Shown here: positions 1 to 61,267 of the stretch, piece after piece
Layout: the number at the start of each line of letters is the position of its first letter
How positions within the stretch are numbered: position 1 is the stretch's first letter
Assembly (NCBI GenBank): GCA_964462115.1
Contig: CAYWWA010000001.1
Span: 25,795 to 87,061, forward strand
Length of the DNA stretch: 61,267 nt
From: an uncultured Candidatus Saccharibacteria bacterium
GTDB taxonomy: Bacteria; Patescibacteriota; Minisyncoccia; Phycocordibacterales; CAIZIN01
Reading direction: 5' to 3'
Made by a program: the position numbers and the translations under genes
Notes under the pieces: model-generated
Told to the model about the DNA's origin: nothing
Seen by the model: only the letters and a program-made list of their open reading frames with translations
Databases searched by the model: none

Positions 1-226
1 TTGCACATTGTTAAAATTAAACCAATCGTTTAGGCTGGGCGCCCAAACTGAACCGGTGACTTCAGCGGCAGATAAACTATTTACTATTAAAAATTGGAAG
101 CACAAAAAAAAGAAAGCGTATGAGGTGACTTTCTTGGTTGAAACTTTACCCATGTAACATATGCTAACACAGAAAAAAATAGAAAGAAAAAATTTTGTGT
201 ATATCTGTATAAAAAAGTATAAAAAA

Positions 227-1312
227 TTAAATTTTGAACTCTATCACGTCGCCATCTTTGACTACATATTCTTTACCTTCAGTGCGAATTTTACCATTTT
301 CACGAGCCTCACCAGCCAATAGGTCACTCCAGTAAACCACTTCAGCGCGAATAAATTTTTCTTTAAAGTCGTTATGAATCGCTGTCCCAGCCAGTGGCGC
401 CGTCCAACCATTCTCCACTGTCCAAGCGCGGGTTTCGTCGGTGCCAGTGGTAAAAAAAGTAATCAAGCCCAACAGCTCATAACTTTTTTTAATTAAGTCA
501 TCCACTCCATCATTTTTGGCCCCTAATTCAGCGCGGAACATTTCTTTTTCTTCACCTACTAAATCCTTTAATTCCTGTTCAATTCCAGCATCAACCACTA
601 CAAATTTAGAACCAGTCTCAATAAAAAAATTCATTAAATCTTGCCAACGACTATCTGCCAGTTCGTCAAGATTTTTGCCTCCAGATTTTTTATTTAAAAC
701 ATAGAGAAAACTTTTTAAGGTTATTAACCCCAAGCTCTTAATTACTTTTTTCTCCTCCTCATCCAGCCCGGCGGTGTGGGCCAGTTTTTCTTCTCTTAAC
801 ACGGACAATACTTTTACTAAAACTTCTTTTTCCTTAATGGCAATCTTATCTCCTCGCTTAACCTCCTTTTCCACATTGTTTAATCTTTTTTCCACCACCT
901 GAATATCAGCTAAAATTAATTCTAAATTTATTACCTCAATATCATCAAGTGGACTAACTTTTCCCGCAGTATGAATTATCTTATCGTCTTCAAAAATCCT
1001 GACCACTTCCGCCACTGCGTCTGTCTCTCTGATATTGGCCAAGAATTTATTACCTAAGCCTTCGCCCTCTGAGGCACCCTTTACCAACCCAGCAATATCA
1101 ACAAATTCAATCGCCGCTGGAATGGTCTTGGCTGATTTAGAAAAATCGGATAATTTTTGTAGTCGCTCATCAGGCACAGCGACCACCCCCACGCTCGGAT
1201 CAATGGTGCAAAATGGATAATTAGCGCACTCAACAGATTTTTTAGTCAGCGCATTAAAAAGTGTGGATTTTCCTACGTTGGGCAGACCGACAATCCCGAT
1301 TGATAATTTCAT
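227..1312 (-). CDS. ychF: Ribosome-binding ATPase YchF (Obg-family P-loop NTPase)
   Basis: 361-aa ORF with N-terminal P-loop [15 protein letters not shown] and a YchF-type C-terminal end ...[22 protein letters not shown] -10 box lies 6 nt upstream of the ATG. Confidence 0.95.
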
Positions 1313-1396
1313 TGCTCTAATATAACAAAAAATATAGAAAAAATCTATGTAATAAAATGAAAGAGACCAACCTTATTTAAAGATTGGCCCCATACT

Positions 1397-1693
1397 TTAT
1401 TTTTTTCTTCCCAAGTCAAAATTATTAATGGCTCTATTAGCAAGGTTGTTTATAACTAAGGCATCGCCGATTCCTAATCTAGTTGCAATCTCAGCTCTAA
1501 CGAAACATGATTGAATATTTTCTCCATCACGCAAAGCATGAACAAAGTTTTGATATAGCGATCTGGTGGCCAAAAATTTTGCGTTTCTCTCCTCGGCTCC
1601 CATCGCCACCACTACACCCAGAACATCACTGTCTATTCTGGTGAAGCCTGACCCATACATATTCTTTAATGCGCTATGCTTGATAACGAGCAT
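1397..1693 (-). CDS. Hypothetical small protein (98 aa), family not recognised
   Basis: Clean ORF in a compact minus-strand gene string. No motif I can name. Confidence 0.45.
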   Translation of the reverse strand: MLVIKHSALKNMYGSGFTRIDSDVLGVVVAMGAEERNAKFLATRSLYQNFVHALRDGENIQSCFVRAEIATRLGIGDALVINNLANRAINNFDLGRKK

Positions 1694-1844
1694 TCTTTTA
1701 CCTCAAGTAACTGTTAACTAATTCAATGTGTCAAGCACCCTACTTTACACATTAAACTATCTCTTATAATTATAACATTTTATATATAAAAGTCAAACAA
1801 AAAACCCACAGAAGTGAGTCTTTTGTTTTTCTCTCGAGAGAAAA

Positions 1845-2123
1845 TTATTTCACAGCTTCCTTCAAAGCCTTAGCAGCTCTAAACTTTGGAACTTTGGTGG
1901 CTGGCACCTTAACAGTTGCCCCAGTTTTTGGGTTGCGTGCTTCGCGGGCTGCGCGGGTCTTCACCGAAAAGATTCCCAATCCGGCAATAGATACCTCTCC
2001 GCCTTTCTTGAGAGTGCTTACAATTTCTCCAATCAACGATTCTACAATCTCTTCAGATTGAACTTTGGTTGATTGAACGATGTTGTAAACAACTTCTGCA
2101 AGTTCTTTCTTAGTCGTTTTCAT
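1845..2123 (-). CDS. hup: HU/IHF-family nucleoid DNA-binding protein
   Basis: 92 aa. Carries the typical HU arm GLGIFSVKTRAAREARNPKTGATVKVPATKVPKFRAAKALK. Confidence 0.92.
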   Translation of the reverse strand: MKTTKKELAEVVYNIVQSTKVQSEEIVESLIGEIVSTLKKGGEVSIAGLGIFSVKTRAAREARNPKTGATVKVPATKVPKFRAAKALKEAVK

Positions 2124-2397
2124 TTTGTTCTTTTATTTTTTGATAATGAACCTCGACCCTACGAAATTCCATTTAACTTGTGTTGTAATTAAACAAAATT
2201 ATCGCTACCTACATTATAAATCCAACTATCCTTTTTTGCAAGTATTTATAAGGTTATTTTGTGTAATTTTTTAGTAAACAACTTTATAAACTTTTGTCAA
2301 GCTTATCTGGTTAAGAGGCGCTATTCCGCCACTTAAAGCATAATTAACTCAAAGCCAACCCAAAAAAACTAATCCAGTTTTTTCTAAAGCAAAATAA

Positions 2398-3348
2398 TTA
2401 ATTATTTTGCTGACCAAGCAAAGATTTTACACGTTCTTCTACTGGCGGATGGGTCGCAAACAAATTACTAAACCAACTAGTTTTTGTCTGCTTTTTGCTA
2501 ATCTGTTTTTCTATTTTGCCCTTGTTGTTAAACATTAAACGAGAATTATCCGCGAACGGATCAGAGATAAATAAGTGAGCAGTAGCAGTTGAGGATTTCT
2601 TAAGTGGCACCGCTGAATTAGAAATTTTTTGTAGCGCCGAAGCTAGTCCCTCTGGATAACGAGTCATAAGCGCACCCGAAGCGTCAGCTAAAAATTCTCG
2701 CTTACGCGAAATGGCCAACTGAATTATCTGAGCAAGCAGTGGAGCTAAGATTAAACCGATAAGTCCGATGACCAAACCTACTAAACCAGCTTTGCCATTA
2801 TTATCATTTCTCCTAAAACCAACCCTGATGGCAACATCGCAGATGATGGCAATAATCCCTACCAAAACTACCACCACTGAAGCTAACAAAATATCACGAT
2901 TTTTAATGTGTGATAATTCGTGAGCAGCCACCCCTTCCAATTCAGAACGATCCAGAATCTGTAACAAACCAGTGGTAAAAGCTATGGCACAATGTTTTTC
3001 ATCACGACCAGTCGCAAAAGCGTTGGGGGAGGTATCGTTGATAATATAAATTGGTGGTAGCTGCATACCCGAGCTGATACATAGATTCTCTACCACCTTA
3101 TATAGTTGAGGGTATTGTTTGGAATCGGCTGGCACTGCTCCACTAGCCTTTAGAGCGATTTTGTCTGAGTAAAAATAGCTAATAAAATTCATCACCAAGC
3201 TAATTACAATGGCGACAATCAAAAAAGAGATATCATTGTAATACCATTCTAACCACCAACCGATTCCTACAATAATTGCTAAAAAAATTGCCATGAGAGC
3301 CCAAGTTTTTTCGGTATTTTTCTTTTGTTCAGTATATAGAGTTGCCAT
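2398..3348 (-). CDS. htpX: Zinc metalloprotease HtpX (peptidase M48)
   Basis: HELSHIKNRD (HExxH) motif lies between TM helices. The ORF is open to 3387, but TGTTACTAT-N10-ATG supports a start at MATLYTEQ (3348). Confidence 0.85.
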   Translation of the reverse strand: MATLYTEQKKNTEKTWALMAIFLAIIVGIGWWLEWYYNDISFLIVAIVISLVMNFISYFYSDKIALKASGAVPADSKQYPQLYKVVENLCISSGMQLPPIYIINDTSPNAFATGRDEKHCAIAFTTGLLQILDRSELEGVAAHELSHIKNRDILLASVVVVLVGIIAIICDVAIRVGFRRNDNNGKAGLVGLVIGLIGLILAPLLAQIIQLAISRKREFLADASGALMTRYPEGLASALQKISNSAVPLKKSSTATAHLFISDPFADNSRLMFNNKGKIEKQISKKQTKTSWFSNLFATHPPVEERVKSLLGQQNN

Positions 3349-3462
3349 TACTTTTAATATAGTAACATATTTAATAATATTGTTCAAAAAATAAATTTAT
3401 TTTCTAAAAAAACTAAACCGCATTGTTGTTTAATGGGATAAACAAATCTTAGCTAAATATTC

Positions 3463-5166
3463 TTATTCTAAATATTCTGGAGTATTAGTGGCCATCCAAT
3501 CTAACATGGTTCGCATTACGTAAGTTCCACCAATATTATTCGCTTCCGGACCGCGTTCCATAATGACCACAAAAGCATATTGTGGCTCATCATAAGGGAA
3601 GAACCCCTCAATCCAAGCGTTAACAAAGTCCTTCTTCACTCCCAACTCAGCCGTTCCTGTTTTAGCTGCTACTTTGACATGGGGAGTGTTGAGACCTACC
3701 GCCGCACCCTCAGTGACTGATAGTCGCATACCATCTTTAGCAATTTGAAATTTTTCATCAGAAAATTCAACTTGAACATAAGGAGCAGAAGAAGTGCTTT
3801 TTTCAATAGTTGGTTCAATTAGCTTACCACCATTAGCTAGACTAGCTACCGCCCGCAGAGCCTGCATCGGCACCACCTGAGTGCTATATTGTCCAATTGA
3901 CATGTTATATGTATCACCTAAACGCCAATCATCTTCAAAAACTTCCTGTTTCCATTCGGGAGTGGGAATCAAGCCGACATTTCGATTATAAAAGAAGGAG
4001 TCAGCGGAGAAGGGTTTGGTAAAACCAAAAATTTCTAAATATTTTTTAATATTATAAATCCCTATTCCCTTTTGCTTAGTCGGCTCATAACCTCCACCTA
4101 TTTCATAAAAATAAACATCGCAAGAAGTGGAAATCGCCTTTCGCATATCCACACAACCATGCGCCTTCCAGTCACGAAAGATGGTTGGCTTATCTGGATT
4201 ATAGGGGTTAGGAATAGAGATATAACCACTTTCGCAAATTAGTTTGTCTGGCGAAATAACATTTTCTTCCAAGGCACCAATAGCTAAAAATGGTTTAACA
4301 ATCGAACCTGGAGTATAAAGCCCATCGATCATCCGATTTAAAAATGGTTTATTAGAATCTTGATAATATTCCTCTATTTGCTCCACATCTTGACCATCGG
4401 TCATTATTTGGGAAGAATACTCTGGATAAGAAACCAAGGCCAGCATTTCTCCGGTCTCAATATCCATAATTGCCGCCCCGCCGCCATCAAAACTGTAATC
4501 TATAGCTAAATTTTTTATAATATCAAAAAGTTTTTCCTGTAATCGCACGTCAATAGATAAATAAATTTTCTCTCCAGCCGTAGCCTGAACCTTCATATTA
4601 GAAGAAACGGCTTGGCCATCTGCATCTACCTCTAAAATCTTTCGACCGTTTTCACCAGTTAACTGCTGATTATAAAATGCTTCCACTCCCTGCACTCCAC
4701 TATAATCATTTTTATAATAAACCCCACTTTTATCTTTCAGTGGATATTTCACAAAACCTAATAAATTGTTTACCCCACTCACTGTAGTATATTGTCGCAA
4801 GGGAAAATCTGTTCCCTCGATTAACTGATTCCAAGCTAAGATTTCACCATTTCTATCATAGATCAATCCTCGTTCAGCAAAAATCAGTGAATAATCAAGT
4901 CGATTATTTTCAGCAATGGAAAAATGTTTTTGATATTCAATAACTTGTAATTTGAAAGCTTGCCAAATGAACAATAAAGCAATTAACAAAAAAATACCAG
5001 CTATAATTAAAATAGTTTTTAGTTTCAGTGGCACCTCAAACTGCCCCTCTAACTGTTCGGTGTCTAGGTTAGAAACATTTTCTCCTTGAATAAAAATATC
5101 TTCAGGAGTAATATCGGCTAGTTTATATTTTTTTTTGTATTTGTTTTGGTGCCACATTTTTACCAT
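3463..5166 (-). CDS. Class B penicillin-binding protein (PBP2/FtsI-type transpeptidase)
   Basis: 567 aa with an N-terminal TM anchor, a dimerisation region, and the SxxK motif (GSIVKP) in the transpeptidase domain. KTGTAE supplies the KTG motif. Confidence 0.88.
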   Translation of the reverse strand: MVKMWHQNKYKKKYKLADITPEDIFIQGENVSNLDTEQLEGQFEVPLKLKTILIIAGIFLLIALLFIWQAFKLQVIEYQKHFSIAENNRLDYSLIFAERGLIYDRNGEILAWNQLIEGTDFPLRQYTTVSGVNNLLGFVKYPLKDKSGVYYKNDYSGVQGVEAFYNQQLTGENGRKILEVDADGQAVSSNMKVQATAGEKIYLSIDVRLQEKLFDIIKNLAIDYSFDGGGAAIMDIETGEMLALVSYPEYSSQIMTDGQDVEQIEEYYQDSNKPFLNRMIDGLYTPGSIVKPFLAIGALEENVISPDKLICESGYISIPNPYNPDKPTIFRDWKAHGCVDMRKAISTSCDVYFYEIGGGYEPTKQKGIGIYNIKKYLEIFGFTKPFSADSFFYNRNVGLIPTPEWKQEVFEDDWRLGDTYNMSIGQYSTQVVPMQALRAVASLANGGKLIEPTIEKSTSSAPYVQVEFSDEKFQIAKDGMRLSVTEGAAVGLNTPHVKVAAKTGTAELGVKKDFVNAWIEGFFPYDEPQYAFVVIMERGPEANNIGGTYVMRTMLDWMATNTPEYLE

Positions 5167-5179
5167 GATTCAAACTGTC

Positions 5180-5812
5180 TTATTTTTGCGCCTCTAAGAC
5201 TATTACTTCACCATTTTTGCCATCTAAGTCTTTAGGTTTAATTGTTAATTTCTCTATTTTTTCTGTCTTTTCAGCATCGCATTCTTTCAAAAAAGTCTTT
5301 AAGGCATCTTTATCTCCTACCTGACCATAGTGCAGAGGGATAATTATCTTTGCTTCTAACTTTACCGCCACCTTAGCAGCCTCCACCGCATTCAAAACTC
5401 CATCCCCACCAATCGGTACAAATAAAATATCCACATCACCTAAGCCAGATTTTACCTCTTGGGGCAACTCACCATCTAATAATCCTAAAAAGCATAAATT
5501 GATACCATCCACCGCTAAACTATAAATGGTATTAACTTTATTTTCTTCGTATTTGGTTTTGGATAAAAAACCGTGCACAAAATTGCCCATTATCTCATAC
5601 TCACCAGGGCCAGTAATTACAAAAGGATTTTTGTTGTTTCCACTGACCAACTCTACCCCATTAGTTTCGGGAGTGTTGGCTGAGACCAAAACCAAATCCG
5701 CTCCAAATCTTGAGCTGTTATATTTTGATTGTTTAGAGATGGGGTTAACGGCTAAAACAAAATCACCTACTTGAATTTTGATAAAATCTACACCGTAATT
5801 TGTTATAATCAT
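5180..5812 (-). CDS. MBL-fold (beta-lactamase-like) hydrolase family protein
   Basis: 210 aa. Overall resemblance to UPF0173/MBL-fold proteins (ITNYG...FIKI...LVLVS...ILFVPIGG...PLHYG). The canonical HxHxDH motif is not evident. Confidence 0.55.
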   Translation of the reverse strand: MIITNYGVDFIKIQVGDFVLAVNPISKQSKYNSSRFGADLVLVSANTPETNGVELVSGNNKNPFVITGPGEYEIMGNFVHGFLSKTKYEENKVNTIYSLAVDGINLCFLGLLDGELPQEVKSGLGDVDILFVPIGGDGVLNAVEAAKVAVKLEAKIIIPLHYGQVGDKDALKTFLKECDAEKTEKIEKLTIKPKDLDGKNGEVIVLEAQK

Positions 5813-5850
5813 GATAATAATATTAAGTTAATTTATACACTAATAAAAAA

Positions 5851-7953
5851 TTATACATCCAAATTCGCTAACTTAGCATTAGTTTGAATAAAGCTTTTAC
5901 GAGCTGGAACATCATTTCCCATCAACATATCAAATACCACATCTGCCTCGGCTGCATCATTAATTGAAACCTGTTTTAGAACTCGATTATCTGGATCAAG
6001 TGTAGTTTCCCACAACTCATCTGAGTTCATTTCTCCCAGACCTTTATATCGTTGGACATGCATTTTAGATGTTTTCTTTTCCTCTTTCTTTTTATCTTTT
6101 TTATCAGTTTTTTCTTCTTCGTTGACATCTGGTTCAGTGTTTTGCTCAGCATTTTCGGCATTGATATCCTGAACTTCTTCCAAGACTATCCCCTCTTTTT
6201 TGACAAACTCACCTTTTTCCTCTTCGGTATAAAAATAGAAAACTTCTTTACCTTTCTTAATTTTATAGAGAGGAGACTGGGCAATGTAAATATGTCCCTG
6301 TTCAACCAAAACTGGAAAATGACGATAGAACAAAGTTAACAATAAGGTGCGGATGTGCGCCCCGTCCACGTCGGCATCGGTCGCAATGATTATTTTATGA
6401 TATCGCAATTTACTAATATCAAAAGTATCACCCAAAGTAGTGCCAATAGCAATGACCAAAGATTTAATCGTATCCGAGGCTAACATCTTATCCAACCTAG
6501 CTCGCTCCACATTCAAAATTTTACCACGCAACGGCAACACCGCTTGAATTCTTCGGTCTCGCCCAGTTTTAGCTGTGCCGCCCGCTGAATCTCCCTCTAC
6601 AATAATTAGCTCTGTTTCTTCAGCTTTGTTACTTGAACAGTCAGCCAATTTACCAGGTAGAGTCATACCATCCAGAGCTCCTTTGCGCAAAATTGAATCT
6701 TTAGCAGCTTTAGCCGCTTTTCTGGCTCGTAGAGCTAAAATAGATTTATTGACAATTGATCTCGCGTCATCAGGGTGCTCCTCCAAGAAAGCAGAGAAAG
6801 CTTCACTGAAAGCATCGGAAACCATTTTGGTCGCTTCTACCGATCCCAGCTTGGCTTTAGTCTGTCCTTCAAATTGTATTTCTCGCAACTTCACCGAAAC
6901 TACCGCTGTTAAACCTTCCAACACATCATCACCAGTAAAGTTATCGTCTTTCTCTTTAAGGATTTCCGCTTTACGAGCATAGGAGTTAATCAAACGAGTA
7001 AGAGTAGTTTTAAATCCAGTAATATGGGTTCCTCCTTCGGGGGTGGAAATATTATTCGCAAAACCCACAATCCGAGCCGAGATATCATCGACGTATTGCA
7101 AAGCAATTTCTATCCCTTCTACTCCCTCAGCATCTTTCTTCTCAATATAAAAAACCTGTTTATGAATTGGTTTTTGGGAGGAGTTATAGAACTTAACCAA
7201 TGATAGCAAGCCGCCTTCAAAATAGAAGGTTTGAGATGGAGCATCAAAGACTGTATCAGCTAAATAATATGCTTTATTGGTATCAATTTTGACGGCACAG
7301 TTTCGTAAATCAATAATTGTAATTCGCAAACCTTTAACTAAATAAGCTTGCTGACGCATATGACCCACCACTCGATTAAAATCAAACTCTTGTTGGCCGA
7401 AAATATCTACATCAGGCTGAAACTCCACGATGGTGCCATGCTCTTCGGTCTTAGCAATTTTCTTAACATCGTTTTTCTTTTTACCTCGAGAATATTCCTG
7501 CATGTAAACCCCACCCTCTTTATGCACCAAGACTTTAGCAAATGATGACAGAGCATTAACCACCGAAGCTCCTACCCCGTGCAAACCACCAGATACCTTA
7601 TAGCCGCAGCCGCCAAATTTACCTCCGGCGTGCAAGGTGGTCATAATGGTTTCTAAGGCGGAGACCTTAGTCTGTTTATGAATATCCACGGGAATACCTC
7701 GCCCATTATCAACTACTCTAATATGATTGTCGGATAAAAAAGCGACTTCAATTCTGTCAGCAAAACCACCCATCGCCTCATCACGTGAGTTGTCAAAAAT
7801 TTCAGTAATTAAGTGATGAAAACCGTCTGGACCAGTTGTGCCAATATACATACCTGGTCGTTTTCGCACCGGCTCTAAACCTTCTAAAACCTGAATGGAA
7901 TCTGCTCCATAATTGTCTTTTTTAAGCTTTTTTTCGTCTTTCTCTTTGGACAT
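5851..7953 (-). CDS. gyrB: DNA gyrase subunit B
   Basis: 700 aa with YGADSIQVLEGLEPVRKRPGMYIG, a GHKL ATPase, Toprim EGDSAGG, and PLRGKILNV. A lysine/glutamate-rich insert sits near the C-terminus. Confidence 0.98.
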   Translation of the reverse strand: MSKEKDEKKLKKDNYGADSIQVLEGLEPVRKRPGMYIGTTGPDGFHHLITEIFDNSRDEAMGGFADRIEVAFLSDNHIRVVDNGRGIPVDIHKQTKVSALETIMTTLHAGGKFGGCGYKVSGGLHGVGASVVNALSSFAKVLVHKEGGVYMQEYSRGKKKNDVKKIAKTEEHGTIVEFQPDVDIFGQQEFDFNRVVGHMRQQAYLVKGLRITIIDLRNCAVKIDTNKAYYLADTVFDAPSQTFYFEGGLLSLVKFYNSSQKPIHKQVFYIEKKDAEGVEGIEIALQYVDDISARIVGFANNISTPEGGTHITGFKTTLTRLINSYARKAEILKEKDDNFTGDDVLEGLTAVVSVKLREIQFEGQTKAKLGSVEATKMVSDAFSEAFSAFLEEHPDDARSIVNKSILALRARKAAKAAKDSILRKGALDGMTLPGKLADCSSNKAEETELIIVEGDSAGGTAKTGRDRRIQAVLPLRGKILNVERARLDKMLASDTIKSLVIAIGTTLGDTFDISKLRYHKIIIATDADVDGAHIRTLLLTLFYRHFPVLVEQGHIYIAQSPLYKIKKGKEVFYFYTEEEKGEFVKKEGIVLEEVQDINAENAEQNTEPDVNEEEKTDKKDKKKEEKKTSKMHVQRYKGLGEMNSDELWETTLDPDNRVLKQVSINDAAEADVVFDMLMGNDVPARKSFIQTNAKLANLDV

Positions 7954-7979
7954 AATTTTATTTTATTATTTTACTTTTT

Positions 7980-10472
7980 CTATAAACACACGAAGGTGGC
8001 AATTTTGTCTCCCTCTCGTAATTTCATAATTCGCACGCCTTGCGTCGCCCGACCTAACGAAGGCACCTCGTTTAATGACAATCTAATTACTTGAGAATTC
8101 TTAGACATTGCTACCGCTTCTTCAATCTCCTCGGTAATAATTTTAGCTGCCACAATTTTACCAATTTTAGTAGTAACTTCCGCGGCTTTAATTCCGCTAC
8201 CGCCACGACCTTGGATTTTGAACTCATCAATATCGGTTTTCTTACCATAACCATTTTCTGACATCACTAACAAATCAGCGCTGTCCCATTCTTTATGAAC
8301 GATATCGGCTGAAATAATTTTATCGCTCTTATCTAATCGCATCACGATTACTCCCATCGCTGAACGACCTAATTGACTAACGTCTTCTTCTAAGAAATGA
8401 ATTGACTGACCTTCTTCTGTAACGATCACTACGCTATCACCTTTGTTAACAAAACTAGCTGAGACCAGACGATCGCCCGCCTCCTTGAACTTCATAGCGA
8501 TGATACCGTTTCGTCTGACGTCTTCAAATTCGCTCAATGCTACCTGTTTACCAATTCCTTTCTCGGTAATCATCATGACTGCCATATCTTTTCCTTTGAC
8601 ATCTTTAGGCATCGGCAAAATAGAGGTAATCTTTTCATCCACCTCAATTTGTAAGAAATTAACAATTGCCTTACCTCTAGTAGCTCGCTTGCTTTCTGGT
8701 AAATCATACATCTTGGTGCGATAAACCTTACCCTTATCAGTAAAGAATAGAATATCATTGTGAGCGGTAGCAGAAACCAAATGAGTCACGAAATCTTCTT
8801 CCTTTGTATCAAGGTCCACCACTCCAACTCCACCCCGCTTTTGTTTCTTGTATTCTTCTGGAGCAGTTCGTTTAACATAACCGCCAGCTGTCAACACTAA
8901 AACCGAATCGTCGTCTGGTACCAAATCTTCAATAGAAAAGTTTTTAGCACCATGTTTAACAATTCTGGTTTTGCGATCATCACCATATTTTTCTTTAATT
9001 TCCAAAAGTTCAGTTTTAATTAACTTTGAAATCTTTTTAGGTGAAGCCAGCAGTTCCTCCAATTCCTTAATCAAGGCCTGCACCGCATTCAATTCATCTT
9101 CAATTTTCTTTCTTTCCAAACCAGCTAATTTCTGCAACTTCATCTCCAAAATTGCATTGGCTTGCAAAATAGAAAATTTAAACTTAGTCATCAAGTTCTG
9201 TCGTGCTTCGTCAACGGTTTTAGATTTCTTGATCAACTGAATAATTTCATCAATATGGTCAAGTGCTTTTTTTAAACCAAGTAAGATATGTTCTCGCTCT
9301 TTTGCTTTACGCAAATCAAACTCAGTGCGACGGCGCACCACAACCTGACGGTGAGCGATGAATTCAGTTAACAAAGACTTCAAAGATAAAGTCTGAGGCA
9401 CTCCATCTACCAAAGCCACCATGTTGTAGTGAAAAGTATCCTCTAACTGAGTGTGTTTATATAAATAGTTTAATAAGACCTGAGGTGAGGCACCGGTTTT
9501 TACATCTATCACAATCCGAATATCCTTGGCTGACTCATCCCGCAAACCTTTTACCCCTTCTACTTTTTTCTCACGTACCAAATCAGCGATCTGTTCAATT
9601 AAAGAAGCTTTAACCACTCTAAACGGAATAGAGGTGATGAGAATTTGAAACTGCCCAGATTTACTTTCTACAATTTCGGCTTCACCCCGACAAACCACCC
9701 CACCTCGTCCAGTCGCAAAAGCGTGGTGAATATCAACTTCGCTAAAAGCAATACCTCCAGTCGGGAAATCTGGACCTTTAACAAATTTAGCCACATCATC
9801 GTTGGTAGCTTTTTCATTATCAATCAAATGGGCGGTGGCATCAATAATTTCACTTAAGTTATGAGGAGGAATATTGGTGGCCATACCGACCGCAATACCC
9901 AAAGTGCCATTTAAAAGTAAGTTAGGCACACGAGTTGGTAAGACTACTGGCTCTTTACGAGTGGCATCATAGTTGGGAGTAAAATCTACTGTTTCTTTTT
10001 CAATATCAGCCAACATATCGCCCGCCAATTTAGCCATTTTAGCTTCGGTATATCGCATCGCCGCTGCGCCGTCACCATCAATGTTACCGAAGTTACCCTG
10101 TCCTACAATTAGCGGATAACGCATAGAAAAGTCTTGGGCCATTTTGACCATCGCTTCGTAAACTGAAGAATCACCATGGGGGTGATAGTTACCCAACACC
10201 TCTCCTACCACTGCAGCTGATTTTCTGGTTTTAGCTGAGGCGGTTAGGTGGAGTTCGTTCATCGCGTGTAAAATACGGCGATGCACCGGCTTGAGACCAT
10301 CACGAGCGTCGGGCAGAGCTCGAGCAGTAATCACTGACATCGCGTAGTCCAAATAACACGACTTCATTTCAGCTGAAATATTTTGATCCACGATCCCTTT
10401 TAATACTGGAGTCTCAGGAGTTTTTGCAGTTTCTGATGACTTATTTTCATCATTATCTTTGTTTTTTGCCAT
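7980..10472 (-). CDS. gyrA: DNA gyrase subunit A
   Basis: 830 aa with the AAMRYTE active-site Tyr region, DGLKPVHRR, and C-terminal beta-pinwheel repeats. TGCTATAAT-N6-ATG lies upstream. Confidence 0.98.
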
Positions 10473-10478
10473 TGATGT

Positions 10479-10487
10479 ATTATAGCA
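10479..10487 (-). promoter_or_regulatory. Extended -10 box (TGCTATAAT) 6 nt upstream of the gyrA ATG, implying a leaderless gyrA mRNA
   Basis: The reverse complement of 10479-10487 reads TGCTATAAT. There is no purine-rich SD between it and the ATG at 10472. Confidence 0.6.
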
Positions 10488-10551
10488 AAAAATGCTAAAA
10501 ATACAACAAAAATTAGGAGAAAATAGCCCTAATATTTAGGGTTAAAAAGAC

Positions 10552-10600
10552 AAAAAAACACCACCATCCCCGCGTTGCATACGTGTTGGGGACGGTGGTG
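10552..10600 (-). terminator. Rho-independent terminator closing the orphan RNA unit upstream of gyrA
   Basis: 13-bp GC-rich stem (caccaccgtcccc / ggggatggtggtg) followed by a T7 run on the minus strand. Confidence 0.8.
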
Positions 10601-10632
10601 TAACTACCAATAAAGTCGTGGGGGTTAACCCA

Positions 10633-10650
10633 CTAGGTAAACCCGCTCAT
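10633..10650 (-). other. 5-codon mini-ORF (MSGFT*) preceded by a perfect SD (AAAGGAGGT, 5-nt spacer)
   Basis: Read directly: aaaggaggttacaATGAGCGGGTTTACCTAG. It lies inside the orphan RNA unit, 33 nt upstream of the terminator stem. Confidence 0.35.
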
Positions 10651-10839
10651 TGTAACCTCCTTTCTTGTTTGTAGGTATACGGCGTCGGGCCAAAAAAATT
10701 TAAAAAAACAATTTTCGACGTAGCCACTCAGCTACGTGAATCCGTCATAGTACATAGGACTTTTTCCTTTCCGAGAACCGCTTTTAGCTTACCACCAACC
10801 TCACGGCTGTGGGTTGAGTCCTCTCTGCTGTCTCTTATA

Positions 10840-10868
10840 AGTATAGCATACTTCGTATTTTTTGTCAA
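10840..10868 (-). promoter_or_regulatory. Sigma-70-type promoter, TTGACA-17 nt-TATACT
   Basis: The minus strand reads ttgacaaaaaatacgaagtatgctatact, immediately after the terminator of the upstream gene. Confidence 0.7.
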
Positions 10869-10877
10869 GTATTAACC

Positions 10878-10905
10878 AAAAAACGCTTATTTGACAAGCG
10901 TTTTT
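10878..10905 (-). terminator. Rho-independent terminator of the 10949-12133 gene
   Basis: aaaaacgctt-gtcaaat-aagcgtttttt hairpin with a T-run. Confidence 0.7.
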
Positions 10906-10948
10906 CTTCATTTTATAACCTTTAACTAAAAGCTAATATTTTGCGTTC

Positions 10949-12133
10949 TTACTTCTTACTGCACATCAAAGTTAGCAGCGGTGAAGCTTCGGCGGCAGCA
11001 CATTTACTGTCAGCTAAAACATATTCTGAGGTGCTGACGCTGGCCTTACCTTGATAAGAAAAGATAATCCATTCATCAGTGTTTAAATAGCCCTTGCCAA
11101 AAGTGGTGCCCGAAAAATCTCCCACCCACACAATCTTAGTAAAGCTTGGTGCTACTACCAAAACTCCATCCTTAGATACGATACCCCATTTCCCGTCTTT
11201 CTCTACCTGCAATTCACCATTACCCAATTCAATTTGCTGAGCAAAACCACTTAAGGTTGGAATGGTTTCATCACCTTTAATAGCATCTTGAGCTTTCTTA
11301 ATTTCTGCTTCTTGTTTTTTGATTTTATCAGCTGCCTCGTTCTCAAAAGTCTGGGCTAAATATTCTACTAGACTATCTTTAAGTAGTAATGGTTTAAGAT
11401 CGCTCCAGCTAACAAAAACCTTAGTCCAATGACCTAATTCTTGCTCCGTAAAGAGCCAGACTATTCCACTGTTGGAAATATAAAAATTACTATTGGCTTT
11501 TAAATTATTTGTTTTGTATCCATCATTTTCTAATTCAGCTTCCGCGATGAAACTTTGAGCGAATTCTGGTTGATCATCCAAGTCTAAGGTATTAACTCGG
11601 GTTTTAAACAAACTCGCTAATTCAATAATTTTATCACTTTTAAATAAATCACTTTCATTTAAAAGTTTTTTGCCAGCGATATCAAAAGTATAATATTGAT
11701 AGCTAAAACTATCATTGTCTAAGAAATAATTATTGGCATATTTTTCCAAACTAATTATCTTGCCATCATTAAAAATATCATTGACACTTAGAGTCCAATC
11801 ACAGTCGTCAGCTTCAGCTACACATTCAGGATGAGTTGAGACTGTAGAACTGGCTTGGCTCTGTAAAAATATGGTTAAATCGGTAGTAGAAGCCAACACA
11901 AAATCTGGGAAAAGATTATTAACTACAACACTGTATAGAGCAGAGCTTTTAGCTGGTAAATTTAAACTATAACTAACAAAATCTTTTTCAATTCTAGTTT
12001 TAACTAAAGTTAAGCTGTCTTTAACTGCTACACCTGTTCCATCTTTTTTGGTTAAAATACCAGCCACAAACCCAATAACGACAATTAAAATAGCGGCCAA
12101 GACCACATACAAACCTGTTTTATTTTTCGGCAT
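10949..12133 (-). CDS. Membrane-anchored hypothetical protein with a C-terminal WG-type repeat
   Basis: 394 aa with an N-terminal TM (LYVVLAAILIVVIGFVAGIL). The C-terminal KDGKWGIVSKDGVLVVAPSF resembles KWG/WG beta repeats. Confidence 0.6.
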   Translation of the reverse strand: MPKNKTGLYVVLAAILIVVIGFVAGILTKKDGTGVAVKDSLTLVKTRIEKDFVSYSLNLPAKSSALYSVVVNNLFPDFVLASTTDLTIFLQSQASSTVSTHPECVAEADDCDWTLSVNDIFNDGKIISLEKYANNYFLDNDSFSYQYYTFDIAGKKLLNESDLFKSDKIIELASLFKTRVNTLDLDDQPEFAQSFIAEAELENDGYKTNNLKANSNFYISNSGIVWLFTEQELGHWTKVFVSWSDLKPLLLKDSLVEYLAQTFENEAADKIKKQEAEIKKAQDAIKGDETIPTLSGFAQQIELGNGELQVEKDGKWGIVSKDGVLVVAPSFTKIVWVGDFSGTTFGKGYLNTDEWIIFSYQGKASVSTSEYVLADSKCAAAEASPLLTLMCSKK

Positions 12134-12209
12134 AATTCGGATATTAAAACACGAAATGCATAAAAAATAAAGTTCTAATCTAAATTATTTTCTTGGTCTA
12201 ACTTAATAA

Positions 12210-12254
12210 AAAAAATAAAAAAGACCCCGACTTCAGCTTAGCTAAGTGGGGTCT
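12210..12254 (-). terminator. Rho-independent terminator of the 163-aa gene
   Basis: agacccc...ggggtct stem followed by a long T-run on the minus strand. Confidence 0.7.
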
Positions 12255-12258
12255 GCGA

Positions 12259-12750
12259 TTATTTTTTGATGGCCAAGGCAAAACCGCCGCCATCGTGCTT
12301 GGTCTGGTGGGAAAGATTTTTGAGACCTAAGAGTTTGTGTCCGTGGTTCCGACCCCAGCCCACCACTCCGCTGCCGACATCCATGGGGAGCTCTGTGCCC
12401 AGAGCCAACCAGTACCATTTGAGTTTGGTGACCATTTTTCCCTCTCTGTCGGGGTAAGTGAAGTCGCGTTCGGTTAGGTTTTGTACTTCACCTACCTTAT
12501 GCACGAAATAGAAGAGTTCGGCCATGTTGGCTGGACGATATCCTTGTCTATCCATTGCGTCTATAGTGGTGGACCAAGTAGGATAAACATCAGTACTAAA
12601 ATCTAAGTAATTATACTGAGACAAGTCTTCTTCTACACTAAGAGGAAACGCCTGCTTGGTGCCGGCCAGCAGAAATGGGCTGGTGTAGTCCAGATGGCCC
12701 AAATTTCTTATCATCTCAAGGACAGCATCCTCATTTGAAATGAGTATCAT
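12259..12750 (-). CDS. Hypothetical protein homologous to the C-terminal module of the AAA+ protein at 43598-45871
   Basis: 163 aa. QGYRPANMAELFYF...QNLTERDFTYPDREG...KLKWYW...GGGFALAIKK aligns with the AAA+ C-terminus. AGGAG SD lies 6 nt upstream of the ATG. Visibly GC-richer than its flanks. Confidence 0.75.
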   Translation of the reverse strand: MILISNEDAVLEMIRNLGHLDYTSPFLLAGTKQAFPLSVEEDLSQYNYLDFSTDVYPTWSTTIDAMDRQGYRPANMAELFYFVHKVGEVQNLTERDFTYPDREGKMVTKLKWYWLALGTELPMDVGSGVVGWGRNHGHKLLGLKNLSHQTKHDGGGFALAIKK

Positions 12751-12912
12751 TTTTTTCTCCTTTTTAAAAGAACCTGTGGGTTTGCCTTTTAGTAATTTGA
12801 TAGTAAATAATTACTTTTTTACTTAAACAAAACACCTGTCTTGCCAAGAAAAGACTAACTAAAACTCTTTTTATTATATCATATATTAAAAATTAAGTCA
12901 AATATAAGACTC

Positions 12913-13920
12913 TTAAACCACCAAAAATAGTTTACTGCCCTTTTTATCATTTTGATCATAATACTGCATCCCCACAAATTTAGCTTCACCCCGTAAAACT
13001 TTTTCTAAATCACGACAACAATAGCAACCAGCCTCTCCTCTAGGACACTGGAAAATATTTTTTTGTTTAAGCTCTTCACTAACCACTTGCTCTTTCGCCT
13101 GCCACCTGTCTCCAATCTGTCTAATCCGCTCTTCGGTTTTTTGGTTTAACTCCTGTCGCTTCGCGTTAACTTGTTGGGCCACCGCAAAAACTTTTTCAAA
13201 GGCATCCCGTTCTAATGGTAATTCTTTTTGTTTAACTTCCCCACTTTCTAAATACCAATAAAAAGCTTGGTCTACCATAAAATTCTCTTGCCACCAGGAT
13301 TTTTTATTGGGCTGTTCTTGGCGTAAACGATTGATATAGTGTATCAACAATAGTTGATAAATTGGCAACTGCAAAGATTCCTCCTCTTCTTCTTTGCCTC
13401 CTTTATTGGTTTTAAAATCATAAATAGAAATCACAGCTTGACCGTTTTCTAAGTGATAATAGAGCCAATCAATTTTACCGCACAAGATAATATTCTCTTC
13501 TTCAGATAAATAAAAATTAGGCAACATACCATTTAAAGTATCCGGCAGCAAAACTCTTTTCTCAGTTAAGACTTTAGGATCGGCAATTACTTGTTCAATC
13601 ATAGCTTTACCGCGGGCAAAAAATTCCTGCTCTTGCTCCACACTCAAAAAACCACCTTTCTCGCCAGAAACTTTTTGCCACTCCTGTTCAAACTGTTTGA
13701 CAATTTTTTCGGGATCATTAAATCTTTGGTTAGACGCCAACAAACCCAAACTTTCTACCACATTATGCACTGTTGAGCCTAGAGATAGAGCGGGTGAAGC
13801 AATAGTAATTTTTGTGCCATTATCTTTATAGATATTTTTCAGAAAATAAGCCCGAGGACATTTCATAAAATCCCCCATAGAAGAATGGGACACCCAGGTA
13901 GCGTTATATTTATCTGCCAT
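12913..13920 (-). CDS. PD-(D/E)XK nuclease, Cas4/RecB-like with a Cys cluster
   Basis: 335 aa. Has an N-terminal WVSHSSMGDFMKCPRAYFLK and a C-terminal CPRGEAGCYCC, which is the four-Cys Fe-S pattern of Cas4/AddB-type nucleases. TGCTAAAAT-N6-ATG lies upstream. Confidence 0.7.
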   Translation of the reverse strand: MADKYNATWVSHSSMGDFMKCPRAYFLKNIYKDNGTKITIASPALSLGSTVHNVVESLGLLASNQRFNDPEKIVKQFEQEWQKVSGEKGGFLSVEQEQEFFARGKAMIEQVIADPKVLTEKRVLLPDTLNGMLPNFYLSEEENIILCGKIDWLYYHLENGQAVISIYDFKTNKGGKEEEEESLQLPIYQLLLIHYINRLRQEQPNKKSWWQENFMVDQAFYWYLESGEVKQKELPLERDAFEKVFAVAQQVNAKRQELNQKTEERIRQIGDRWQAKEQVVSEELKQKNIFQCPRGEAGCYCCRDLEKVLRGEAKFVGMQYYDQNDKKGSKLFLVV

Positions 13921-13987
13921 AAGATTATTTTAGCACAAAAACAAAAAACATTCCCTATCGAATGTTTTTTGTTTGGTATTTAGTGTT

Positions 13988-14977
13988 TTAACAATTACCT
14001 TGAAGCTCAGCAGAAGCATCGCCAAGTTTTTCGTTACAGATTTCTGGTGGATTAACCATTGCGTCACAGACCGCATTTTTTACTGCTTCTGCGCTTCGTC
14101 CTACCTCAGCCTTAACTCCGTTAATCACTACAGTAGGAGAACCAGAGATGCCATATTGACTGGACAGCGCTCGAGCATTGCTAAACAGTTCATCACCTTT
14201 TGTAGTTACGCATTCTAAGACCTTATCACTATCAATTCCAAGGGCAGTCATAGCTTTAACGGAAGCATTTTTATCACACTCTTCAGTTTTTACGTCAGCA
14301 CAAGCTGGGTAAACCTCATCAACTACCTTTTTAGAATATGACCAAACTTTATCTGGGGCAACTTCTTGCATACATAATTCAATTTTATTTTGTTGATTTT
14401 CATAGGCACCGTGACCATCATGGAAAGGCACTAAACTAAAATCAGCATAATCTCTAAATAGAGCAGCAACTTCAGTAAATGGTCCTTGCATCTGGATACC
14501 ATAAGGACAATAAGACCAGATAAATAATTCTACCTTTGGACGTTCAGACTTCTCAACTACAGCAACTGGCTCAGGTAGGGCTTGGGTATAGTCAATGATT
14601 TGACCGTAAACCAACTTACTACCATCGCGAGAAATGTAAATCTTACCCAACTCGGTAGGAGTAGCATTATTTAAAGTAGAAGCATCTAAAACATTAACCT
14701 CTTGCAGAGAAATTTTATTACCAACCTTTAGAGATATTAGATCACTTTTTTCGCCAGTTTGCTCCAATAGATAATCTACTTTTTCTAGTGCCAACTCTCT
14801 AGTTGAAAAATCTTTAGCTGAAAAAACAATTACTGCAATTAAGACTACTAATATAACTCCAATCGACAAACCGCTCCAAAAAACCTTGTTTTTGTGGATT
14901 TTGTGATGTCGTTTAGTGTGATGTTCGGTGTGTGAACCGTCATGATTGGCTGATAAATTAGTTTCTTGTTCTGACAT
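13988..14977 (-). CDS. Membrane-anchored thioredoxin-fold (DsbA-like) thiol-disulfide oxidoreductase
   Basis: CPYG active-site motif (WSYCPYGIQ) and an N-terminal His-rich tail plus TM. I chose the start at MSEQETN (14977). The ORF-track extension to 15109 looks non-coding. Confidence 0.7.
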   Translation of the reverse strand: MSEQETNLSANHDGSHTEHHTKRHHKIHKNKVFWSGLSIGVILVVLIAVIVFSAKDFSTRELALEKVDYLLEQTGEKSDLISLKVGNKISLQEVNVLDASTLNNATPTELGKIYISRDGSKLVYGQIIDYTQALPEPVAVVEKSERPKVELFIWSYCPYGIQMQGPFTEVAALFRDYADFSLVPFHDGHGAYENQQNKIELCMQEVAPDKVWSYSKKVVDEVYPACADVKTEECDKNASVKAMTALGIDSDKVLECVTTKGDELFSNARALSSQYGISGSPTVVINGVKAEVGRSAEAVKNAVCDAMVNPPEICNEKLGDASAELQGNC

Positions 14978-15160
14978 TGAATAAAATATAAAAATTATTT
15001 TTAATGGTGACATTATAGAAAAAAAATGACTTTTGGTCAATTTTTTTGTTTGTTTCGCTATTATATATATCTTTAAAGGGTTTATTGCATTTTTTATCTT
15101 TAATCTCAATAAGATTGAGATATTTTCCTTTACTTAAAAGTCTGTTATACTTGTAACATT

Positions 15161-16033
15161 ATGCCTGAACTACCAGAAGTTGAAACAGTTAAGTTGGGAC
15201 TAGAAAAAGTTATCCGAGCTAAGAAGATTTTAACCACCGAAATCTTTTGGAAGAAATCATTCCCCTATTCAACAAAATTTTTACAAGATAATTTATATCA
15301 ACAGAAAATAATCAAAGTTAGGCGCCGAGCTAAAATTTTGATTATTGATCTTGAGAATAGTTTTTCTCTACTTTTCCATCTTAAAATGACGGGACAAATA
15401 ATTTTTGTTAAAAATGATAAACGAGTTGCTGGTGGTCACCCTAATGATAGCTTCATACACGGTTTACCTGATAAAAGCACTCGGGTCGTATTTAATTTTA
15501 ATGATGGGTCAAAATTGTTTTTTAATGATCAAAGAAAATTTGGCTGGATTAAGTTTTTACCAACCGCCGAAATTAAACAAGAAAAATTTATGATGAGTGT
15601 CGGACCAGAGCCTTTGACAGATAGGTGGACTTGGCAAGAACTGAAGGCTCGAGCGATGCGACATCAAAATTCTAAAATTAAAACTACTATTTTAGATCAA
15701 ACCGTAGTAGCTGGCGTGGGCAATATTTATGCTGTGGAGAGCTTATGGCAAGCTAAAATTCACCCCTTAAAATTAGTCAAAGATTTAAAAGATAGTGAGT
15801 GGAAAAAACTATGGCAAGCGATTAGAGAGACTATGACCCAATCAATTAAAAGTGGTGGGTCATCGTTAAAAAATTATGTCAAAGCCGATGGACAAAAAGG
15901 AGACTATTTAAAATTGTTTGCCAAACTTTATAATAAAGAAGGTAATAAATGTCCTAGATGTAAAACTCTAATTACTAAAATTAAGGTGGCGGGACGAGGC
16001 ACTTATCTTTGTGCCCAGTGTCAGAAAATTTGA
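15161..16033 (+). CDS. mutM: Formamidopyrimidine-DNA glycosylase (Fpg/MutM)
   Basis: Has the MPELPEVE catalytic N-terminus and a C-terminal zinc finger CPRC...CAQC. TGTTATACT-N9-ATG lies upstream. Confidence 0.93.
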   Translation: MPELPEVETVKLGLEKVIRAKKILTTEIFWKKSFPYSTKFLQDNLYQQKIIKVRRRAKILIIDLENSFSLLFHLKMTGQIIFVKNDKRVAGGHPNDSFIHGLPDKSTRVVFNFNDGSKLFFNDQRKFGWIKFLPTAEIKQEKFMMSVGPEPLTDRWTWQELKARAMRHQNSKIKTTILDQTVVAGVGNIYAVESLWQAKIHPLKLVKDLKDSEWKKLWQAIRETMTQSIKSGGSSLKNYVKADGQKGDYLKLFAKLYNKEGNKCPRCKTLITKIKVAGRGTYLCAQCQKI

Positions 16034-16069
16034 TTTAATCACTATTTTTTGCTATACTTTTTTGGTCCA

Positions 16070-16142
16070 GCCAGCTTAGCTCAGTTGGTAGAGCAACTGT
16101 TTTGTAAACAGTAGGTCGTGGGTTCAAATCCCTCAGCTGGCT
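16070..16142 (+). tRNA. tRNA-Thr (anticodon UGU)
   Basis: 73-nt cloverleaf folded by hand: acceptor gccagct/agctggc, D arm gctc-agttggta-gagc, anticodon loop ttTGTaa, T loop ttcaaat. There is one U-U mismatch in the T stem and no encoded CCA. TGCTATACT lies 11 nt upstream. Confidence 0.88.
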
Positions 16143-16320
16143 CATTTGATAATAAATATTACTTAGCTCTAATAAACAGACCAGCTCTGGTTTTATTGAT
16201 AGCCGAGTGTTAGCATCACTCGGCGTTTAGGGATTTGAAAAGTTTACTTAGACGGTAGATTTTTGTGAAGCAAGGCGAAACAAAAACCGCACGGCAAGTA
16301 AACTATACTGAACTTGTAAA

Positions 16321-16343
16321 GTTCAAATCCCTCAGCTGGCTCA
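16321..16343 (+). repeat. Exact 23-nt duplicate of the tRNA-Thr 3' end (att-like scar)
   Basis: gttcaaatccctcagctggctca occurs at 16122-16144 and again at 16321-16343. The second copy has no 5' half that could form a tRNA. Confidence 0.85.
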
Positions 16344-16390
16344 ATTAATTTAAAACCAAACCTCGTTGGTATCGCCAGCAATATTTATTT

Positions 16391-17635
16391 TCATTTTATT
16401 ATTTTTAACAAATCTTCAAACGAAGTATTTTGTGTTGCGCCGGTTTGACGATGTTTAAGTTCTAGCTTGCCAGTTTCTAAAGTTTTGTTGGAGACAATTA
16501 CTCGCCAAGGGATGCCTAGTAAATCACTGTCAGCAAATTTTTCACCAGCTCTTAGCCTTCTATCGTCCCACAACACCTCAATATTCTTATCTTGCAAATC
16601 ATTGTAAATTTTTTCTGCCTCCGACAAAACCTTTTCATCATTACCGAGCGAAACTAAATGCAGCTTAAACGGAGCGATATTTTCTGGAAAAACTAAACCT
16701 TGCTCATCAGAAAACTTCTCTGTAATCACACCCAGAAGACGTGTAATACCAATACCATAAGAACCAAGATAAACAGGTTGTGATTCACCTTTTTCAGTCA
16801 CAAATTCAAATTTCATATCACGAGCTTTATCGGCACCAAAGTTAAAAATATTCCCCACCTCCGCAGATTTTACTTTTTCAAGTTTGTTACGATCAAGTTT
16901 TAATTCTTGAATTGCCTCTTCCAAAACTTCTTCATTGATACCAATATTTTTTTCTCGATCGATGTAAAGATAGTCTTCACCTGCTTCACAAACTGTTTGA
17001 AACTCATGAGAAAATTTGGTGAAAGCGCCGCCAGAAGCAAAGGTTACAAAAGTATCTTGACCGATACCTAAACGATCAAATATTTTCTGATAAACCTGAA
17101 TCATTTGATCATAAAATTTTTGTAAATCCTCTGCCGAAGTATGCAAAGAATACATATCCTTCATTAAAAATTCTCTACCACGCATAATGCCAGATTTGGC
17201 TCGTTTTTCATTACGCAGTTTCCATTGAAACTGATAGACAGATACTGGTAAGTCGCGATAAGAAGCAATGTGTTGCCTCATCATTTCTACCACTGCTTCT
17301 TCATGAGACCAAGCAAAACCAACTTCGTCTCCAGTCTTAATTTTAGATTTGAACCAAACATCTACCACCTCATCTGACCAACGAGTTGTTTTTTCCCAAC
17401 GATCTTTTGGTTGTAAAGATGAAAGAGATAATTCTTGACCGCCAATCTGATCCATTTCTTCGCGCACAATTTGTTTAATTTTTTCAATCGCGCGAAAACC
17501 AAGCGGTAATAATGAATAAACTCCGGCCATTTCCTTGTTAATATAACCAGCTCGCACAAGCAGTTGGGCGTTTTTAGAAACTTCATCTTTTAGGTTTTCT
17601 TTACGAGTTTTAGTAAATAGTTGTGACTGTTTCAT
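16391..17635 (-). CDS. proS: Prolyl-tRNA synthetase (short form without an editing insert)
   Basis: MKQSQLFTKTRKE...AQLLVRAGYI...GVYSLLPLG, a class II core, and a C-terminal anticodon-binding domain. I chose the start at MKQSQLF. Confidence 0.9.
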   Translation of the reverse strand: MKQSQLFTKTRKENLKDEVSKNAQLLVRAGYINKEMAGVYSLLPLGFRAIEKIKQIVREEMDQIGGQELSLSSLQPKDRWEKTTRWSDEVVDVWFKSKIKTGDEVGFAWSHEEAVVEMMRQHIASYRDLPVSVYQFQWKLRNEKRAKSGIMRGREFLMKDMYSLHTSAEDLQKFYDQMIQVYQKIFDRLGIGQDTFVTFASGGAFTKFSHEFQTVCEAGEDYLYIDREKNIGINEEVLEEAIQELKLDRNKLEKVKSAEVGNIFNFGADKARDMKFEFVTEKGESQPVYLGSYGIGITRLLGVITEKFSDEQGLVFPENIAPFKLHLVSLGNDEKVLSEAEKIYNDLQDKNIEVLWDDRRLRAGEKFADSDLLGIPWRVIVSNKTLETGKLELKHRQTGATQNTSFEDLLKIIK

Positions 17636-17718
17636 CACTAAATAATAACCTAAAATATAAGAAAAGACAAAATCCACATTTTTAGCTCCTAAAGTGGGTT
17701 TTGTTTTATAATGAGAAT

Positions 17719-18168
17719 ATGAGTAAAAAAATAATTTGGTCGGGAGTGTTACTAATTATTATTGCTATAATAATTTTTATCGCTTGGCCTGATAAAAAAA
17801 CAGATAGTCAATTTCCGTTAGCTCAGCAAATAATTGGTGAGTGGACCTTATATTCTTTCAATGATGAATTATTAGATTTAAGCAATGCTTCCAACACTAA
17901 TAAAATAACCATCAGTCAAGATAATATTTCTGGTAATTTCTGTAATGTGTTTGGGAGTGATCAATATCAAATTGATATAGAAAGCAACATCCTCACAGCC
18001 AGCACTATGAGTACCCAGATGTTTTGCGATGATGAAGTAAAAATGAAAGCAGAACAAGCCATGCTAACTGGTTTATATTACGGATTTGATACAGCTATTA
18101 GCCGCAACAATGAATTGATTTTAGAAGATGTAGATAATTTATTAGTTTTTATTTCTAACAACGAATAG
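17719..18168 (+). CDS. META-domain (HslJ-like) protein, membrane anchored
   Basis: N-terminal TM, then ISGNFCNVFGSDQYQI...TQMFCDDE, typical of META/DUF306. TATAAT-N6-ATG supports the start at MSKK (17719). Confidence 0.65.
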   Translation: MSKKIIWSGVLLIIIAIIIFIAWPDKKTDSQFPLAQQIIGEWTLYSFNDELLDLSNASNTNKITISQDNISGNFCNVFGSDQYQIDIESNILTASTMSTQMFCDDEVKMKAEQAMLTGLYYGFDTAISRNNELILEDVDNLLVFISNNE

Positions 18169-18171
18169 CCT

Positions 18172-18246
18172 ATGGTGATTGGCAATATTGTCGGTTTAAT
18201 AATTTTAGGAGCAGTTAGTTATATCACTTACAAGCAGTCAACTTAA
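18172..18246 (+). CDS. Possible 24-aa single-TM micropeptide (MVIGNIVGLIILGAVSYITYKQST)
   Basis: The ATG lies 4 nt after the META gene stop, and the ORF ends just before the shared terminator. The peptide is hydrophobic. No other support. Confidence 0.3.
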   Translation: MVIGNIVGLIILGAVSYITYKQST

Positions 18247-18263
18247 ATAAGTGACCTGAATAT

Positions 18264-18295
18264 AAAAAACACCTTAATCTTAAAGGTGTTTTTTA
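18264..18295. terminator. Bidirectional rho-independent terminator between convergent genes
   Basis: aaaaacacctt-aatct-taaaggtgttttt hairpin flanked by A and T runs. Confidence 0.75.
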
Positions 18296-18314
18296 TACTA
18301 GAGCTTTACTTCTC

Positions 18315-21300
18315 TTATGGAGAATAATAACCAGTGCTGGTTGAGTAAGTGCTGCCATCGGTCGCTATTAACATCCAGTATGGGGTTGAGGATGAAACTG
18401 TTTGAAAATACTCATTACCTGAATTTGAACTTTCATAAATATAATCATATTCATTCAACGGATACGAACTGGCAGTATAGAGATTCCAATCAACTGACTG
18501 TGAGCTAGATGCGGAGATGTAGTAATTATCACTATCATAATATCCAGACCCTGCACCATACAAAGTAAATCCATCAGAGCTAGTGGCTTGGGTAGTAGTT
18601 GAGGTATTGTTGTTGTAGTCGTTACTATCGCCAGCATCAATCCAAATAGGAGTCTGAGTAGCAAATAGAGTATTAGGGGCCTCATGAGTTTGGGTTGGAT
18701 TATATCCGCCTTGAATATAAGGTGGGGTTTTATCAATTTTAGCGATAGTGTAAGTGGTTGAGCCAAGCATTCCTCCATAATCCTCAAACCCAACTACGCC
18801 CAATTCGTTACCATAAAAATCCTTAGTACAGACAGTATAAGTTTCAGTATGACCACAACTCCAAGACGAAGGAGTATTTATCTTTTCACTAGTAGTTAGT
18901 TTAGCCGTTACATATTGATTAGTCCACGGCACTTCAGAATAAGCGGTGGTATCTGTAACCTTTTGCCCGACATTAGCCCCACCGGTGGAAGTGGCGGTAT
19001 AAGTAACTATAGCGGTTGGAATATCAGTATCATCTACATAAAATGTGCGAGTCGCAAATCCTACGTTGCCAGAAAGGTCGGTGTATTGATAGGTGCTATA
19101 ATAGGTACCTGTAGCATTGATACTATTAACTGTAAAATTACTAGTATGAATCAAACTACCATTTTGATAAGCAGAAGAAGTGGCTATGCTGGTTGGTGTA
19201 GCGTTGTCACTCAAAGAAACCCCACCCCACAAATAGCTATTCAAAGCGCTGGCACTAATCGCTGCGTCGTTTCGGTTTAAAGTGTAATGGTCTGGAGCTA
19301 CGGTGATAACTGGATTGGTGGTATCTACCACTACTACTGTCCGGGTAATCTGTGAGGTATTACTAGCGACATCAGTGGCAGAATAGATAATTTCGTAAGT
19401 CCCCGGAGTATAGATGTCAACATTGTTACTTACTGTAGTAGTAGAATAAACTCCTGATGCTCCATAAGATGGAGAAACCGAAGTTTCATCAATAGCAGAA
19501 AATCCTGCATCATAGTAGACATAACCAGCTTCATGATTATTAGGACCATCACCACCAATTAGAGCTAAGGTGGGAGCTTTTTTATCAATCTTGGTTACCG
19601 AAATAGTGATGTCTTTGGAGTTGCCATCATAGTCCACTAAGGTCACTACTTCGTTGGTCACGTTGGCAGAAAAAATTTTAATGAAAGTATCATCGTCCAC
19701 TCTGGTCCAAGCCGTTGGCGTAGCTACTGGTTCGGTGGTGTTAATAGTAACAGTCACATCAGTATTAACCCAAGTAGTTTCCACCGTATTACCATTAGAA
19801 TATGACTTAGACGACAAATCTGGAGCGGTGGAGTCTTTAATTTCTACATGACGAGAAGTGGTGGCTATATTACCAGCGTTATCAGCTACAGTGAAAATGA
19901 CCAAATAGGTGCCAGTGGCATTGGTGTTGAGAATACTAACTACAGCACTCTGGGCCACCGTATCATAAATAGATTGAACAGTAATCTGTGAGGTTTTATT
20001 ACCATCATTAGAATCAAGAGCGGTAATGCCTTGTAAAAAGTAAGCGTCGTTTAGTTCAGTGGCAGACAATCTTTCTACGGTCAAAGTGGCAGGGTTAATT
20101 GGAGAGTAAACAGGGGCAGTAGTATCAATAACCCTCACTGATAAAGTAGAGGTAGCAGAAGTGTTGCCCGCAGAGTCGGTGGCGTTATAGTTTACTGCAT
20201 AAGTAGTGCCATTCACAATATTAGTCAAGGTGGTGCCTGATTGATTGTAAGAAGGAATAGCGTTATTGATAATACCAGCTAAGACTGAATTATATGAGCT
20301 GTTTTCATTCGTATCTTGATTATCCAAAACAGTTAAAGTGACACTCTGGCCGGTACCCAAAGTTGGACCGCTCCCCACCGGGTTACTACCTTCCGCCGTT
20401 GAAGTAATGGCACCATCAGGAATAGTGAATGCAGTAGCAGCTTCTACCAACAAGGTAGAAGTAGATAAAGATATTGAAGGATTAACCTTATCAACCCAAT
20501 CAATTAAAATATTTTTGATGGTATTTTGGGGGCGACCAGCGTTATCCACAAAAGTAACTGACAAGCCAGCCGGAACAGTGTTAGCAGTAAAAGTTTTTTG
20601 ACACTGACCACGATAAACCCCCACACCACCCGAACAAGTCCAACCATCTATTGGATCTTCGGTTGATCCAGAAATATCACTACCATTAGCAATTTTAATA
20701 TTGGTAACTACTTTAGAAAAATTCAAAGTCACCAAAACATTAGCATTGGTCGCAGTTTTGTTTGGGGTGTAAACTATATCCACAGACGGATTACTAACAT
20801 CTAAGTCTTGCACGATAATAGTTCGTTGAGTGGTAGTGGAATTACCTGCTTTATCGGCGATAGTATAAGTTATAATATAATTGCCAACCACAGTCTCATT
20901 AAAAGGTGAAGCCCAGCTATAACTAACATTTTGAGCTTGATAATTAGACGAGTTAATGACAACTTGGCTGCCGTAATTATCTAAATTATCTTGGATGGTT
21001 AATCCTCCAGTATCATTATCCCCATTCGTACCCCACAACAAACGAGCATCATTACCACCACTATATTTAACAGCTGCAGAAGAGGTGGCAGCCGAAATGG
21101 TAATAGAATCAGGATTGATTATGGCGGTTGGTTTAGTAGTATCTACTACTGTGTAATTGATGGTAACAGGGTTGGCTGCGTTGTTGGCTGTATCGGTAGC
21201 ATACCAAGTAACTACTGTAGTGCCTGTAGCTGATAAAGAAATAGAGGTTGGAGAATGACCTTTCTGTTTACAACCAGAAACAAGTCCTAAGTCACTATTA

Positions 21301-22256
21301 CCAGAACCTGCACCATTAACTGGATCAGCACAACTTGTATCAGAACCTGGCACAGTAAAGCTTTGTCCATATGATGCCTCAAGTGTTGTTTGAACTGGGT
21401 TAGTAGTTAAAACTGGAGCGGTTTTATCAATTTTATTGACTGTTAATGTAGTTTGAGTTGTTAGATCAGAAATATCTTTGACAGTTAGTGTGGCATAATT
21501 ATTAGAGCTACAAGTATAGATCAATTGCTGAGTGCCATTGCCCGAACTTAATAAACAACTACCGGTATCCACTTCGTCTAAAGAAACAACCCAAACCGGT
21601 TCAGATGTTTTTACTTTAACCGTTGCGTTTGTGTTGTGCCAGTTTTGAAGTGAAGGTACTTCTTTCTCACTACCACTAGTATAAGTAACAGAGGAAACTG
21701 CGGGTGGATTGGTGTCTCTCACATAAATGATAGCAGTTTTGGTGGCGGCATTACCAACCGAGTCAGAGATACGATAGCTGACTGTCACCGTCGCTAAAGT
21801 AGTAGGATAATTACCAATCGGTAAAGGATCAAAGGAAACAGTAATAGTAGCATTAGCCATTCCGTGGGCGGAGTCGTATTGGTCCGAAGCTGTAATATAA
21901 GAACGAGCAAAAGCATCCCAGCTATTAATTGAACCACAGGCCCCGACAGCATAACTACCACAGATTGGCCAAACATTTGTTCCTTGTCTTTCTACAATAA
22001 TTTCAGTAATCCAAGTAGCATTAGGCGGAGTAGTATCTTGCACATAGACGTCAGTGACAGCAGAGGAAGCGTTACCAGCATTATCAACCGCGCCATACTG
22101 AACCCAATATTGTCCGATATTTAGCGGGTCAACGTTAGAGCTGGTGCTGGTGGAATATATACCCGACACACCGGTCTGAGCGTTGACGCTTAGAAATAAG
22201 AAGAATCCGACAAAAATCGTGACTACCGGGAAAAGTGATTGTAGACTCCTCTTCAT
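18315..22256 (-). CDS. Giant secreted surface protein with about 12 tandem Ig-like (HYR/DUF5011-type) modules
   Basis: Signal peptide MKRSLQSLFPVVTIFVGFFLFLSVNAQ. Module boundaries recur as V.DTTPP, DTNPP, IDKTAP, DTTKP, DTTAP, DSTAP, IDKKAP, DTTNP and IDKTPP. The C-terminal tail is S/T/Y-rich. Confidence 0.8.
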   Translation of the reverse strand: MKRSLQSLFPVVTIFVGFFLFLSVNAQTGVSGIYSTSTSSNVDPLNIGQYWVQYGAVDNAGNASSAVTDVYVQDTTPPNATWITEIIVERQGTNVWPICGSYAVGACGSINSWDAFARSYITASDQYDSAHGMANATITVSFDPLPIGNYPTTLATVTVSYRISDSVGNAATKTAIIYVRDTNPPAVSSVTYTSGSEKEVPSLQNWHNTNATVKVKTSEPVWVVSLDEVDTGSCLLSSGNGTQQLIYTCSSNNYATLTVKDISDLTTQTTLTVNKIDKTAPVLTTNPVQTTLEASYGQSFTVPGSDTSCADPVNGAGSGNSDLGLVSGCKQKGHSPTSISLSATGTTVVTWYATDTANNAANPVTINYTVVDTTKPTAIINPDSITISAATSSAAVKYSGGNDARLLWGTNGDNDTGGLTIQDNLDNYGSQVVINSSNYQAQNVSYSWASPFNETVVGNYIITYTIADKAGNSTTTQRTIIVQDLDVSNPSVDIVYTPNKTATNANVLVTLNFSKVVTNIKIANGSDISGSTEDPIDGWTCSGGVGVYRGQCQKTFTANTVPAGLSVTFVDNAGRPQNTIKNILIDWVDKVNPSISLSTSTLLVEAATAFTIPDGAITSTAEGSNPVGSGPTLGTGQSVTLTVLDNQDTNENSSYNSVLAGIINNAIPSYNQSGTTLTNIVNGTTYAVNYNATDSAGNTSATSTLSVRVIDTTAPVYSPINPATLTVERLSATELNDAYFLQGITALDSNDGNKTSQITVQSIYDTVAQSAVVSILNTNATGTYLVIFTVADNAGNIATTSRHVEIKDSTAPDLSSKSYSNGNTVETTWVNTDVTVTINTTEPVATPTAWTRVDDDTFIKIFSANVTNEVVTLVDYDGNSKDITISVTKIDKKAPTLALIGGDGPNNHEAGYVYYDAGFSAIDETSVSPSYGASGVYSTTTVSNNVDIYTPGTYEIIYSATDVASNTSQITRTVVVVDTTNPVITVAPDHYTLNRNDAAISASALNSYLWGGVSLSDNATPTSIATSSAYQNGSLIHTSNFTVNSINATGTYYSTYQYTDLSGNVGFATRTFYVDDTDIPTAIVTYTATSTGGANVGQKVTDTTAYSEVPWTNQYVTAKLTTSEKINTPSSWSCGHTETYTVCTKDFYGNELGVVGFEDYGGMLGSTTYTIAKIDKTPPYIQGGYNPTQTHEAPNTLFATQTPIWIDAGDSNDYNNNTSTTTQATSSDGFTLYGAGSGYYDSDNYYISASSSQSVDWNLYTASSYPLNEYDYIYESSNSGNEYFQTVSSSTPYWMLIATDGSTYSTSTGYYSP

Positions 22257-22371
22257 ACTATAAAATATATAATTTTTCTTCCAAAACACCAAATATAATG
22301 TTTATACTTTTTACTTTTAAACTTGTAAAAATATCTTTTACTTTTTCTATAAAAAATGATATCATTGACCG

Positions 22372-23364
22372 ATGGCTCAGGTCCCTAATTATCATTCGAT
22401 TGACAGCTCTTCCAGAGTAATAATTTTTCATTGGCTAGAAATTATTGCCATCTTGTTAATTATTGCTGGATTAGTTTGGTTTGGAGTCTATCAATATAAC
22501 AATAATAACTCTCTCCGCGAAAAAGTGACCGAGCTGCAACAATCTTTAACTATTTCTGATAACGAAAAAACTGAACTAGAAAATGATTATGAAGACAGAC
22601 TTAACACCCTCCAAGATGAATATGATGATATCTACGAAGAACTGCTGTCGAAAATGGATGATCTTGAAGCCGAGCAGAGACGACGTGAAGACTTAGAAGA
22701 AAACTTAGAGGATTTAGCTGATCAAGTTGCACTACAAGAGAAACTTTCTAAAATTGATAAAGAGATTTTAAAAAAATATGATAAAGCTGTTTTCTTAGAT
22801 GAACACTATGTACCATCTAGTTTGAGTCGAATTGCTGATAAATACATCTTCCCAATTAATGGACAAATTCGTGATCTTACTTTCCAAAGTGACTCACTAT
22901 ATTTCTTAGAAAAAATGATGGATGCGGCTCGCAAGAAAAAAATAGATATCTTCGTGACTTCTGCTTATCGTAGGTATAACGAACAAACATCATTAAATTC
23001 TGCCTATAAAGTCACCTATGGTGCTGGTAAGGCTGGTAGTTTCTCCGCCGAACAAGGTTATTCTGAACATCAACTAGGCACTACGATTGATTTTACCAAC
23101 ACCGCTGATGCTGGTCAGCTAAACACGAGTTTCGACAGCAGTACCACTTTTGAATGGCTGTGGGCTAATGCTCATAAATACGGTTTCATCTTATCCTACC
23201 CTGAGGATAATCAGTTTTACGTATATGAGCCATGGCACTGGCGCTTTGTGGGTATTGAATTAGCTACTGAGCTTTACAACAGAAACGATAGCAAGCGAAA
23301 ATTTCTTTATGATCTTTCTCAAACCGAGATAGATAAATATCTAATCACTATCTTTGATAAATAA
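22372..23364 (+). CDS. VanY/M15B-family D-alanyl-D-alanine carboxypeptidase with an N-terminal TM and acidic coiled coil
   Basis: SAYRRYNEQ, SEHQLGTTIDF and EPWHWRFVG motifs. TGATATCAT-N6-ATG lies upstream. Confidence 0.85.
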   Translation: MAQVPNYHSIDSSSRVIIFHWLEIIAILLIIAGLVWFGVYQYNNNNSLREKVTELQQSLTISDNEKTELENDYEDRLNTLQDEYDDIYEELLSKMDDLEAEQRRREDLEENLEDLADQVALQEKLSKIDKEILKKYDKAVFLDEHYVPSSLSRIADKYIFPINGQIRDLTFQSDSLYFLEKMMDAARKKKIDIFVTSAYRRYNEQTSLNSAYKVTYGAGKAGSFSAEQGYSEHQLGTTIDFTNTADAGQLNTSFDSSTTFEWLWANAHKYGFILSYPEDNQFYVYEPWHWRFVGIELATELYNRNDSKRKFLYDLSQTEIDKYLITIFDK

Positions 23365-23424
23365 TAATTAAAATAGGTTTTTAAAATCTAAAATTATTTT
23401 TTAGTATTTTTCTGTGTTGAAAAA

Positions 23425-24843
23425 TTATTCAACTAAACCACTTTGCTTAAAAGCTTTAACAAATTTATCTGCTCTATCAAACTCATTGGTAAATAAATTA
23501 AAACTGGCAGCCGAAGCAGAAAACAAAATCGTAGTTTTACCGAAAATTTTAATGTTGGCAAAGATATCATCAAAATTATTAAAGACCTGAGCTGGTAGCG
23601 ACAGCAATTGATTTTTAGTAATATTTTCTGGCCAATAATTATTTTTCTGTAACTCTTCAATCATTAGATCAGTTCCGGTTCCAGCTAAAAAAAATAAATT
23701 CTCAGGTCTAATAGTTTTTTTGACCACTTGGGCCCATTCCTTAAAATCCAGGTTTTTATCCATACCACCTGTAATCAAAATGATTCTTCTTTCGGCCTGT
23801 AAATAGTTTTCCAAGAGAGCCATCGTGCCCTCAGGTGAAGTCGCTGCACCGTCATTGATGACCTGCAGACGTCCATTATCAAATATTTTTTCTTGACGTA
23901 ACTCTACCTGTGGTAATGATTCTATTTTGTTCAATAAGATATTCCAATCACGTTTATAAAGATAAGAGACCAATAGGGCTCGCAGGAAACAATACTGTTT
24001 AGCGGAATTATTGAAATTATCAGATAAACGACTGATGATAAATTTTTGTTGATTTTCTTGCCAAATAATTTTTCCATTCTCCAAACATAAACCATTTTTA
24101 TTTTTAGACAAATTCTTTAGCGAAAAATAATAAACTTGGGCCTGAGGCTTCTCTGCTAAGAAAAATTTAGTCCATTTATCATCAGCGTTAAGCACTAAAT
24201 AATCACTACTAGTTTGATTCAAAAAAATTTTAGCTTTCTCTTTAGCATAAACTTCCATTTTTTGATAACGATTAAGGTGGTCTTGATATAAGTTCGTAAT
24301 CACCGCCACTTTGGGTGCTAAAAGTTTTTTCTGATTATATTCTAACTGAAAGGACGACAATTCCAAAACATAAGGCGAGACGTTTTTATTCACAATTTTT
24401 AATAAACCCTTATTAGGTATATTGCCACCAGGCTCAGTGTCTAATAGATAAGCGATCCAGGTGGCAGTGGTAGTTTTGCCCCGAGTGCCAGTAATTGCTA
24501 GATACTCAGCTTGTGCTCGGTGATCAATTTCAGTTAAAAACAAAGATAAATCACTCAGCACTATCTTTTTTAATTTCTTAGCTTTTTTAACCCACTCACT
24601 CTTAGAGTAAACACTTTGATTAAAGACGATAATATCTGCCGCTTGTAAATCCTTTTCAGAATGCCCCCCCAATTTATAAGTGACACTACGAGGTAATTGT
24701 TTAATTGAGGAGATGAGCTCTGGACGTTTTTTACTATCCGTAATAGTCAGTTTAGCACCACGACTTAATAAAAATTTAGCAGTTTCCACTCCACCACCCA
24801 AAACACCCAAACCAAATAATAAAACTTTCTTATCTTTAAACAT
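23425..24843 (-). CDS. murD: UDP-N-acetylmuramoylalanine--D-glutamate ligase
   Basis: N-terminal Rossmann GLGVLGGGVETAKFL and the Mur ligase P-loop ITGTRGKTTT. 472 aa. Confidence 0.88.
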   Translation of the reverse strand: MFKDKKVLLFGLGVLGGGVETAKFLLSRGAKLTITDSKKRPELISSIKQLPRSVTYKLGGHSEKDLQAADIIVFNQSVYSKSEWVKKAKKLKKIVLSDLSLFLTEIDHRAQAEYLAITGTRGKTTTATWIAYLLDTEPGGNIPNKGLLKIVNKNVSPYVLELSSFQLEYNQKKLLAPKVAVITNLYQDHLNRYQKMEVYAKEKAKIFLNQTSSDYLVLNADDKWTKFFLAEKPQAQVYYFSLKNLSKNKNGLCLENGKIIWQENQQKFIISRLSDNFNNSAKQYCFLRALLVSYLYKRDWNILLNKIESLPQVELRQEKIFDNGRLQVINDGAATSPEGTMALLENYLQAERRIILITGGMDKNLDFKEWAQVVKKTIRPENLFFLAGTGTDLMIEELQKNNYWPENITKNQLLSLPAQVFNNFDDIFANIKIFGKTTILFSASAASFNLFTNEFDRADKFVKAFKQSGLVE

Positions 24844-24913
24844 CTTTCAATTATAATATTTTTAAAGTTAAAAATCAAAGGAACAACAAGGAGTAATTAA
24901 AAATATCTCAGTA

Positions 24914-26260
24914 CTAAGACATCAACTGTTCTAAAGAACGTTGGTTGGTGGCGTGAGTATATGCACTTTCTATGGTAATTTGTCCAGTCTGAACCAAAGC
25001 AGCTAAAGAACGGTTCATATCAATCATCCCCTCTTCTAGACCAGTTTCAATAACTGAATCAATTTCATAAGTTCTGTTATCACGAATCAGGTTAGCTACC
25101 GCGGAATTATTTATCAATAGCTCAGCAGCAACAATTAGTCCTCCTCCCACTTTAGGAATAAGTCGTTGAGAAAAAATACCTAATAGTGAATTGGCTAACT
25201 GAAAACGGACTTGAGACTGCTGATCGGCTGGAAAGGAGTCAATAATTCTATCTAGTGTTTGTGAAGCAGAATTAGTGTGTAGGGTGGCAAAAACCAAGTG
25301 GCCTGTTTCAGCGGCTGTCACAGCGGCTGCAATAGTATCTCGATCACGCATCTCACCCACTAAAATTACATTGACATCTTCTCGTAGTGCATCGGTCAAG
25401 GCTGTGCGAAAATCAGGTGTATCAATACCTACCGCTCGTTGATCAATCAGACATTGTTTAGGTTCGTATAGATATTCAATAGGGTCTTCAATAGTAATGA
25501 TATGTTCACTACGGGTTTGGTTAATAACCTCCAACATCGCCGCTAAGGTAGTAGACTTGCCCTCTCCCACCGGCCCAACTACCAAAAAGAAACCTTGTTT
25601 TTTATAACAAAAAGTTGCCAACACTTCTGGTAAATTTAAGTCTTTAAGATCTCTTACTACTCCCGGAATTAAACGCAAAGCAATGGATACATTACCTTTT
25701 TCATAAAAACCATTTCCTCGCAAACGCACCACATCCTTAAAGGCATAAGAAAAATCTACACTTTTCTTTTCTTCAAACGCATTCCTCATCGCTTCTGGCA
25801 TAAGAAGTTTAAGTATTTCTTTTGAATCAAAAGCGGTAATAACACCCCGGTTAATTAGAGGGGTCAACTTCTCATTTACTCGAAGAATAGGATAACTATC
25901 AGCTGATATATGTAAATCAGACGCACCGACCGCTGCCGCGGTGGCGATTAAATCCTCAATACATAAAGCATAATCAATAGAACCATCGCTACCACGCCAC
26001 TTAGGTGGTTCACTATTATCTTGGTGGTTAAGATCAATGTTACTACCAGTGTTTCTCGCTAAAATATCAAACGACTGAGCCTGTGCTTGATTTTGATTAC
26101 TGGCCAAACCAGAAGGCATTAGGGGCTGTTCAACTACTGGGCTATTCTGTTGCTTAAAAGCATTTTGTTGTTCAATCATATACTGGCTCAATCCACCCTC
26201 TGTGGAGACAGAATCGTTATGCTGATTATTATTTTGTGTTTGTTGATCGTTGGGTAACAT
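24914..26260 (-). CDS. pilT: Type IV pilus retraction ATPase PilT-like, with a Q/N-rich N-terminal extension
   Basis: Walker A GPVGEGKST, Asp box, Walker B ILVGEMRD, His box ATLHTN. About 100 extra low-complexity residues sit at the N-terminus. Confidence 0.85.
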   Translation of the reverse strand: MLPNDQQTQNNNQHNDSVSTEGGLSQYMIEQQNAFKQQNSPVVEQPLMPSGLASNQNQAQAQSFDILARNTGSNIDLNHQDNSEPPKWRGSDGSIDYALCIEDLIATAAAVGASDLHISADSYPILRVNEKLTPLINRGVITAFDSKEILKLLMPEAMRNAFEEKKSVDFSYAFKDVVRLRGNGFYEKGNVSIALRLIPGVVRDLKDLNLPEVLATFCYKKQGFFLVVGPVGEGKSTTLAAMLEVINQTRSEHIITIEDPIEYLYEPKQCLIDQRAVGIDTPDFRTALTDALREDVNVILVGEMRDRDTIAAAVTAAETGHLVFATLHTNSASQTLDRIIDSFPADQQSQVRFQLANSLLGIFSQRLIPKVGGGLIVAAELLINNSAVANLIRDNRTYEIDSVIETGLEEGMIDMNRSLAALVQTGQITIESAYTHATNQRSLEQLMS

Positions 26261-26285
26261 GATCTATGATTTTTTCAAATTATTT

Positions 26286-26675
26286 TTAATTTTTTTTATT
26301 ATTCACTATTCCAGAAACAATATCAGCCACATCTTGAGGTGTAGTCAAAGCTTTAACTACGAAATCTGCAGCCCCTAATTCACGCACTCTTCTTTCATCA
26401 GCATGGTTGCTTAGATTAGTTAGAGCTATAATTGGTGCAGCCATGGCTAATTGTTCACTTTTTTTCTGTTCCAAAAAAGCAAAACCGTCTAATTCTGGCA
26501 TAATTAAATCAGTCAAAATGACATCGGGAGTAAAGCCAGTCCTTAAAATTTCTAAGGCCTGATTACCATCACCTTTTAAAGTTACCTCATAACCACACTG
26601 ATTTAGTTTGACTGAATACATGGCAGAAATCAGTTTATCGTCCTCTATTAACAATACTTTTATTTTATTTTCCAT
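26286..26675 (-). CDS. Stand-alone response-regulator receiver (CheY-like)
   Basis: 129 aa with VLLIEDD...DLIMPELDG...ALTN, a typical REC domain, and no output domain. Confidence 0.85.
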   Translation of the reverse strand: MENKIKVLLIEDDKLISAMYSVKLNQCGYEVTLKGDGNQALEILRTGFTPDVILTDLIMPELDGFAFLEQKKSEQLAMAAPIIALTNLSNHADERRVRELGAADFVVKALTTPQDVADIVSGIVNNKKN

Positions 26676-26688
26676 TATTTAAATTATA

Positions 26689-28389
26689 TTATAAGTTATC
26701 TACTTCTTCAACTGGAATCTCTTTCTTAAATACTTTTAAGATTGCGTCTTCCTTAACTGTTAACATTCCCTTAGCTCTAACACATTTATAAACTTCAGCT
26801 TCTACTGGGTTAGTTAATATAACTTGAGCTAAATCTCTATCCATCCTATACATTTCAGACACCACCATTCTACCTTTGACACCAGGCGAACCATCGGGAG
26901 CTGGAGTCAACTCTAAAATCTCATCTGACAGCTCAATCTTGGCTAATGCTTCTGGTGGTAAATCAGCAAAAGATTCATTAATAATTTTTCTTCGTGCTTC
27001 ATCAATTGGGACCACCTTACCTGCTCCAGGAGCATTTTTACGAACTAATCTTTGAGCCATCCCCATAATTAAAGTGGAAGGAATTAAATAGGGATCAACC
27101 CCCATATCAATCAAGCGTGGAATGATTCCGCTGGAAGTATTGGTGTGAATAGTAGATAAAACTAAGTGACCGGTAAGCGCAGCTTGAATAGCCAAACCAG
27201 CAGTCTCCTTATCACGAATTTCTCCCACCATAATAATATCTGGGTCTTGTCGCAAAGTAGTTCTTAGTCCATTAGCAAAATCATAACCAATCTCGGGCCG
27301 GACTTGAGACTGAGAGATTCCATCAATATTGTATTCTACCGGATCCTCTAATGTTAACACATTTTTGCCCTCTCGATCAACCTCATTCAACATAGCAAAA
27401 AGTGTAGTAGATTTACCACTACCAGTTGGACCAGAAATTAGAATCAGACCATAAGGCGCCTGTAAGGCCTCTTTGACTGTCGCTACGTTGTATTCACTCA
27501 TACCCAAATCTGATAACTTCCTCACCCCTTTTTCTTTATCCAAAATACGCATTACCACTTTTTCTCCATAAGTAGTAGGAAAAGTAGAAACACGAAAATC
27601 CACTCGACGAGAATCAATAATCTTAGTAAAACTACCGTCTTGTGGTTTACGTTTTTCGTCAATACGCATGTTACACTGAATCTTAATGTTTGCCACCACC
27701 GCATCATGCACCTTAGAAGGAAGTTCTAACAAAGTATGTAACTCACCATCAATTCGGTAACGAATCCGCACCTTGTCTAGCATGGCTTCAATGTGCACGT
27801 CAGACGCATTACCATCTACCGCATAACGAATAATCGTATTAACCATGGTAGGGACAGGAGCCTCCTCCACAATAGTGGTCTCCTGTTTTTCGTCTTTTTT
27901 AATAACCTGCAACTCTTCCTCATCTTTTTTTAATTCGTCTTCGTAGTCAGATAGGGCTCTACTTACTTCGTTGCTCAGGCCTTTATAAGCCGACATAATT
28001 TCTCCATAATTTTCTTCCGAAATCAAAAATAATTTAAACGGCATATTGATTCGAGTGGAGATAAAGTTCAAAGCATCACGTGACTCCATTGAATCTGGAT
28101 TTAAAATACCCACCTCTAAGAAACCATCTTGAATCCCAATAGGAACAATTTTATAAAACGCAGCTGATTGTTCAGGAATATACTTCAAGATATCATGCAC
28201 CACCTTGGGATCAACCTGACGTACTGGTAAATTAGAAAATTCTCCTTTAACCTCTAAAATATCATTTTCGGTAAAACCATAGTTCAATAAGGCCTGTTCA
28301 ATTGAGAACTTCTTAATGTCTTCATTAAACCTATCTACATCCTCTGGTTTAATTATTTGTTTGTTGATAATAAAATCGTAAAATTGCAT
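26689..28389 (-). CDS. pilB: Type IV pilus assembly ATPase PilB/GspE family
   Basis: 566 aa with Walker A GPTGSGKSTT, MVGEIRD and STIHTN. An N-terminal GSPII-like domain is present. Confidence 0.9.
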   Translation of the reverse strand: MQFYDFIINKQIIKPEDVDRFNEDIKKFSIEQALLNYGFTENDILEVKGEFSNLPVRQVDPKVVHDILKYIPEQSAAFYKIVPIGIQDGFLEVGILNPDSMESRDALNFISTRINMPFKLFLISEENYGEIMSAYKGLSNEVSRALSDYEDELKKDEEELQVIKKDEKQETTIVEEAPVPTMVNTIIRYAVDGNASDVHIEAMLDKVRIRYRIDGELHTLLELPSKVHDAVVANIKIQCNMRIDEKRKPQDGSFTKIIDSRRVDFRVSTFPTTYGEKVVMRILDKEKGVRKLSDLGMSEYNVATVKEALQAPYGLILISGPTGSGKSTTLFAMLNEVDREGKNVLTLEDPVEYNIDGISQSQVRPEIGYDFANGLRTTLRQDPDIIMVGEIRDKETAGLAIQAALTGHLVLSTIHTNTSSGIIPRLIDMGVDPYLIPSTLIMGMAQRLVRKNAPGAGKVVPIDEARRKIINESFADLPPEALAKIELSDEILELTPAPDGSPGVKGRMVVSEMYRMDRDLAQVILTNPVEAEVYKCVRAKGMLTVKEDAILKVFKKEIPVEEVDNL

Positions 28390-28395
28390 TTAAGA

Positions 28396-28767
28396 TCAAT
28401 TGTTAGGGGTCGAGGTGGAATTGGTTTCATTAATAATATTAAAACTATTTCTGGCGGAAGAACTATTGAGATAATTAGTATTAAGCGGTAAAAAAGGATT
28501 TTCATCACGAGGCACGATACTACCTAATTGAATCGGGTCGTTGTTTAGTTTATCAAATCTGTCTTTACTCTCGCCACTATCTATATAAGTATAAAGTAAT
28601 CGCCCAGTATCAGAAACCTTCTTGTCCAACGCTTGGAGATTTTTTAAATCGGCCACAGCATCATTGGTGGAAATTGTCACCTCCCTAGTCTGTTGGCTAA
28701 CAATGGTATCATTATAAAATAACCAACCGCAGAGCAGACAACCTAAAATTAATAAAATGTATCTCAT
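28396..28767 (-). CDS. Hypothetical membrane-anchored protein in the pilus block
   Basis: 123 aa with an N-terminal TM. It lies 6 nt upstream of pilB. No recognisable motif. Confidence 0.5.
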   Translation of the reverse strand: MRYILLILGCLLCGWLFYNDTIVSQQTREVTISTNDAVADLKNLQALDKKVSDTGRLLYTYIDSGESKDRFDKLNNDPIQLGSIVPRDENPFLPLNTNYLNSSSARNSFNIINETNSTSTPNN

Positions 28768-28772
28768 AAAAA

Positions 28773-29351
28773 TTATTTATTAAAGAAATAAGTACGTAAG
28801 GTAATATTGAAATTATAGCTATCTTGAGCCAGAGCTTTGTTGCTTTCTTGAGTTAATTTCAAACCCACAATATCTAATAAACGCAAATTATGTTCTAAAA
28901 CTTTCAAAAAGTTCAAAACATTTTGATAACGACCAATCAAACTAAATTCCAATTGATAATCCTTATATCCAACATCAATTGATGAACCACCAGCCGTAGT
29001 TGGAGCTGGAGTGCTAGTTTTGGTGTCATTAAGTTTAATGTTTTTCCAGTCAATACCTTGACCATATTTTCGGAGTAAACTAGATAGTTCCAACAGTAAT
29101 TGAACATTGTCCACCCCATCTGGTAGCGCAACTTGAATCTTATTTAAGAAAGAAGTATTTTTAACAGTTGATAATTGGCGATCAATTCTGGTTTCTAAAG
29201 TATTTTTATCTTGATAGCGAATTAAAACCTCATCGTAAAGCTTGGCTTCTTGTTGTAATTCACCCATTTTGATATATTCCTTATTGATACCATAGAAAAA
29301 AATCACCGCTGAGATACCTATCAATAATAATGGAGTTAAGAAAGATTTCAT
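28773..29351 (-). CDS. PilO-like pilus biogenesis protein (tentative)
   Basis: 192 aa with an N-terminal TM plus coiled coil, positioned in the pilus block. No diagnostic motif. Confidence 0.4.
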   Translation of the reverse strand: MKSFLTPLLLIGISAVIFFYGINKEYIKMGELQQEAKLYDEVLIRYQDKNTLETRIDRQLSTVKNTSFLNKIQVALPDGVDNVQLLLELSSLLRKYGQGIDWKNIKLNDTKTSTPAPTTAGGSSIDVGYKDYQLEFSLIGRYQNVLNFLKVLEHNLRLLDIVGLKLTQESNKALAQDSYNFNITLRTYFFNK

Positions 29352-29354
29352 AAA

Positions 29355-30161
29355 TTATATGGTTGAATTATCATTAGTGCTAGTAGTGGTTTCTGCTGGA
29401 GCAGGATCAGATTGGCCGTTGATGGTGACAGAAGAATCGCCGTCTGGATTAGCAACACTTGAATCATTATTATCTGTATTGACCACTGGCTCAACTGTTT
29501 GAGCTACATTACTATTATTAGAGGAAGTATTCAAAGTACTAACGGAAGAAAAATTAATCCCTAAATTATTAGGACTAATTTTATTAAACAATAATATCTC
29601 CGAACGGACATTAGCGTCTAAATTAAAACCAATAGTTTTATCTTGGTTATCGGTAAATTTGGAAAATACTGGGTTAATCAAAACGGTGTTGGAAGCATTA
29701 TAAAAATTTGATTGTTCAGCAATAGCGGCATAATCGGTTGCATATCCAGTAACAACTAAAGTGCTTGCATTATTATCAGCGTATTTATATTCTAAAGAAG
29801 TAAAGGCTATTTTTTTAGAAGTGCTTTGCTCTAAAAAAGTAAATAAAGGAGAGATAACCAAGTGCTTATTGAAGACGCTATTGAAAGCTTCAACTCGACG
29901 GACAATTTCTGCATTATCCTCATATACAAAACGACCCTGTCGGCTTTGAGCGTTGGCAATATCTATCTTCTTATTGTCTAAAACATTTTCTTGAGTATAA
30001 TTCATCCCCCAAATACCAAAATAGGCCACGACACTTATCAGAAAAATAATAATAGAGACCACTAACAAGAAGTCGGTGTGACTACCACTTTTCCCAGATG
30101 CAGAGGCATAAGAAATGACTGGTTTTTTCGGTATAAAAGATGTGTGGTTCTGAGGATTCAT
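29355..30161 (-). CDS. PilN-like pilus biogenesis protein (tentative)
   Basis: 268 aa with a short cytoplasmic N-terminus, a single TM, and an extracytoplasmic domain with an S/T/N-rich tail. Assignment rests on position only. Confidence 0.35.
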   Translation of the reverse strand: MNPQNHTSFIPKKPVISYASASGKSGSHTDFLLVVSIIIFLISVVAYFGIWGMNYTQENVLDNKKIDIANAQSRQGRFVYEDNAEIVRRVEAFNSVFNKHLVISPLFTFLEQSTSKKIAFTSLEYKYADNNASTLVVTGYATDYAAIAEQSNFYNASNTVLINPVFSKFTDNQDKTIGFNLDANVRSEILLFNKISPNNLGINFSSVSTLNTSSNNSNVAQTVEPVVNTDNNDSSVANPDGDSSVTINGQSDPAPAETTTSTNDNSTI

Positions 30162-30234
30162 TCAACTTAAATTATAACACAATGAGTTTTTTTGCGGTGC
30201 AAATTGTGGAAAAGTCAACTACTAATAATAAATT

Positions 30235-30942
30235 CTATTTTTTCTTGTCTTCAACAATTTTACCATCATCCAATCTGACTAAACGTTTAGCCTGTTTACC
30301 ATATTCCTCTTCGTGAGTAACCATGATAATAGTTTGACCATTTTGATTTAATTCACGAAACATTTTTAAAATTAAAGCTGATGATTCACGATCTAAGTTG
30401 GCGGTTGGCTCATCAGCAAATAAAATTTTAGGATTATGAGCCACGGCTCGGGCGATTGAAACCCGCTGTTGTTCACCGCCCGATAATTGACTAGGAAAAT
30501 TTTTATAGCGATGAGATAAACCAGCACGATCTAAAAAGGCACAAGCTGATCGGTAAGCTTCTTGTTTGCTCTTACCCTGCATCAATAAAGGTAGCGCCAC
30601 ATTTTCTTCCGCAGTTAAATCTGGTAATAAAGCATAATCTTGAAAAACATAACCAAATTCGTTCAAACGAAATTTGGTTTTTTGTTTTTGGGTTAAATTA
30701 TGGACTTCTCGTCCTTCCACAAAAATTTTACCTGAGGTAGCATCATCCAACAAAAAGAGTTGATACAAAAGAGTTGATTTACCAGCTCCACTTCTCCCCA
30801 TAATCGCTACATACTCTCCCCGCTCCACTGAAAAATCTATTCCCTTTAATACCGCTGTCGGCGTGGCACCAGAAAAATATGTCTTGACCAAACTCTCAGT
30901 CAGTAAAACTGGATGTCCTGCTAATGCTTTACCAGCTGTCAT
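30235..30942 (-). CDS. ABC transporter ATP-binding protein (MacB/LolD/FtsE-like)
   Basis: Walker A GRSGAGKST, signature LSGGEQQR, Walker B ILFADEP. TGCTATAAT-N9-ATG supports the start at MTAGKA (30942). Confidence 0.9.
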   Translation of the reverse strand: MTAGKALAGHPVLLTESLVKTYFSGATPTAVLKGIDFSVERGEYVAIMGRSGAGKSTLLYQLFLLDDATSGKIFVEGREVHNLTQKQKTKFRLNEFGYVFQDYALLPDLTAEENVALPLLMQGKSKQEAYRSACAFLDRAGLSHRYKNFPSQLSGGEQQRVSIARAVAHNPKILFADEPTANLDRESSALILKMFRELNQNGQTIIMVTHEEEYGKQAKRLVRLDDGKIVEDKKK

Positions 30943-30976
30943 TATATAATAATTATAGCACAATTTTGTTAAACAC

Positions 30977-31009
30977 AAAAAAAGCCCGAGACATAGCAGT
31001 GTCTCGGGC
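30977..31009 (-). terminator. Rho-independent terminator after the 120-aa gene
   Basis: gcccgagac-actgctat-gtctcgggc stem plus a T7 run on the minus strand. Confidence 0.8.
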
Positions 31010-31026
31010 GAAAGATTTAGGTGCAA

Positions 31027-31389
31027 CTACACCTCAAAGATGTAAGCACCACCATGTGAATCCAAAATTTCTTGTAGTCCTTTATCTTGAACTTTCGGGA
31101 AATTATATAAAATTGACCGATCCTTTGGTGGCAGTTTTTCGATTGACCAGACTCTGAAATTAGCCTTCACCCTCAAGGCTTGGCTAAAAGGGTTTTGGTC
31201 TCGATACTCATAAACGAAATATATCGTAATATACCCTCCGTCCAGTAACCCTTTTGTGCTGAGTTCTTTAATGAATTCAGAATCCGCCAAGGAAATTAGG
31301 TAGCTAGGTCTAGTTGGCCCCCAGAAAGAACCTAAGACCTGGCTCAAAACAGATCTAGGAATGTCGTCAATCATCACGTGGTTTACCAT
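31027..31389 (-). CDS. Hypothetical 120-aa protein (monocistronic orphan)
   Basis: Clean ORF with its own terminator. No motif recognised. Confidence 0.5.
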   Translation of the reverse strand: MVNHVMIDDIPRSVLSQVLGSFWGPTRPSYLISLADSEFIKELSTKGLLDGGYITIYFVYEYRDQNPFSQALRVKANFRVWSIEKLPPKDRSILYNFPKVQDKGLQEILDSHGGAYIFEV

Positions 31390-31546
31390 AATAATAAATC
31401 CTTTTTTTGAGTTTGTAAGAGGTTAAAGAACAAAAAAAGGGTCGTTTTTACAGCACTTCTGTAAACACCCTTATCTATATATTATAGCATATTTTGTATT
31501 TTTTCGCAAGTTGTCTTACAAACACAATTATTGTTATACTATATAA

Positions 31547-32164
31547 ATGAATGGCAATGAAATTTTAGGTAAACTTTTTGGCTCAGATGCCAAAGTAAGA
31601 ATTTTAAAATTATTTATCTTTAACCCCGAAACCCCTTTTGACAAAGAAGAGATTTCTATCCAAGCTAAAGCTAATACTTCTCAAATTCGTCGCGAAGTTG
31701 ATTGCTTTAAAAAGATCGGTTTAGTGGAAGAAGTAATTTTTACTAAAGAATATAATGATAGCCAGAAAAAGAAAGAAATGACTGGCTGGAGATTAAATAG
31801 TAATTTTCAGTTCCTTACCGCCCTGCAACATCTGCTATTATCCATTACTCCCCTTTTAGATAAAGAAATAGTGAGTGTGTTATCACGAGCTGGGCGTTTA
31901 AAATTGGTAGTCATATCAGGAGTGTTTATTCAAAATTTTGAATCACCACTTGACATCCTAATTGTGGGAGACAACTTAAGTAAAACCAAGATTGAAAATA
32001 CGATGAGTTTTTTTGAAGCTGAGATTGGTCGTGAGTTGCGTTATGCTTGTTTTGATACCAAAGATTTTCGTTACCGCTATGAAATGTATGACAAGTTAAT
32101 CCGCAATATTTTAGAATTAGATCACCATATCATTTTTGATAAACTGAATATTGAGAAAAAATAA
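31547..32164 (+). CDS. Putative winged-helix transcriptional regulator
   Basis: 205 aa. The N-terminal KVRILKLFIFNPETPFDKEEISIQAKANTSQIRREVDCFKKIGLVEE looks like a wHTH. TGTTATACT-N6-ATG lies upstream. Confidence 0.5.
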   Translation: MNGNEILGKLFGSDAKVRILKLFIFNPETPFDKEEISIQAKANTSQIRREVDCFKKIGLVEEVIFTKEYNDSQKKKEMTGWRLNSNFQFLTALQHLLLSITPLLDKEIVSVLSRAGRLKLVVISGVFIQNFESPLDILIVGDNLSKTKIENTMSFFEAEIGRELRYACFDTKDFRYRYEMYDKLIRNILELDHHIIFDKLNIEKK

Positions 32165-32180
32165 TTTTTAAATTTAAAAT

Positions 32181-32891
32181 TTAAGTTGTTTTTAGTAGTG
32201 TTCGCAGTTTTCGTATTTCTGTTTTTTGTTTGATGCTCATACGGAAGCTCTCCAGCATTTTTTGATAAGCTTTGTTTTTGACCCAAAAAACATAATCTTT
32301 ACGTTGCAGCTCTTTAAGAGTAGGTTCATAAAATTTTACCGCAGCTGTCGCAAACAACCAAGCTGTCGCCATTTGCACATAATAATCTTCTGATTTAATT
32401 TTACGCAAACAAATAAAAATTTTAGTTAAATATTTTTGATTAAGAAAATTACTCATCATAAAAATGATACCAAAGCGACAGACAAATTCTTGTGAGCTTT
32501 GACAACATACTGCACAAAAATTCCACCATAATTTTTCATCAAATTTATTCCAAGCGGAACAGACACTATCAATAAAAGCCCAGCTGTCAACATCTTGAAG
32601 ATAGATTTTTATTAGTTTTATTTTTTCCTCATCAGATAATTCAAGAAACTTTATCGCTAAACCAAATAGAAAAACTTCTTCATAAATATTTTTATCAATT
32701 GTCTGCCAAAATTGTTTCATTTCCACGAAGCTTGCTTTTTTAAGCTCCTTAGCTATTTTGCGGATTGGTGGAACTTGAACTCCCATAATTTTCTTTTTTG
32801 TATTGATAATTCTTTTACAAAAAAAGGCATATTCTTCATTACCGAAGGATAATTGTTTTAGTCTGTCACGAATTTCTTCTATATTGACCAT
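32181..32891 (-). CDS. DNA alkylation repair protein (AlkD-like HEAT-repeat family)
   Basis: Helical repeat protein with VPPIRKIAKELKK, and W/F-rich repeats typical of the DNA_alkylation family. I chose the start at MVNIEEI (32891). Confidence 0.65.
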   Translation of the reverse strand: MVNIEEIRDRLKQLSFGNEEYAFFCKRIINTKKKIMGVQVPPIRKIAKELKKASFVEMKQFWQTIDKNIYEEVFLFGLAIKFLELSDEEKIKLIKIYLQDVDSWAFIDSVCSAWNKFDEKLWWNFCAVCCQSSQEFVCRFGIIFMMSNFLNQKYLTKIFICLRKIKSEDYYVQMATAWLFATAAVKFYEPTLKELQRKDYVFWVKNKAYQKMLESFRMSIKQKTEIRKLRTLLKTT

Positions 32892-32965
32892 AGAATATAT
32901 GATATACATTTTGAAACAGTTTTCAAATTTAAATTTAGTTAAATTTTCTAAAATAGAAATACAAT

Positions 32966-32990
32966 AAAAAAGACGATAGTTTCCTATCGC
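32966..32990 (-). terminator. Rho-independent terminator of the hydrolase gene
   Basis: gcgatag-gaaa-ctatcgt hairpin plus a T-run on the minus strand. Confidence 0.6.
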
Positions 32991-32997
32991 CTTACCG

Positions 32998-33630
32998 TCA
33001 ACTGAAGCTTCCTCTATCAAGGAAGTTTTTCGTCGCCGTTATCACCACCTCATCCTCCAGCATGGAGAAATGATGGGATTTGACCAGTAAATAGTCATTT
33101 GCCCTTACCGCAAACGCACTATCGACTGACACTCGTCCATCATTCTTCTTGGGAAGAACAAGGTAGTGAAAAAATAAATCTATAAACTGGCTGCCAGTGC
33201 CAGCAATCGCGCCAACCTCAATCTCCCGAGGGAGTTGAGGGTGGCCAAAATTCAACACCAGCTGCTGGCCAGCCACCCCATACAGCTTTTTGTAGATGGG
33301 GCGGAGGAAGGGTGTTCGCAACACGAAGTTGGCTACCCGGCTCCCAAAGTTGGGAACCCCGAGCAATACCGCGCGAGCAATCTTTACCTCAGGATGCTGT
33401 TTCAACATCCACTTGAGTAGTAGCCCACCCATCGAGTGAACTACTACTCCGTAAATATCATTACCAGCAAATACCTTTTTATATAAATCATCGGCCATCT
33501 CTTGTATGGTGGTCGATGTGCTGTCGTAGTTATAATTTACGACAGTGTATTTATCAGACAGCCCGTTTGCAACAGGCTGCATCATATCGGAATTACAACG
33601 AATTCCGTGTATAACTACAACCTTTTTCAC
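32998..33630 (-). CDS. Alpha/beta-hydrolase (lipase/esterase-like)
   Basis: 210 aa with the nucleophile elbow VVHSMGG (GxSxG). GTG start preceded by a purine-rich SD-like tract. Visibly GC-richer than its neighbours. Confidence 0.75.
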   Translation of the reverse strand: MKKVVVIHGIRCNSDMMQPVANGLSDKYTVVNYNYDSTSTTIQEMADDLYKKVFAGNDIYGVVVHSMGGLLLKWMLKQHPEVKIARAVLLGVPNFGSRVANFVLRTPFLRPIYKKLYGVAGQQLVLNFGHPQLPREIEVGAIAGTGSQFIDLFFHYLVLPKKNDGRVSVDSAFAVRANDYLLVKSHHFSMLEDEVVITATKNFLDRGSFS

Positions 33631-33834
33631 GGGCTTTTCCCTTTCCTTTTCTTTCTTTTTTGTTAAGGAACAACTCCTTACATTATATCATATTTAGCCT
33701 AAAAAGTCAACTAAATCCTTATTTTATCCTAATTTTACTACTTTTTTAGAAAAAACCGATTAAAAGCTACACACGGGGGAAAAACCAATATATAACAACT
33801 TTATTTCCATTAAATTTTATGTTAATATAGGCCA

Positions 33835-36114
33835 ATGAATAAAGACCATAGCGCCCTTGCTGCGCAATCGTCTGCAGACAAAGCAGACCAAACTGGTGGT
33901 ATTCCAGCTAAACTTTTATCCCCCTACAACCCACAAGAGACCGAGGCTCGCATTTATAAAATGTGGGAAGAGAGTGGCTTATTTAATCCCGACAACACCC
34001 CTAACACTTCGGGTCAAAATTATTGTATGATTATGCCGCCACCCAATGCCACTGGAACTTTACATGTGGGACACGCTATGGGAATCTCCATCTCTGATGC
34101 TTTAATTCGTTATCATCGGATGCGAGGAGATAAAACTTTATGGTTACCTGGCACCGATCACGCCGCTATCGCAACTCAAAGTAAGGTGGAAAAAATTATC
34201 AAAAAAGAAGAAAATAAAACTCGCCACGATTTAGGACGAGCAGAATTATTAAAGAGAATCGGTGACTTTGTCAAAAATTCTCAGGATTCAATTATTGCTC
34301 AAACCAAAACTATGGGGGCTTCGTGTGATTGGTCACGCCTGGCTTTTACCCTGGACGAGGCACGAAATTTAGCAGTGCGCACTACTTTTAAAAAAATGTA
34401 TGACGATGGAATTATCTATCGCGGGCATCGTATTGTTAATTGGGATCCTAAAGGTCAAACCACAATTTCGGATGATGAAATTGTTTACGAGGAACGCAAA
34501 GCTAAATTTTACACCTTTAAATATTCAGCCGACTTCCCTATTGCTATTTCTACCACTCGTCCTGAAACTAAAGTTGGAGATACGGCGGTCGCGGTTAATC
34601 CAGATGATGAACGTTACAAAGAATTTGTAGGTAAGGAATATGATCTGGAGTTTTGTGGAGTAAAATTACATATAAAAATTATCGCTGATAAAGAAGTAGA
34701 TAAAGATTTTGGCACTGGCGCGCTTGGCGTGACCCCAGCTCATTCCATGATTGACTGGCAAATGGCCGAACGGCACAATTTACCAAAGGTTCAAGTAATC
34801 GATGAATATGCCAAAATGACTGTAGCGGGAAATTTGAATGGAAAAAAGGTAGCGGAAGCCCGAGAGAATATTGTGGAGTGGCTCCGCATGCAAAACTTGT
34901 TAATCAAAGAAGAAGAGATTTCGCAAAATGTTTCTACTGCTGAACGCACCGGTGGAATTATTGAGCCCTTACCTAAACTCCAGTGGTTTATTGATGTGAA
35001 TCGTAAATTTATTTTACCCCAATCAAAAATTGATGGCGTCCGTGATGGTGAAGAAGTTTCCTTAAAACAACTAATGTTGCAGGTGGTAGATAACGGTCAG
35101 ATTAAAATTGAACCAGACTATTCAGCCACAGTTTATAAAAATTGGATTAGTAATTTACAAGACTGGTGTATCTCACGACAGATTTGGTATGGACACCAAA
35201 TTCCAGTTTGGTATAAAGGTGATGAAATTTACTGTGGAGTTGAAGCGCCAGTCGGCACTGATTGGATACAAGATGAAGATACTTTAGACACTTGGTTTTC
35301 ATCGGGGCTATGGACTTTTTCTACTTTAGGTTGGCCCAAGGTAGAAGCAAAAGATTTAATAGATTTTCACCCAACAGATTTGATGGAAACCGGTCGGGAT
35401 CTAATTTTCTTTTGGGTAGCTCGCATGATTTTAATGACCACTTACTGCCTTGGTGATATCCCTTTCCAGCAAGTTTATATGCACGGCATGGTGCGCGATG
35501 GCAAGGGTAGAAAAATGAGCAAATCACTCGGTAACGGAATTGATCTAATTGATGTAGCGGAAAAATTTGGGGCTGACGCTGGACGTATGGCTTTAATGGT
35601 GGGAGCGACACCTGGCATTGATACTAATATTTCGGAAGATAAAATTAAAGGTTATAAACATTTTGCGAACAAGCTCTGGAACATTTCCCGCTTTGTCTTG
35701 GAAACAGTTAAAGATGAGAAATATGACCAAACTTTTTCCGACTGGACAGAGACTGACTTGAAATTAATCGCCGCACGAGACGAAGAAGTTAAAAAAATAA
35801 CCGAAGAATTAGATAATCTAAAAATCCATATCGCCAGTGACAGATTTTATCAATATACTTGGAAAATTTTTGCTGATCAAATTATTGAACAATCCAAAGA
35901 AATTTTGGGTGGTTATAAAACTGAAGCCAAAGGAACAACAGAAGAACAAAAATCTCGCAAACAATTTTTACTTCACACTCTCCGCACCATTTTAATTTGT
36001 TTGCATCCTTTCATTCCTTTCGTAACAGAAGAAATTTGGCAAAATATTCCTCAATTCAAAACAGCTGGACGAGATTTTTTGATGGTGGAAAAATGGTTAG
36101 CTGGAAAAAACTAA
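33835..36114 (+). CDS. valS: Valyl-tRNA synthetase (compact, without the long C-terminal coiled coil)
   Basis: PPPNATGTLHVGHA (HIGH) and KMSKSLGN (KMSKS) motifs with a CP1 editing insert. TGTTAATAT-N6-ATG lies upstream. Confidence 0.95.
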   Translation: MNKDHSALAAQSSADKADQTGGIPAKLLSPYNPQETEARIYKMWEESGLFNPDNTPNTSGQNYCMIMPPPNATGTLHVGHAMGISISDALIRYHRMRGDKTLWLPGTDHAAIATQSKVEKIIKKEENKTRHDLGRAELLKRIGDFVKNSQDSIIAQTKTMGASCDWSRLAFTLDEARNLAVRTTFKKMYDDGIIYRGHRIVNWDPKGQTTISDDEIVYEERKAKFYTFKYSADFPIAISTTRPETKVGDTAVAVNPDDERYKEFVGKEYDLEFCGVKLHIKIIADKEVDKDFGTGALGVTPAHSMIDWQMAERHNLPKVQVIDEYAKMTVAGNLNGKKVAEARENIVEWLRMQNLLIKEEEISQNVSTAERTGGIIEPLPKLQWFIDVNRKFILPQSKIDGVRDGEEVSLKQLMLQVVDNGQIKIEPDYSATVYKNWISNLQDWCISRQIWYGHQIPVWYKGDEIYCGVEAPVGTDWIQDEDTLDTWFSSGLWTFSTLGWPKVEAKDLIDFHPTDLMETGRDLIFFWVARMILMTTYCLGDIPFQQVYMHGMVRDGKGRKMSKSLGNGIDLIDVAEKFGADAGRMALMVGATPGIDTNISEDKIKGYKHFANKLWNISRFVLETVKDEKYDQTFSDWTETDLKLIAARDEEVKKITEELDNLKIHIASDRFYQYTWKIFADQIIEQSKEILGGYKTEAKGTTEEQKSRKQFLLHTLRTILICLHPFIPFVTEEIWQNIPQFKTAGRDFLMVEKWLAGKN

Positions 36115-36118
36115 CATA

Positions 36119-36658
36119 TTATTTAAGAGATACAAATTCCGCACACCTTAAGGTGTTATCTAATGAGTCTCCTAAGTAATAATCAATAACAGCTTGCTGA
36201 TTTGCAAAATCTGGTCGAAATACAAAGCTGAAATCATTAGCTATATAACCTGTTGTGTTGTTATATCTATTACTTAAAACCAACGTCTGATCACGACTTT
36301 CATTAAACGAAATATTAACGATACTACCATCTATTTCACCATCTAAAATATCTATCACACTATAATAAGTTTTAATTCTCGTGCCATCGATACAAAGATA
36401 AAAATGGTAACTGTTTTTGGTGTCAGTTTTATGTTTGCTTACCCAATCACGAAATTCGTTATATTCCTTATTAGATAAATTAGCAAATAAATAAGGTAAA
36501 GGATTAGGTATTTTATTTGTTGTTTCTTCAACAATCACAACCATTTCGGGCAGAATAACAACCGCTTCTTGATTTTTATTTTTTGAAGAAAAGATAAGAA
36601 TAATGATACTTAAAATAAGTAAAATTGTTATTAAAATAATAAGTATCTTTTTCATCAT
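36119..36658 (-). CDS. Hypothetical TM-anchored protein (last gene of the envelope operon)
   Basis: 179 aa with N-terminal TM KILIILITILLILSIIILIF. It lies 17 nt after the preceding gene. Confidence 0.55.
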   Translation of the reverse strand: MMKKILIILITILLILSIIILIFSSKNKNQEAVVILPEMVVIVEETTNKIPNPLPYLFANLSNKEYNEFRDWVSKHKTDTKNSYHFYLCIDGTRIKTYYSVIDILDGEIDGSIVNISFNESRDQTLVLSNRYNNTTGYIANDFSFVFRPDFANQQAVIDYYLGDSLDNTLRCAEFVSLK

Positions 36659-36675
36659 TTTTAAATTTTAAACTA

Positions 36676-37995
36676 TTACCATCTAAAATTATTACCACAA
36701 TACGGTGACCACCAATTCCCTGTTGTCAGATAACCATCTGAATATAGATCCCACGGTTTATCATCTATACATGCACCAAAAGTAGAATTATCGTATAAGC
36801 ACATAGCATTACCACACCCATAATTCAACTGTGCACGGGTGCAAGCCGCATAAAGATTATCTGTTGTAGTAATAGTCTCGGCAAGATATTGATATCTTTG
36901 GTTTTTTACAGGACTTTCTGGAACAGCAAAACTTCTTCCGATCAAACCAGTTATAGGGCTGTAAAAAGCAGTATTGCTGTATGGAACTATTCCCACACCC
37001 ACACGCCAATCACCCCATTGAGCAGGACGCCAATCGTCAAAGACATCTTTAAAATCAACTTCCACTAACATAGTTGGCCACCAACCACTTGGTCCATTAT
37101 AACTAACCGCATCAAAAACATTATTTAACATGACCTGACGAGAATTATCATTATATATACGTAAAAGTTTTACCATTGGAGTACTACGATTAAAAATTAA
37201 GTTATTAAGTGCCGCATAATCATTGCATAGTTCTTTATATTCTTCAAAAGAATTAATGGGGGAAGAAATCTTAAACCTAAATGTTGGTTCATATTGACCA
37301 AACTCACCACTGCTTTCACATCTGTCATCTACTATACTAATTTTAGATGAAAACGGACAAACTGGCACACAATAGTTCTGATTCCACTCCTCTCCGTTTA
37401 TATACCATTCTTCATTTTCAACTTTATAACTATTGCCACTATACAACCCACTACCATCTCTCATATCCCTAACAAGCAAAATAGAAATCGTCTTTGGATC
37501 GTCCTTAGCCACCAGAATTTGCCCTTCTGGACAATCTCTTTCGGAATTCAAAAATTCTCTAATTCTATCTGTTTCTACACAACTTCCACCATCACTATCG
37601 CAAAGTTTTTCAGCGCCAATATTGCCATCAACCTTCAGAGACAAAATATCATTTTTAGTGTTATCAAACAAAGCAAATTTTTCTTCATCCGTTTTGCTAT
37701 CTATCTTTCCAACATAAACCCTTTGCACGATATCATTTTTTTGCGCATCCGAAATAAACCCATCAACTAAAACTTTATTTAAAATCGCCACGTTACCCAC
37801 TTTAAGCGAAAAATAAGTATCTAAAGGAGTCAGATTGATTGTGCCTATTTTTTTCTGAGTAAGTAAAGAATTATTCAGTGGCACATGTCTTGTTCCATCA
37901 AGATCATAGCTATCTGCTAAGATATCGGTTGAATCAACAAACAAAACGACAACCGCTATCAATATTAAAGATATTCTAAAATAAGGGCTAGGCAT
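36676..37995 (-). CDS. Secreted Cys-rich hypothetical protein carrying the GNIGAEKLCDSDGGSC motif
   Basis: 439 aa with a signal/TM (ISLILIAVVVLFV) and many Cys and Trp residues in the C-terminal half. Its N-terminal module is paralogous to the 38001-38420 product. Confidence 0.65.
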   Translation of the reverse strand: MPSPYFRISLILIAVVVLFVDSTDILADSYDLDGTRHVPLNNSLLTQKKIGTINLTPLDTYFSLKVGNVAILNKVLVDGFISDAQKNDIVQRVYVGKIDSKTDEEKFALFDNTKNDILSLKVDGNIGAEKLCDSDGGSCVETDRIREFLNSERDCPEGQILVAKDDPKTISILLVRDMRDGSGLYSGNSYKVENEEWYINGEEWNQNYCVPVCPFSSKISIVDDRCESSGEFGQYEPTFRFKISSPINSFEEYKELCNDYAALNNLIFNRSTPMVKLLRIYNDNSRQVMLNNVFDAVSYNGPSGWWPTMLVEVDFKDVFDDWRPAQWGDWRVGVGIVPYSNTAFYSPITGLIGRSFAVPESPVKNQRYQYLAETITTTDNLYAACTRAQLNYGCGNAMCLYDNSTFGACIDDKPWDLYSDGYLTTGNWWSPYCGNNFRW

Positions 37996-38000
37996 AATAA

Positions 38001-38420
38001 TTATTTACAAGATTCTATGGCTTGATATATTTCTTGAGCGGAAAAACAATTTTTTCCCGAACTATCACAAAACTTCTCGGCTCCAATATTTCCGCCGATA
38101 CCAGCCTCATCTTTGACACCGACTCGCAAAGTCTCCGTATCGCCATTATTAGATTGAGGTAGGGTGTGATTAGGATAATTACCGATTATCAATGTGTCAG
38201 CTACTAGTTTATTAAAACTAGACAAACCATTTACGTTTAGATCAGAGCCAATGATCAAAGCGCCCTGTTTGGTTTGCGTGTCTCCGCTAATATTTATCGG
38301 TGGATAAATATTATTATCAGCCCAAACAAATTCCACGACCAAAATTGATAATAAACAAAGATTGATAAAGGAAGAAAAAATAAAGAAATTTTTCCAACTA
38401 GAATTAGATATATAACTCAT
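38001..38420 (-). CDS. Small secreted hypothetical protein carrying the GNIGAEKFCDSSGKNC motif
   Basis: About 139 aa with a signal/TM. A TATAAT-N7-ATG arrangement favours the start at MSYISNS (38420) over 38429. Confidence 0.6.
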   Translation of the reverse strand: MSYISNSSWKNFFIFSSFINLCLLSILVVEFVWADNNIYPPINISGDTQTKQGALIIGSDLNVNGLSSFNKLVADTLIIGNYPNHTLPQSNNGDTETLRVGVKDEAGIGGNIGAEKFCDSSGKNCFSAQEIYQAIESCK

Positions 38421-38470
38421 ATACACCATTATAATAATTTATTTGATCTCTGTCCAAAAAAATGGTATAA

Positions 38471-39511
38471 CTACACCCAATAAAATTCTGTAAACACTGT
38501 TTTGTAGTTAGCAATTACTCGCTCAGCTTGTTCATAAGTCAATTTATAATCCATACCATCATGCGCAATACGATTACGGACTTTATGTGCTTCCCAAGCT
38601 TGATCAAGTGACTGGAAATCGTTTTCATCCACATTCATCAATTTTTCCCCCACCGAGACACCAGCATAACCCATCGCGCTGAGCATATCATCTAAGAGCA
38701 CATCAGCAGCTACAATAGCTTGTCGCCAATCGTTCTCATTATAAGAACGCATCCATAATTGAATTTGAGTCCATTGTTCATTCTGCCTTGTCTTGTTAGC
38801 GTCAACCACAAACTCCTCCGCAGATAGTTCGGGTTTTAAATCGGCTTCGGTGATTGTCTTACTAACCGCAGTATTATCGTAAAGACTAACAAAATAATTT
38901 AGGGCAATTTTAGAATAAAGATAAATAATAGCGAACAATACGCATAAAATTATAGAAATTTGACGCCATGATTCCCAAAGACGAGTCCAAAAAGCTGCAA
39001 AGTTAGCCCAGACTAAATTAGTGCTCAAATTAGCTCCGTCTACCCAGCCACTAGGAATTTCAGTAAACTCTACATACCACCAGACCGTGCCATAGGCAGT
39101 GACTGGCCCCCTAGTTACCTTTCCTAAAGTATTTTTTGCTTGTTCGCCCAAGAGATTACCAGCCGGCTCTGACAAAACACGTAAACTATTTTTAGCTACT
39201 ACCTCTTGATTTAAAGTAAAACTATTAGTATTGACTCCAACATTATTTTGAGAGCTAAATGGCCACCAATCAAAACTCAGACCAGACTGCACGGAAGAAG
39301 TTACAGTGTTGTCATAATCATAATTATTTTGTCCCGACCACTCACTCAAAACAGAAACTCCTGAACCACTGTTTTCAGTATCAGGCGTAACCTCGCTTAG
39401 ATTATTGCTAGCCACCAGTCCCACCAACAAAGCTAAACCCAAAAAAACTGCCGCAATAGTATCGGAAGTATCCAGACCTGAATTTGATGATGAAGATGTT
39501 TTGTCTGCCAT
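38471..39511 (-). CDS. Two-TM membrane protein with an extracytoplasmic SH3b-like segment and a C-terminal HEPN-like (Rx4H) domain
   Basis: 346 aa with TMs near residues 19-36 and 186-205. GTVWWYVEFTEIPSGWVDGANL is SH3b-like. The C-terminal ...AIVAADVLLDDML...AWEAHKVRNRIAHDG contains RNRIAH at 38561-38578. Confidence 0.6.
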   Translation of the reverse strand: MADKTSSSSNSGLDTSDTIAAVFLGLALLVGLVASNNLSEVTPDTENSGSGVSVLSEWSGQNNYDYDNTVTSSVQSGLSFDWWPFSSQNNVGVNTNSFTLNQEVVAKNSLRVLSEPAGNLLGEQAKNTLGKVTRGPVTAYGTVWWYVEFTEIPSGWVDGANLSTNLVWANFAAFWTRLWESWRQISIILCVLFAIIYLYSKIALNYFVSLYDNTAVSKTITEADLKPELSAEEFVVDANKTRQNEQWTQIQLWMRSYNENDWRQAIVAADVLLDDMLSAMGYAGVSVGEKLMNVDENDFQSLDQAWEAHKVRNRIAHDGMDYKLTYEQAERVIANYKTVFTEFYWV

Positions 39512-39520
39512 AATTAAAAA

Positions 39521-40786
39521 TTAAATTGGTAAATTAGGTGGTGGTTCGCTATGCTTAGACATAATTTTACTAACTGCTGGCGCTAAAACTGAAGTAGATG
39601 GAAAGTGGTAAAGAGTAGCCAGCTCCTCTATATTCAATATGATAGTTTTCGAGTAGCTCCGTTTAGGAAAGAAAAAGAAGGCGCGTTTCTGAAATGATAA
39701 AAAGCTTTCACCGCGTCGCTCTTCCTCTCTTACCCCAGCAAAGTCTTCCCAAGGATACTTAAAGCTGGCTTTATCTTGAGGAAAAAAATAGTTCTTAGCT
39801 GAAGTATCATAAGGTTTAAGCAGCGCCATAGCAATTCCTTTGGCTGCTTTATTGGCCTTATCTTTATCCGCAAGATAGATTGTTCTCACTCCAACATCAA
39901 AAGCTATTTTAGAAATTTTCCGCTCGATTCCAGCAATCCTATCAGCCTGCCCTTTGGTGGCGACCATAATTTGATCTTTAGCATCAGGATCTTTTTTCTT
40001 ATCAGCTTTTTTGACCATTTCTTCCTTGATCTTAGCAATTTCTTTGACTGCTGCACTGGACCAATCATCTTTCTTTTTACCCCAAGTGCTGGGCGACAAC
40101 CAATTACGTTTACTCCAGTCTGGGTCACTTCCTTTGTGAGCACGAATCACAAACTGAATCCAAAATTGTTCACCAGGTTGAGTTTGGGACAAAAATTCCA
40201 ATAAGAAGTTTAATGGGTCAACTCTTAATTCGCTTTCCACCTTTTCATCTTGTAAATTGAAATCATTATAGGTCCTGATTGGATAAATAGATTCTGCGTT
40301 ATCACCACCTAAAGTATATTCTACGCAAAGTAACTTTTTATCTTTGGGATCATATTCCACTTTTTTAGTATAATCTTCCACTTTATTAACTATGGCCCCC
40401 GGATATTCGGCGTAAACCTGCTGCTCTATCAAGCGAGAAAATTCTTCACGAGTCCAAATGAAAAAATGAATTTGACCATCGATCGCCGCAATTTCCAAAG
40501 AAAACCAAGGTCTGGTTTTACCTTTGATGATTCTATCCCAAAAGGTTGCCTCGCCTCCGACCTGATTAAAAACTGATAATAAAACTTCCATCGCCAATGG
40601 CGTTTTGACAGATTCCTTTGGCACATTGATTTCCAATAGAACATATTTAAGGGAAAGAAAATATTGAGATCGACGATAATCAGTAAAAGCTGAAGTGGCC
40701 GATATAGCTAATACAAAAGGAGCAACTATCAAAAATAGAATTTTAAAATATGGCCACAATAATACCAAGAAATCACCCACTTCCAT
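39521..40786 (-). CDS. Membrane hypothetical protein (first gene of the envelope operon)
   Basis: 421 aa with an N-terminal pair of TM helices, LLEINVPKESVKTPLAMEVLLSVFNQ, a Lys-rich central region, and ...EELATLYHFPS near the end. TGTTATAAT-N7-ATG lies upstream. Confidence 0.6.
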   Translation of the reverse strand: MEVGDFLVLLWPYFKILFLIVAPFVLAISATSAFTDYRRSQYFLSLKYVLLEINVPKESVKTPLAMEVLLSVFNQVGGEATFWDRIIKGKTRPWFSLEIAAIDGQIHFFIWTREEFSRLIEQQVYAEYPGAIVNKVEDYTKKVEYDPKDKKLLCVEYTLGGDNAESIYPIRTYNDFNLQDEKVESELRVDPLNFLLEFLSQTQPGEQFWIQFVIRAHKGSDPDWSKRNWLSPSTWGKKKDDWSSAAVKEIAKIKEEMVKKADKKKDPDAKDQIMVATKGQADRIAGIERKISKIAFDVGVRTIYLADKDKANKAAKGIAMALLKPYDTSAKNYFFPQDKASFKYPWEDFAGVREEERRGESFLSFQKRAFFFFPKRSYSKTIILNIEELATLYHFPSTSVLAPAVSKIMSKHSEPPPNLPI

Positions 40787-40883
40787 ACTACTAATTATAA
40801 CACAGTTAGACTAAGTTACTAAATATTTTGGTAGTTTTTTAACCTATGTTATAATTAAATTGTTAATAATTAATTTTAAGAAA

Positions 40884-41330
40884 ATGAAAAAAACTTTAAT
40901 TTGGGTTTTGGTGATAGTGGTTTTAGCAGCTATTATCTATTTTGCTTATCCAGCATTTAATAAATCAAACAAGGATATTTTGTCTGGGACCTACTTACTT
41001 AACACGGTAAATGGAGTAGAGCTTGCTCCAGATTTATCCGCTTCCCTGACCTTTAGTCAAACTGAAGAAACCATAGAAGACGCCACTAAAGTGGTAAGTA
41101 GTCTATCAGCTAAAGTCTGCAACAACTTCAATAGTTCATATAATATTAACGATGATATTTTAATAGTTGGAGCGTTAGCTGGCAACAAAAAGTCTTGTCA
41201 AGAACCAGTCGGATTGGATGATTTAGAAAGCGAACTTCAAGTGCTATTGAGTTCTCAACCAAGCATTAAGGCAGATCAAAATACTATCACTCTAAGCTCG
41301 GGTGATAAGACTTTTGTCTTTAAAAAATAA
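40884..41330 (+). CDS. META-domain (HslJ-like) protein, second paralog
   Basis: N-terminal TM, then LSAKVCNNFNSSYNINDDIL...KKSCQEP..., a META-like pattern. The ORF track starts at TTG 40860; I prefer ATG 40884. Confidence 0.6.
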   Translation: MKKTLIWVLVIVVLAAIIYFAYPAFNKSNKDILSGTYLLNTVNGVELAPDLSASLTFSQTEETIEDATKVVSSLSAKVCNNFNSSYNINDDILIVGALAGNKKSCQEPVGLDDLESELQVLLSSQPSIKADQNTITLSSGDKTFVFKK

Positions 41331-41345
41331 AAACACAATCAATTT

Positions 41346-41376
41346 TTAAAAAACACAGTTGCTTACTGTGTTTTTT
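41346..41376. terminator. Bidirectional terminator between the META gene and the vWA gene
   Basis: aaaaaacacagt-tgctt-actgtgtttttt. Confidence 0.75.
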
Positions 41377-41388
41377 GATATCAACTAA

Positions 41389-42300
41389 TTATAAATTCTT
41401 CAGATTTTTTTGTAATATTTCCGCTAAAACTTTAGGCAAATCAGCTGCTGACTTAGCAAGAACCGCTCCCCCAGTTTCTTCAGGGGTTTTACCTTCTGGC
41501 AGCGCGGTCGGATTGACTTTATAGGTTTCAAGAGCTGAGGCGCCATCTTGGGTAATACCAACACCGATAACTACAATTCCCTGTTGTCTGATATTAGAAA
41601 CAATATTTTGCATATCGCCAATATAGTCCGCTTCGCCGTCTGTCATCACGATGATAATTTTCTTTAATTCACCAGTTTTAATTTTTTCTATAGTTTCGTG
41701 AGTAAACGAGTTATTCATTTTTTGCAATAAATTATTGTCGCCATTGGAAGAGTCTCGGCTGGTTTGAATAATTTTAGTAGCAGATTTAATACGGTCGGTT
41801 TCAGAAAAATCTTCGCTCATTGATTTTAATAAAGTGTCGCTACTATTACCAAAGAAGCGAAGAACTTCTGAACGAAAAGTCAATAGTTTATCCATATTTA
41901 TTTTTTCTTCTTCGGCAACATCAGCGAAGCGTTTGAGAGTTTCCATGAATAGGACAGCGGCTTTGAGTTGTTCCTGTGATTTCTCTCCTTCCATACTACC
42001 CGAGCCATCACAAACCAAAGAAATTTCCACTTCGCCAAATTGGTCAGCTTTTTTTTCCTTAATTTCAACGCTTTCCCAAACTTTAGGTTTAAAATTACCC
42101 GCCATCCCGCTCACTACTACCTGTGTCGGATCAACTAAATAATCACCTTCTTCTTCAGGATATTTCGGAGCAAACTTTTTAGCGGTGCGTTTGGAAATAA
42201 TTCGGCGGAGTAAATTCTCCATTTCATCAACCAAAAATTCATTAGTTTCAGGATTCTTAAGCTGATTTAATTGTTCAGCCAATTGACGATAATTTTGCAA
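41389..42300 (-). CDS. vWA-domain protein segment; the frame is open upstream to 42474 and is probably the C-terminal part of a frameshifted HExxH-vWA protein
   Basis: MIDAS motif LVCDGSGSM with a Rossmann-like IIIVMTDGEA. There is no ATG in the open frame upstream of the track's TTG. This is the -1 frame relative to ORF 42393-43478. Confidence 0.75.
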   Translation of the reverse strand: MQNYRQLAEQLNQLKNPETNEFLVDEMENLLRRIISKRTAKKFAPKYPEEEGDYLVDPTQVVVSGMAGNFKPKVWESVEIKEKKADQFGEVEISLVCDGSGSMEGEKSQEQLKAAVLFMETLKRFADVAEEEKINMDKLLTFRSEVLRFFGNSSDTLLKSMSEDFSETDRIKSATKIIQTSRDSSNGDNNLLQKMNNSFTHETIEKIKTGELKKIIIVMTDGEADYIGDMQNIVSNIRQQGIVVIGVGITQDGASALETYKVNPTALPEGKTPEETGGAVLAKSAADLPKVLAEILQKNLKNL

Positions 42301-42392
42301 TTCTCGTTTCTGAACTCCGAGTTTGTCGGCATATTGTTGGTCGGGGTCTTGCTGCTTAGCTGCCTCATCTTTAATAATTTTTTTGGCTTGGT

Positions 42393-43478
42393 CTAAGATG
42401 CTTTTTTCTTGTTCAGCTGTGATGGGTTTAGGAAATTTTTTGTCAAAAGCATCATAATCAGATTTAAATAATCGTTAGGATCTATCTCACCCAAGCCATC
42501 GGATGGGCCTTGGGTTGACTTAGGCTCACCTGACGATTTGTCTGATGAACTATTTTGATTTTGATCATCTTGACCCTGGCTTAGTTGCGACTTATCTTGT
42601 TCACCTGGTTGGTTTTCTGGCGGTTGATTATTTTGATCTCCATGATCGTCACCACTTTGTCCACTTGCATTTTCTGGTGGATTTTTTCTATCTTCAATAT
42701 CCTGTTCTTTTAATTTTTCCATTTCTGGCACGACAAATTTATCTTGCAATTTCCAACGCATTTCCATCGGCAAAGCTGTGCTGGTCGTTAGCTTAAATAA
42801 ATTTTTACCAGTCTTGGTTTTGGCCGACAAAACTCTATCCACCGCTTCGCGCACCTCAGGAGCCACCGTGCATTTTTTGTCAGGAAATTGTCCTTCAACT
42901 AAAAGAGTTTGAGAGAATTGAATGTGTCTCGGAGACTGAGTAAAGTCTAAACTTTGAAATAAATCTTTATCGTAGGTAGTGCGGCGCACAGTCTCAAAAC
43001 CCTGATGGATCTTTTCAGTGACAGCGTCATTTTGGCGATTATCAGACACACAATTATCAAGCGTGGCAAAAGCCCGATCTTTTTTCAGTCGTCCAAGATA
43101 TGTTTCGAAGTTAGCAATACCTTCTGGGGTTTTGAGAATATCCATCATTTCTTCTAAATGCCCAACTTCGTGGGCTACCGCGAAAACTGTCGCCTGCTCC
43201 CGTTCTTCTTTGGATAGTTTGCTTTCGGCATTTTGATAAAATCTTTCGCTAACACCGACTACACCCTTTTCTAAATCAACATAAAATGTGTCTTTTTTGG
43301 ATGGTTCAACTGTTATTTGGCTACCAGCCATCTGCTCAAAAACCGCACGATTTCTTTCAAAAAACTCCATCGTGGTCTGTTCAGCTTCAGCAGTCTTTAA
43401 TTTGGGTAGAATTTCCGGCTCATTTTTAGGACTAACTTTAGCTGAAGTTTTAATGGCTGGTTTTTCAAAGTTATTCAT
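42393..43478 (-). CDS. HExxH metallopeptidase-like protein (the 0-frame product, or the N-terminal part of the fusion)
   Basis: 361 aa with FAVAHEVGHLEEM (HExxH) and an acidic/Q-rich low-complexity region before the frameshift window. Confidence 0.7.
   Translation of the reverse strand: MNNFEKPAIKTSAKVSPKNEPEILPKLKTAEAEQTTMEFFERNRAVFEQMAGSQITVEPSKKDTFYVDLEKGVVGVSERFYQNAESKLSKEEREQATVFAVAHEVGHLEEMMDILKTPEGIANFETYLGRLKKDRAFATLDNCVSDNRQNDAVTEKIHQGFETVRRTTYDKDLFQSLDFTQSPRHIQFSQTLLVEGQFPDKKCTVAPEVREAVDRVLSAKTKTGKNLFKLTTSTALPMEMRWKLQDKFVVPEMEKLKEQDIEDRKNPPENASGQSGDDHGDQNNQPPENQPGEQDKSQLSQGQDDQNQNSSSDKSSGEPKSTQGPSDGLGEIDPNDYLNLIMMLLTKNFLNPSQLNKKKAS
42397..42468 (-). promoter_or_regulatory. Candidate -1 programmed ribosomal frameshift signal: slippery T_TTA_AAT, 8-nt spacer, 9-bp stem
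   Basis: Heptamer at 42462-42468 in register X_XXY_YYZ with the 0 frame. The stem arms are gatgctttt (42445-42453) and aaaagcatc (42397-42405). The 0-frame stop at 42393-42395 follows directly. Confidence 0.5.
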
Positions 43479-43597
43479 AATTTATTTGACTTTATTTTTA
43501 AAATTTTATTTTTCATAAACTTATTGTATAAGCACCCAACCACAAGCTCCGCATAATACCAAGTGTCCAAAGATCAAAGAAACTAAGATTTAAAGTT

Positions 43598-45871
43598 CTA
43601 ATTACGGACGGCAAGCCAAAACCCACCACCACTCCAGCCATCCGCCCCATAATCCAAGCCCAGCTTCCGCCCATCACCACCCCAATTCCAGTAACCAACC
43701 CAACGCGAAGAGCCAACCGACAACACCGAAGCGGGGTCAGCGCAAGGCCAAAACCATTTGTTTTTAGTGATTGAGTTTCCGTCTTTGTCAGTATAACTGT
43801 AATCACGGTGAGATAGGTTTTGAGCGGTTTCTTGGTCTTGGATGAAGGACAGGAGTTCAGCTAAGTTAGCTGGTCGGTAGCCTTGGTATTTCATAGCTGC
43901 TTCAGCTTGGTCTCGGGTGTCATATTGGTCGGTGCCGAATTTGTCAAAGTTGTATTTAGAGAAATCTTTCTCAATACTTTGTGGTAGGATTTGAGCGATA
44001 TTGTTCATAATATCTTCGTCAAGGTAATCTTGGGGATTGACGGCGTTAATTAGGGATTGGAATTGGTCGGGGGTGGAGATGATGGCAAAAAGTTCAGGGT
44101 TGGGCGGGTTGGTTTCAGCGGTGTCAGGAGTGTTTAGATCACCCAACTCTCCCGCCGCTTCAGCCGACACTGCTTGTTGACGTAATTGAAAAGGATCCAG
44201 ATTAGCCAAATCTTGAAGATTGAAATGTTCTAGCGCTTGGGATTTTTTAATATTTTCTGCTTGAAGTTGAGGTGTTTGAAAACCTGAGATGGTGTGAGGG
44301 TCTAAGCCTAAGCTAGACTCTGAGACAGCTTGGATCAAGCCTCTTTTGACTAAGACTTTAGCCGCTAAAGCGCGGTCAGCTTTGGTGTATTCTTTGAAAG
44401 TTAAGGAGGTGACTAGTTGTTTGTCTAAGAATTCCACAAAGGAAGACTGGTCAGTGTGAGTACGGTGACGCCAGAGGGTGATGATGTTGGCTAGAGTGCG
44501 TTGGTTCCAGACTAGTTTTTGGAGAGTGTCAATTTTTCCATTGACTTCCTGAGCTTGATAATCTTTGGCTTTGTCTGGACTAATGGTGCCTTGATAAAAC
44601 TCTTGAACGTCAGCGAAGGCTTTACATAATTGAGGCAGGGTGACGGCGAGATCATAGCGGGAGAATTCCAGGTTGCCTTGTTCGTCCATTAGGCGAATGA
44701 GAGCGGTATCGTAGGTTTCGTCTTGGGGGGAATAGTTGATTTCTAAGTTGTTTTGATCAAACTCGTTGGCCATTTCAGGGGGTAGATCTTGCCGTTCGGT
44801 GTTTTTGGCCGATTTAAGGTTGGCGGTGAAGATGAATTGGAAACCGGGAGCGATGGGAGTTTTGCCGTCACCCACAATATTGACTTCATCACCAGGTTTA
44901 GCGTTAAGCAAACCCTTAATCATCACCATCTGCTCTTTAGGTAAGGCGGTGAATTCGTCAAAGACGACAACCCTACCTTCCTTCATGGCAGTGGCTAATG
45001 GACCGTTTTTGAAGATGGTCTGCTGGGCGGAGATGACTCGTTTGGTCACGGTCTTAGTTTGACCAGTTAGGTCAGTGTCGGTAAAGCTGCGCTCTTCGTA
45101 AACTGGTTCAATACCCATGGCGCCCCAGATGTTGCTCTCTCGAGTCTGAGGATTGCAGTAGATGACTTCAGCTTCTTGACCAGTGAAGTGTTTAGCGGCA
45201 AATTTAGCTAAGGAGGTTTTCCCCGTGCCAGTGGCGCCATGGAGAAACATTGGTAAGCCGGAGATCAGGCGTTGACCAATTTCAGTTAGGTTGCGTTGAG
45301 TGGTGGGCATCATGGCGATGTGACCAGAGGCGTAGAGATCAGCTTTGTAGCTGGCTAACTCGGCGGCGCGAGTCAAGATGGGATGTTCAATTTGAGCGGT
45401 GGTTAATTGAGCTTGAAGTTGATCCAGTTGTTGATGATATTGCTCTAAGATCAACTTTTTAACTCTGGATTTGGGAGCTTTGGCTAAAGCTAGTTGACGG
45501 GCAAAGACCTCAGCGGTGAGCTTAGCTTGTTGAGTCAGAGTGGCGCGGAGCTTGAGATAGTCGGGTCCTAAGGTTTGCGCTAGGTAGTCTTCATCAATGG
45601 GCTGGTCAAATTTGTCTCGATCAGCGCGAACTTGCTCTTTGGCTTTGGTGATACTGCCGTAGTCGGCTACTTGGATCTGACGGTGTTTAGCGATGATTTC
45701 AGTTAGAGCTTGATGCAAAGCGGCTTTTTGGCTGGCTGAGATGGGGGAATGGTCTAACTCGCTTAGTTCTTGCTTGGCTTCATTTTTTTCTAAGTGGAGT
45801 TGGTGGAGGTTGGAGTCGGAAGTGGAAGCTTTAGCTATTTTAGCTTTAGTTCCTTGAGGAGAATGGTTCAT
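43598..45871 (-). CDS. AAA+ ATPase of the MoxR/AAA_5 type, with an N-terminal coiled-coil region and a novel C-terminal module
   Basis: 757 aa with Walker A HGATGTGKTS (residues 211-220), Walker B VVVFDEF, and FIFTANLK. The C-terminal ~125 aa are homologous to ORF 12259-12750. TGATATAAT-N6-ATG lies upstream. Confidence 0.8.
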   Translation of the reverse strand: MNHSPQGTKAKIAKASTSDSNLHQLHLEKNEAKQELSELDHSPISASQKAALHQALTEIIAKHRQIQVADYGSITKAKEQVRADRDKFDQPIDEDYLAQTLGPDYLKLRATLTQQAKLTAEVFARQLALAKAPKSRVKKLILEQYHQQLDQLQAQLTTAQIEHPILTRAAELASYKADLYASGHIAMMPTTQRNLTEIGQRLISGLPMFLHGATGTGKTSLAKFAAKHFTGQEAEVIYCNPQTRESNIWGAMGIEPVYEERSFTDTDLTGQTKTVTKRVISAQQTIFKNGPLATAMKEGRVVVFDEFTALPKEQMVMIKGLLNAKPGDEVNIVGDGKTPIAPGFQFIFTANLKSAKNTERQDLPPEMANEFDQNNLEINYSPQDETYDTALIRLMDEQGNLEFSRYDLAVTLPQLCKAFADVQEFYQGTISPDKAKDYQAQEVNGKIDTLQKLVWNQRTLANIITLWRHRTHTDQSSFVEFLDKQLVTSLTFKEYTKADRALAAKVLVKRGLIQAVSESSLGLDPHTISGFQTPQLQAENIKKSQALEHFNLQDLANLDPFQLRQQAVSAEAAGELGDLNTPDTAETNPPNPELFAIISTPDQFQSLINAVNPQDYLDEDIMNNIAQILPQSIEKDFSKYNFDKFGTDQYDTRDQAEAAMKYQGYRPANLAELLSFIQDQETAQNLSHRDYSYTDKDGNSITKNKWFWPCADPASVLSVGSSRWVGYWNWGGDGRKLGLDYGADGWSGGGFWLAVRN

Positions 45872-46026
45872 GGTTTAATTATATCATAGGGGGAGGTAAA
45901 AATTAAGACTACAAATAAATTTTTGTTAATAAGTTGTAGGATAGAAAAAGTGTAGGAAAAAAGTCAAAGAAACTTTAAAGTCAATAAACACCAACAAAAA
46001 CTAAATTAAACCAGTTTAATAATATT

Positions 46027-47442
46027 TTACTGATATTGTATATAGATTGGCACTGGCCTTAGATTCAAAACATCTTGAGGAGTCATCAAATCCCAACATG
46101 GTTTGTGAGAAAACCATAATTGATCAGCCGAAATACCAGAACATTTACCAGTATCCAGATTCAAATATTTGTTAAAAATTTCTATCAGAGAAGTCCCTTT
46201 CATATTGGTATCATTTTTATAAAAAATTTTAATCCCGGCAAACTGGATCGGCTCAGTCATTAATTGATGATAAATTCCGGTTTTTTGATCAATCGCACTT
46301 CGCAAATAATCTCCCGCATAAAGTCCATGACCATCAGCGTCAATCACCACCTGCACCTCTGGAACTTTTTTTATCTTTTGATAATCTGTAATCATCCCCA
46401 TCTGGAAACGGTGAACAACTAAAATTTTAGGAGGCAAATTATGCTCTCGCACAATTTCAGCCAACCAATCAATCGTATAATTGATATCTTCCGCCTCAAA
46501 ATAACCAACCTTTTTACCGGGAGCCGTCCCATCCTTCATAGAAAATTCTGGGTCAATCCCTAGATGCACTTCGGGGAGAGTAAAATATTTTTGATAATGA
46601 ATTAATTGAGTAGCTAAATTAGATAAACCAACCTGAAAATCTAAGAAAACAATACCGTCAATTTTATCAGCCATTGCAATTACCTTGTCCACTTTATCAT
46701 CACTAATATAAGCACTATAACTACCATCCCCCTGAGGGCTGCTTTGAGCCGAAGTGACAATCTCATGAAGAGCTGGGATGACTGGCGTATCTGGGTCAGC
46801 TCTTCTCCAACGTTCCACTTCCTCTTTTAACTTTTGCAACAAGACCTCTTCGCCACCATTATTGTATAGTTCGCCCAAAGCTCCCATACCAACTGAATTC
46901 AAATGTCCGTAATAGGCCACAATTCTATTAAAAGGCAATAATGCTCCAGCTAAAGGATAAACATCGGGATCCACCGGCCAGCCAGTGGCACGTTTAGAGG
47001 CTACAACTTTCTCAAGATAAAGTGGTGTTTCAATCACCCCCTCGCTACCATCCACAAATTGAACTCGCAGGGTGCTAGTGGCTAAAACTTTTTCCAACCT
47101 CTGCCCACCACCATCACCTCCTGCTAATAAATCCATGCGGCGATCATATTCATTCTGATCCAGTTGCACAGTTACTTCTACTGTAGCCTGATTAACTACA
47201 ATTGGGTCGGCTACTAAACCATCCTGAAAACCATCAACGATTAGCTCATCGCTGACTGTATCGGTAATATCTGTAAAATTATTATCCTTGATTAAGCTAT
47301 CACCTAAGCGATCAAACCAGTAACCCACCCGACCACCAAAAACAAAAAATAGTATTGCTAAAACAAACAAAAAACATAGTATCAAAATTTTACTGATAAA
47401 ACCAAATATTGTTTTTTTCTGCTTTTTTATTTTTTTTACCAT
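46027..47442 (-). CDS. Membrane-anchored hypothetical protein (possibly a TIM-barrel/glycoside-hydrolase-like fold)
   Basis: 471 aa with an N-terminal TM. The fold guess is weak. Confidence 0.55.
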   Translation of the reverse strand: MVKKIKKQKKTIFGFISKILILCFLFVLAILFFVFGGRVGYWFDRLGDSLIKDNNFTDITDTVSDELIVDGFQDGLVADPIVVNQATVEVTVQLDQNEYDRRMDLLAGGDGGGQRLEKVLATSTLRVQFVDGSEGVIETPLYLEKVVASKRATGWPVDPDVYPLAGALLPFNRIVAYYGHLNSVGMGALGELYNNGGEEVLLQKLKEEVERWRRADPDTPVIPALHEIVTSAQSSPQGDGSYSAYISDDKVDKVIAMADKIDGIVFLDFQVGLSNLATQLIHYQKYFTLPEVHLGIDPEFSMKDGTAPGKKVGYFEAEDINYTIDWLAEIVREHNLPPKILVVHRFQMGMITDYQKIKKVPEVQVVIDADGHGLYAGDYLRSAIDQKTGIYHQLMTEPIQFAGIKIFYKNDTNMKGTSLIEIFNKYLNLDTGKCSGISADQLWFSHKPCWDLMTPQDVLNLRPVPIYIQYQ

Positions 47443-47465
47443 TCATCCCTAAAAGTTAAACTAAA

Positions 47466-49043
47466 CTAAAAATTAACCCAGACCTGATCTTCACGCTCAA
47501 CCCCAGAAATAACTTCAACATAACCAAAAGAATCTTTCTCACCCACTACTATGGTTTTTTCCACGACTTTTTTTTCACCTCTGTCATTGTCTACAATTAT
47601 TTTAACTTTCTTATCTCCACCCTCATCAATAATAACTCGGGCGGGCAATAAATTAACTCCCGATCTTTCACTGGTGATAATTTCCAAGTTGATAGTCATA
47701 CCTGACTTCAAAGTAGGTTTATTTTCACCCAGTTCAACCAAATTCAACAAGACCCGATAAGTCGCTACCCCATCATGAATAGTTTGGGCTGGGTCAATTT
47801 TGGCTACTGTGGCTAAATATCTTGCTTGATTTTCGTCAGCATCCAGATGAAACCTAGCGTTATTTCCAACCGCGATACCTATAATATTTAGCTCTGGCAC
47901 ATAAACCTCGAGCTGTAATTGGGGCGACATAATAGCCAACAATTCTCCTCCCAGCAAAACTTGCTGACCAACTTTCAGATTTTGTCTATAAATAATACCG
48001 TCTACTGGAGAGAGTATGACATTTTTATTTTTCTTAACTTGAAGTGTGCCGATACTAGACCGAACAGCTTGGACTTCCGCTTCTGCCGCTGTGAGATTAG
48101 CTAAAGCTGTTTCTACTTTGGCCAACTGAACACTTTCATCTACACTAATCACTTTCAAACTATCTTCTGTGCTATGTAATTTTGCCACCGCCTGCGTTAG
48201 ATTATTACGAATAGTAGCTACTTCATTTTTGTATTGCTCTGGACTACTGGTTAAATCAGATTGACTTAAATCTTCCACCGTAATCTGATTCACAATATTA
48301 GCAAAGTCAACAAGGAACAGACGCAAGCTTTCTAAATTTTGATAGACCAAGGCAGTATTCTGTAAAATAATCTGCTGGTCATTTCTAGCTAAAAATTTGT
48401 TCCAATCATCTTTTATGACTAACAGATTTTTATAATTTTTTTCCACTTTGTTTTTTAATTCACTCACATTGTAACCTTGAGGTAAAAATTTGAAATTGGT
48501 CGAATAGGAATTAGGTTCGTTGAAAAATTGAGCCACAGTGATAGCTAAGGTGTTGTCAAACAACTCAAAAGCTTGTCTAATTTCTTCCCACATCTTTCGT
48601 TCGGCAATTTCTTGTTGGCTACTCTGATTCTGATTTCGTTCTTGAATTTGTTTTAATAATAATTCTTCAGTTGCTAAACCAACCCTAGCCACTTCTACTT
48701 GTGATAAAACTGCTTGTAATTTGGAATTTTCGCCACTGATAGCAAGATCAATTTCCTGACCATCGATTTCTAATAAAGCATCACCAGTTAAAACCTGATC
48801 TCCTACTTCATAATTTATTTTTTTAATAATACCATTACTTTCTGCGGTTAAAAATAATTCGTCTTGTGGGATTAACCGTCCTGACACATTAACAATTTTA
48901 ATCAAATCACCCTGTGTCAGCTGCACAGTTTGATAACCGTTGTCACGCTGTTGATAAAAGGAAGCAAGACTAAATAACATCACCAAAACTATCAATAAAA
49001 CTAAAACCCAATAAAAAATTTTTGCCAGGTGTTTTCGAGCCAT
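47466..49043 (-). CDS. HlyD/MacA-type periplasmic adaptor (membrane fusion protein) with a long coiled coil
   Basis: N-terminal TM, biotinyl-lipoyl-like halves (GIIKKINYEVGDQVLTGDALLEID ... SPVDGIIYRQNLKVGQQV), and a central coiled coil. Confidence 0.75.
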   Translation of the reverse strand: MARKHLAKIFYWVLVLLIVLVMLFSLASFYQQRDNGYQTVQLTQGDLIKIVNVSGRLIPQDELFLTAESNGIIKKINYEVGDQVLTGDALLEIDGQEIDLAISGENSKLQAVLSQVEVARVGLATEELLLKQIQERNQNQSSQQEIAERKMWEEIRQAFELFDNTLAITVAQFFNEPNSYSTNFKFLPQGYNVSELKNKVEKNYKNLLVIKDDWNKFLARNDQQIILQNTALVYQNLESLRLFLVDFANIVNQITVEDLSQSDLTSSPEQYKNEVATIRNNLTQAVAKLHSTEDSLKVISVDESVQLAKVETALANLTAAEAEVQAVRSSIGTLQVKKNKNVILSPVDGIIYRQNLKVGQQVLLGGELLAIMSPQLQLEVYVPELNIIGIAVGNNARFHLDADENQARYLATVAKIDPAQTIHDGVATYRVLLNLVELGENKPTLKSGMTINLEIITSERSGVNLLPARVIIDEGGDKKVKIIVDNDRGEKKVVEKTIVVGEKDSFGYVEVISGVEREDQVWVNF

Positions 49044-49123
49044 ATGTTATATTAACCATAACACAAAGTTCCTATTTTTACACAAAAACTATGCAAAACT
49101 AATAAGAGTTTCAGTCCAGCCAA

Positions 49124-50353
49124 TTATCGCACCAGTGGCCAACCCAACCTGTCCCAAACTTTTTGTCTAATTTCTTCGCCAGCTAACCTAGTAACTTTAT
49201 CTCTATTTTCGGAAACTACTACATCGAAAGACCACTCTGGTCGGTATTTAACCAAATTATTTGTCCCAACGGCTCGTGAACAACTCTCTGCCCCCAACAA
49301 ACAATCATTCAAAATAGCACTCCATTTTACCGCTTGATCATCCAACTCAAAATCAGCAACCAGCTGTGCAGATTGAGTCACCTCTTGATCAAACCATTGA
49401 TCAAAAATAAAATTACCCAAAGAATAAGCGATGAGTTTACCCTGATACATTTCCACCGGTTGAACCCAGTGAGAATGATCACCAATTACCATCTCTGCCC
49501 CAGCCTCAATCATTTGACGATAAATTTTTCTTTGCCACTCAGCTGGTTCGGCCTGATATTCCTCTCCCGCATGCACCATCACGATGGTCGGTAAAATCTC
49601 GCTAAATCGTTTAAGTGGTTCTAAATCATTTTCACCAATCTGACGATAAACCCCATGATAGCCACAAAAAGCCATGGGGATTTTACCCTCCACCACTGTT
49701 AAGTCAGATTGAATTTGACGAAAATTTACAGCCAGCACTTTACATATTTCATCTTGTTGCTTTAAATCATAATGACCAAAATGTTGGAGTTGATTATTAT
49801 TTAAATGAATTTGGGTCTCATAAAAACCATCCACCCCTTGATTGTCTGTATGGTTAGTAGCTAAAGAAAAAATAGAAAAATATTTTGCTACTTCAGGTAG
49901 AAAATCTGGATCACAATTAAATTTTAATAATTGACTCTCTTCATAAGAATTGTGTAAATTATTTTTTTCAGTAATTGGACACTCTAAATCAGCCACCCAA
50001 TCAGTATATTTTCCGCGTTGGTACTCTGATAGTTGAGCAAAAGGATGAGCGGTGCCTAAGGTAGAATTACGAGCAATATTATTAATTCCTCTAGCCCAAA
50101 AAACATTACCTGTAAACAAAATTTTTCCTCCCCGCCAAACCACTGGTAACTCTATCGTTTGAGAAATTTTTTCATGAGAAATTTCTTGCAAAATTTTTTC
50201 TCGCTCGGAATCAGATAGAGTAAAAAATAAATCTTTTGATTCATCAACTGCCCCCTGATCGTCAATTACTTTTTGACCCCAATAAAGTCCCAACCCAAAA
50301 ACAAAAAGTAAAAACACCGCCCAGCGAATGAGCTTTTTTCGTTTGCGGGACAT
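49124..50353 (-). CDS. CapA-family (PGA_cap) metallophosphatase-like protein
   Basis: VMVHAGEEY...VIGDHSHWVQP...AYSLGNFIFDQ motifs with an N-terminal TM. The start at MSRKRKK (50353) lies 16 nt after tRNA-Val. Confidence 0.8.
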   Translation of the reverse strand: MSRKRKKLIRWAVFLLFVFGLGLYWGQKVIDDQGAVDESKDLFFTLSDSEREKILQEISHEKISQTIELPVVWRGGKILFTGNVFWARGINNIARNSTLGTAHPFAQLSEYQRGKYTDWVADLECPITEKNNLHNSYEESQLLKFNCDPDFLPEVAKYFSIFSLATNHTDNQGVDGFYETQIHLNNNQLQHFGHYDLKQQDEICKVLAVNFRQIQSDLTVVEGKIPMAFCGYHGVYRQIGENDLEPLKRFSEILPTIVMVHAGEEYQAEPAEWQRKIYRQMIEAGAEMVIGDHSHWVQPVEMYQGKLIAYSLGNFIFDQWFDQEVTQSAQLVADFELDDQAVKWSAILNDCLLGAESCSRAVGTNNLVKYRPEWSFDVVVSENRDKVTRLAGEEIRQKVWDRLGWPLVR

Positions 50354-50369
50354 AAATAACATTGTTTTG

Positions 50370-50442
50370 TGCGCGATAGAGGACTTGAACCTCTGACCCT
50401 CCCCACGTCAAGGGGATGCTCTACCAACTGAGCTAACCGCGC
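50370..50442 (-). tRNA. tRNA-Val (anticodon GAC)
   Basis: 73-nt cloverleaf folded by hand: acceptor gcgcggt/atcgcgc, D arm gctc-agttggta-gagc, anticodon loop ttGACgt, T arm agagg-ttcaagt-cctct. TGTTATAAT ends 9 nt upstream of the mature 5' end. Confidence 0.92.
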
Positions 50443-50514
50443 GACAACGGCATTATAACACAACAAGTAAAAAAACGAAATGACTTTGTATTATAAGGTC
50501 GAAATAGCTTTAGC

Positions 50515-50543
50515 TTGCATTTTTAAGCTAAATATGGTATAAT
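50515..50543 (+). promoter_or_regulatory. Strong sigma-70 promoter, TTGCAT-17 nt-(TGg)TATAAT
   Basis: ttgcat ttttaagctaaatatgg tataat, read directly. There is no ORF downstream. Confidence 0.7.
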
Positions 50544-50549
50544 TAAAGG

Positions 50550-50682
50550 ATGGGGCTTACAAATTTGGCGGATAGGTCCACCAGTCCAAGTAGCGGCGAG
50601 CGAAAATAGGGTCGGTGGAACCAAGTTTGTGAGACCATGAGCGAGATAATAAGGTACACTTCTTGTTGTCTCGCTCTTTTTT
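50550..50682 (+). ncRNA. Candidate ~130-nt sRNA: a long closing hairpin plus an intrinsic terminator
   Basis: ggcttacaaatttgg pairs with ccaagtttgtgagacc, and ggtccacc pairs with ggtggaacc. Terminator gagcgaga...tctcgctc plus T6 lies at 50639-50682. Confidence 0.5.
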
Positions 50683-50920
50683 ATTGCCATTGAAATTATT
50701 TCAGAAAAAAACCCCTAGATGCATAGGGTTTTTGACCAAAAAGAAAAGATAAACTTGCCAGACTGATCCGGACTTCGATAAACAGCTCTTAGCGAACAAG
50801 GCTGCCAGTCTTCGGGTTTATTTTTTCCTTAAGGAACAGATAGTTTTGCATCAAACTATTTCCGATTAAAGTTTAACAAATATTTTACTTAAGTAAATAA
50901 AAATGTTGATATATTAAACC

Positions 50921-51412
50921 CTATTTTTCCGTCCATTTTTTTAAAATCCAAGATGATGAATTGGGTTTTTGTCGTCCAGAAATTTTTGTGCCTACGTTGT
51001 ATTTGATTTCAATATCTAACTCCTGGCACACTGCAATTTCAGGAATATTGTCGGCAGTTCGATCTCCCCCTTTGGCAAAGACTAGCTTATGGGGGCGAGG
51101 ATATTTTTTCCGCACCAAACGTAAACCGGCACAAGCAGAATTATCATTATCATCAAAATCCACTGCCTCAATTACCCCTTTAATATTTTCTAAAATAGTT
51201 TTTCTGGTATCACGGTGATGAAAATTTTTACCTTTTTTTCGCACCAACCACTCATCAGAATTCAAAAGCACAATTACCCCATCAGAATTTTCTCGACTTT
51301 CAATAATATTTTCAATGTGTCCTTCGTGAATTGGATCGTAACCACCTGAAACAATGTAGAAAGTTTTTATTGGTTTTTTGTGATATTTTATTTTTTGGTG
51401 CTTTTTAATCAT
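50921..51412 (-). CDS. Cytidylyltransferase-like nucleotidyltransferase (TagD/RfaE-domain-II-like)
   Basis: 163 aa with the GGYDPIHEGHI (HxGH) motif. Confidence 0.75.
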   Translation of the reverse strand: MIKKHQKIKYHKKPIKTFYIVSGGYDPIHEGHIENIIESRENSDGVIVLLNSDEWLVRKKGKNFHHRDTRKTILENIKGVIEAVDFDDNDNSACAGLRLVRKKYPRPHKLVFAKGGDRTADNIPEIAVCQELDIEIKYNVGTKISGRQKPNSSSWILKKWTEK

Positions 51413-51415
51413 ATT

Positions 51416-52237
51416 TTAATAATGAGATATATAGTTATCAAATAATTGTAATAATTGCTGAGTAAGTTGACCTACTCGACCAGTGCCAACTTTTTTAGCA
51501 TCCAACTTTGTAACTGGACAAACTTTTTTATTGGTGCCAGTGATAAAAATTTCATCGGCGGTTTTTAATTCACCCACTGTTACCTCCCTAATTTCAGTTT
51601 TGATTTTTAATTTTTTAGCTAATTCCAAAACTACTTGACGAGTGACTCCTGGCAAAATATCTTTCTTGGGGGTAATTAGAACATTATTTTTTACCACAAA
51701 AATATTAGAAGTTGCCCCCTCATAAACTTTACCTTGCCACACATAAATTAGTTCCAAAATTTTCTTTTGTCGTTTCCAACTATCTAAGCGTAAATTTTCA
51801 AGGTAATTAGTAGTTTTGGCACTTGGTAAATAACGTAAATATTCATGAGTTTGGACGGAGGCACCCTGTGCAAAAATTTCTGGTTTAAATACAAAAATTT
51901 CTTCACACAGAATGTAAAAAGTTGGTTTTTTATTTATTACCGACTCACCACCGGTTAATATCGCTCTAAAACCAGCCTCTTTGATTTTATTTTTTACCAA
52001 AAGCTCTAAACAAATTTTCTCAAAATCAGCTAAAGAAATTGGCACTAATAAGTTGATACTTTTGGCTGAATTACAAAATCTCTGATAGTGTTCTTTACAA
52101 CGAAAAATTCTGCCATTATAAGAACGAAAATAGTCAAACACGGCGTAGCCACGTTCTAAGCCTAAATCGTGGGGAGCGATCTTAATTTTGTCGGTTGGGA
52201 CAATTTTCTCTTGAAAAAAACTGAATTTATATAACAT
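51416..52237 (-). CDS. Class IV aminotransferase (branched-chain or D-amino-acid aminotransferase)
   Basis: GLERGYAVFDYFR...ANYLENLR-like motif (KTTNYLENLR) and the fold-type IV pattern. TGATATAAT-N7-ATG supports the start at MLYKFSF (52237). Confidence 0.8.
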   Translation of the reverse strand: MLYKFSFFQEKIVPTDKIKIAPHDLGLERGYAVFDYFRSYNGRIFRCKEHYQRFCNSAKSINLLVPISLADFEKICLELLVKNKIKEAGFRAILTGGESVINKKPTFYILCEEIFVFKPEIFAQGASVQTHEYLRYLPSAKTTNYLENLRLDSWKRQKKILELIYVWQGKVYEGATSNIFVVKNNVLITPKKDILPGVTRQVVLELAKKLKIKTEIREVTVGELKTADEIFITGTNKKVCPVTKLDAKKVGTGRVGQLTQQLLQLFDNYISHY

Positions 52238-52257
52238 AGAAGTGATTATATCACTTT

Positions 52258-52433
52258 TCAAATTTTTAATCAAATTAGCCTATACTTCGAGTTCATTATG
52301 TGTTGTATTATCAAATAGTTGTTGTTTTGAAACCCAAACCTGAGGTGTAATGAGCGAAGTGTTCACTGCCTAGTAGGCTAATGCTCCGTTCAAAAGCAGC
52401 AAACAGCAACCATCACGGGGTTGCTGTTTTTTT
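52258..52433 (+). ncRNA. Candidate ~175-nt structured RNA ending in an intrinsic terminator upstream of rnr
   Basis: attagccta pairs with taggctaat, acttcg with cgaagt, and tcatta with taatga. The terminator is cagcaacc-atcacgg-ggttgctg plus T7 (52401-52433). rnr has its own -10 box downstream of it. The 5' end is uncertain. Confidence 0.4.
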
Positions 52434-52473
52434 ATTTAAAAAGAATTAAAATTATGTTATAATACTAAAAATA

Positions 52474-54462
52474 ATGACCAAGAAACCATCATCTCCTCGA
52501 GATTATCAATATCAAAAAAATAAAAAACCGACAGCTAAAAAAAACAATAGACGAATTGAAGGACAAATCTTAATCAATTCTCACGGAGTTGGTTTTTTAT
52601 CCTGGCAAAAAAACGATGAGTTACAAGATGATATCAGAATAGAAAAAAAAGACCTAAACTGTGCCCTCAATAAAGATAAGGTAGTAGTACAAATTCTCTA
52701 TAAAAACCGCACGCAAGTTTACGGCCAAGTGGTAAAAATTTTAACCCAAGCTAAGCAAAATTTTGTGGGAGAAATTTACCAAAACGGCGACAAGTGGTGG
52801 GTGCGAGCCGATGATAAAAAAGTTTACGCCGAGATTTTAGTCAAACGTTTTTTGGTGCCAGCAAAAAGTGGTGAAAAAGTTTTAATTAAAATTAACAACT
52901 GGCGAGCCGGCGTGCCCGAGGGAGAAGTTTTAACTAATCTGGGTGTGGTTGGCAACAATAATACTGAAATGTTTTCTATTGCCATGGAAAAAGGCTTCAA
53001 CCACAACTTCCCCCAAGCGGTTGAAGAGGAGGTAAAAAAAATAGCTGAAAATTATCAAAAAAATTGCCAACAAGAATTAAAATATCGTTTAGACCTACGC
53101 CAAATTTGGACTTGTACCATTGACCCTGCTGATGCGAAAGATTTCGACGATGCTCTATCGGTGGAAAAATTAGCCAACGGTAATTTATCAGTCGGGGTGC
53201 ATATTGCCGATGTTAGCTACTTTGTGCGTCCTAATTCCCTGTTGGATAAAGAGGCCAACCAGCGAGGTTGTTCGGTCTATCTAGTCGACCGCACCATCCC
53301 TATGCTACCAGAAAAATTATCCAATGATCTATGTTCACTCAATCCCAACGAAGACAAGTTAGCTTTTTCCGCTATCTTTGAGATTGACAAAAATGGCGAA
53401 GTGATAAAAAGAAAATTTGGACGAAGTATTATTCGCTCCAATAAAAGATTTACCTACGAAGAGGCTCAAGAAATTTTAAATCAAAAAACTGGCACTTTTT
53501 TTACCGAATTAAATGCACTCAACTCTTTAGCTAAAAAAATGCAACAAAAATCAGTTGATAAAGGAGTGATCAATTTTGAAACCGATGAAATTAAATTTAA
53601 ATTGGACAAAAACGGTAAGCCAATAGAAGTTTTCCTCAAAGCCAGACAAGATACCAACAAGATGATCGAAAGTTTTATGCTCCTTGCTAACCGCGAAGTG
53701 GCTAAATTTTTAGACAGTTTTGAAAATAAACACCAAGTCCAAAATTCTGCTATCCTGTTCCGAATCCACGATCAACCAAACGCCGACAGACTAGCCAACT
53801 TATCACGCTTGGTTGCTGCGCTTGGTTATGAGTTACCAATCAAAAACGGTAAAGTAAAAGTGAAAGATTTACAAAAGTTGATGGACGTAGTAGAAGGTAA
53901 GAATGAAGCCAACTTAATCAAAACCGCCACGATTCGTTCCATGGCTAAGGCCATTTATTCCACGAAAAATATTGGCCACTTTGGTTTAGCGGAAAATTTT
54001 TATACTCACTTTACTTCCCCAATTCGCCGTTATCCTGATTTATTGATTCATCGTATTTTAGCCAAATATTTAATTAGTGACCAAGTTGATCCGCGCGATA
54101 TTTTCTACTACGAACAAGCCGCCAAAAACGCTACTGAACGAGAAATCGCAGCGGCAGAAGCTGAACGTGATTCTATCAAATACAAACAAATTGAGTTAGT
54201 CCAAAATTATTTAGGTCAGACTCGCCAAGGAGTAATTTCTGGCTTAACCGAGTGGGGCTTATATATTGAAGATAGCGAAACTAAAGCTGAAGGCATGGTG
54301 CGGATCAAAGATTTGGGTGATGACTTTTTTGCTTTAGATAAAGATAATTATAAAATCGTTGGTGAGAAAACTCGGCAAAAATTTCGCCTAGGTGACAAGG
54401 TGCAGTTTCAATTTTTGAAAGCTGATTTAGAAACCAAGACGATTGACGTTAAAATTATCTAA
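52474..54462 (+). CDS. rnr: Ribonuclease R (RNB family 3'-5' exoribonuclease with a C-terminal S1 domain)
   Basis: 662 aa with the RNB motifs IDPADAKDFDDALS and HFGL...YTHFTSPIRRYPDL, and a C-terminal S1-like barrel. TGTTATAAT-N10-ATG lies upstream. Confidence 0.93.
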   Translation: MTKKPSSPRDYQYQKNKKPTAKKNNRRIEGQILINSHGVGFLSWQKNDELQDDIRIEKKDLNCALNKDKVVVQILYKNRTQVYGQVVKILTQAKQNFVGEIYQNGDKWWVRADDKKVYAEILVKRFLVPAKSGEKVLIKINNWRAGVPEGEVLTNLGVVGNNNTEMFSIAMEKGFNHNFPQAVEEEVKKIAENYQKNCQQELKYRLDLRQIWTCTIDPADAKDFDDALSVEKLANGNLSVGVHIADVSYFVRPNSLLDKEANQRGCSVYLVDRTIPMLPEKLSNDLCSLNPNEDKLAFSAIFEIDKNGEVIKRKFGRSIIRSNKRFTYEEAQEILNQKTGTFFTELNALNSLAKKMQQKSVDKGVINFETDEIKFKLDKNGKPIEVFLKARQDTNKMIESFMLLANREVAKFLDSFENKHQVQNSAILFRIHDQPNADRLANLSRLVAALGYELPIKNGKVKVKDLQKLMDVVEGKNEANLIKTATIRSMAKAIYSTKNIGHFGLAENFYTHFTSPIRRYPDLLIHRILAKYLISDQVDPRDIFYYEQAAKNATEREIAAAEAERDSIKYKQIELVQNYLGQTRQGVISGLTEWGLYIEDSETKAEGMVRIKDLGDDFFALDKDNYKIVGEKTRQKFRLGDKVQFQFLKADLETKTIDVKII

Positions 54463-54477
54463 ACACCTTAAACACAA

Positions 54478-56991
54478 TTACTGCCCGTGACACTTTTTGT
54501 ATTTCTTACCACTACCACAAGGACAAGGGTCGTTACGACCAACCTTTTCCCCACCAGCGGTATGACTGTAGGGCTTAGCTACTGCGGTTTTTTGTGTGGT
54601 TTCGGCGGTAATTTCTTTAGCTCGCTTTACTGTCTCTTTCATCTGTTCCTCTTCTCGTTTTAATTCTTCGTTAGCTTTAATATTGAGGTGGGGTAAAATT
54701 TTAATTACCCGATCAACGATATTGCCCTCTAATTCTTTAAACAAACGCAAAGATTCTTTCTTGTATTCAACCAACGGATCGCGCTGGCCGTAGGCTCGCA
54801 GGTTAACCGAGCTGCGTAAATAGTCCATGGTTTCCAAATGATCTACCCATAAAGTATCGATCGTTTGTAATAATAAATGTCGCACCACCTGCCAAAAAAT
54901 TTCAGCTGATAATTCTTTTTGTTTCGTTAAAATTGCCGCCTTTTCTTCTTCGGTCGCTAGCAACAAAATTGCTTCCAATTCCTGTTGCAAAGCTGAAAGT
55001 TCATTTAATAAAATCCCCCGTCTCCGTTCATAAATTGAACTGCGTTGCTTGTTTAAGACATCGTCAAATTGTAAAACATGTTTACGAGCGTCAAAATTAA
55101 ATCCTTCAATCCGAGTTTGAGCATTTTCCAAACCACGAGTAATCATTTTATTTTCAATCGCTTCTTCCTCGGGAATACCTAATTTCCCCATCATATTTTT
55201 AATCCCATCAGAGGCAAAAACTCGCATCAGATGATCTTCCAACGACACCATAAATTGAGTTTCGCCCGGATCGCCCTGACGACCAGCTCGCCCTCGCAAC
55301 TGGTTATCAATCCGACGAGCGTCGTGACGTTCAGTGCCCATCACAAATAAACCACCCAAGCTTTTAACCTCCTCATATCTTTCTTTGTCAAATGGCACAC
55401 CACCTAATTTGATATCCACTCCACGACCAGCCATGTTGGTCGCAATAGTTACCGCTCCTTTTAATCCAGCATTAGCTACAATTTCACCTTCTCGTTCATG
55501 GTTCTTGGCGTTGAGCAAAGTGTGTTTAACCCCCTCATGATCTAAAAATTCTGATAGCAATTCATTTTTTTCTACTGAGACAGTTCCCACTAAAACTGGC
55601 TGACCTTTCTTTTGTAAGTCCTTAATTTTTTTAGCTACCGCCTTGAACTTACCTAATTCAGTTTGATAAATTAAATCGTTATAATCTTTACGAGCAATCA
55701 CCTTGTTGGTTGGCACAGTAATTACTTCCAAGCCATAAGTTTTTAAAAATTCTTCACTGGAAGTTTTAGCGGTTCCAGTCATACCTCCCAACTTCTGATA
55801 CATTCTAAAATAGTTTTGATAAGTAATAGAGGCAAAAGTGCGAGCCTCCTTTTGTACATTTACTCCCTCCTTAGCTTCTACCGCTTGGTGTAAACCATCT
55901 GACCAACGACGTCCAGGTTGTTTACGCCCTGTAGACTCATCTACAATTATCACTTGATTATTATCCACCACGTATTCGCGATCTTTCAAAAATAACGCCT
56001 TAGCCCGCACCGCAGTTTCCAGGTGATGCACATACTTCATCCCTTTTTCGGTATAAATATTATCCACTCCGAGTAAGTTTTCGGCGTGAGTAATACCGTC
56101 TTGAGTTAATTGAACAGCTTTCATTTTCTCATCCACTGTATAATCTTTTTCTGCTTCCAGCTGCCGAGCAATGCCAGCAAAAGTAGTGTATAGATTTTCG
56201 CTATCGGTAGTTGGCGCGGAAATAATCAACGGGGTTCTAGCTTCATCAATCAAAATTGAGTCAATCTCATCTACAATGGCGTAATGTAATTCTCGTTGAC
56301 GTAAATTATCAGGGTTATATTCAATATTGTCGCGCAAATAGTCAAAACCAAACTCTGAGTTGGTGCCATAAGTAATATCAGCTTGATAGGCTTCCTTACG
56401 AGAACAAGGACGCAAAAATTCATACTTAATTTTATAACTTTCTTCCTCGGCTTCATCTTTTCTTTCGGTTTCAGTTTCGGATTCTACTTTTTTAAACATT
56501 GACGGATCATACAAAAAAGATTCTTGGTTATTGATTACCCCCACCGACAATCCTAACAGATTATAAATTCGCCCCATCCATACAGCGTCACGACGAGCTA
56601 AATAATCGTTTACCGTAACTATGTGCACCCCTCTTCCTCCCAAAGCATTTAAGACCACCGGCAAGGTGGCTACTAAAGTCTTCCCCTCTCCAGTTCGCAT
56701 CTCAGCAATTTTGCCATCGTTGATAATCATGGCCCCCACCAACTGGACATCGTAGTGACGCTCGCCAGAAATTCGCCGTGAAGCTTCACGGGTTAAGGCA
56801 AAAGTCTCCGATAAAATATCGTCCAAAGTCTTGCCGTTCTTTAATTGCGCTTTAAGTTCTGTCGCTTTAGTTTTTAATTGCTCATCGCTTAGACTGAGCA
56901 GATTTTTTTCTAAACCGCCAATTTGCTCGGCAATAGCCGTGTATTTCTTGATTATCCTTTGCTCGGTTGATAAGAATAAATTTCCAAACAT
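54478..56991 (-). CDS. secA: Preprotein translocase ATPase SecA
   Basis: [12 protein letters not shown] Walker A, DEID/DEAR box, and a C-terminal zinc finger [24 protein letters not shown]7-ATG favours the start at MFGNLF (56991) over 57000. Confidence 0.97.
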
Positions 56992-57101
56992 GCTGACCAT
57001 TATAACATGTTTTGTAAAAAAGTTAGCAGTTTAACTTTTGATAAAATCTTAAAAAGATATTATAAATCATTCAGATTTTTCTGTTAAACATCAGCCAAAA
57101 C

Positions 57102-57332
57102 TTATCTCCTCGCTTTGAGTAGAAAAATTTTACTGGGTGTTTTTTGGCCTTTAATTAACTGCACTGAAAAACTAGGGCAATTTTGTCTGATTAGTTCTAA
57201 CAGGCGTTGGTTAGCCAGATTTTGCTCCGCAGGTTCTTTAATTGATACCTGCCAGTGTGTTTCATCCTTTTTAATAATTTTCTCGCTTTTTTGAGCAGTC
57301 TTGACCTTAAGATGTAAATACAATTCAGTCAT
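57102..57332 (-). CDS. DUF167/YggU-family small protein
   Basis: 76 aa. The pattern LKVKTAQKSEKI...PAEQNLANQRLLELI...V.LIKGQKTPSKIF matches YggU-like proteins. Confidence 0.6.
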   Translation of the reverse strand: MTELYLHLKVKTAQKSEKIIKKDETHWQVSIKEPAEQNLANQRLLELIRQNCPSFSVQLIKGQKTPSKIFLLKARR

Positions 57333-57336
57333 CTAA

Positions 57337-59001
57337 TTACTGGCAACTATTGATATCAATCACAAAAGGATCTAAGGTATAAAAATTACCACCGATATTA
57401 TATCTATAAGTATAATAGTATCTTAAACCACCCTGCATCATAAGTAAGGCGTTCATGTCCCCGCATAAAATATCAACAAAACTTTCGGACAAACTATTCT
57501 TAACATTTGTTTTTAATTCATTGGTCACTAGCACATTCACCGCGGAAGCTTCAACGCTATCTGTAAAATAATGAAACCCATCACATTCTACTTTAACTTC
57601 AGTTATTCTAGTGGTTTCGTTAGCGTATTCTCCAAGATTTTTATTTATCTCCTCAGTTTCTTGAGCGATTAAGATTTTACCCTCTTCACTGATTACATTA
57701 CACCTTTCTCCCAAAGAATTTAGTTCATTACTTTTTTCGATTACTGACCCAGCTGATTGGTTTTGTGGCGAGGCAGTAGTATTTACTATATTGTCACCCA
57801 CACTCTGGCCAATATCCAAAAACATCTCCGACAAGACTGGCAATTTAGCAAATATTTCTCCAAGCTGTTGGCTGGATAGAGTTGATAAATCTGTTGAATT
57901 CTTTAAATCTATTGTGCTAAACTTACCAGCTCTTTGAGCTGTTGACTTAAGATCTATCACCAAGTCTTCACTGCCTAATTCAATTCTGATACTTGATTTA
58001 TCATTTGTATATGCCTTAATTAAAAATGGGAAGTTTCTGATATCGGCCTCAAAATCAAAGTTTAATTCAGTAAGATCAGTGGACCAAATTGATAGGGTTA
58101 GTGAGCTATCAGCTGAGTTAAACACTTCCTCAAAATCAGCTACTAATTCCGCACCAACAATTCTACCAGACACAACAAATACATTCAGGTTTACATAATC
58201 GATAAATTGAGGATTGATCAACTCCAAGCTTTCAAAAACCTCTTCAGTCAGAAGATCTTCAAGTTCTGCTTTGGAGAAAGCAACTTTATAAATCTGTGCC
58301 TGTTTACCCTTGATAGTTTTTGTTTCACCTTCTTTTAAAACAAAATCTTCTTCAGTTAAAATAGCTAATATTTCTTCTTTAATCTCTTTAAGCTCAGCTG
58401 ATTTTAAATCAAACGAGTCTTGTTGCTCTTGCAATGTATCATAAAAAATATCTAAGAATTGCGTAAAACTATCTTGAGGGATGTTAAAATAATAATCATA
58501 ACCTAAATTACTTTCAGTAATTTGAATTTGATTATTTTTCATCTTTAATAAAGCATTGATTTTCTTGTTTGAATCATTATCAAAAACTAGATTTAAGGCC
58601 ACTTGAGATTTTAGGTCGTCTTTCTTAGCTATATCAACATCTAGTTGCAAATCAGCTTTTAAGTTACTAAAGTATTTTTTTTGAGCGGTAGTTTGGTAAA
58701 AATCATCAGATAAAGATATGGTGGCATCAATTTTAACGCTACTTGCATCATTATTTCTAGCATAGTCATTATAACTGCTAATATAGGCGACCACCAAATC
58801 GGCAAACTGTTCAGGTAGTGGTTTTTTGACCAAAGCAACGGAAAACAGACCGCCGACAACAATCAAAATTATCAGTATAGTAATCACTAAACCTGTTTTA
58901 CCTTTTTTAGGTTTAACAGAAGTATTATCTTGGTTAAGATTATTATTAAAAGTTGTTTGGTTGTTATTTGACTCAACACCAATATTATTGTTAGGTTCCA
59001 T
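57337..59001 (-). CDS. Membrane-anchored hypothetical protein
   Basis: 554 aa with an N/Q-rich N-terminus, a single TM (LVITILIILIVVGGLFSVALV), and a large extracytoplasmic domain. Confidence 0.6.
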   Translation of the reverse strand: MEPNNNIGVESNNNQTTFNNNLNQDNTSVKPKKGKTGLVITILIILIVVGGLFSVALVKKPLPEQFADLVVAYISSYNDYARNNDASSVKIDATISLSDDFYQTTAQKKYFSNLKADLQLDVDIAKKDDLKSQVALNLVFDNDSNKKINALLKMKNNQIQITESNLGYDYYFNIPQDSFTQFLDIFYDTLQEQQDSFDLKSAELKEIKEEILAILTEEDFVLKEGETKTIKGKQAQIYKVAFSKAELEDLLTEEVFESLELINPQFIDYVNLNVFVVSGRIVGAELVADFEEVFNSADSSLTLSIWSTDLTELNFDFEADIRNFPFLIKAYTNDKSSIRIELGSEDLVIDLKSTAQRAGKFSTIDLKNSTDLSTLSSQQLGEIFAKLPVLSEMFLDIGQSVGDNIVNTTASPQNQSAGSVIEKSNELNSLGERCNVISEEGKILIAQETEEINKNLGEYANETTRITEVKVECDGFHYFTDSVEASAVNVLVTNELKTNVKNSLSESFVDILCGDMNALLMMQGGLRYYYTYRYNIGGNFYTLDPFVIDINSCQ

Positions 59002-59075
59002 GTTAAAAGAATAGCATATTTAACCAAATACAGCCATATCAGATGTAGATAATATCTAATTTTTAAATTTTATTT

Positions 59076-59486
59076 TTATTGCTCTTTTTTCTCAGCTAAA
59101 ATTTTCGGCACATAAATCCATAAAACTATTACCGCACCTATAATATCATCAAACAAATCTTTAATGGTGTCAATCACCTGTTCAGTGGTGTTGCGATTGC
59201 CAGTTAAGCCAAAAACATATTCCCAAACCTCCCACAAAACAGCCACTATTAACATGGAAAGCAGTGTTCCCCACCAAAGCCATTTTTTAGTTCGCGGGAT
59301 TTTAAACCATCCTGACAACCACCAACCCCATAGAGCAATTAGAGCAATCAAAGCACCACCCAAAATATGCATGGGAATATCATACCACCGCCAAATAAAA
59401 TAAAGAGAAAAATACGAAGCAAGCACATGTGCTAAACCAATAACGACTGCACCAAATAAAATATGCCAAATTACTTTTTGTCTCAT
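59076..59486 (-). CDS. Small integral membrane protein (4 predicted TM helices)
   Basis: 136 aa, Trp-rich and hydrophobic. Family not recognised. Confidence 0.55.
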   Translation of the reverse strand: MRQKVIWHILFGAVVIGLAHVLASYFSLYFIWRWYDIPMHILGGALIALIALWGWWLSGWFKIPRTKKWLWWGTLLSMLIVAVLWEVWEYVFGLTGNRNTTEQVIDTIKDLFDDIIGAVIVLWIYVPKILAEKKEQ

Positions 59487-59572
59487 TTAATACAATGATA
59501 ACATAATTTATTATTATTTTACATTTTTTAACGAGTCCGTTCTAGGAATAAAGTGGCTTACTTTAACAGGGT

Positions 59573-60385
59573 TTATTTTAAAAAACCATATTCTGCACAG
59601 CGCTGCGGAGTTATTTTTATTTCAACACTTTCCCCTATTTCAGAAGTATAAACAAAATAATAATTGACACCTGCCTCATATGTGCCAGAAGAATCTAAGT
59701 AAAGTGTTTTACATTCTTCAAGCAGGTTTTTAGTCCAGAGGGCAAGGTCTTGATCATCTATGCCAAAATACGGTTTAAAATTTTTGCGGACAGCCTTAAT
59801 CCCATCTTCCATAAACTCAAATTGAGCCTTTCTAACTTCCGTGGTGTCACGATTTTCATCATCTTTTTTTATTTGATTCACCACATCTAATCTAATCTTA
59901 TTTTCCGCCTCTGTTAATGCTGGGTCTGGGTAACTATCTACATAGTTATAAACTAATTTCTTAGGACTATAATTACAAACATTAGCATCTAAAATAAATT
60001 CATATGTAAAATTTTTATAATTGATCTCATAATGCTGAACAACACCATAATTAAAATCAGTTAAGACCCAATCCACCTCACAATACTTGTTTAATACCTC
60101 TTGATAATGATCTTGTTCAATATTAGATGAAACAGCTTCGTCAAAGGTGTAAATAGTCTTATAACCATCTTCGGTTTTTGCTACACCACTAATCCCAAGC
60201 TCCTTATTGGCTTCTTTTTTGATTTCATTTTTTAACTCTTCTACCCTTAGCTCCACTAGCCCATCTCTAAAAATTTTCTGTTCATCTGACAAAACAATTT
60301 TTGAGGTATTATTACTTGGATCATCCACAAGCTCAGTGCTAACAAATTTATCTCCCCAAAAAAACATAACCAGTAATACTACCAC
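59573..60385 (-). CDS. Hypothetical membrane-anchored protein
   Basis: 270 aa with a short hydrophobic N-terminus. It overlaps the end of the upstream DUF805 gene, so the start is uncertain (60385 or 60367). Confidence 0.5.
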   Translation of the reverse strand: MVVLLVMFFWGDKFVSTELVDDPSNNTSKIVLSDEQKIFRDGLVELRVEELKNEIKKEANKELGISGVAKTEDGYKTIYTFDEAVSSNIEQDHYQEVLNKYCEVDWVLTDFNYGVVQHYEINYKNFTYEFILDANVCNYSPKKLVYNYVDSYPDPALTEAENKIRLDVVNQIKKDDENRDTTEVRKAQFEFMEDGIKAVRKNFKPYFGIDDQDLALWTKNLLEECKTLYLDSSGTYEAGVNYYFVYTSEIGESVEIKITPQRCAEYGFLK

Positions 60386-60932
60386 TATAAAATCCGTATG
60401 TAATTAAGCAACCGACATAAATGATTACTGCAACCACAAAATAAACAATCCAAAACTTCGGCTCACGGTTTTTTTCGTTGTATAACGCTACTCCGTATTT
60501 ATTGTCTGTGTCACTTTGACAAAGTGTAGCGACTAGAAAAGTAATCAAGGTCCAAATAACACACCCAACTATTACTAACACAAATGTATTTGAATCAGTA
60601 TCAAAAAAAGCTAGCATTGCAATACAGGCTACAAAAATAGACGCCAAAGGAATTATCAACCACCATTTAGAAATTTTTGCATCAGCAATTCTTTTCCAAA
60701 AAAGAAAGAAGCTAAAAATTCCAGCAACATAAAATGTGTATTTGATAATTTGCAAAAAGATATTATCAGCAGTTTCTTGGAAAGGAACTAAAATATAGAT
60801 AACAGCTACTATCAGCACAATAATTAAATACCACATCTGAAAAGCCCAATACTCTGTTCTAGTAACACGTTTATGTTTAGGATTGAAAGCATCCATGATG
60901 CTGTTTAAGAAATATTTAAAAGATTTAATCAT
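60348..60932 (-). CDS. DUF805-family inner membrane protein
   Basis: RVTRTEYWAFQMWYLIIVLIV matches the DUF805 N-terminal signature (R..R.EYW.F). Multiple TMs. Confidence 0.65.
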   Translation of the reverse strand: MIKSFKYFLNSIMDAFNPKHKRVTRTEYWAFQMWYLIIVLIVAVIYILVPFQETADNIFLQIIKYTFYVAGIFSFFLFWKRIADAKISKWWLIIPLASIFVACIAMLAFFDTDSNTFVLVIVGCVIWTLITFLVATLCQSDTDNKYGVALYNEKNREPKFWIVYFVVAVIIYVGCLITYGFYSGSITGYVFLGR

Positions 60933-61022
60933 TGTTTAGTTTACCATTGATTATAACAGTTAATTTAGTTAACGTATATAGATACTGTTTACAATCTTTC
61001 AATGAAACAATAATCAAGAAAA

Positions 61023-61095
61023 ATAAACGTTAGAAAAAAAGAAAAAAGAAAGCAAGTTTGTTGCTTTCTTTTAATTTTATTCTTTGTTCTGGCGC
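61023..61095. repeat. Repeat copy 1 (terminator-like hairpin gaaagcaa/ttgctttc plus the ...ttctggcgcc tail)
   Basis: Matches 61201-61267 except for one T/C difference and a 6-nt A-rich indel. Confidence 0.85.
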
Positions 61096-61200
61096 CTAGC
61101 TACTTGCCACAGATAAAATTTTTGTCGTCACAAAAATTTTTCCGCGACCCCGCCTCGTTTAATTTTTTTGCTAAAAAATTAAACTCCGGCCGAAAGTAGC

Positions 61201-61267
61201 TAAACGTCAGAAAAAAAAGAAAGCAAGTTTGTTGCTTTCTTTTAATTTTATTCTTTGTTCTGGCGCC
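61201..61267. repeat. Repeat copy 2 (truncated by the window end), 178 bp downstream of copy 1
   Basis: taaacgtcagaaaaaaaagaaagcaagtttgttgctttcttttaattttattctttgttctggcgcc. Confidence 0.85.

Follow-up and report, generated by a model that had tools for sequence, protein, structure and literature searches.

A five-gene envelope block in a Paceibacteria-type Patescibacteria lineage that probably joins two neighbouring units, one of them a fast-evolving surface trio

HEPN RNases are common defence effectors, and Ire1 and RNase L combine a sensor, a transmembrane (TM) segment and a HEPN domain in one arrangement. In tail-fibre-like giant proteins, a C-terminal Peptidase_S74 domain acts as an intramolecular chaperone. 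Patescibacteria carry many homologues of coupling proteins (T4CPs), which have possibly been exapted (PMC12102498). The DUF8128 family, to which the first gene described here belongs, typically occupies the array leuS–sigma/HARE-HTH–DUF8128–yceG–mnmA (80 species).

We examined five co-directional minus-strand ORFs (p1 to p5, Table 1) within a window, the whole stretch of 61,267 nt that was analysed, and compared them with about 160 related genome pieces. The gaps between the genes are, in order, 9, 41, 5 and 17 nt, and every product has an N-terminal hydrophobic segment (19-residue Kyte–Doolittle means of 2.1–3.6). The stop codons of p5 and of the convergent valS gene lie 4 nt apart. Coordinates, lengths, gaps, N-terminal segments, the p1 promoter box and the convergence on valS are all as an earlier note on this DNA had recorded them. 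Its statement that none of the proteins matches a nameable family is inexact, because p1 belongs to Pfam DUF8128. Short gaps are the norm of this genome, with 45% of the window's other same-strand gaps measuring 41 nt or less, and therefore the tight spacing is not special to the block.

Table 1. Features of the five-gene block and its convergent neighbour (window positions).
Feature	Position	Strand	Basis or remark
p1, membrane-anchored DUF8128 protein, 421 aa	39521-40786	-	precomputed PF26449 tag
p2, ditopic membrane protein, 346 aa	38471-39511	-	AF2 model, hydropathy
p2 SH3b-like extracellular beta-domain, residues ~100-160	39032..39214	-	pLDDT ~97, Foldseek
p2 cytoplasmic HEPN-like helical domain, residues ~231-346	38474..38821	-	motif, sub-threshold profiles, pLDDT 96-98
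p3, small secreted protein; 142 aa, or 139 aa if started at Met4 (38420)	38001-38429	-	
p4, secreted protein, 439 aa	36676-37995	-	12 Cys
p4 N-terminal module, residues 33-158	37522-37899	-	paralogous to p3
p5, small signal-anchored protein, 179 aa, two conserved Cys	36119-36658	-	hydropathy mean 3.64
Extended -10 promoter-like box TGTTATAAT	40794..40801	-	read directly from sequence
Internal promoter-like site TGGACA-17-TATAAT, p2-p3 gap	38428..38456	-	best regional match, 11/12
ValRS gene	33835-36114	+	PDB 1gax, E 1.3e-149

The contexts in which the homologues occur provide the principal evidence on whether the block is a single entity. YceG is encoded at position +1 of DUF8128 genes in 77 of 85 cases and a sigma70_r4/HARE-HTH protein at -1 in 68 of 84, with LeuRS at -2/-3 (65 cases) and MnmA at +2/+3 (53 cases). 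The next-closest relative of p1 (P0004) also stands in this canonical context. No relatives of p2–p5 were found within ±10 kb of DUF8128 in the loci of 80 GTDB species, and among five further contigs (L001–L005) only L001 has any such relative beside its DUF8128 gene. Members of the p2 family lie directly downstream of gatA, in the order gatC-gatA, in all 42 informative loci, and p1, p3, p4 or p5 was found near them in none of 80. Two contigs (L090 and L091) carry the p3–p5 trio but neither p1 nor p2. These observations leave unsupported the proposal, made in the earlier note, of a single dedicated five-gene apparatus; homologues of p1 and p2 prove to be scattered, and are not syntenic with the block elsewhere.

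L001 is the only related contig with the full p1-p2...p3-p4-p5 order (p1 58% identity). Its block is broken by a duplication and by a DedA/VTT gene, the latter lying between p2 and p3, and its flanking genes differ from those in the window. Retention of gene order despite other flanks is some evidence for linkage of p1–p2 (unit A) and p3–p5 (unit B). We consider it probable that the block comprises two neighbouring units that are joined only in this Paceibacteria-type Patescibacteria lineage, one of them a fast-evolving surface trio.

Alternatively, all five genes might be co-transcribed to form one envelope apparatus for host contact, with p1 and p2 as its base and sensor at the cytoplasmic membrane and p3–p5 as an external fibre. 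The co-directional genes with gaps of 9–41 nt, the lack of a terminator-like site inside the block, the order kept in L001 amid different flanks, and the membrane or secreted nature of all five products are consistent with this arrangement. We nevertheless regard it as unlikely, since p1 and p2 each occupy a different and strongly conserved context elsewhere and neither lies near p3–p5 in 160 other loci. Moreover, the trio is found by itself and, in both genomes, is preceded by a promoter-like site of its own, the duplication and the DedA gene split the block in L001, and short gaps are usual in this genome.

The promoter-like sites can be set beside the two-unit reading that we favour. The box TGTTATAAT precedes the ATG of p1 by 7 nt, in a leaderless-type geometry; as TATAAT-N6-9-ATG is found at 15 of the 48 genes in the window, this geometry is not special to the block. 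In the p2-p3 gap, the -10 box of the internal site lies 7 nt upstream of p3 Met4, again a leaderless-type spacing, and the p3 homologue of L001 also has its own TGgTATAAT-N6-ATG, while promoter-like matches in the region as a whole show no excess over shuffled sequences (23 versus 20.1). A terminator-like site was found neither in the p2-p3 gap nor elsewhere inside the block, so that read-through co-transcription of p1–p5 is possible.

Besides a signal peptide, the p3 protein carries a PPINxS..Q-K-G-L box and a GNIGAEKFCDSSGKNC loop, and its C-terminus has an unpaired Cys. Over about 120 residues it is 27% identical to the N-terminal module of p4 (E 3e-6), and the two have in common the motif G-N-I-G-A-E-K-[FL]-C-D-S-x-G-x-x-C, which is kept in their L001 counterparts; the earlier description of p3 and p4 as paralogues with a Cys motif is thus borne out. 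The same secreted module, with a C-D-x-x-G-x-x-C loop, is also present in proteins of L001, L090 and L091. A homologue of p5 is found in L001 (29% identity, E 2e-20), and its position in L090 and L091 is held by proteins of p5-like architecture. As these three contigs come from a single ENA sample, the evidence for the trio is phylogenetically narrow. A search of 5.8e9 proteins at E<=1e-3 returned no p4 homologue other than p4 itself, and its C-terminal Cys-rich domain of about 280 aa has no detectable homologue. The surface or adhesion role that had been suggested for the whole block is plausible for p3–p5. The loop segment of the p3/p4 module is repeated in fibre-like giant proteins.

The p2 protein, whose family numbers at least 234 members, consists of a first TM segment, a disordered linker, an SH3b-like ectodomain, a second TM segment (about residues 185-203) and a cytoplasmic HEPN-like domain. 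Foldseek relates the ectodomain to SH3 domains and to bacterial SH3b domains of cell-wall hydrolases (prob 0.9-1.0), and some homologues match the SH3_3 and GW Pfam models (E about 1e-6). In the cytoplasmic domain, the motif AWEAHKVRNxxAH (R312-x4-H317) falls in invariant columns among 34 sequences. The top profile matches of this tail are six HEPN-clan Pfam families, all sub-threshold; HEPN_Swt1 matches 17 of 26 family members (best E 8e-4, also sub-threshold), and the other five are RiboL-PSP, Hypoth_Ymh, pEK499_p136, DUF4145 and Cthe2314. No HEPN structure appeared in the Foldseek top 50. The motif and these sub-threshold profiles suggest a HEPN-like domain, in agreement with the tail assignment made earlier.

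A HEPN-like domain with an invariant R-x4-H, the frequency of HEPN RNases among defence effectors, and the MoxR-vWA cassette close by would all fit a membrane-sensing anti-phage or conflict system, wherein p2 is an abortive-infection RNase triggered through its ectodomain and p1 is an accessory. This explanation is highly improbable. PADLOC returned nothing for any of the five proteins, and no signature of defence turned up. With at least 571 confirmed metagenome loci, the p2 family is near-universal, and it has a fixed place after gatCA; DUF8128 belongs to a housekeeping array and is present in at least 593 species. Such breadth and fixed positions mark core genes and do not fit variable defence islands. 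The defence function entertained in the earlier note is therefore not upheld, and the proximity to the MoxR-vWA cassette that it pointed out is not kept in L001.

In p1, a TM helix at the N-terminus is followed by a cytoplasmic domain without an ATPase module (AF2 model, pLDDT 79.5); a Walker A motif was sought and is absent, and the C-terminal tail (...SKHSEPPPNLPI) is conserved and predicted to be disordered. Alignment of the DUF8128 profile with an 833-aa DUF87/TrwB-like protein of pBM69 by hhalign (Prob 98.5%, E 1.5e-15) places p1 37-412 on residues 3-306. The protein also matches phrog_5156 (E 1e-8), a reciprocal tblastn search for coupling-protein N-terminal homology matched 73 loci, and a form fused to the ATPase is seen in L093. 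Foldseek matches of the p1 model include TrwK/VirB4 and, at E 1e-15, Bacillus phage proteins of 825-913 aa, and no profile similarity was found to the VirB4-type proteins of pBM69 or pGO1 or to TrsD. The hhalign result, the missing Walker A motif and the L093 fusion support the earlier view of p1 as the N-terminal module of TraD/VirD4-type ATPases minus the ATPase. All 87 DUF8128 proteins examined (385-552 aa) likewise lack an ATPase and end at the same truncation point, and the family has 42 invariant columns. Homology of p1 to a T4CP-like N-terminal domain and the abundance of possibly exapted T4CP homologues in Patescibacteria (PMC12102498) might recommend p1 as a truncated coupling-protein pseudogene left over from a decayed integrated conjugative element or type IV secretion system. 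This is a shade less probable even than the defence system, as the conserved truncation, invariant columns and wide spread of DUF8128 indicate purifying selection and not decay, its context is a housekeeping one, and neither the window nor 1.5 Mb of flanking sequence yielded a VirB4, a T4CP ATPase or a relaxase.

What the analysis shows is how the genes and domains are arranged, to what they are homologous, in which contexts they occur and where promoter-like sites lie; for the two-unit reading, every biochemical role and the transcript structure are inferred. Unit A would be transcribed from the leaderless-type promoter upstream of p1. The cytoplasmic domain of p1, a core Paceibacteria protein, appears to derive from the N-terminal, non-ATPase part of a monoderm-type, coupling-protein-like DUF87/TrwB-class ATPase; with the motor lost or never present, p1 is most likely a membrane scaffold or docking protein, and a partner may bind its strictly conserved, disordered '..AP-x-NLP' tail, the putative former ATPase linker. 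A second core family is represented by p2; the elements that do not vary in this family are a TM helix and, in the cytoplasm, a HEPN-like domain bearing the invariant R-x4-H. The protein may act as a membrane-tethered RNA-binding protein or RNase, and the additional TM segment and SH3b-like ectodomain of its subfamily could link it with the cell wall or with a signal derived from the wall. Unit B, with its own candidate promoter, would be a secreted, surface-associated cassette in which p3 and p4 have in common the signal peptide, the conserved box near the N-terminus and a small loop with a disulfide, p4 adds a unique, quickly diverging Cys-rich distal domain, and p5 is a small membrane-anchored two-Cys partner. 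This unit may build a fibre or adhesin at the cell surface whose tip varies and which p5 would help to anchor or mature.

Among known systems, the Patescibacteria family DUF8128 (PF26449) is the closest to p1. Hundreds of proteins with this tag can be aligned with p1 over the full length, at 35-58% identity, and p1 has both their invariant EELAT-x-YH-x-P motif and their ..AP-x-NLP C-terminus. Whereas nearly all other members lie between sigma70_r4/HARE-HTH and yceG, p1 is flanked by an opposite-strand META-domain gene and by p2. In the coupling-protein-like DUF87/TrwB-class ATPases of monoderm plasmids and phages (WP_003349917.1, 833 aa, of B. methanolicus pBM69; phrog_5156; Bacillus phage G Gp156), the first ~300 residues are homologous to the whole soluble part of p1, and the fused forms have a conserved 'EELA..I...P' segment immediately before the P-loop. 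In contrast, p1 ends exactly where the ATPase starts and, lacking Walker A and neighbouring relaxase or T4SS genes, cannot serve as a motor or coupling protein. The N-terminal domain of VirB4/TrwK from the R388 T4SS (7o42, 7o43, 8rtb and 8rtd) provides the best PDB folds for the p1 model (prob 0.97-1.0, E 1e-4 to 2e-3), although TM-scores are only 0.32-0.39 and rmsd is 8-10 Å.

The giant fibre-like surface proteins resemble p3 and p4 in the unit '...LDVxGx[IV]GAxxYCDxxGxNC', present in 2-12 copies in the giants and once each in p3 and p4, and many share the post-signal PP[IV]NxS..Q-K-G-L box. Of the seven giants scanned, three end in Peptidase_S74, and no Pfam model matched the p3/p4-type repeat. 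Unlike them, p3 and p4 have no Peptidase_S74, and the distal domain of p4 is unique. With the HEPN superfamily (Swt1-like, RiboL-PSP, DUF4145), p2 has in common a small, all-helical domain and the invariant R-x4-H, but its matches lie below Pfam thresholds with no structural match, and it sits after gatCA as a core gene, which sets it apart from toxin and defence genes. Ectodomain, TM segment and cytoplasmic HEPN-like domain follow one another in a layout that would be analogous to that of Ire1, although p2 has no kinase domain. Finally, residues ~100-160 of p2 adopt the fold of bacterial SH3b domains (NlpC/P60 2evr and 2hbw, autolysin 5jqc, endolysin 4krt and LytB 4q2w), but the p2 copy is joined to no hydrolase and sits instead between two TM helices.

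Five consecutive minus-strand genes (p1 to p5, with p1 transcribed first) had been interpreted in the earlier note as a single surface or defence module. All five tightly packed ORFs are present, with intergenic gaps of 9, 41, 5 and 17 nt from p1 to p5, and each product carries a strongly hydrophobic N-terminal segment, to which p2 adds another at residues ~185-203. The plus-strand neighbour, which is convergent with p5, encodes ValRS (match to 1gax, E 1.3e-149). The proposal of one dedicated five-gene apparatus did not survive comparison with relatives. Conservation of the gene order had been named as its test, and the order failed it, being found in only one related contig (L001) and absent from 80 species carrying the p1 family (DUF8128) and from 80 loci of the p2 family. 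As for defence, no family in PADLOC-DB matched p1-p5 at E ≤ 1, and scanning the five proteins locally against Pfam, NCBIfam and PADLOC returned nothing usable. The best-supported reading is that two core membrane proteins of Patescibacteria (p1-p2) have come to lie side by side in this lineage, next to a secreted surface cassette (p3-p5) that evolves rapidly and has a promoter of its own.

Locations of the genes and other features considered in the window and in related contigs
Feature	Location	Strand	Size or description
p1	39521-40786	minus	421 aa
p2	38471-39511	minus	346 aa
p3	38001-38429	minus	142 aa (139 aa from Met4)
p4	36676-37995	minus	439 aa
p5	36119-36658	minus	179 aa
Element preceding p1	7 nt upstream of p1 ATG		TGTTATAAT
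p3-like C-terminal Cys, window	38001-38012
p3-like protein with C-terminal Cys, L001	L001:15600-15974
p3-like protein with C-terminal Cys, L090	L090:8001-8459
p3-like protein with C-terminal Cys, L091	L091:8995-9390
p1-p2 tandem duplication	L001:10001-14722
Conserved Paceibacteria array, example	L002:6417-13323
DUF8128 motif fused to P-loop	L093:21-536		IMG/VR contig-end fragment
ValRS gene	33835-36114	plus	759 aa
MoxR-vWA cassette	41389-45871	minus
AAA_5 gene	43598-45871	minus	757 aa
gyrA	7980-10472
murD	23425-24843
META/HslJ-like gene	17701-18168	plus
META/HslJ-like gene	40860-41330	plus
Ig-like surface protein gene	18315-22292		1,325 aa
Type IV pilus cluster	24914-30161

Of the other same-strand gaps in the window, 45% are ≤41 nt. 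A TATAAT-like box lies 6-9 nt 5′ of the ATG in 15 of the 48 window genes, including gyrA, gyrB, murD and the AAA_5 gene, which implies that this genome commonly makes leaderless mRNAs. Because both traits are frequent across the window, tight packing and leaderless-type promoters are a habit of the genome and not a mark of the block. These -10 boxes are often preceded by TG. The best promoter-like match of the whole region (TGGACA-17-TATAAT, 11/12) lies in the gap between p2 and p3, with its -10 box 7 nt upstream of Met4 of p3 in the same geometry as at p1. The p3 homologue in L001 likewise has its own TGgTATAAT-N6-ATG. The block showed no internal terminator-like site, and read-through is therefore possible.

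Relatives of p1 number about 800 (374-493 aa) and come exclusively from Paceibacterota, Minisyncoccia, Kaiserbacteria and comparable groups. The precomputed tag PF26449 (DUF8128) is attached to p1 (P0001) and to nearly all of the 120 best relatives; the local Pfam-A scan left p1 unmatched, the PF26449 model presumably being missing from that copy. At least 593 GTDB species encode DUF8128. An alignment of 27 sequences has 42 invariant columns, including EELAT-x-YH-x-P and a terminal ..AP-x-NLP. The AF2 model of p1 (pLDDT 79.5, pTM 0.78) consists of a long N-terminal helix, alpha/beta domains and a tail that is disordered yet conserved. The transmembrane (TM) segment lies at residues 16-34.

Several lines of evidence connect p1 with coupling proteins. 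By tblastn it matches the start of genes annotated 'DUF87 domain-containing' on Bacillus plasmids. The homologue on pBM69 is 833 aa long; DUF87 spans residues 332-580 and TrwB_AAD_bind matches weakly. Directly downstream of its gene come a Replic_Relax gene, genes for conjugal transfer and a separate AAA_10 VirB4-like ATPase, so that it holds the position of a coupling protein. Alignment of the DUF8128 profile with this protein by hhalign (Prob 98.5%, E 1.5e-15) places p1 residues 37-412 on residues 3-306, and the end of p1 coincides with the start of DUF87; the reverse search with pBM69 residues 1-320 recovered the DUF8128 genes of 73 loci. Phage proteins give related signals: phrog_5156 is matched by p1 residues 90-322 at positions 74-304 of its 824-position profile (E 1e-8), and Foldseek against viral models finds Bacillus phage proteins of 551-913 aa (E about 1e-15). 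Searches of phage genomes with p1 by tblastn gave no match, and a PDB sequence-profile search with the DUF8128 alignment gave chance matches only. In the L093 fragment, '...EELATIYHFP...APAPAQIP...' continues straight into 'YIIGKTGTGKS...FMDPHGD', a DUF8128 C-terminal motif of Patescibacteria type fused to a T4CP-type P-loop. This contig may be a chimeric assembly, because the reading frame breaks after the fusion and the remainder is high-GC and phage-like.

The motor itself is missing from p1. No Walker A was found in it, none of the 87 DUF8128 proteins examined (385-552 aa) is long enough for an ATPase, no ATPase-fused or distant DUF8128 paralogue was found in all the DNA examined, and the window and 1.5 Mb of sequence flanking DUF8128 yielded neither a VirB4 nor a T4CP ATPase. 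From these sequence comparisons we take p1 to be the N-terminal module of a coupling-protein-like ATPase. The resemblance to a TraD/VirD4-type N-terminal module lacking its ATPase, which the earlier note had drawn, is thus borne out by the hhalign match, the fused L093 form and the lack of Walker A.

Identification of DUF8128 with other conjugation proteins was rejected by hhalign. In favour of VirB4, the only top Foldseek matches of the p1 model in the PDB are TrwK/VirB4 chains of the R388 T4SS (prob 0.97-1.0, E 1e-4 to 2e-3), at low TM-scores of 0.32-0.39. Against it, hhalign gives Prob 0.1% with the pBM69 AAA_10 VirB4-like protein and 0.3% with pGO1 TrsE. The VirB4-N-terminal-like protein TrsD of pGO1 is abundant in Patescibacteria (PMC12102498); its hhalign Prob is 0.3%, from a single-sequence template of limited sensitivity, and no virB4 lies near DUF8128. 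TrsK, the VirD4-like protein of pGO1, gave no hhalign match.

The genomic context of DUF8128 was counted at 80 species loci and five additional contigs. The next gene downstream is yceG (mltG) in 77/85 and the next upstream encodes a sigma70_r4/HARE-HTH protein in 68/84; leuS occupies position -2 or -3 in 65 cases, and mnmA +2 or +3 in 53. The same context surrounds P0004, which at 46% identity is the next-closest relative of p1 after that in L001. Relatives of p2-p5 were undetectable within ±10 kb of DUF8128 at the 80 GTDB-species loci, and among the five additional contigs they occur near DUF8128 in L001 only. Across L002-L085 the genes form a highly conserved Paceibacteria array, (ychF)-leuS-sigma70_r4/HARE-HTH-DUF8128-yceG(mltG)-mnmA, in which a coupling-protein relic without a motor has a fixed place, flanked by a sigma-like DNA-binding protein on one side and a cell-wall lytic transglycosylase on the other.

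The p2 family, with at least 234 members in a first search, has a home of its own. In three contigs a p2-family gene lies downstream of pilin genes, ligA, gatC and gatA, and gatA ends just upstream on the same strand in 42/42 of the metagenomic p2 loci (80 in total) with ≥2.5 kb of upstream sequence. None of the 80 carries a relative of p1, p3, p4, p5 or YceG. This fixed gatA neighbour with no p1 nearby identifies p2 as a core gene whose home is unrelated to DUF8128. Members of about 340 aa and the many of ~200 aa have in common a TM helix and a highly conserved C-terminal domain of ~100 aa, in which AWEAHKVRNxxAH is invariant (R312 and H317 in 34/34 sequences).

In the AF2 model of p2, TM1 (residues 15-35) and a disordered linker precede a beta-domain at 100-160 (pLDDT ~97), and a long TM helix (166-212) then leads to a helical domain at 231-342 (pLDDT 96-98). 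Foldseek relates the beta-domain to SH3 domains and to bacterial SH3b domains of cell-wall hydrolases (prob 0.9-1.0), and SH3_3 and GW are matched at E about 1e-6 in some homologues. For the helical domain, the best Pfam matches are six families of the HEPN clan, all sub-threshold: HEPN_Swt1 in 17/26 members (best E 8e-4), RiboL-PSP, Hypoth_Ymh, pEK499_p136, DUF4145 and Cthe2314. PDB sequence-profile searches with the p2 alignment and with its C-terminal part gave chance matches only, and the top 50 Foldseek matches of the full-length model, which SH3 dominates, include no HEPN structure. The HEPN-like tail proposed in the earlier note is upheld as a resemblance: the R-x4-H motif is invariant and the HEPN clan, at sub-threshold scores, ranks first. 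'HEPN-like' is accordingly our best reading and not a proven assignment. The charge distribution and the Lys-rich N-termini of homologues suggest that the SH3b domain faces outwards and the HEPN-like domain the cytoplasm.

Among the related contigs, the exception to this separation of p1 and p2 is L001, where the order is sigma/HARE-HTH, p1a, p2a, p1b, p2b, DedA, p3, p4, p5, rpsB. Retention of the p1-p5 order (p1 at 58% identity) between different flanks is some evidence of linkage. L001 also keeps half of the canonical DUF8128 context, the sigma gene upstream, and a DedA/VTT gene separates p2 from p3; the block is thus divisible. The p1-p2 pair is tandemly duplicated in this contig. Orthology is crossed, in that p1 of the window is closest to p1a (58%) and p2 to p2b (49-50%, versus 44% for p2a), which suggests that the window's lineage has lost the inner p2a-p1b or, alternatively, that L001 has gained an insertion.

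The remaining three genes make up the secreted surface cassette. As the earlier note had noticed, p3 and p4 are paralogues with a Cys motif: p3 corresponds to the first ~120 mature residues of p4, and both contain a post-signal PP[IV]NxS..Q-K-G-L box and G-N-I-G-A-E-K-[FL]-C-D-S-x-G-x-x-C. When 1.84e9 representatives were searched exhaustively with a profile of this shared module, 105 proteins were found, of up to 6,785 aa, many with the N-terminal box and many with the Cys-loop unit in up to 12 copies. Peptidase_S74 (tail-fibre/endosialidase chaperone) ends three of seven scanned Cys-repeat proteins; no Pfam model matched the C-D-x-x-G-x-x-C repeat in these seven or in p3 and p4. Apart from this module p4 is without relatives: a search of 5.8e9 proteins at E ≤ 1e-3 returned p4 alone. 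A clear p5 homologue is present in L001 (E 2e-20), and contigs L090 and L091 have proteins of p5 architecture (signal anchor, ..[FY]LC.D.., near-C-terminal Cys) at the p5 position. Neither has DUF8128 or p2 nearby; the trio sizes are 152-763-159 aa in L090 and 326-131-368-181 aa in L091. The middle gene is variable, with Glug repeats and a C-terminal module in L001 and L090 versus an N-terminal module and a unique Cys-rich domain in the window. All p3-like proteins have a Cys 1-3 residues from the end (..ESCK, ..LQCGN, ..AECN, ..LTCD). This gives an odd number of Cys in the mature protein, and the unpaired residue may form an intermolecular disulfide. The cassette plausibly forms a fibre or adhesin.

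Outside the block, the window is an ordinary Patescibacteria chromosome (ychF, PBP2, gyrBA, proS-like, murD, a type IV pilus ATPase cluster, secA, RNase R and others). A search of it for the canonical partners found none of sigma/HARE-HTH, YceG, gatCA, ligA and DedA, and no leuS gene starts in its leftmost 226 nt. In the MoxR-vWA cassette, the MoxR-like AAA_5 ATPase is accompanied by a Zn-peptidase-like protein (361 aa, weak match) and a vWA protein (303 aa); in L001 the cassette is not linked to the p1-p5 block. Two META/HslJ-like lipoprotein-type genes each stand alone on the plus strand amid minus-strand arrays, and a META gene is also near the L091 trio. The pilus cluster encodes a PilT-like ATPase (448 aa), a response regulator (129 aa) and PilB (566 aa); its four small ORFs match nothing in Pfam and are probably pilins or assembly proteins. 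The protein with bacterial surface Ig-like domains is another large surface protein candidate. ValRS is short compared with the 862 aa of the T. thermophilus enzyme, and since the alignment ends at T. thermophilus residue 705, its C-terminal coiled-coil is apparently missing.

The five-gene 'module' is not a new system. Its dissection does give a first functional footing to protein families found almost universally in a very large group of uncultivated bacteria; the biochemical roles of all five products are inferred. Published work notes that parts of T4SSs, coupling-protein homologues among them, occur widely in Patescibacteria and may have been exapted there (PMC12102498). DUF8128, a motor-less coupling-protein-like N-terminal domain in a housekeeping array, with the cell-wall enzyme MltG/YceG on one side and a sigma-like protein of HARE-HTH type on the other, is a concrete example that agrees with that suggestion and extends it. 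Nothing specific came from literature searches on DUF8128, on HEPN in Patescibacteria or on the Cys repeat, and no paper describing a coupling-protein origin of DUF8128 was found. Members of the p2 family would be HEPN-like proteins tethered to the membrane, with the behaviour of a core gene and not of a toxin. The C-D-x-x-G-x-x-C repeat marks giant fibre-like surface proteins. It is conceivable, but improbable in our estimation, that p1-p2 are a working pair in this lineage and act as a trans-envelope signalling device, in which the SH3b domain of p2 would report wall or host contact, possibly via a p3-p5 fibre, an Ire1-like HEPN RNase would be activated by dimerisation in the cytoplasm, and the ATPase-less DUF8128 relic would scaffold or gate the RNase. 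If so, the tandem duplication in L001 would represent co-evolving sensor and scaffold modules. These advances are at the level of annotation and should be useful for studies of envelope building and host contact in episymbiotic ultrasmall bacteria.

Compared with type IV coupling proteins (VirD4/TcpA/DUF87-TrwB class), p1 has the N-terminal membrane anchor and an N-terminal domain of the pBM69/phage-G type, but lacks the P-loop NTPase domain, and no association with relaxase or T4SS genes was seen in the window or in the 1.5 Mb of DUF8128 flanks. To VirB4 it shows only a low-TM fold resemblance, confined to the TrwK N-terminal domain. With SH3b domains p2 shares the SH3 beta-barrel fold, in a predicted extracytoplasmic position between two TM segments, and with the HEPN superfamily the R-x(4-6)-H motif. 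Unlike the Peptidase_S74 tail-fibre-like proteins, p3 and p4 are without Peptidase_S74 (no Pfam match), a domain that only their larger repeat relatives carry.

Follow-up and report, generated by a model that had tools for sequence, protein, structure and literature searches.

A MoxR-like ATPase with a DGR-type variable region and a frameshifted HExxH-vWA partner in a Candidatus Saccharibacteria genome

We describe here a two-gene cassette in a 61,267-nucleotide stretch of DNA from an uncultured Candidatus Saccharibacteria bacterium (the window), in which a MoxR-like AAA_5 ATPase is coupled to a partner containing an HExxH motif and a vWA domain. Comparison with relatives indicates that the couple is genuine, conserved and widespread in ultra-small bacteria (CPR/Patescibacteria), and that the C-terminal module of the ATPase corresponds to the variable region (VR) of a target of a diversity-generating retroelement (DGR), a mutagenic element that as a rule rewrites this lectin-like tail. 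The system is of a kind already known, here in a frozen state and possibly in decay. Our explanation as a whole, that of a CPR cassette from which the DGR is absent, whose VR is frozen and whose partner is frameshifted, and which would act by a sensor-to-effector mechanism, is on balance probable.

Results

The cassette is encoded on the minus strand, and consists of the ATPase gene (43598..45871, 757 aa), a 119-nt spacer (43479..43597), a 361-residue HExxH ORF that corresponds to the N-terminal half of the partner (42393..43478), and the C-terminal half of the partner, composed of a linker and the vWA domain (open frame 41389..42474). The vWA domain is read in the −1 frame with respect to the HExxH ORF, with an overlap of 82 nt (42393-42474) between the two frames; the first canonical start in the vWA frame is a TTG at position 42300, giving an ORF spanning 41389-42300, and the frame stays open up to 42474. 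A first-pass annotation had listed the 757-residue AAA_5 ATPase, the 119-nt spacer, the HExxH ORF and the −1-frame vWA ORF, and all of these sequence features are present. The neighbors of the cassette are housekeeping genes (gyrA/B, leuS, and secA) with no obvious defence island, and PADLOC returned no defence-family match for the partner and only marginal matches for the ATPase.

The ATPase is organized as a conserved helical N-terminus (aa 1 to ~200), an AAA+ core, a helical middle segment extending to ~aa 560, a variable linker, and a lectin-like C-terminus. The core (44804..45250, aa 208-356) is delimited by homolog alignment and by a Pfam AAA_5 (PF07728) match with E=2.1e-15 and 57.4 bits (cutoff 22), and the homologs score likewise. 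It contains the Walker A motif GATGTGKTS (45212-45238, aa 212-220), the Walker B motif VVVFDEF (44951-44971, aa 301-307), and the sensor-1 region FIFTANLK (44813-44836, aa 346-353), together with a 27-aa insertion (45023-45103, aa 257-283) that is missing from 15 aligned homologs. There are 230 ATPase homologs, all of them CPR proteins of 720-860 aa, and all strong homologs are from Patescibacteria MAGs. The Walker A/B and TANLKS motifs are invariant in the homolog alignment, and in a set of 120 homologs Walker A is conserved in 120 and Walker B in 119. In the PDB the nearest relatives are NorQ and CobS for the ATPase and CobT for the partner, all of these being very weak matches (at best E 2e-5, obtained with a profile); the top NCBIfam match is GvpN, and bpMoxR (PF20030) scores 24-27 bits on the ATPase homologs, below its 27-bit cutoff. 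A 19-residue Kyte-Doolittle scan shows no TM or signal segments in the window proteins (score ≤1.03), from which both the ATPase and its partner are predicted to be cytoplasmic, and scores are below 1.6 in 118/120 ATPase and 81/84 partner homologs.

The HExxH ORF contains a helical zincin-like domain (aa ~30-270, minus strand) followed by a low-complexity acidic/Q-rich linker. The motif HEVGHLEE is at 43149-43172 (aa 103-110), with H103, E104, H107, and E110 invariant in 47 sequences and HExxH present in 83 of the 84 partner homologs. The domain is modeled with a pLDDT >90 and its top Foldseek matches are minigluzincins (selecase and abylysin), although these are weak (E 0.5-2); a PDB profile match to MJ1213 has E=0.4, and the only Pfam match is a sub-threshold one to Zn_peptidase (E=0.006). 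The vWA ORF is recognized by Pfam VWA (E=1.4e-11, 45.3 bits, cutoff 23.8), has profile matches to integrin I-domains, and is colinear with intact homologs. Its MIDAS DxSxS motif, DGSGSM (41992-42009), is conserved in 84/84 homologs, and a TDG containing a MIDAS Asp is located at 41626-41646. At the MIDAS Thr position most homologs have STTD, the window has SNGD, and its nearest relatives, P0121 and P0122, have DNNE. The partner had been likened to the DUF2201_N/DUF2201 architecture, which we did not recover: at an E limit of 1 neither DUF2201_N (PF13203) nor DUF2201 (PF09967) matches a protein of the window, and at a limit of 0.01 neither matches the homologs P0122 or P0129. Of the Pfam families named in the first-pass annotation, AAA_5 and VWA were found above cutoff and DUF2201_N and DUF2201 were not.

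Conservation of gene order was examined in 21 GTDB Patescibacteria loci that have the whole ATPase and sufficient flanking sequence. All 21 of these informative loci carry the HExxH-vWA partner, at a median distance of ~1.6 kb or immediately upstream of the ATPase, and a DGR (RT and Avd) is present in 16 of them. Two gene orders are usual, ATPase(VR)-TR-Avd-RT-partner and partner-ATPase(VR)-TR-Avd-RT (TR, template repeat), such that TR-Avd-RT occupies the position of the spacer in most relatives, whereas in the window the ATPase abuts the partner. Both genes are also found together on many short contigs, and ORF clustering around 61 loci yields ATPase, partner, RT, and Avd as the only recurrent genes, with no third component (VMAP or iSTAND). 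We give practically no credence to the idea that an AAA ATPase and an unrelated vWA gene lie side by side by chance, for which nothing speaks other than their differing codon usage in the window; it is refuted by the synteny data, because the partner accompanies the ATPase in every informative locus. The MoxR/AAA_5-vWA couple that had been proposed for this DNA is thus upheld by its domain matches (AAA_5 E=2e-15) and by neighborhood, an HExxH-vWA protein accompanying the ATPase throughout the sample.

The extra C-terminal module previously noted in the ATPase is real, and corresponds to a domain of aa 590-757 (43601..44104, minus strand) modeled with a pLDDT of 85.6. A lectin-like fold is also supported, though weakly, in that most of the top PDB matches with Foldseek are C-type lectin CRDs, albeit weak ones (E 0.04-1, TM 0.3-0.4), and a poxvirus CTL is among the BFVD matches; there is no Pfam match to this domain. 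The subtype is rare, with seven representative clusters among 1.84 billion proteins.

The last 43 codons of the gene (43601..43729, minus strand; aa 715-757, SVLSVGSS...GFWLAVRN) are equivalent to a VR. The ATPase genes of homologs adjoin bAvd and RVT_1 and end in VRs of which a TR copy exists, the TR/VR mismatches falling almost exclusively at TR adenines. In the closest relatives (L078 and L079), which have TR-Avd-RT directly downstream, the corresponding stretch is a genuine VR: 22 of 23 and 18 of 18 mismatches, respectively, fall at TR adenines. The window VR is 9.3% A and 45% G, and along the ATPase gene the A fraction drops from ~0.31 in the body to 0.14 in this stretch; the A contents of the relatives' TRs and VRs are 26-29% and 12%, respectively. 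It is changed at 19 of the 29 positions that are A in the TRs of both relatives (66%) but at only 15 of 64 conserved non-A positions (23%; Fisher p=2e-4 to 2e-3), and the scaffold residues are retained. By these sequence criteria the C-terminal module is the variable region of a DGR target, which accounts for what had been described as an unusual accessory domain. We also note that the first-pass annotation did not identify the module as a DGR variable region, a target class reported for CPR (PMC10907252; PMC5758913).

The VR is an orphan: there is no TR matching it within the window, the spacer (43479-43597) has no significant TR remnant, tblastn with the relatives' RT and Avd finds neither in the window (nothing below E=2), and a degenerate TR pattern searched in genome and metagenome contig collections gave no TR for this VR. 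Short CTTTGR-type repeats in the spacer are common to the window and its relatives in a post-stop alignment. With the DGR absent from the window, the VR is most simply the frozen outcome of earlier adenine mutagenesis. The exception would be a DGR acting in trans from another part of the genome, which is possible given that the window covers 61 kb of an 89.9-kb contig. The nearest DGR-less relative (L076) has a truncated 41-nt TR remnant in its spacer, with 9/9 mismatches at A, indicating that DGR deletion yields the gene order seen in the window.

The ATPase gene differs in composition from the other 47 ORFs of the window, and the earlier suggestion that it is GC-richer than its flanks and foreign is substantiated by its GC content (0.473 versus 0.368±0.038), and agrees with its codon usage: GC3 is 0.479 versus 0.312±0.06, C3 is 0.35 versus 0.144±0.046, and coding-strand GC skew is −0.20 versus +0.14±0.09. 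The partner gene is unlike the ATPase gene in having host-like codon usage. In 36 other genomes the ATPase composition fits that of the host, and the foreign usage is peculiar to the window copy. It is common to a 163-residue lectin-only ORF (12259..12750, minus strand) with a GC content of 0.476 and 4-fold C of 0.44, which is a paralog of the ATPase C-terminal domain and has 38% identity to P0206 (E=8e-23). From their codon usage, the ATPase gene and the lectin-only ORF were probably acquired recently. The lectin-only ORF resembles the short CLec-only second targets seen at DGR loci.

The two halves of the partner meet at 42462..42474 (minus strand), where homology passes from DPND in frame 0 to LFKSDY in frame −1, with base 42471 shared. 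In the homolog alignment the frame change falls exactly where one base is missing from a T run. Each of the 84 partner homologs is a single ORF of ~600-706 aa, with none (0/84) split at the window's site; at one other locus (L045) the partner is also split. The split had been attributed to a recoding signal, and the possibility to consider is a programmed −1 ribosomal frameshift at T_TTA_AAT (42462-42468, minus strand) that sets the ratio of protease-only to full-length product. This canonical X_XXY_YYZ heptamer does lie within the 82-nt overlap, 3 nt past the frame switch in homology, and is followed by a second heptamer, A_AAA_AAT. However, the intact homologs speak against it, slippage would give YLN instead of the conserved LFK with loss of a nearly invariant Phe, the heptamer is itself made by the deletion, and such heptamers arise easily in AT-rich sequence. 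The downstream fold is also weak (−10.1 kcal/mol, z=−1.69), with 17 of 200 shuffles as good. We therefore regard programmed frameshifting as very improbable; as judged from the alignment, the split maps to a 1-nt deletion and not to an evolved recoding signal. It could be an assembly error.

A rather unlikely but more serious alternative to our favored explanation is that the locus is a relic, in which the cassette decays after DGR loss, the partner has been inactivated by the frameshift, and the orphan ATPase is heading to loss. The frameshift against a background of 84 intact homologs, the absence of a DGR within 61 kb, and the second split partner at L045 are all in keeping with this. But the ATPase ORF is unbroken, with every family-invariant residue in place, both partner halves are free of further stops and likewise retain all invariant residues, five other DGR-less loci retain an intact partner, and the ATPase seems recently acquired and not old and decaying. 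An intact ATPase and otherwise intact partner halves imply a lesion that arose very recently, is tolerated, or is an artefact.

Discussion

The obligate association with a protease-vWA partner suggests a sensor/effector system of the MoxR-vWA type, and a plausible mechanism can be proposed by analogy with MoxR-vWA couples and with conflict systems linked to DGRs. The hypervariable lectin domain would bind an intracellular ligand, for example a protein of a phage or other invader, and the bound ligand would gate the ATPase oligomer. The ATPase might then remodel the vWA partner via the MIDAS site, and this remodeling could free or activate the metallopeptidase as the effector. In the genome represented by the window, the effector arm would be compromised, made as two pieces, or produced by rare slippage.

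A more specific form of this mechanism, which we put forward tentatively and consider possible but somewhat doubtful, is a two-protein cytoplasmic antigen receptor in which a DGR-rewritten lectin on a MoxR-like ATPase senses invaders and licenses a metallopeptidase-vWA effector. If so, the commonest CPR DGR target would serve intracellular immunity and not the host attachment that is usually assumed. The window would then capture a state in which the diversifier is lost and receptor specificity is fixed, the receptor and its lectin-only paralog have been recently imported by horizontal transfer, and the resident effector gene beside the receptor is freshly frameshifted.

The cassette could instead have a role outside of conflict, either as a MoxR-vWA chaperone or maturation machine comparable to NorQ-NorD, CbbQ-CbbO or CobS-CobT, or as a host-interaction factor that tracks the variable molecules of an episymbiont's host. 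The relationships to NorQ, CobS, and CobT, the GvpN match, and the chromosomal housekeeping neighborhood point this way, as does the ascription of CPR DGRs to host interaction in reviews (PMC8632793). A hypermutated substrate-binding domain is nonetheless hard to square with a fixed housekeeping client, a surface adhesin is disfavored by the lack of signal peptides and TM segments throughout the family, and fusion of a conserved HExxH peptidase to the vWA suggests an effector instead of a metal-insertion adaptor. We thus find a non-conflict role unlikely, and continue to favor a sensor-to-effector cassette with a frozen VR.

According to PMC10907252, citing Paul et al. 2017 (Nat Microbiol), no DGR target is commoner in CPR than CLec fused to an AAA ATPase, and the ATPase of these fusions has been proposed to be a signal transducer (PMC10907252); 'UVR4/Midasin-domain' DGR targets were described by Wu et al. 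2018 (PMC5758913). As such fusions are already described, the window locus belongs to a known class, within which it lacks a DGR and carries a frameshift. It shares with the CPR CLec-AAA targets the family, the AAA_5 core, and the C-terminal VR, and differs from them in having no DGR in 61 kb, no TR remnant, and foreign codon usage. The available portions of the literature on CPR AAA-CLec targets (PMC10907252, PMC5758913) make no mention of the obligate HExxH-vWA partner.

MoxR-vWA conflict systems coupled to DGRs are known, and a metallopeptidase effector on the vWA protein is rare among them (Kaur et al. 2020, PMC7159879); the DGR-associated VMAP/iSTAND ternary systems are those of multicellular bacteria (PMC7159879; Doré et al. 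2024, PMC10907252). Like the CPR cassette, the ternary systems combine a MoxR-class ATPase with a vWA protein, and both feature a lectin/FGS domain diversified by a DGR and an effector of the peptidase type. However, the variable lectin is on the vWA protein in the described DGR-linked systems and on the ATPase in the CPR cassette, the third component (VMAP/iSTAND) of the ternary systems is not part of the cassette, and the hosts are ultra-small CPR bacteria and not multicellular ones. CPR DGR RTs are also reported to form a separate clade (PMC10907252).

The same genetic coupling of an AAA_5-type ATPase with a MIDAS vWA protein is seen in NorQ-NorD, CbbQ-CbbO, RavA-ViaA, and CobS-CobT, although the window ATPase is about three times longer than the classical MoxR-vWA ATPases, adding a 200-aa helical N-terminus and a hypervariable C-terminus, and the HExxH domain sets the CPR partner apart from these chaperone pairs. 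DUF2201_N with DUF2201 follows the same general plan, in which a metallopeptidase-like domain precedes a vWA-like one and the protein is paired with a MoxR ATPase, but the window partner is not a member by sequence. The minigluzincins (selecase MJ1213, abylysin, and jannalysin) are the top fold matches to the HExxH helix and core, although not significantly so (E 0.4-2), and at ~110 aa they are much smaller than the mostly helical ~240-aa HExxH domain. As for the VR, Mtd of Bordetella phage, TvpA of Treponema, and the archaeal AvpA (PMC5006420) likewise have a C-terminal VR of ~40 codons, and are similar in their AAY-type template codons, lectin-like scaffold, ligand-binding face, and terminal G-F-x-L-A-V-R-like strand. 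Their structures are not among the Foldseek matches of the window domain, which are to animal C-type lectin CRDs at E≥0.04.

Results

Three ORFs lie head to tail on the reverse strand. The first (43598-45871, -) encodes a 757-residue ATPase in which Pfam recovers AAA_5 above threshold (E=2e-15), and a 119-nt spacer separates it from a 361-residue ORF (42393-43478, -) with the HExxH motif HEVGH. The third lies in frame -1 relative to the HExxH ORF, spans 41389-42300 (-) from a TTG start within a frame that is open up to 42474, and carries an above-threshold VWA domain (E=1.4e-11). Every motif quoted in the first-pass annotation is present in the window. The HExxH ORF has only a sub-threshold Pfam match, to Zn_peptidase, and the DUF2201_N/DUF2201 architecture previously suggested for the partner must be set aside, as neither model was recovered by Pfam with the window proteins or with their homologs. 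PADLOC, NCBIfam and PHROGs returned only generic AAA matches for the three proteins (GvpN, E=3e-7; a 'porphyrin biosynthesis'/CobS-like PHROG; mad8, E=1e-4). The AAA core also contains, between Walker A and Walker B, a 27-residue insertion (VYEERSFTDTDLTGQTKTVTKRVISAQ; 45023-45103, -; residues 257-283) that is missing in all 15 aligned homologs.

Homologs of the ATPase number more than 200 and are 720-860 residues long, and those that are named are all from Patescibacteria/CPR. In two homologs, bAvd and RVT_1 genes are situated directly 3' of the ATPase gene, whose 3' end is repeated 470-510 nt downstream, with mismatches nearly all at adenines of the downstream copy. Such a bias towards adenines marks a diversity-generating retroelement (DGR), in which a variable region (VR) is rewritten from a template repeat (TR), and the ATPase 3' end is thus a DGR VR in those relatives. 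The ATPases of the three loci nearest to the window (L076, L078, and L079) are 41-42% identical to the window ATPase and share its C-terminal subtype. L078 and L079 have Avd and reverse transcriptase (RT) genes downstream, and their TR/VR mismatches fall at TR adenines in 22/23 and 18/18 cases respectively. At L076 the ATPase is followed directly by an intact partner gene, as in the window, and the 307-nt spacer contains a 41-nt truncated TR remnant (2939-2979) for which 9/9 mismatches to the VR are at remnant adenines. This remnant is direct evidence that Avd and RT have been deleted from between the two L076 genes.

Short CTTTGR/ACTTGG-type repeats are present immediately 3' of the ATPase stop (43530-43597, -), with matching repeats at L076:2794-2880, L078:2357-2420, and L079:2347-2410. 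The window and these three relatives have them in common although their proteins are only ~42% identical, and the repeats might act in DGR target recognition or in regulation. Many related loci also have additional lectin-only or lectin-tailed ORFs with the C-terminal domain of the ATPase (L003:12231-13082, L005:2184-3044, and others), and some of these are second VRs of the same TR, the L003 copy being 88% identical to VR1.

The last 43 codons of the window ATPase (43601-43729, -) align codon for codon with the VRs of these nearest relatives, and retain the scaffold residues SVLSVG, V, W, L.L, W, and GF.LAVRN. The composition of this VR is 9.3% A and 45% G, where the TRs of the relatives have 26-29% A; it is changed at 19 of the 29 positions that have adenine in both relatives' TRs, versus 15 of 64 conserved non-adenine positions, and the share of A, ~0.31 in the ATPase gene body, is 0.14 across the final 170 nt. 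The structure model of residues 590-757 is confident (pLDDT 85.6); searched against the PDB and also BFVD, it is matched best in the PDB by C-type lectin domains, though at E values no lower than 0.04. Because these matches are weak, the lectin-fold assignment rests mainly on homology to proven VRs. The lectin-like domain noticed earlier is upheld, and its description as an unusual accessory domain gives way to a known explanation, that of a DGR VR. The domain subtype is rare, with seven representative clusters among 1.84 billion proteins.

No TR was found within the 61-kb window with a whole-window repeat finder, with blastn of the VR, or with a degenerate pattern in which A is allowed at every non-A VR base, and the same pattern found nothing in the genome_contigs or metagenome_contigs collections. 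No RT or Avd was detected in the window by tblastn, and, unlike at L076, no TR remnant was found in the 119-nt spacer.

We scanned one genome for each GTDB species and obtained 61 strong family loci, essentially all in Patescibacteria MAGs, in which cassettes were called by profiles for ATPase, partner, RT, and Avd and by a TR/VR detector. The gene order is either ATPase(VR)-TR-Avd(antisense)-RT-partner or partner-ATPase(VR)-TR-Avd-RT. Twenty-one loci are informative, having a complete ATPase and flanks of no less than 4.5 kb on the downstream and 2.2 kb on the upstream side. All 21 contain the partner and 16 contain a DGR, the remaining five being DGR-less pairs like that of the window. The co-occurrence of ATPase and partner is obligate, and the MoxR-vWA couple proposed at first is borne out. 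No third conserved gene was found around the family loci, and a phage origin is rejected, as a search of IMG/VR viral contigs gave no member of the family. Two MAGs labelled 'uncultured Gammaproteobacteria' and 'Bdellovibrionales' (loci L008 and L051) have a full Patescibacteria-type cassette, and these are probably mislabelled or contaminated bins and not a wider distribution. Walker A is conserved in 120/120 ATPases and Walker B in 119/120, HExxH in 83/84 partners and DxSxS in 84/84. TM-like segments are lacking in 118 of the 120 ATPases, 81 of the 84 partners, and the window proteins, and both proteins are cytoplasmic.

The conceptual fusion of the HExxH and vWA ORFs has 84 homologs, all of them single ORFs of ~600-706 residues, most of which cover 95-100% of the fusion in a colinear alignment. 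The family consensus DPNx-[ILV]F... is read in the window as DPND in frame 0 and LFKSDY in frame -1, with base 42471 common to both readings (site 42462-42474, -), and the frame change corresponds to a single base missing from a T run. The first-pass annotation proposed that a recoding signal splits the partner, and a slippery T_TTA_AAT is indeed located 3 nt beyond the frame change, where it was created by the deletion. However, programmed -1 frameshifting is rejected, because none of the 84 homologs is split there, slippage would yield YLN in place of the conserved LFK, and the RNA downstream has no remarkable fold (z=-1.69). For these reasons the split is most likely a frameshift mutation of recent origin, or else an assembly error at this one site, and not evolved recoding. 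An indel-riddled assembly is unlikely, because other long genes of the window, among them those for GyrA, GyrB, SecA, LeuRS, and RNase R, are unbroken. Both partner halves retain every invariant residue, including H103/E104/H107/E110 and DxSxS.

The partner of the related locus L045 (approximately 5547-7300), which has a DGR, is also split, into ORFs of 141 and 428 residues, so the window is not alone in having a broken partner. The HExxH domain (residues ~30-270) is modelled as helical with pLDDT >90, and its only structural relatives are minigluzincins, at a weak level. At the position of the MIDAS threonine (41800-41850, -) most partners have STTD, the window has SNGD, and its nearest partner homologs P0121 and P0122 have DNNE; the metal site of this subclade may be altered.

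The ATPase gene is GC-richer than its flanks, as had been noticed earlier, and of the window's 48 ORFs it is one that departs strongly from the rest in GC3, C3, and coding-strand skew. Its pyrimidine-ending two-fold codons have a C-ending share of 0.62 versus 0.23 in the rest of the window, its four-fold sites are 0.44 C and 0.08 G, and its coding-strand GC skew is -0.25; the gene body (43778-45871, -) is extremely strand-asymmetric, with C3 0.37 versus G3 0.11. In the protein, Ala, Gln, Pro, Thr, and His are over-represented and Glu and Lys under-represented, and the HExxH and vWA ORFs have host-like codon usage. A composition intrinsic to the family is rejected as the cause, as the ATPase matches its host in 36 other genomes and is host-like in the three nearest relatives too, and the anomaly is thus specific to the window copy. 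It is best explained by recent horizontal acquisition, and the codon usage supports the acquisition suggested at first. Horizontal transfer accounts for the foreignness of the ATPase, but not for the excess of C over G, and such strand asymmetry is absent from the other family members examined (about 50).

A stand-alone lectin-only ORF of 163 residues (12259-12750, -) is a paralog of the ATPase C-terminal domain (38% identity) and one of the seven representative clusters of the subtype. It has ATPase-like foreign codon usage (GC 0.476, four-fold C 0.44), lacks both a Pfam match and a DGR in its vicinity, and resembles an orphan 'short CLec-only' DGR target. An alpha/beta-hydrolase-like ORF of 210 residues (32998-33630, -; GC 0.466, GC3 0.52) is also a compositional outlier, with a bias unlike that of the ATPase in that G3 and C3 are both raised. 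A perfect 55-nt direct repeat (61042-61096 and 61213-61267, +; 171 nt apart) occupies the very end of the window.

Discussion

The locus belongs to a known family of CPR DGR targets, of which it is a frameshifted member without a DGR; the parts are identified and obligately co-occur, and in relatives the ATPase C-terminus is targeted by DGRs. The first interpretation stands for the MoxR-vWA couple, the lectin-like domain, and the acquisition, but it over-read the frameshift and missed the DGR connection. The message of the window itself is more modest, with the accessory domain already explained and the 'recoding' most likely a simple frameshift, and the part worth pursuing is that, at the level of the family, the target is linked to a cytoplasmic protease-vWA partner that is obligate.

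Established MoxR-vWA pairs include NorQ-NorD, CbbQ-CbbO, RavA-ViaA, and CobS-CobT. From the biology of such pairs and from DGR-linked MoxR-vWA conflict systems (Kaur et al. 2020, PMC7159879; Doré et al. 2024, PMC10907252), we infer that the variable lectin domain would bind an intracellular ligand, that the ATPase would transduce the ligand signal, and that the vWA-tethered metallopeptidase would be the output.

In CPR bacteria, most reverse transcriptases belong to DGRs (PMC8632793), and the commonest CPR DGR target is an AAA-ATPase-lectin fusion (PMC10907252); the CPR targets listed by Wu et al. 2018 include some that have a Midasin-type AAA domain (PMC5758913). The vWA partner is mentioned in neither PMC10907252 nor PMC5758913. 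Our analysis adds that this known target is cytoplasmic, always paired with a conserved HExxH-vWA protein, and able to persist without its DGR. It offers a concrete, testable two-component model, in which a sensor ATPase would act with a protease-vWA effector, and links the DGRs of CPR bacteria with the MoxR-vWA conflict systems found in larger bacteria. The described ternary MoxR-vWA systems have a third component, whereas the CPR cassette has none, and they carry the lectin on the vWA protein, whereas in the CPR cassette it is on the ATPase.

Follow-up and report, generated by a model that had tools for sequence, protein, structure and literature searches.

Probable one-nucleotide deletion at a slippery-looking heptamer in a gene for an HExxH-vWA protein of a CPR-type bacterium

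The HExxH ORF and the vWA ORF that overlap in the window (the whole 61,267-nucleotide stretch of DNA analysed here) are two pieces of one disrupted gene with a product of ~696 aa. We put at roughly 0.85 the probability that a non-programmed one-nucleotide deletion, either a mutation or an assembly error, split this gene. Loss of one T from TAT-TTT-AAA (Tyr-Phe-Lys) would have placed all downstream sequence in the -1 frame, and the same loss would have turned T_TTT_AAA_T into T_TTA_AAT, a heptamer of slippery appearance. A reading of the sequence alone had left a choice between programmed -1 frameshifting, its headline, and a one-nucleotide indel or assembly error; the evidence upholds the second and speaks against the first. 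The sequence features behind that reading are real, and the programmed frameshift most probably is not. For annotation, the deposited 361-aa and 303-aa proteins are best treated as a single disrupted gene of ~696 aa.

The split gene and its uninterrupted relatives

The minus-strand ORF of 361 aa carries HEVGH at residues 103-107 and comprises an HExxH module (residues ~29-269), a low-complexity disordered linker (270-331), the pentapeptide DPNDY that starts the C-terminal module, and a 24-aa out-of-frame tail, LNLIMMLLTKNFLNPSQLNKKKAS, which had struck the sequence-only reading as unnatural and indeed has no counterpart in the family alignment. Sharing 79 nt with it (42396-42474), the -1 frame encodes a conserved helical segment (fusion residues ~334-432) followed by a vWA/MIDAS domain with DGSGS at fusion residues 491-495, and its product gives a Pfam VWA match (2e-11). 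Such an extension of 357 codons in the -1 frame lies far outside chance and encodes the family's conserved C-terminal half. The extent of the 361-aa ORF, the overlap and both stops are as had been reported (Table 1). Likewise confirmed is the lack of an ATG in the -1 frame ahead of the TTG at 42300, and GTG and TTG are absent there too. The public record consists of two proteins of 361 and 303 aa.

Table 1. Coordinates in the window of the split gene, the elements at its junction and the adjacent ATPase gene
Feature	Position	Strand	Description
0-frame ORF	42393-43478	-	HExxH ORF; scores against the family profile only to profile position 302
0-frame stop TAG	42395-42393	-	
-1 frame open region	41389-42474	-	361 codons plus stop; stop at 41389-41391
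TAA	42475-42477	-	upstream closure of the -1 frame; any frame change must lie 3' of it
Heptamer T_TTA_AAT	42462-42468	-	X_XXY_YYZ register relative to the 0 frame; in GAT TAT TTA AAT CTG
TTT run	42466-42468	-	where one T was probably lost; TAT TTT AAA TCT before, TAT TTA AAT CT now
9-bp inverted repeat	42397-42453	-	arms 42445-42453 and 42397-42405; 39-nt loop
TTG	42298-42300	-	first possible start in the -1 frame; starts the deposited 303-aa vWA ORF
AAA_5 (MoxR/dynein-related) ATPase	43598-45871	-	757 aa; Pfam AAA_5 2e-15; immediately upstream

When the conceptual two-frame fusion (696 aa) was used as query, it retrieved 84 homologues, and all 84 are single proteins (494-706 aa, mostly 600-700), most of them 35-44% identical to the fusion over 95-99% of its length; where an organism is named, it is a MAG of the Parcubacteria or Taylorbacteria type. 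Scanning the GTDB species representatives gave 47 loci, and by tblastn and ORF inspection the ORF is uninterrupted at 44 of them. At two loci (L038 and L045) runs of masked N obscure the frame, and the frame changes seemingly present there were rejected as due to these runs; the seemingly half-length matches at four others (L037, L039, L040 and L046) were likewise discarded, their ORFs being full-length and the low-complexity linker having split the BLAST alignment. Another locus, L041, is broken elsewhere, between KADE and DYAKK ('gatgagactatgcc'), with no slippery motif at the break. An apparent one-nucleotide deletion (gat gag [g]ac tat gcc) lies at positions 990-1010 of this 1.9-kb MAG contig, which serves as a control and shows that sporadic one-nucleotide deletions do occur in assemblies of the HExxH-vWA family.

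With only the 361-aa ORF as query, HMMER run exhaustively over 1.84 billion representatives yielded 165 clusters, mostly of 600-780 aa; none of the nine shorter matches inspected is broken at the window site, these being fragments or having assorted break positions. The two-frame arrangement is conserved in none of the 84 proteins, 47 loci and 165 clusters, a comparison in which no relative exceeds 46% identity and whose reach ends short of recent conservation. From these three sets it follows that a single ORF is the ancestral and general state. The family itself, which is uncharacterised, belongs to Patescibacteria/CPR-type genomes, where it is a single protein of ~600-700 aa, and has been seen almost only in CPR-type MAGs. 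The sequence-only reading had held that orthologues in the form of single uninterrupted ORFs, with no conserved slippery site, would tell against recoding, and this is what the orthologues show: neither the heptamer nor the two-frame arrangement is conserved.

Aligned to 21 homologues, the fusion shows precisely where the frame changes. The ordered C-terminal part opens with D-P-N-x-x-F-[K/A]-x-x-Y-x-x-x-x-K-K-F-P, in which D333, P334 and Y342 are invariant and F at position 338 is found in 21/21 aligned homologues, followed by Ala in most and by Lys in the closest ones. Frame 0 of the window supplies DPNDY and frame -1 supplies FKSDYDAFDKKFP; after the TAA, frame -1 reads R-L-F-K-S-D-Y-D-A-F-D-K-K-F-P, and homology jumps frame exactly between Tyr (TAT, frame 0) and Phe (TTT, frame -1). 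Homologues have ATT/ATA TTT at the junction and then AAA or GCx. The closest relative (L048) reads GAT CCA AAT GAA ATA TTT AAA GAT TAT TAT GAT, to which the window aligns as GAT CCT AAC GAT TAT TT- AAA TCT GAT TAT GAT. Adding one T (TAT TTA AAT to TAT TTT AAA T) gives DPNDYFKSDY with the family spacing regained, and the T-restored window equals this relative codon for codon at TTT AAA.

The trans-frame peptide put forward in the sequence-only reading, IDPNDYFKSDYDAF, is an exact match to the family motif DPNxxFKxxY. It is the product of an inserted T, whereas a tandem slip on T_TTA_AAT would give DPNDY-L-N-SDY; a slip in the P site only would give L-K. A P-site slip that yields the conserved Phe was rejected, as tRNA-Tyr would have to re-pair from UAU to UUA. 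Scored with the profile of the 21 homologues, the T-restored product reached 694.4 bits, and the slip products 690.8 (Leu-Lys) and 690.1 (Leu-Asn). All invariant residues of the family, those of the MIDAS DxSxS included, are kept in both halves. What a single-nucleotide indel should leave is thus found at this gene: homologues that are uninterrupted, and one nucleotide that restores both the frame and the conserved residues.

The heptamer and the inverted repeat against their background

The heptamer described in the sequence-only reading is present and in register, and it lies within the overlap of both frames, as expected of a frameshift site. Across the 18,781 codons of the window's genes there are 193 in-frame X_XXY_YYZ heptamers, ~1 per 97 codons; T_TTA_AAT accounts for 13 of the 193, and the 79-nt overlap alone holds four heptamers. 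The perfect 9-bp stem is there as well, with the arms gatgctttt (42453-42445) and aaaagcatc (42405-42397) fully complementary, the first arm 8 nt past the heptamer and the 0-frame stop after the second, but it is statistically unremarkable. Folding of the 86-nt region gives -10.1 kcal/mol (z = -1.5), a stability also reached by 18 of 200 shuffles, and the window has 112 inverted repeats (9-nt seed, within 60 nt). For the 77 nt downstream of the heptamer the value is -8.7 kcal/mol, compared with a mean of -11.4 (sd 4.6) over the 193 in-frame heptamers, 132 of which have an equal or more stable downstream fold. Both the shuffles and the 193-heptamer comparison reveal no stimulatory structure clearly above background stability at the heptamer, and no SD-like stimulator is visible in the sequence at a dnaX-type distance upstream of it. 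Individually, heptamer and stem are within chance and add little to the case for frameshifting.

Elsewhere in the window, the strongest downstream fold (-28.8 kcal/mol) follows an in-frame T_TTT_TTT at 458 (minus strand, in ORF 227-1312), which is outside the 12 longest -1 frame extensions listed. The second strongest of the 193 (-24.9 kcal/mol over 77 nt) follows an in-frame G_GGA_AAA at 12442 (minus strand, in ORF 12262-12810), where the -1 frame is open for 64 codons and 58 codons of the 0 frame remain.

All 64 heptamers have been measured in E. coli (Sharma et al., 2014; PMC4066793). Efficient ones need an all-purine or all-pyrimidine A-site codon, only U_UU.A_AA.G is listed as efficient in the U_UUA_AAN set, and the shift-prone tetramers do not include A_AAU (PMC4066793). 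D_DD.A_AA.H motifs, U_UUA_AAU among them, are efficient in eukaryotic systems; 61% of the heptamers tested in E. coli without a stimulator shifted 2- to 10-fold over the ~0.05% background, and weak motifs are probably used by some IS elements (PMC4066793). By this literature, which concerns E. coli and not the ribosomes of the host, T_TTA_AAT falls outside the heptamer class that is efficient in bacteria, and would count as canonical among eukaryotic viruses and as poor in bacteria.

Being an automatic by-product of a T lost from T_TTT_AAA_T, the heptamer offers in its register and presence no independent evidence for recoding. More generally, the loss of a base from an X_XXX_YYY codon string automatically yields a 'canonical' slippery heptamer in the right register, and because single-base deletions make such heptamers in this way, a heptamer plus an overlap is by itself weak evidence for recoding in AT-rich genomes.

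Origin of the break

The one-nucleotide deletion is most likely non-programmed in origin. Because both halves keep every residue that is invariant in the family, the break is recent or artefactual. We rate a recent mutation that is real, in a pseudogene or a strain variant, and an error of the assembly or consensus as about equally likely. By cluster look-up the proteins of the window occur only as singletons of a single NCBI contig (89,860 bp); looking up the exact sequences of the 361-aa ORF and of the ATPase returned no independent assembly, and a JGI metagenome scan with six 8-residue peptides returned no relative; as the sequence is known from a single assembly, real mutation and assembly error are inseparable. 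Among the ~48 genes of the window no other broken gene was found, which argues against a generally noisy or error-prone assembly; wherever else two ORFs of one strand overlap or abut, their Pfam domains are complete and differ, or there are none. Transcriptional slippage and phase variation, which need far longer homopolymer runs, were rejected, the only homopolymers at the site being T3 and A3.

Two points count against a simple deletion. In-frame X_XXX_YYY sites number 60 against 1,478 homopolymer runs of at least 4, and a heptamer exactly at the junction is expected for a few per cent of random homopolymer deletions, which modestly favours frameshifting or a selected leaky mutation; the coincidence is in part a selection effect, since the site was chosen for its heptamer. 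The break also falls at a domain boundary, where a short HExxH-only product next to a full-length one would make a sensible design.

These points bear on three readings that invoke slippage. Evolved programmed -1 frameshifting on T_TTA_AAT, helped by the 9-bp stem and delivering 361-aa and ~696-aa products in a fixed ratio, fits a heptamer in the right register exactly where homology switches frame, a stem that begins 8 nt downstream, a -1 frame with no start codon until 42300, a break between the end of the disordered linker and the start of the ordered C-terminal module, and the retention of all invariant residues in both halves. We nevertheless consider it very improbable, given an arrangement conserved in 0 of the 84 proteins, 47 loci and 165 clusters, the replacement by Leu-Asn or Leu-Lys of a Phe common to 21/21 aligned homologues, a heptamer class that shifts poorly in bacteria (PMC4066793), a stem (z = -1.5, 39-nt loop) weaker than the fold at 132/193 heptamers, the lack of an SD-like stimulator upstream at a dnaX-type distance, and three further heptamers in the overlap that show how easily such motifs arise. 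If true, it would be a rare instance of programmed frameshifting outside mobile elements, in a cellular gene of an ultra-small bacterium and seen at its very beginning. Just as improbable, in our estimate, is a new frameshift site specific to this lineage, in which the T deletion would have been fixed because slippage yields both the HExxH module and the full-length protein; a cellular gene of a CPR-type bacterium would then have gained a recoding site through an indel.

Somewhat less improbable, and still unlikely, is a real one-nucleotide deletion tolerated through adventitious 'compensatory' slippage on the new heptamer, with little full-length protein made. Compensatory frameshifting is documented as a concept (Atkins et al., 2016; PMC5009743), random deletions reach a heptamer only in a few per cent of cases, so that tolerance of a leaky allele would enrich for such a site, and 61% of E. 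coli heptamers shift unaided at 2- to 10-fold above background (PMC4066793). The efficiency to be expected is a fraction of a per cent, however, the product would have Leu-Asn in place of Phe-Lys, and the deletion itself may be an assembly error, the heptamer coincidence being partly one of selection. Under a non-programmed deletion too, adventitious ribosomal slippage on T_TTA_AAT could occur, as a side effect and not as an evolved mechanism. Slippage would yield the trans-frame peptide DPNDYLNSDYDAF or DPNDYLKSDYDAF; in terms of predicted peptides, DPNDYLNSDYDAFDK or DPNDYLK would denote slippage, DPNDYFK would denote TTTT, and DPNDYLNLIMMLLTK only would denote termination in frame 0.

Least probable of all, to the point of being barely credible, is a genuine gene fission with the HExxH protein and a vWA protein from the TTG at 42300 made independently, even if the deposited record has the 361-aa and 303-aa proteins and bacteria can initiate at TTG. 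Homology in the -1 frame reaches the junction, 58 codons upstream of the TTG, and the region before the TTG holds the invariant Y342, Y383, A384, G388, V389 and L394; the confidently modelled helices 334-390 and ~58 family-profile positions would be lost. An evolved fission is disfavoured because homology and modelled helices extend upstream of the TTG in this manner. Moreover, there is no convincing SD 5-10 nt upstream of the TTG, and a two-gene version split at the window site was found in no relative inspected.

Protein architecture, genomic neighbours and known systems

An AlphaFold2 model of the fusion (mean pLDDT 73.7) has an ordered N-terminal module (~29-269), a disordered linker (270-331), acidic and Gly-rich across the family, and an ordered C-terminal module from 333/334 (DPN) with helices at 334-432 and then a vWA fold. 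Foldseek against the PDB matched the MIDAS domain of Rea1/MDN1 and the VWA domain of NorD from NorQ-NorD, and D491, S493 and S495 of the MIDAS DxSxS are invariant in the alignment. The upstream neighbour is an AAA_5 ATPase gene (Table 1), and an AAA_5 neighbour also occurs at the homologue loci L046, L049 and L050. An adjacent AAA_5 gene and DxSxS, the hallmarks of a MoxR-type AAA+/vWA-MIDAS pair, are therefore both present, and the Rea1/MDN1 and NorD fold matches fit a MoxR-type AAA+ ATPase with a vWA partner; the HExxH-vWA protein is presumed to be the partner of the adjacent AAA_5 ATPase. In the N-terminal module, H103, E104 and H107 are invariant in the family. The HExxH ORF scores 16.5 bits with Pfam Zn_peptidase (cut-off 23.2) and 15.5 bits with NCBIfam (cut-off 250), both far sub-threshold, and the PDB fold matches listed for the fusion are vWA/MIDAS-type entries with no peptidase among them.

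The ATPase has features of its own. Its C-terminal ~170 aa (43598-44100, minus strand) have a stand-alone paralogue at 12262-12810 (minus strand; 37% identity, E = 2e-32); both end in GGGF-LA and neither has a Pfam match. The gene order at L046:698-6631 is an AAA_5 ATPase (777 aa), a 273-aa protein, the HExxH-vWA protein (616 aa) and a second 273-aa ORF, the two 273-aa ORFs being identical in their first and last 40 residues. CPR genomes may share a conserved module of ATPase, small protein, vWA protein and small protein, and in the window the small-protein domain appears fused to the ATPase. The segment 44001-46000, inside the ATPase gene, has a GC content of 0.457 and a GC skew of +0.25; the rest of the window ranges from 0.33 to 0.41 GC with mostly negative skew.

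At several homologue loci the HExxH-vWA gene lies inside a bAvd/RT (DGR-like) cassette. L040:145-5760 encodes, in order, bAvd (PF22296), an RVT_1 reverse transcriptase, a 322-aa protein, HExxH-vWA and a 333-aa paralogue, which is 66% identical to the 322-aa protein with scattered substitutions near the C-terminus (...GVRPARCFF). bAvd and RT lie directly upstream of the HExxH-vWA gene at L048:117-3439, and upstream ORFs at L038:1370-2389 and L045:2901-4052 have N-termini that look RT-like by eye. These loci suggest that the HExxH-vWA family works with hypervariable proteins; in the window, tblastn found no reverse transcriptase, Avd or variable protein of the L040 type.

With NorQ-NorD, CbbQ-CbbO, RavA-ViaA and the Rea1/MDN1 MIDAS domain the window shares an AAA+ ATPase and a vWA partner with DxSxS, and it differs from NorQ-NorD, CbbQ-CbbO and RavA-ViaA in a partner that adds an N-terminal HExxH module and a long disordered linker. 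With dnaX, the IS3/IS911 orfAB genes and the phage tail chaperone G/GT it has in common an in-register motif, a short overlap, a downstream inverted repeat and an architecture of short and fusion products. Known bacterial -1 sites, however, are conserved among orthologues, use A_AAA_AAG, A_AAA_AAA, G_GGA_AAG or similar heptamers, and combine cognate A-site re-pairing with demonstrable stimulators (PMC4066793), whereas the window site has no conservation, an A-site AAU that is poor for bacteria and a structure at background level. The likeness is closer to frameshifted MAG genes (pseudogenes or consensus indel errors), which are a single ORF in relatives, change frame at a short homopolymer and recover their conserved residues with one nucleotide, L041 being a second, independent example. 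Unlike typical cases of this kind, the deletion in the window makes a textbook X_XXY_YYZ heptamer, in the sole broken gene of 61 kb.
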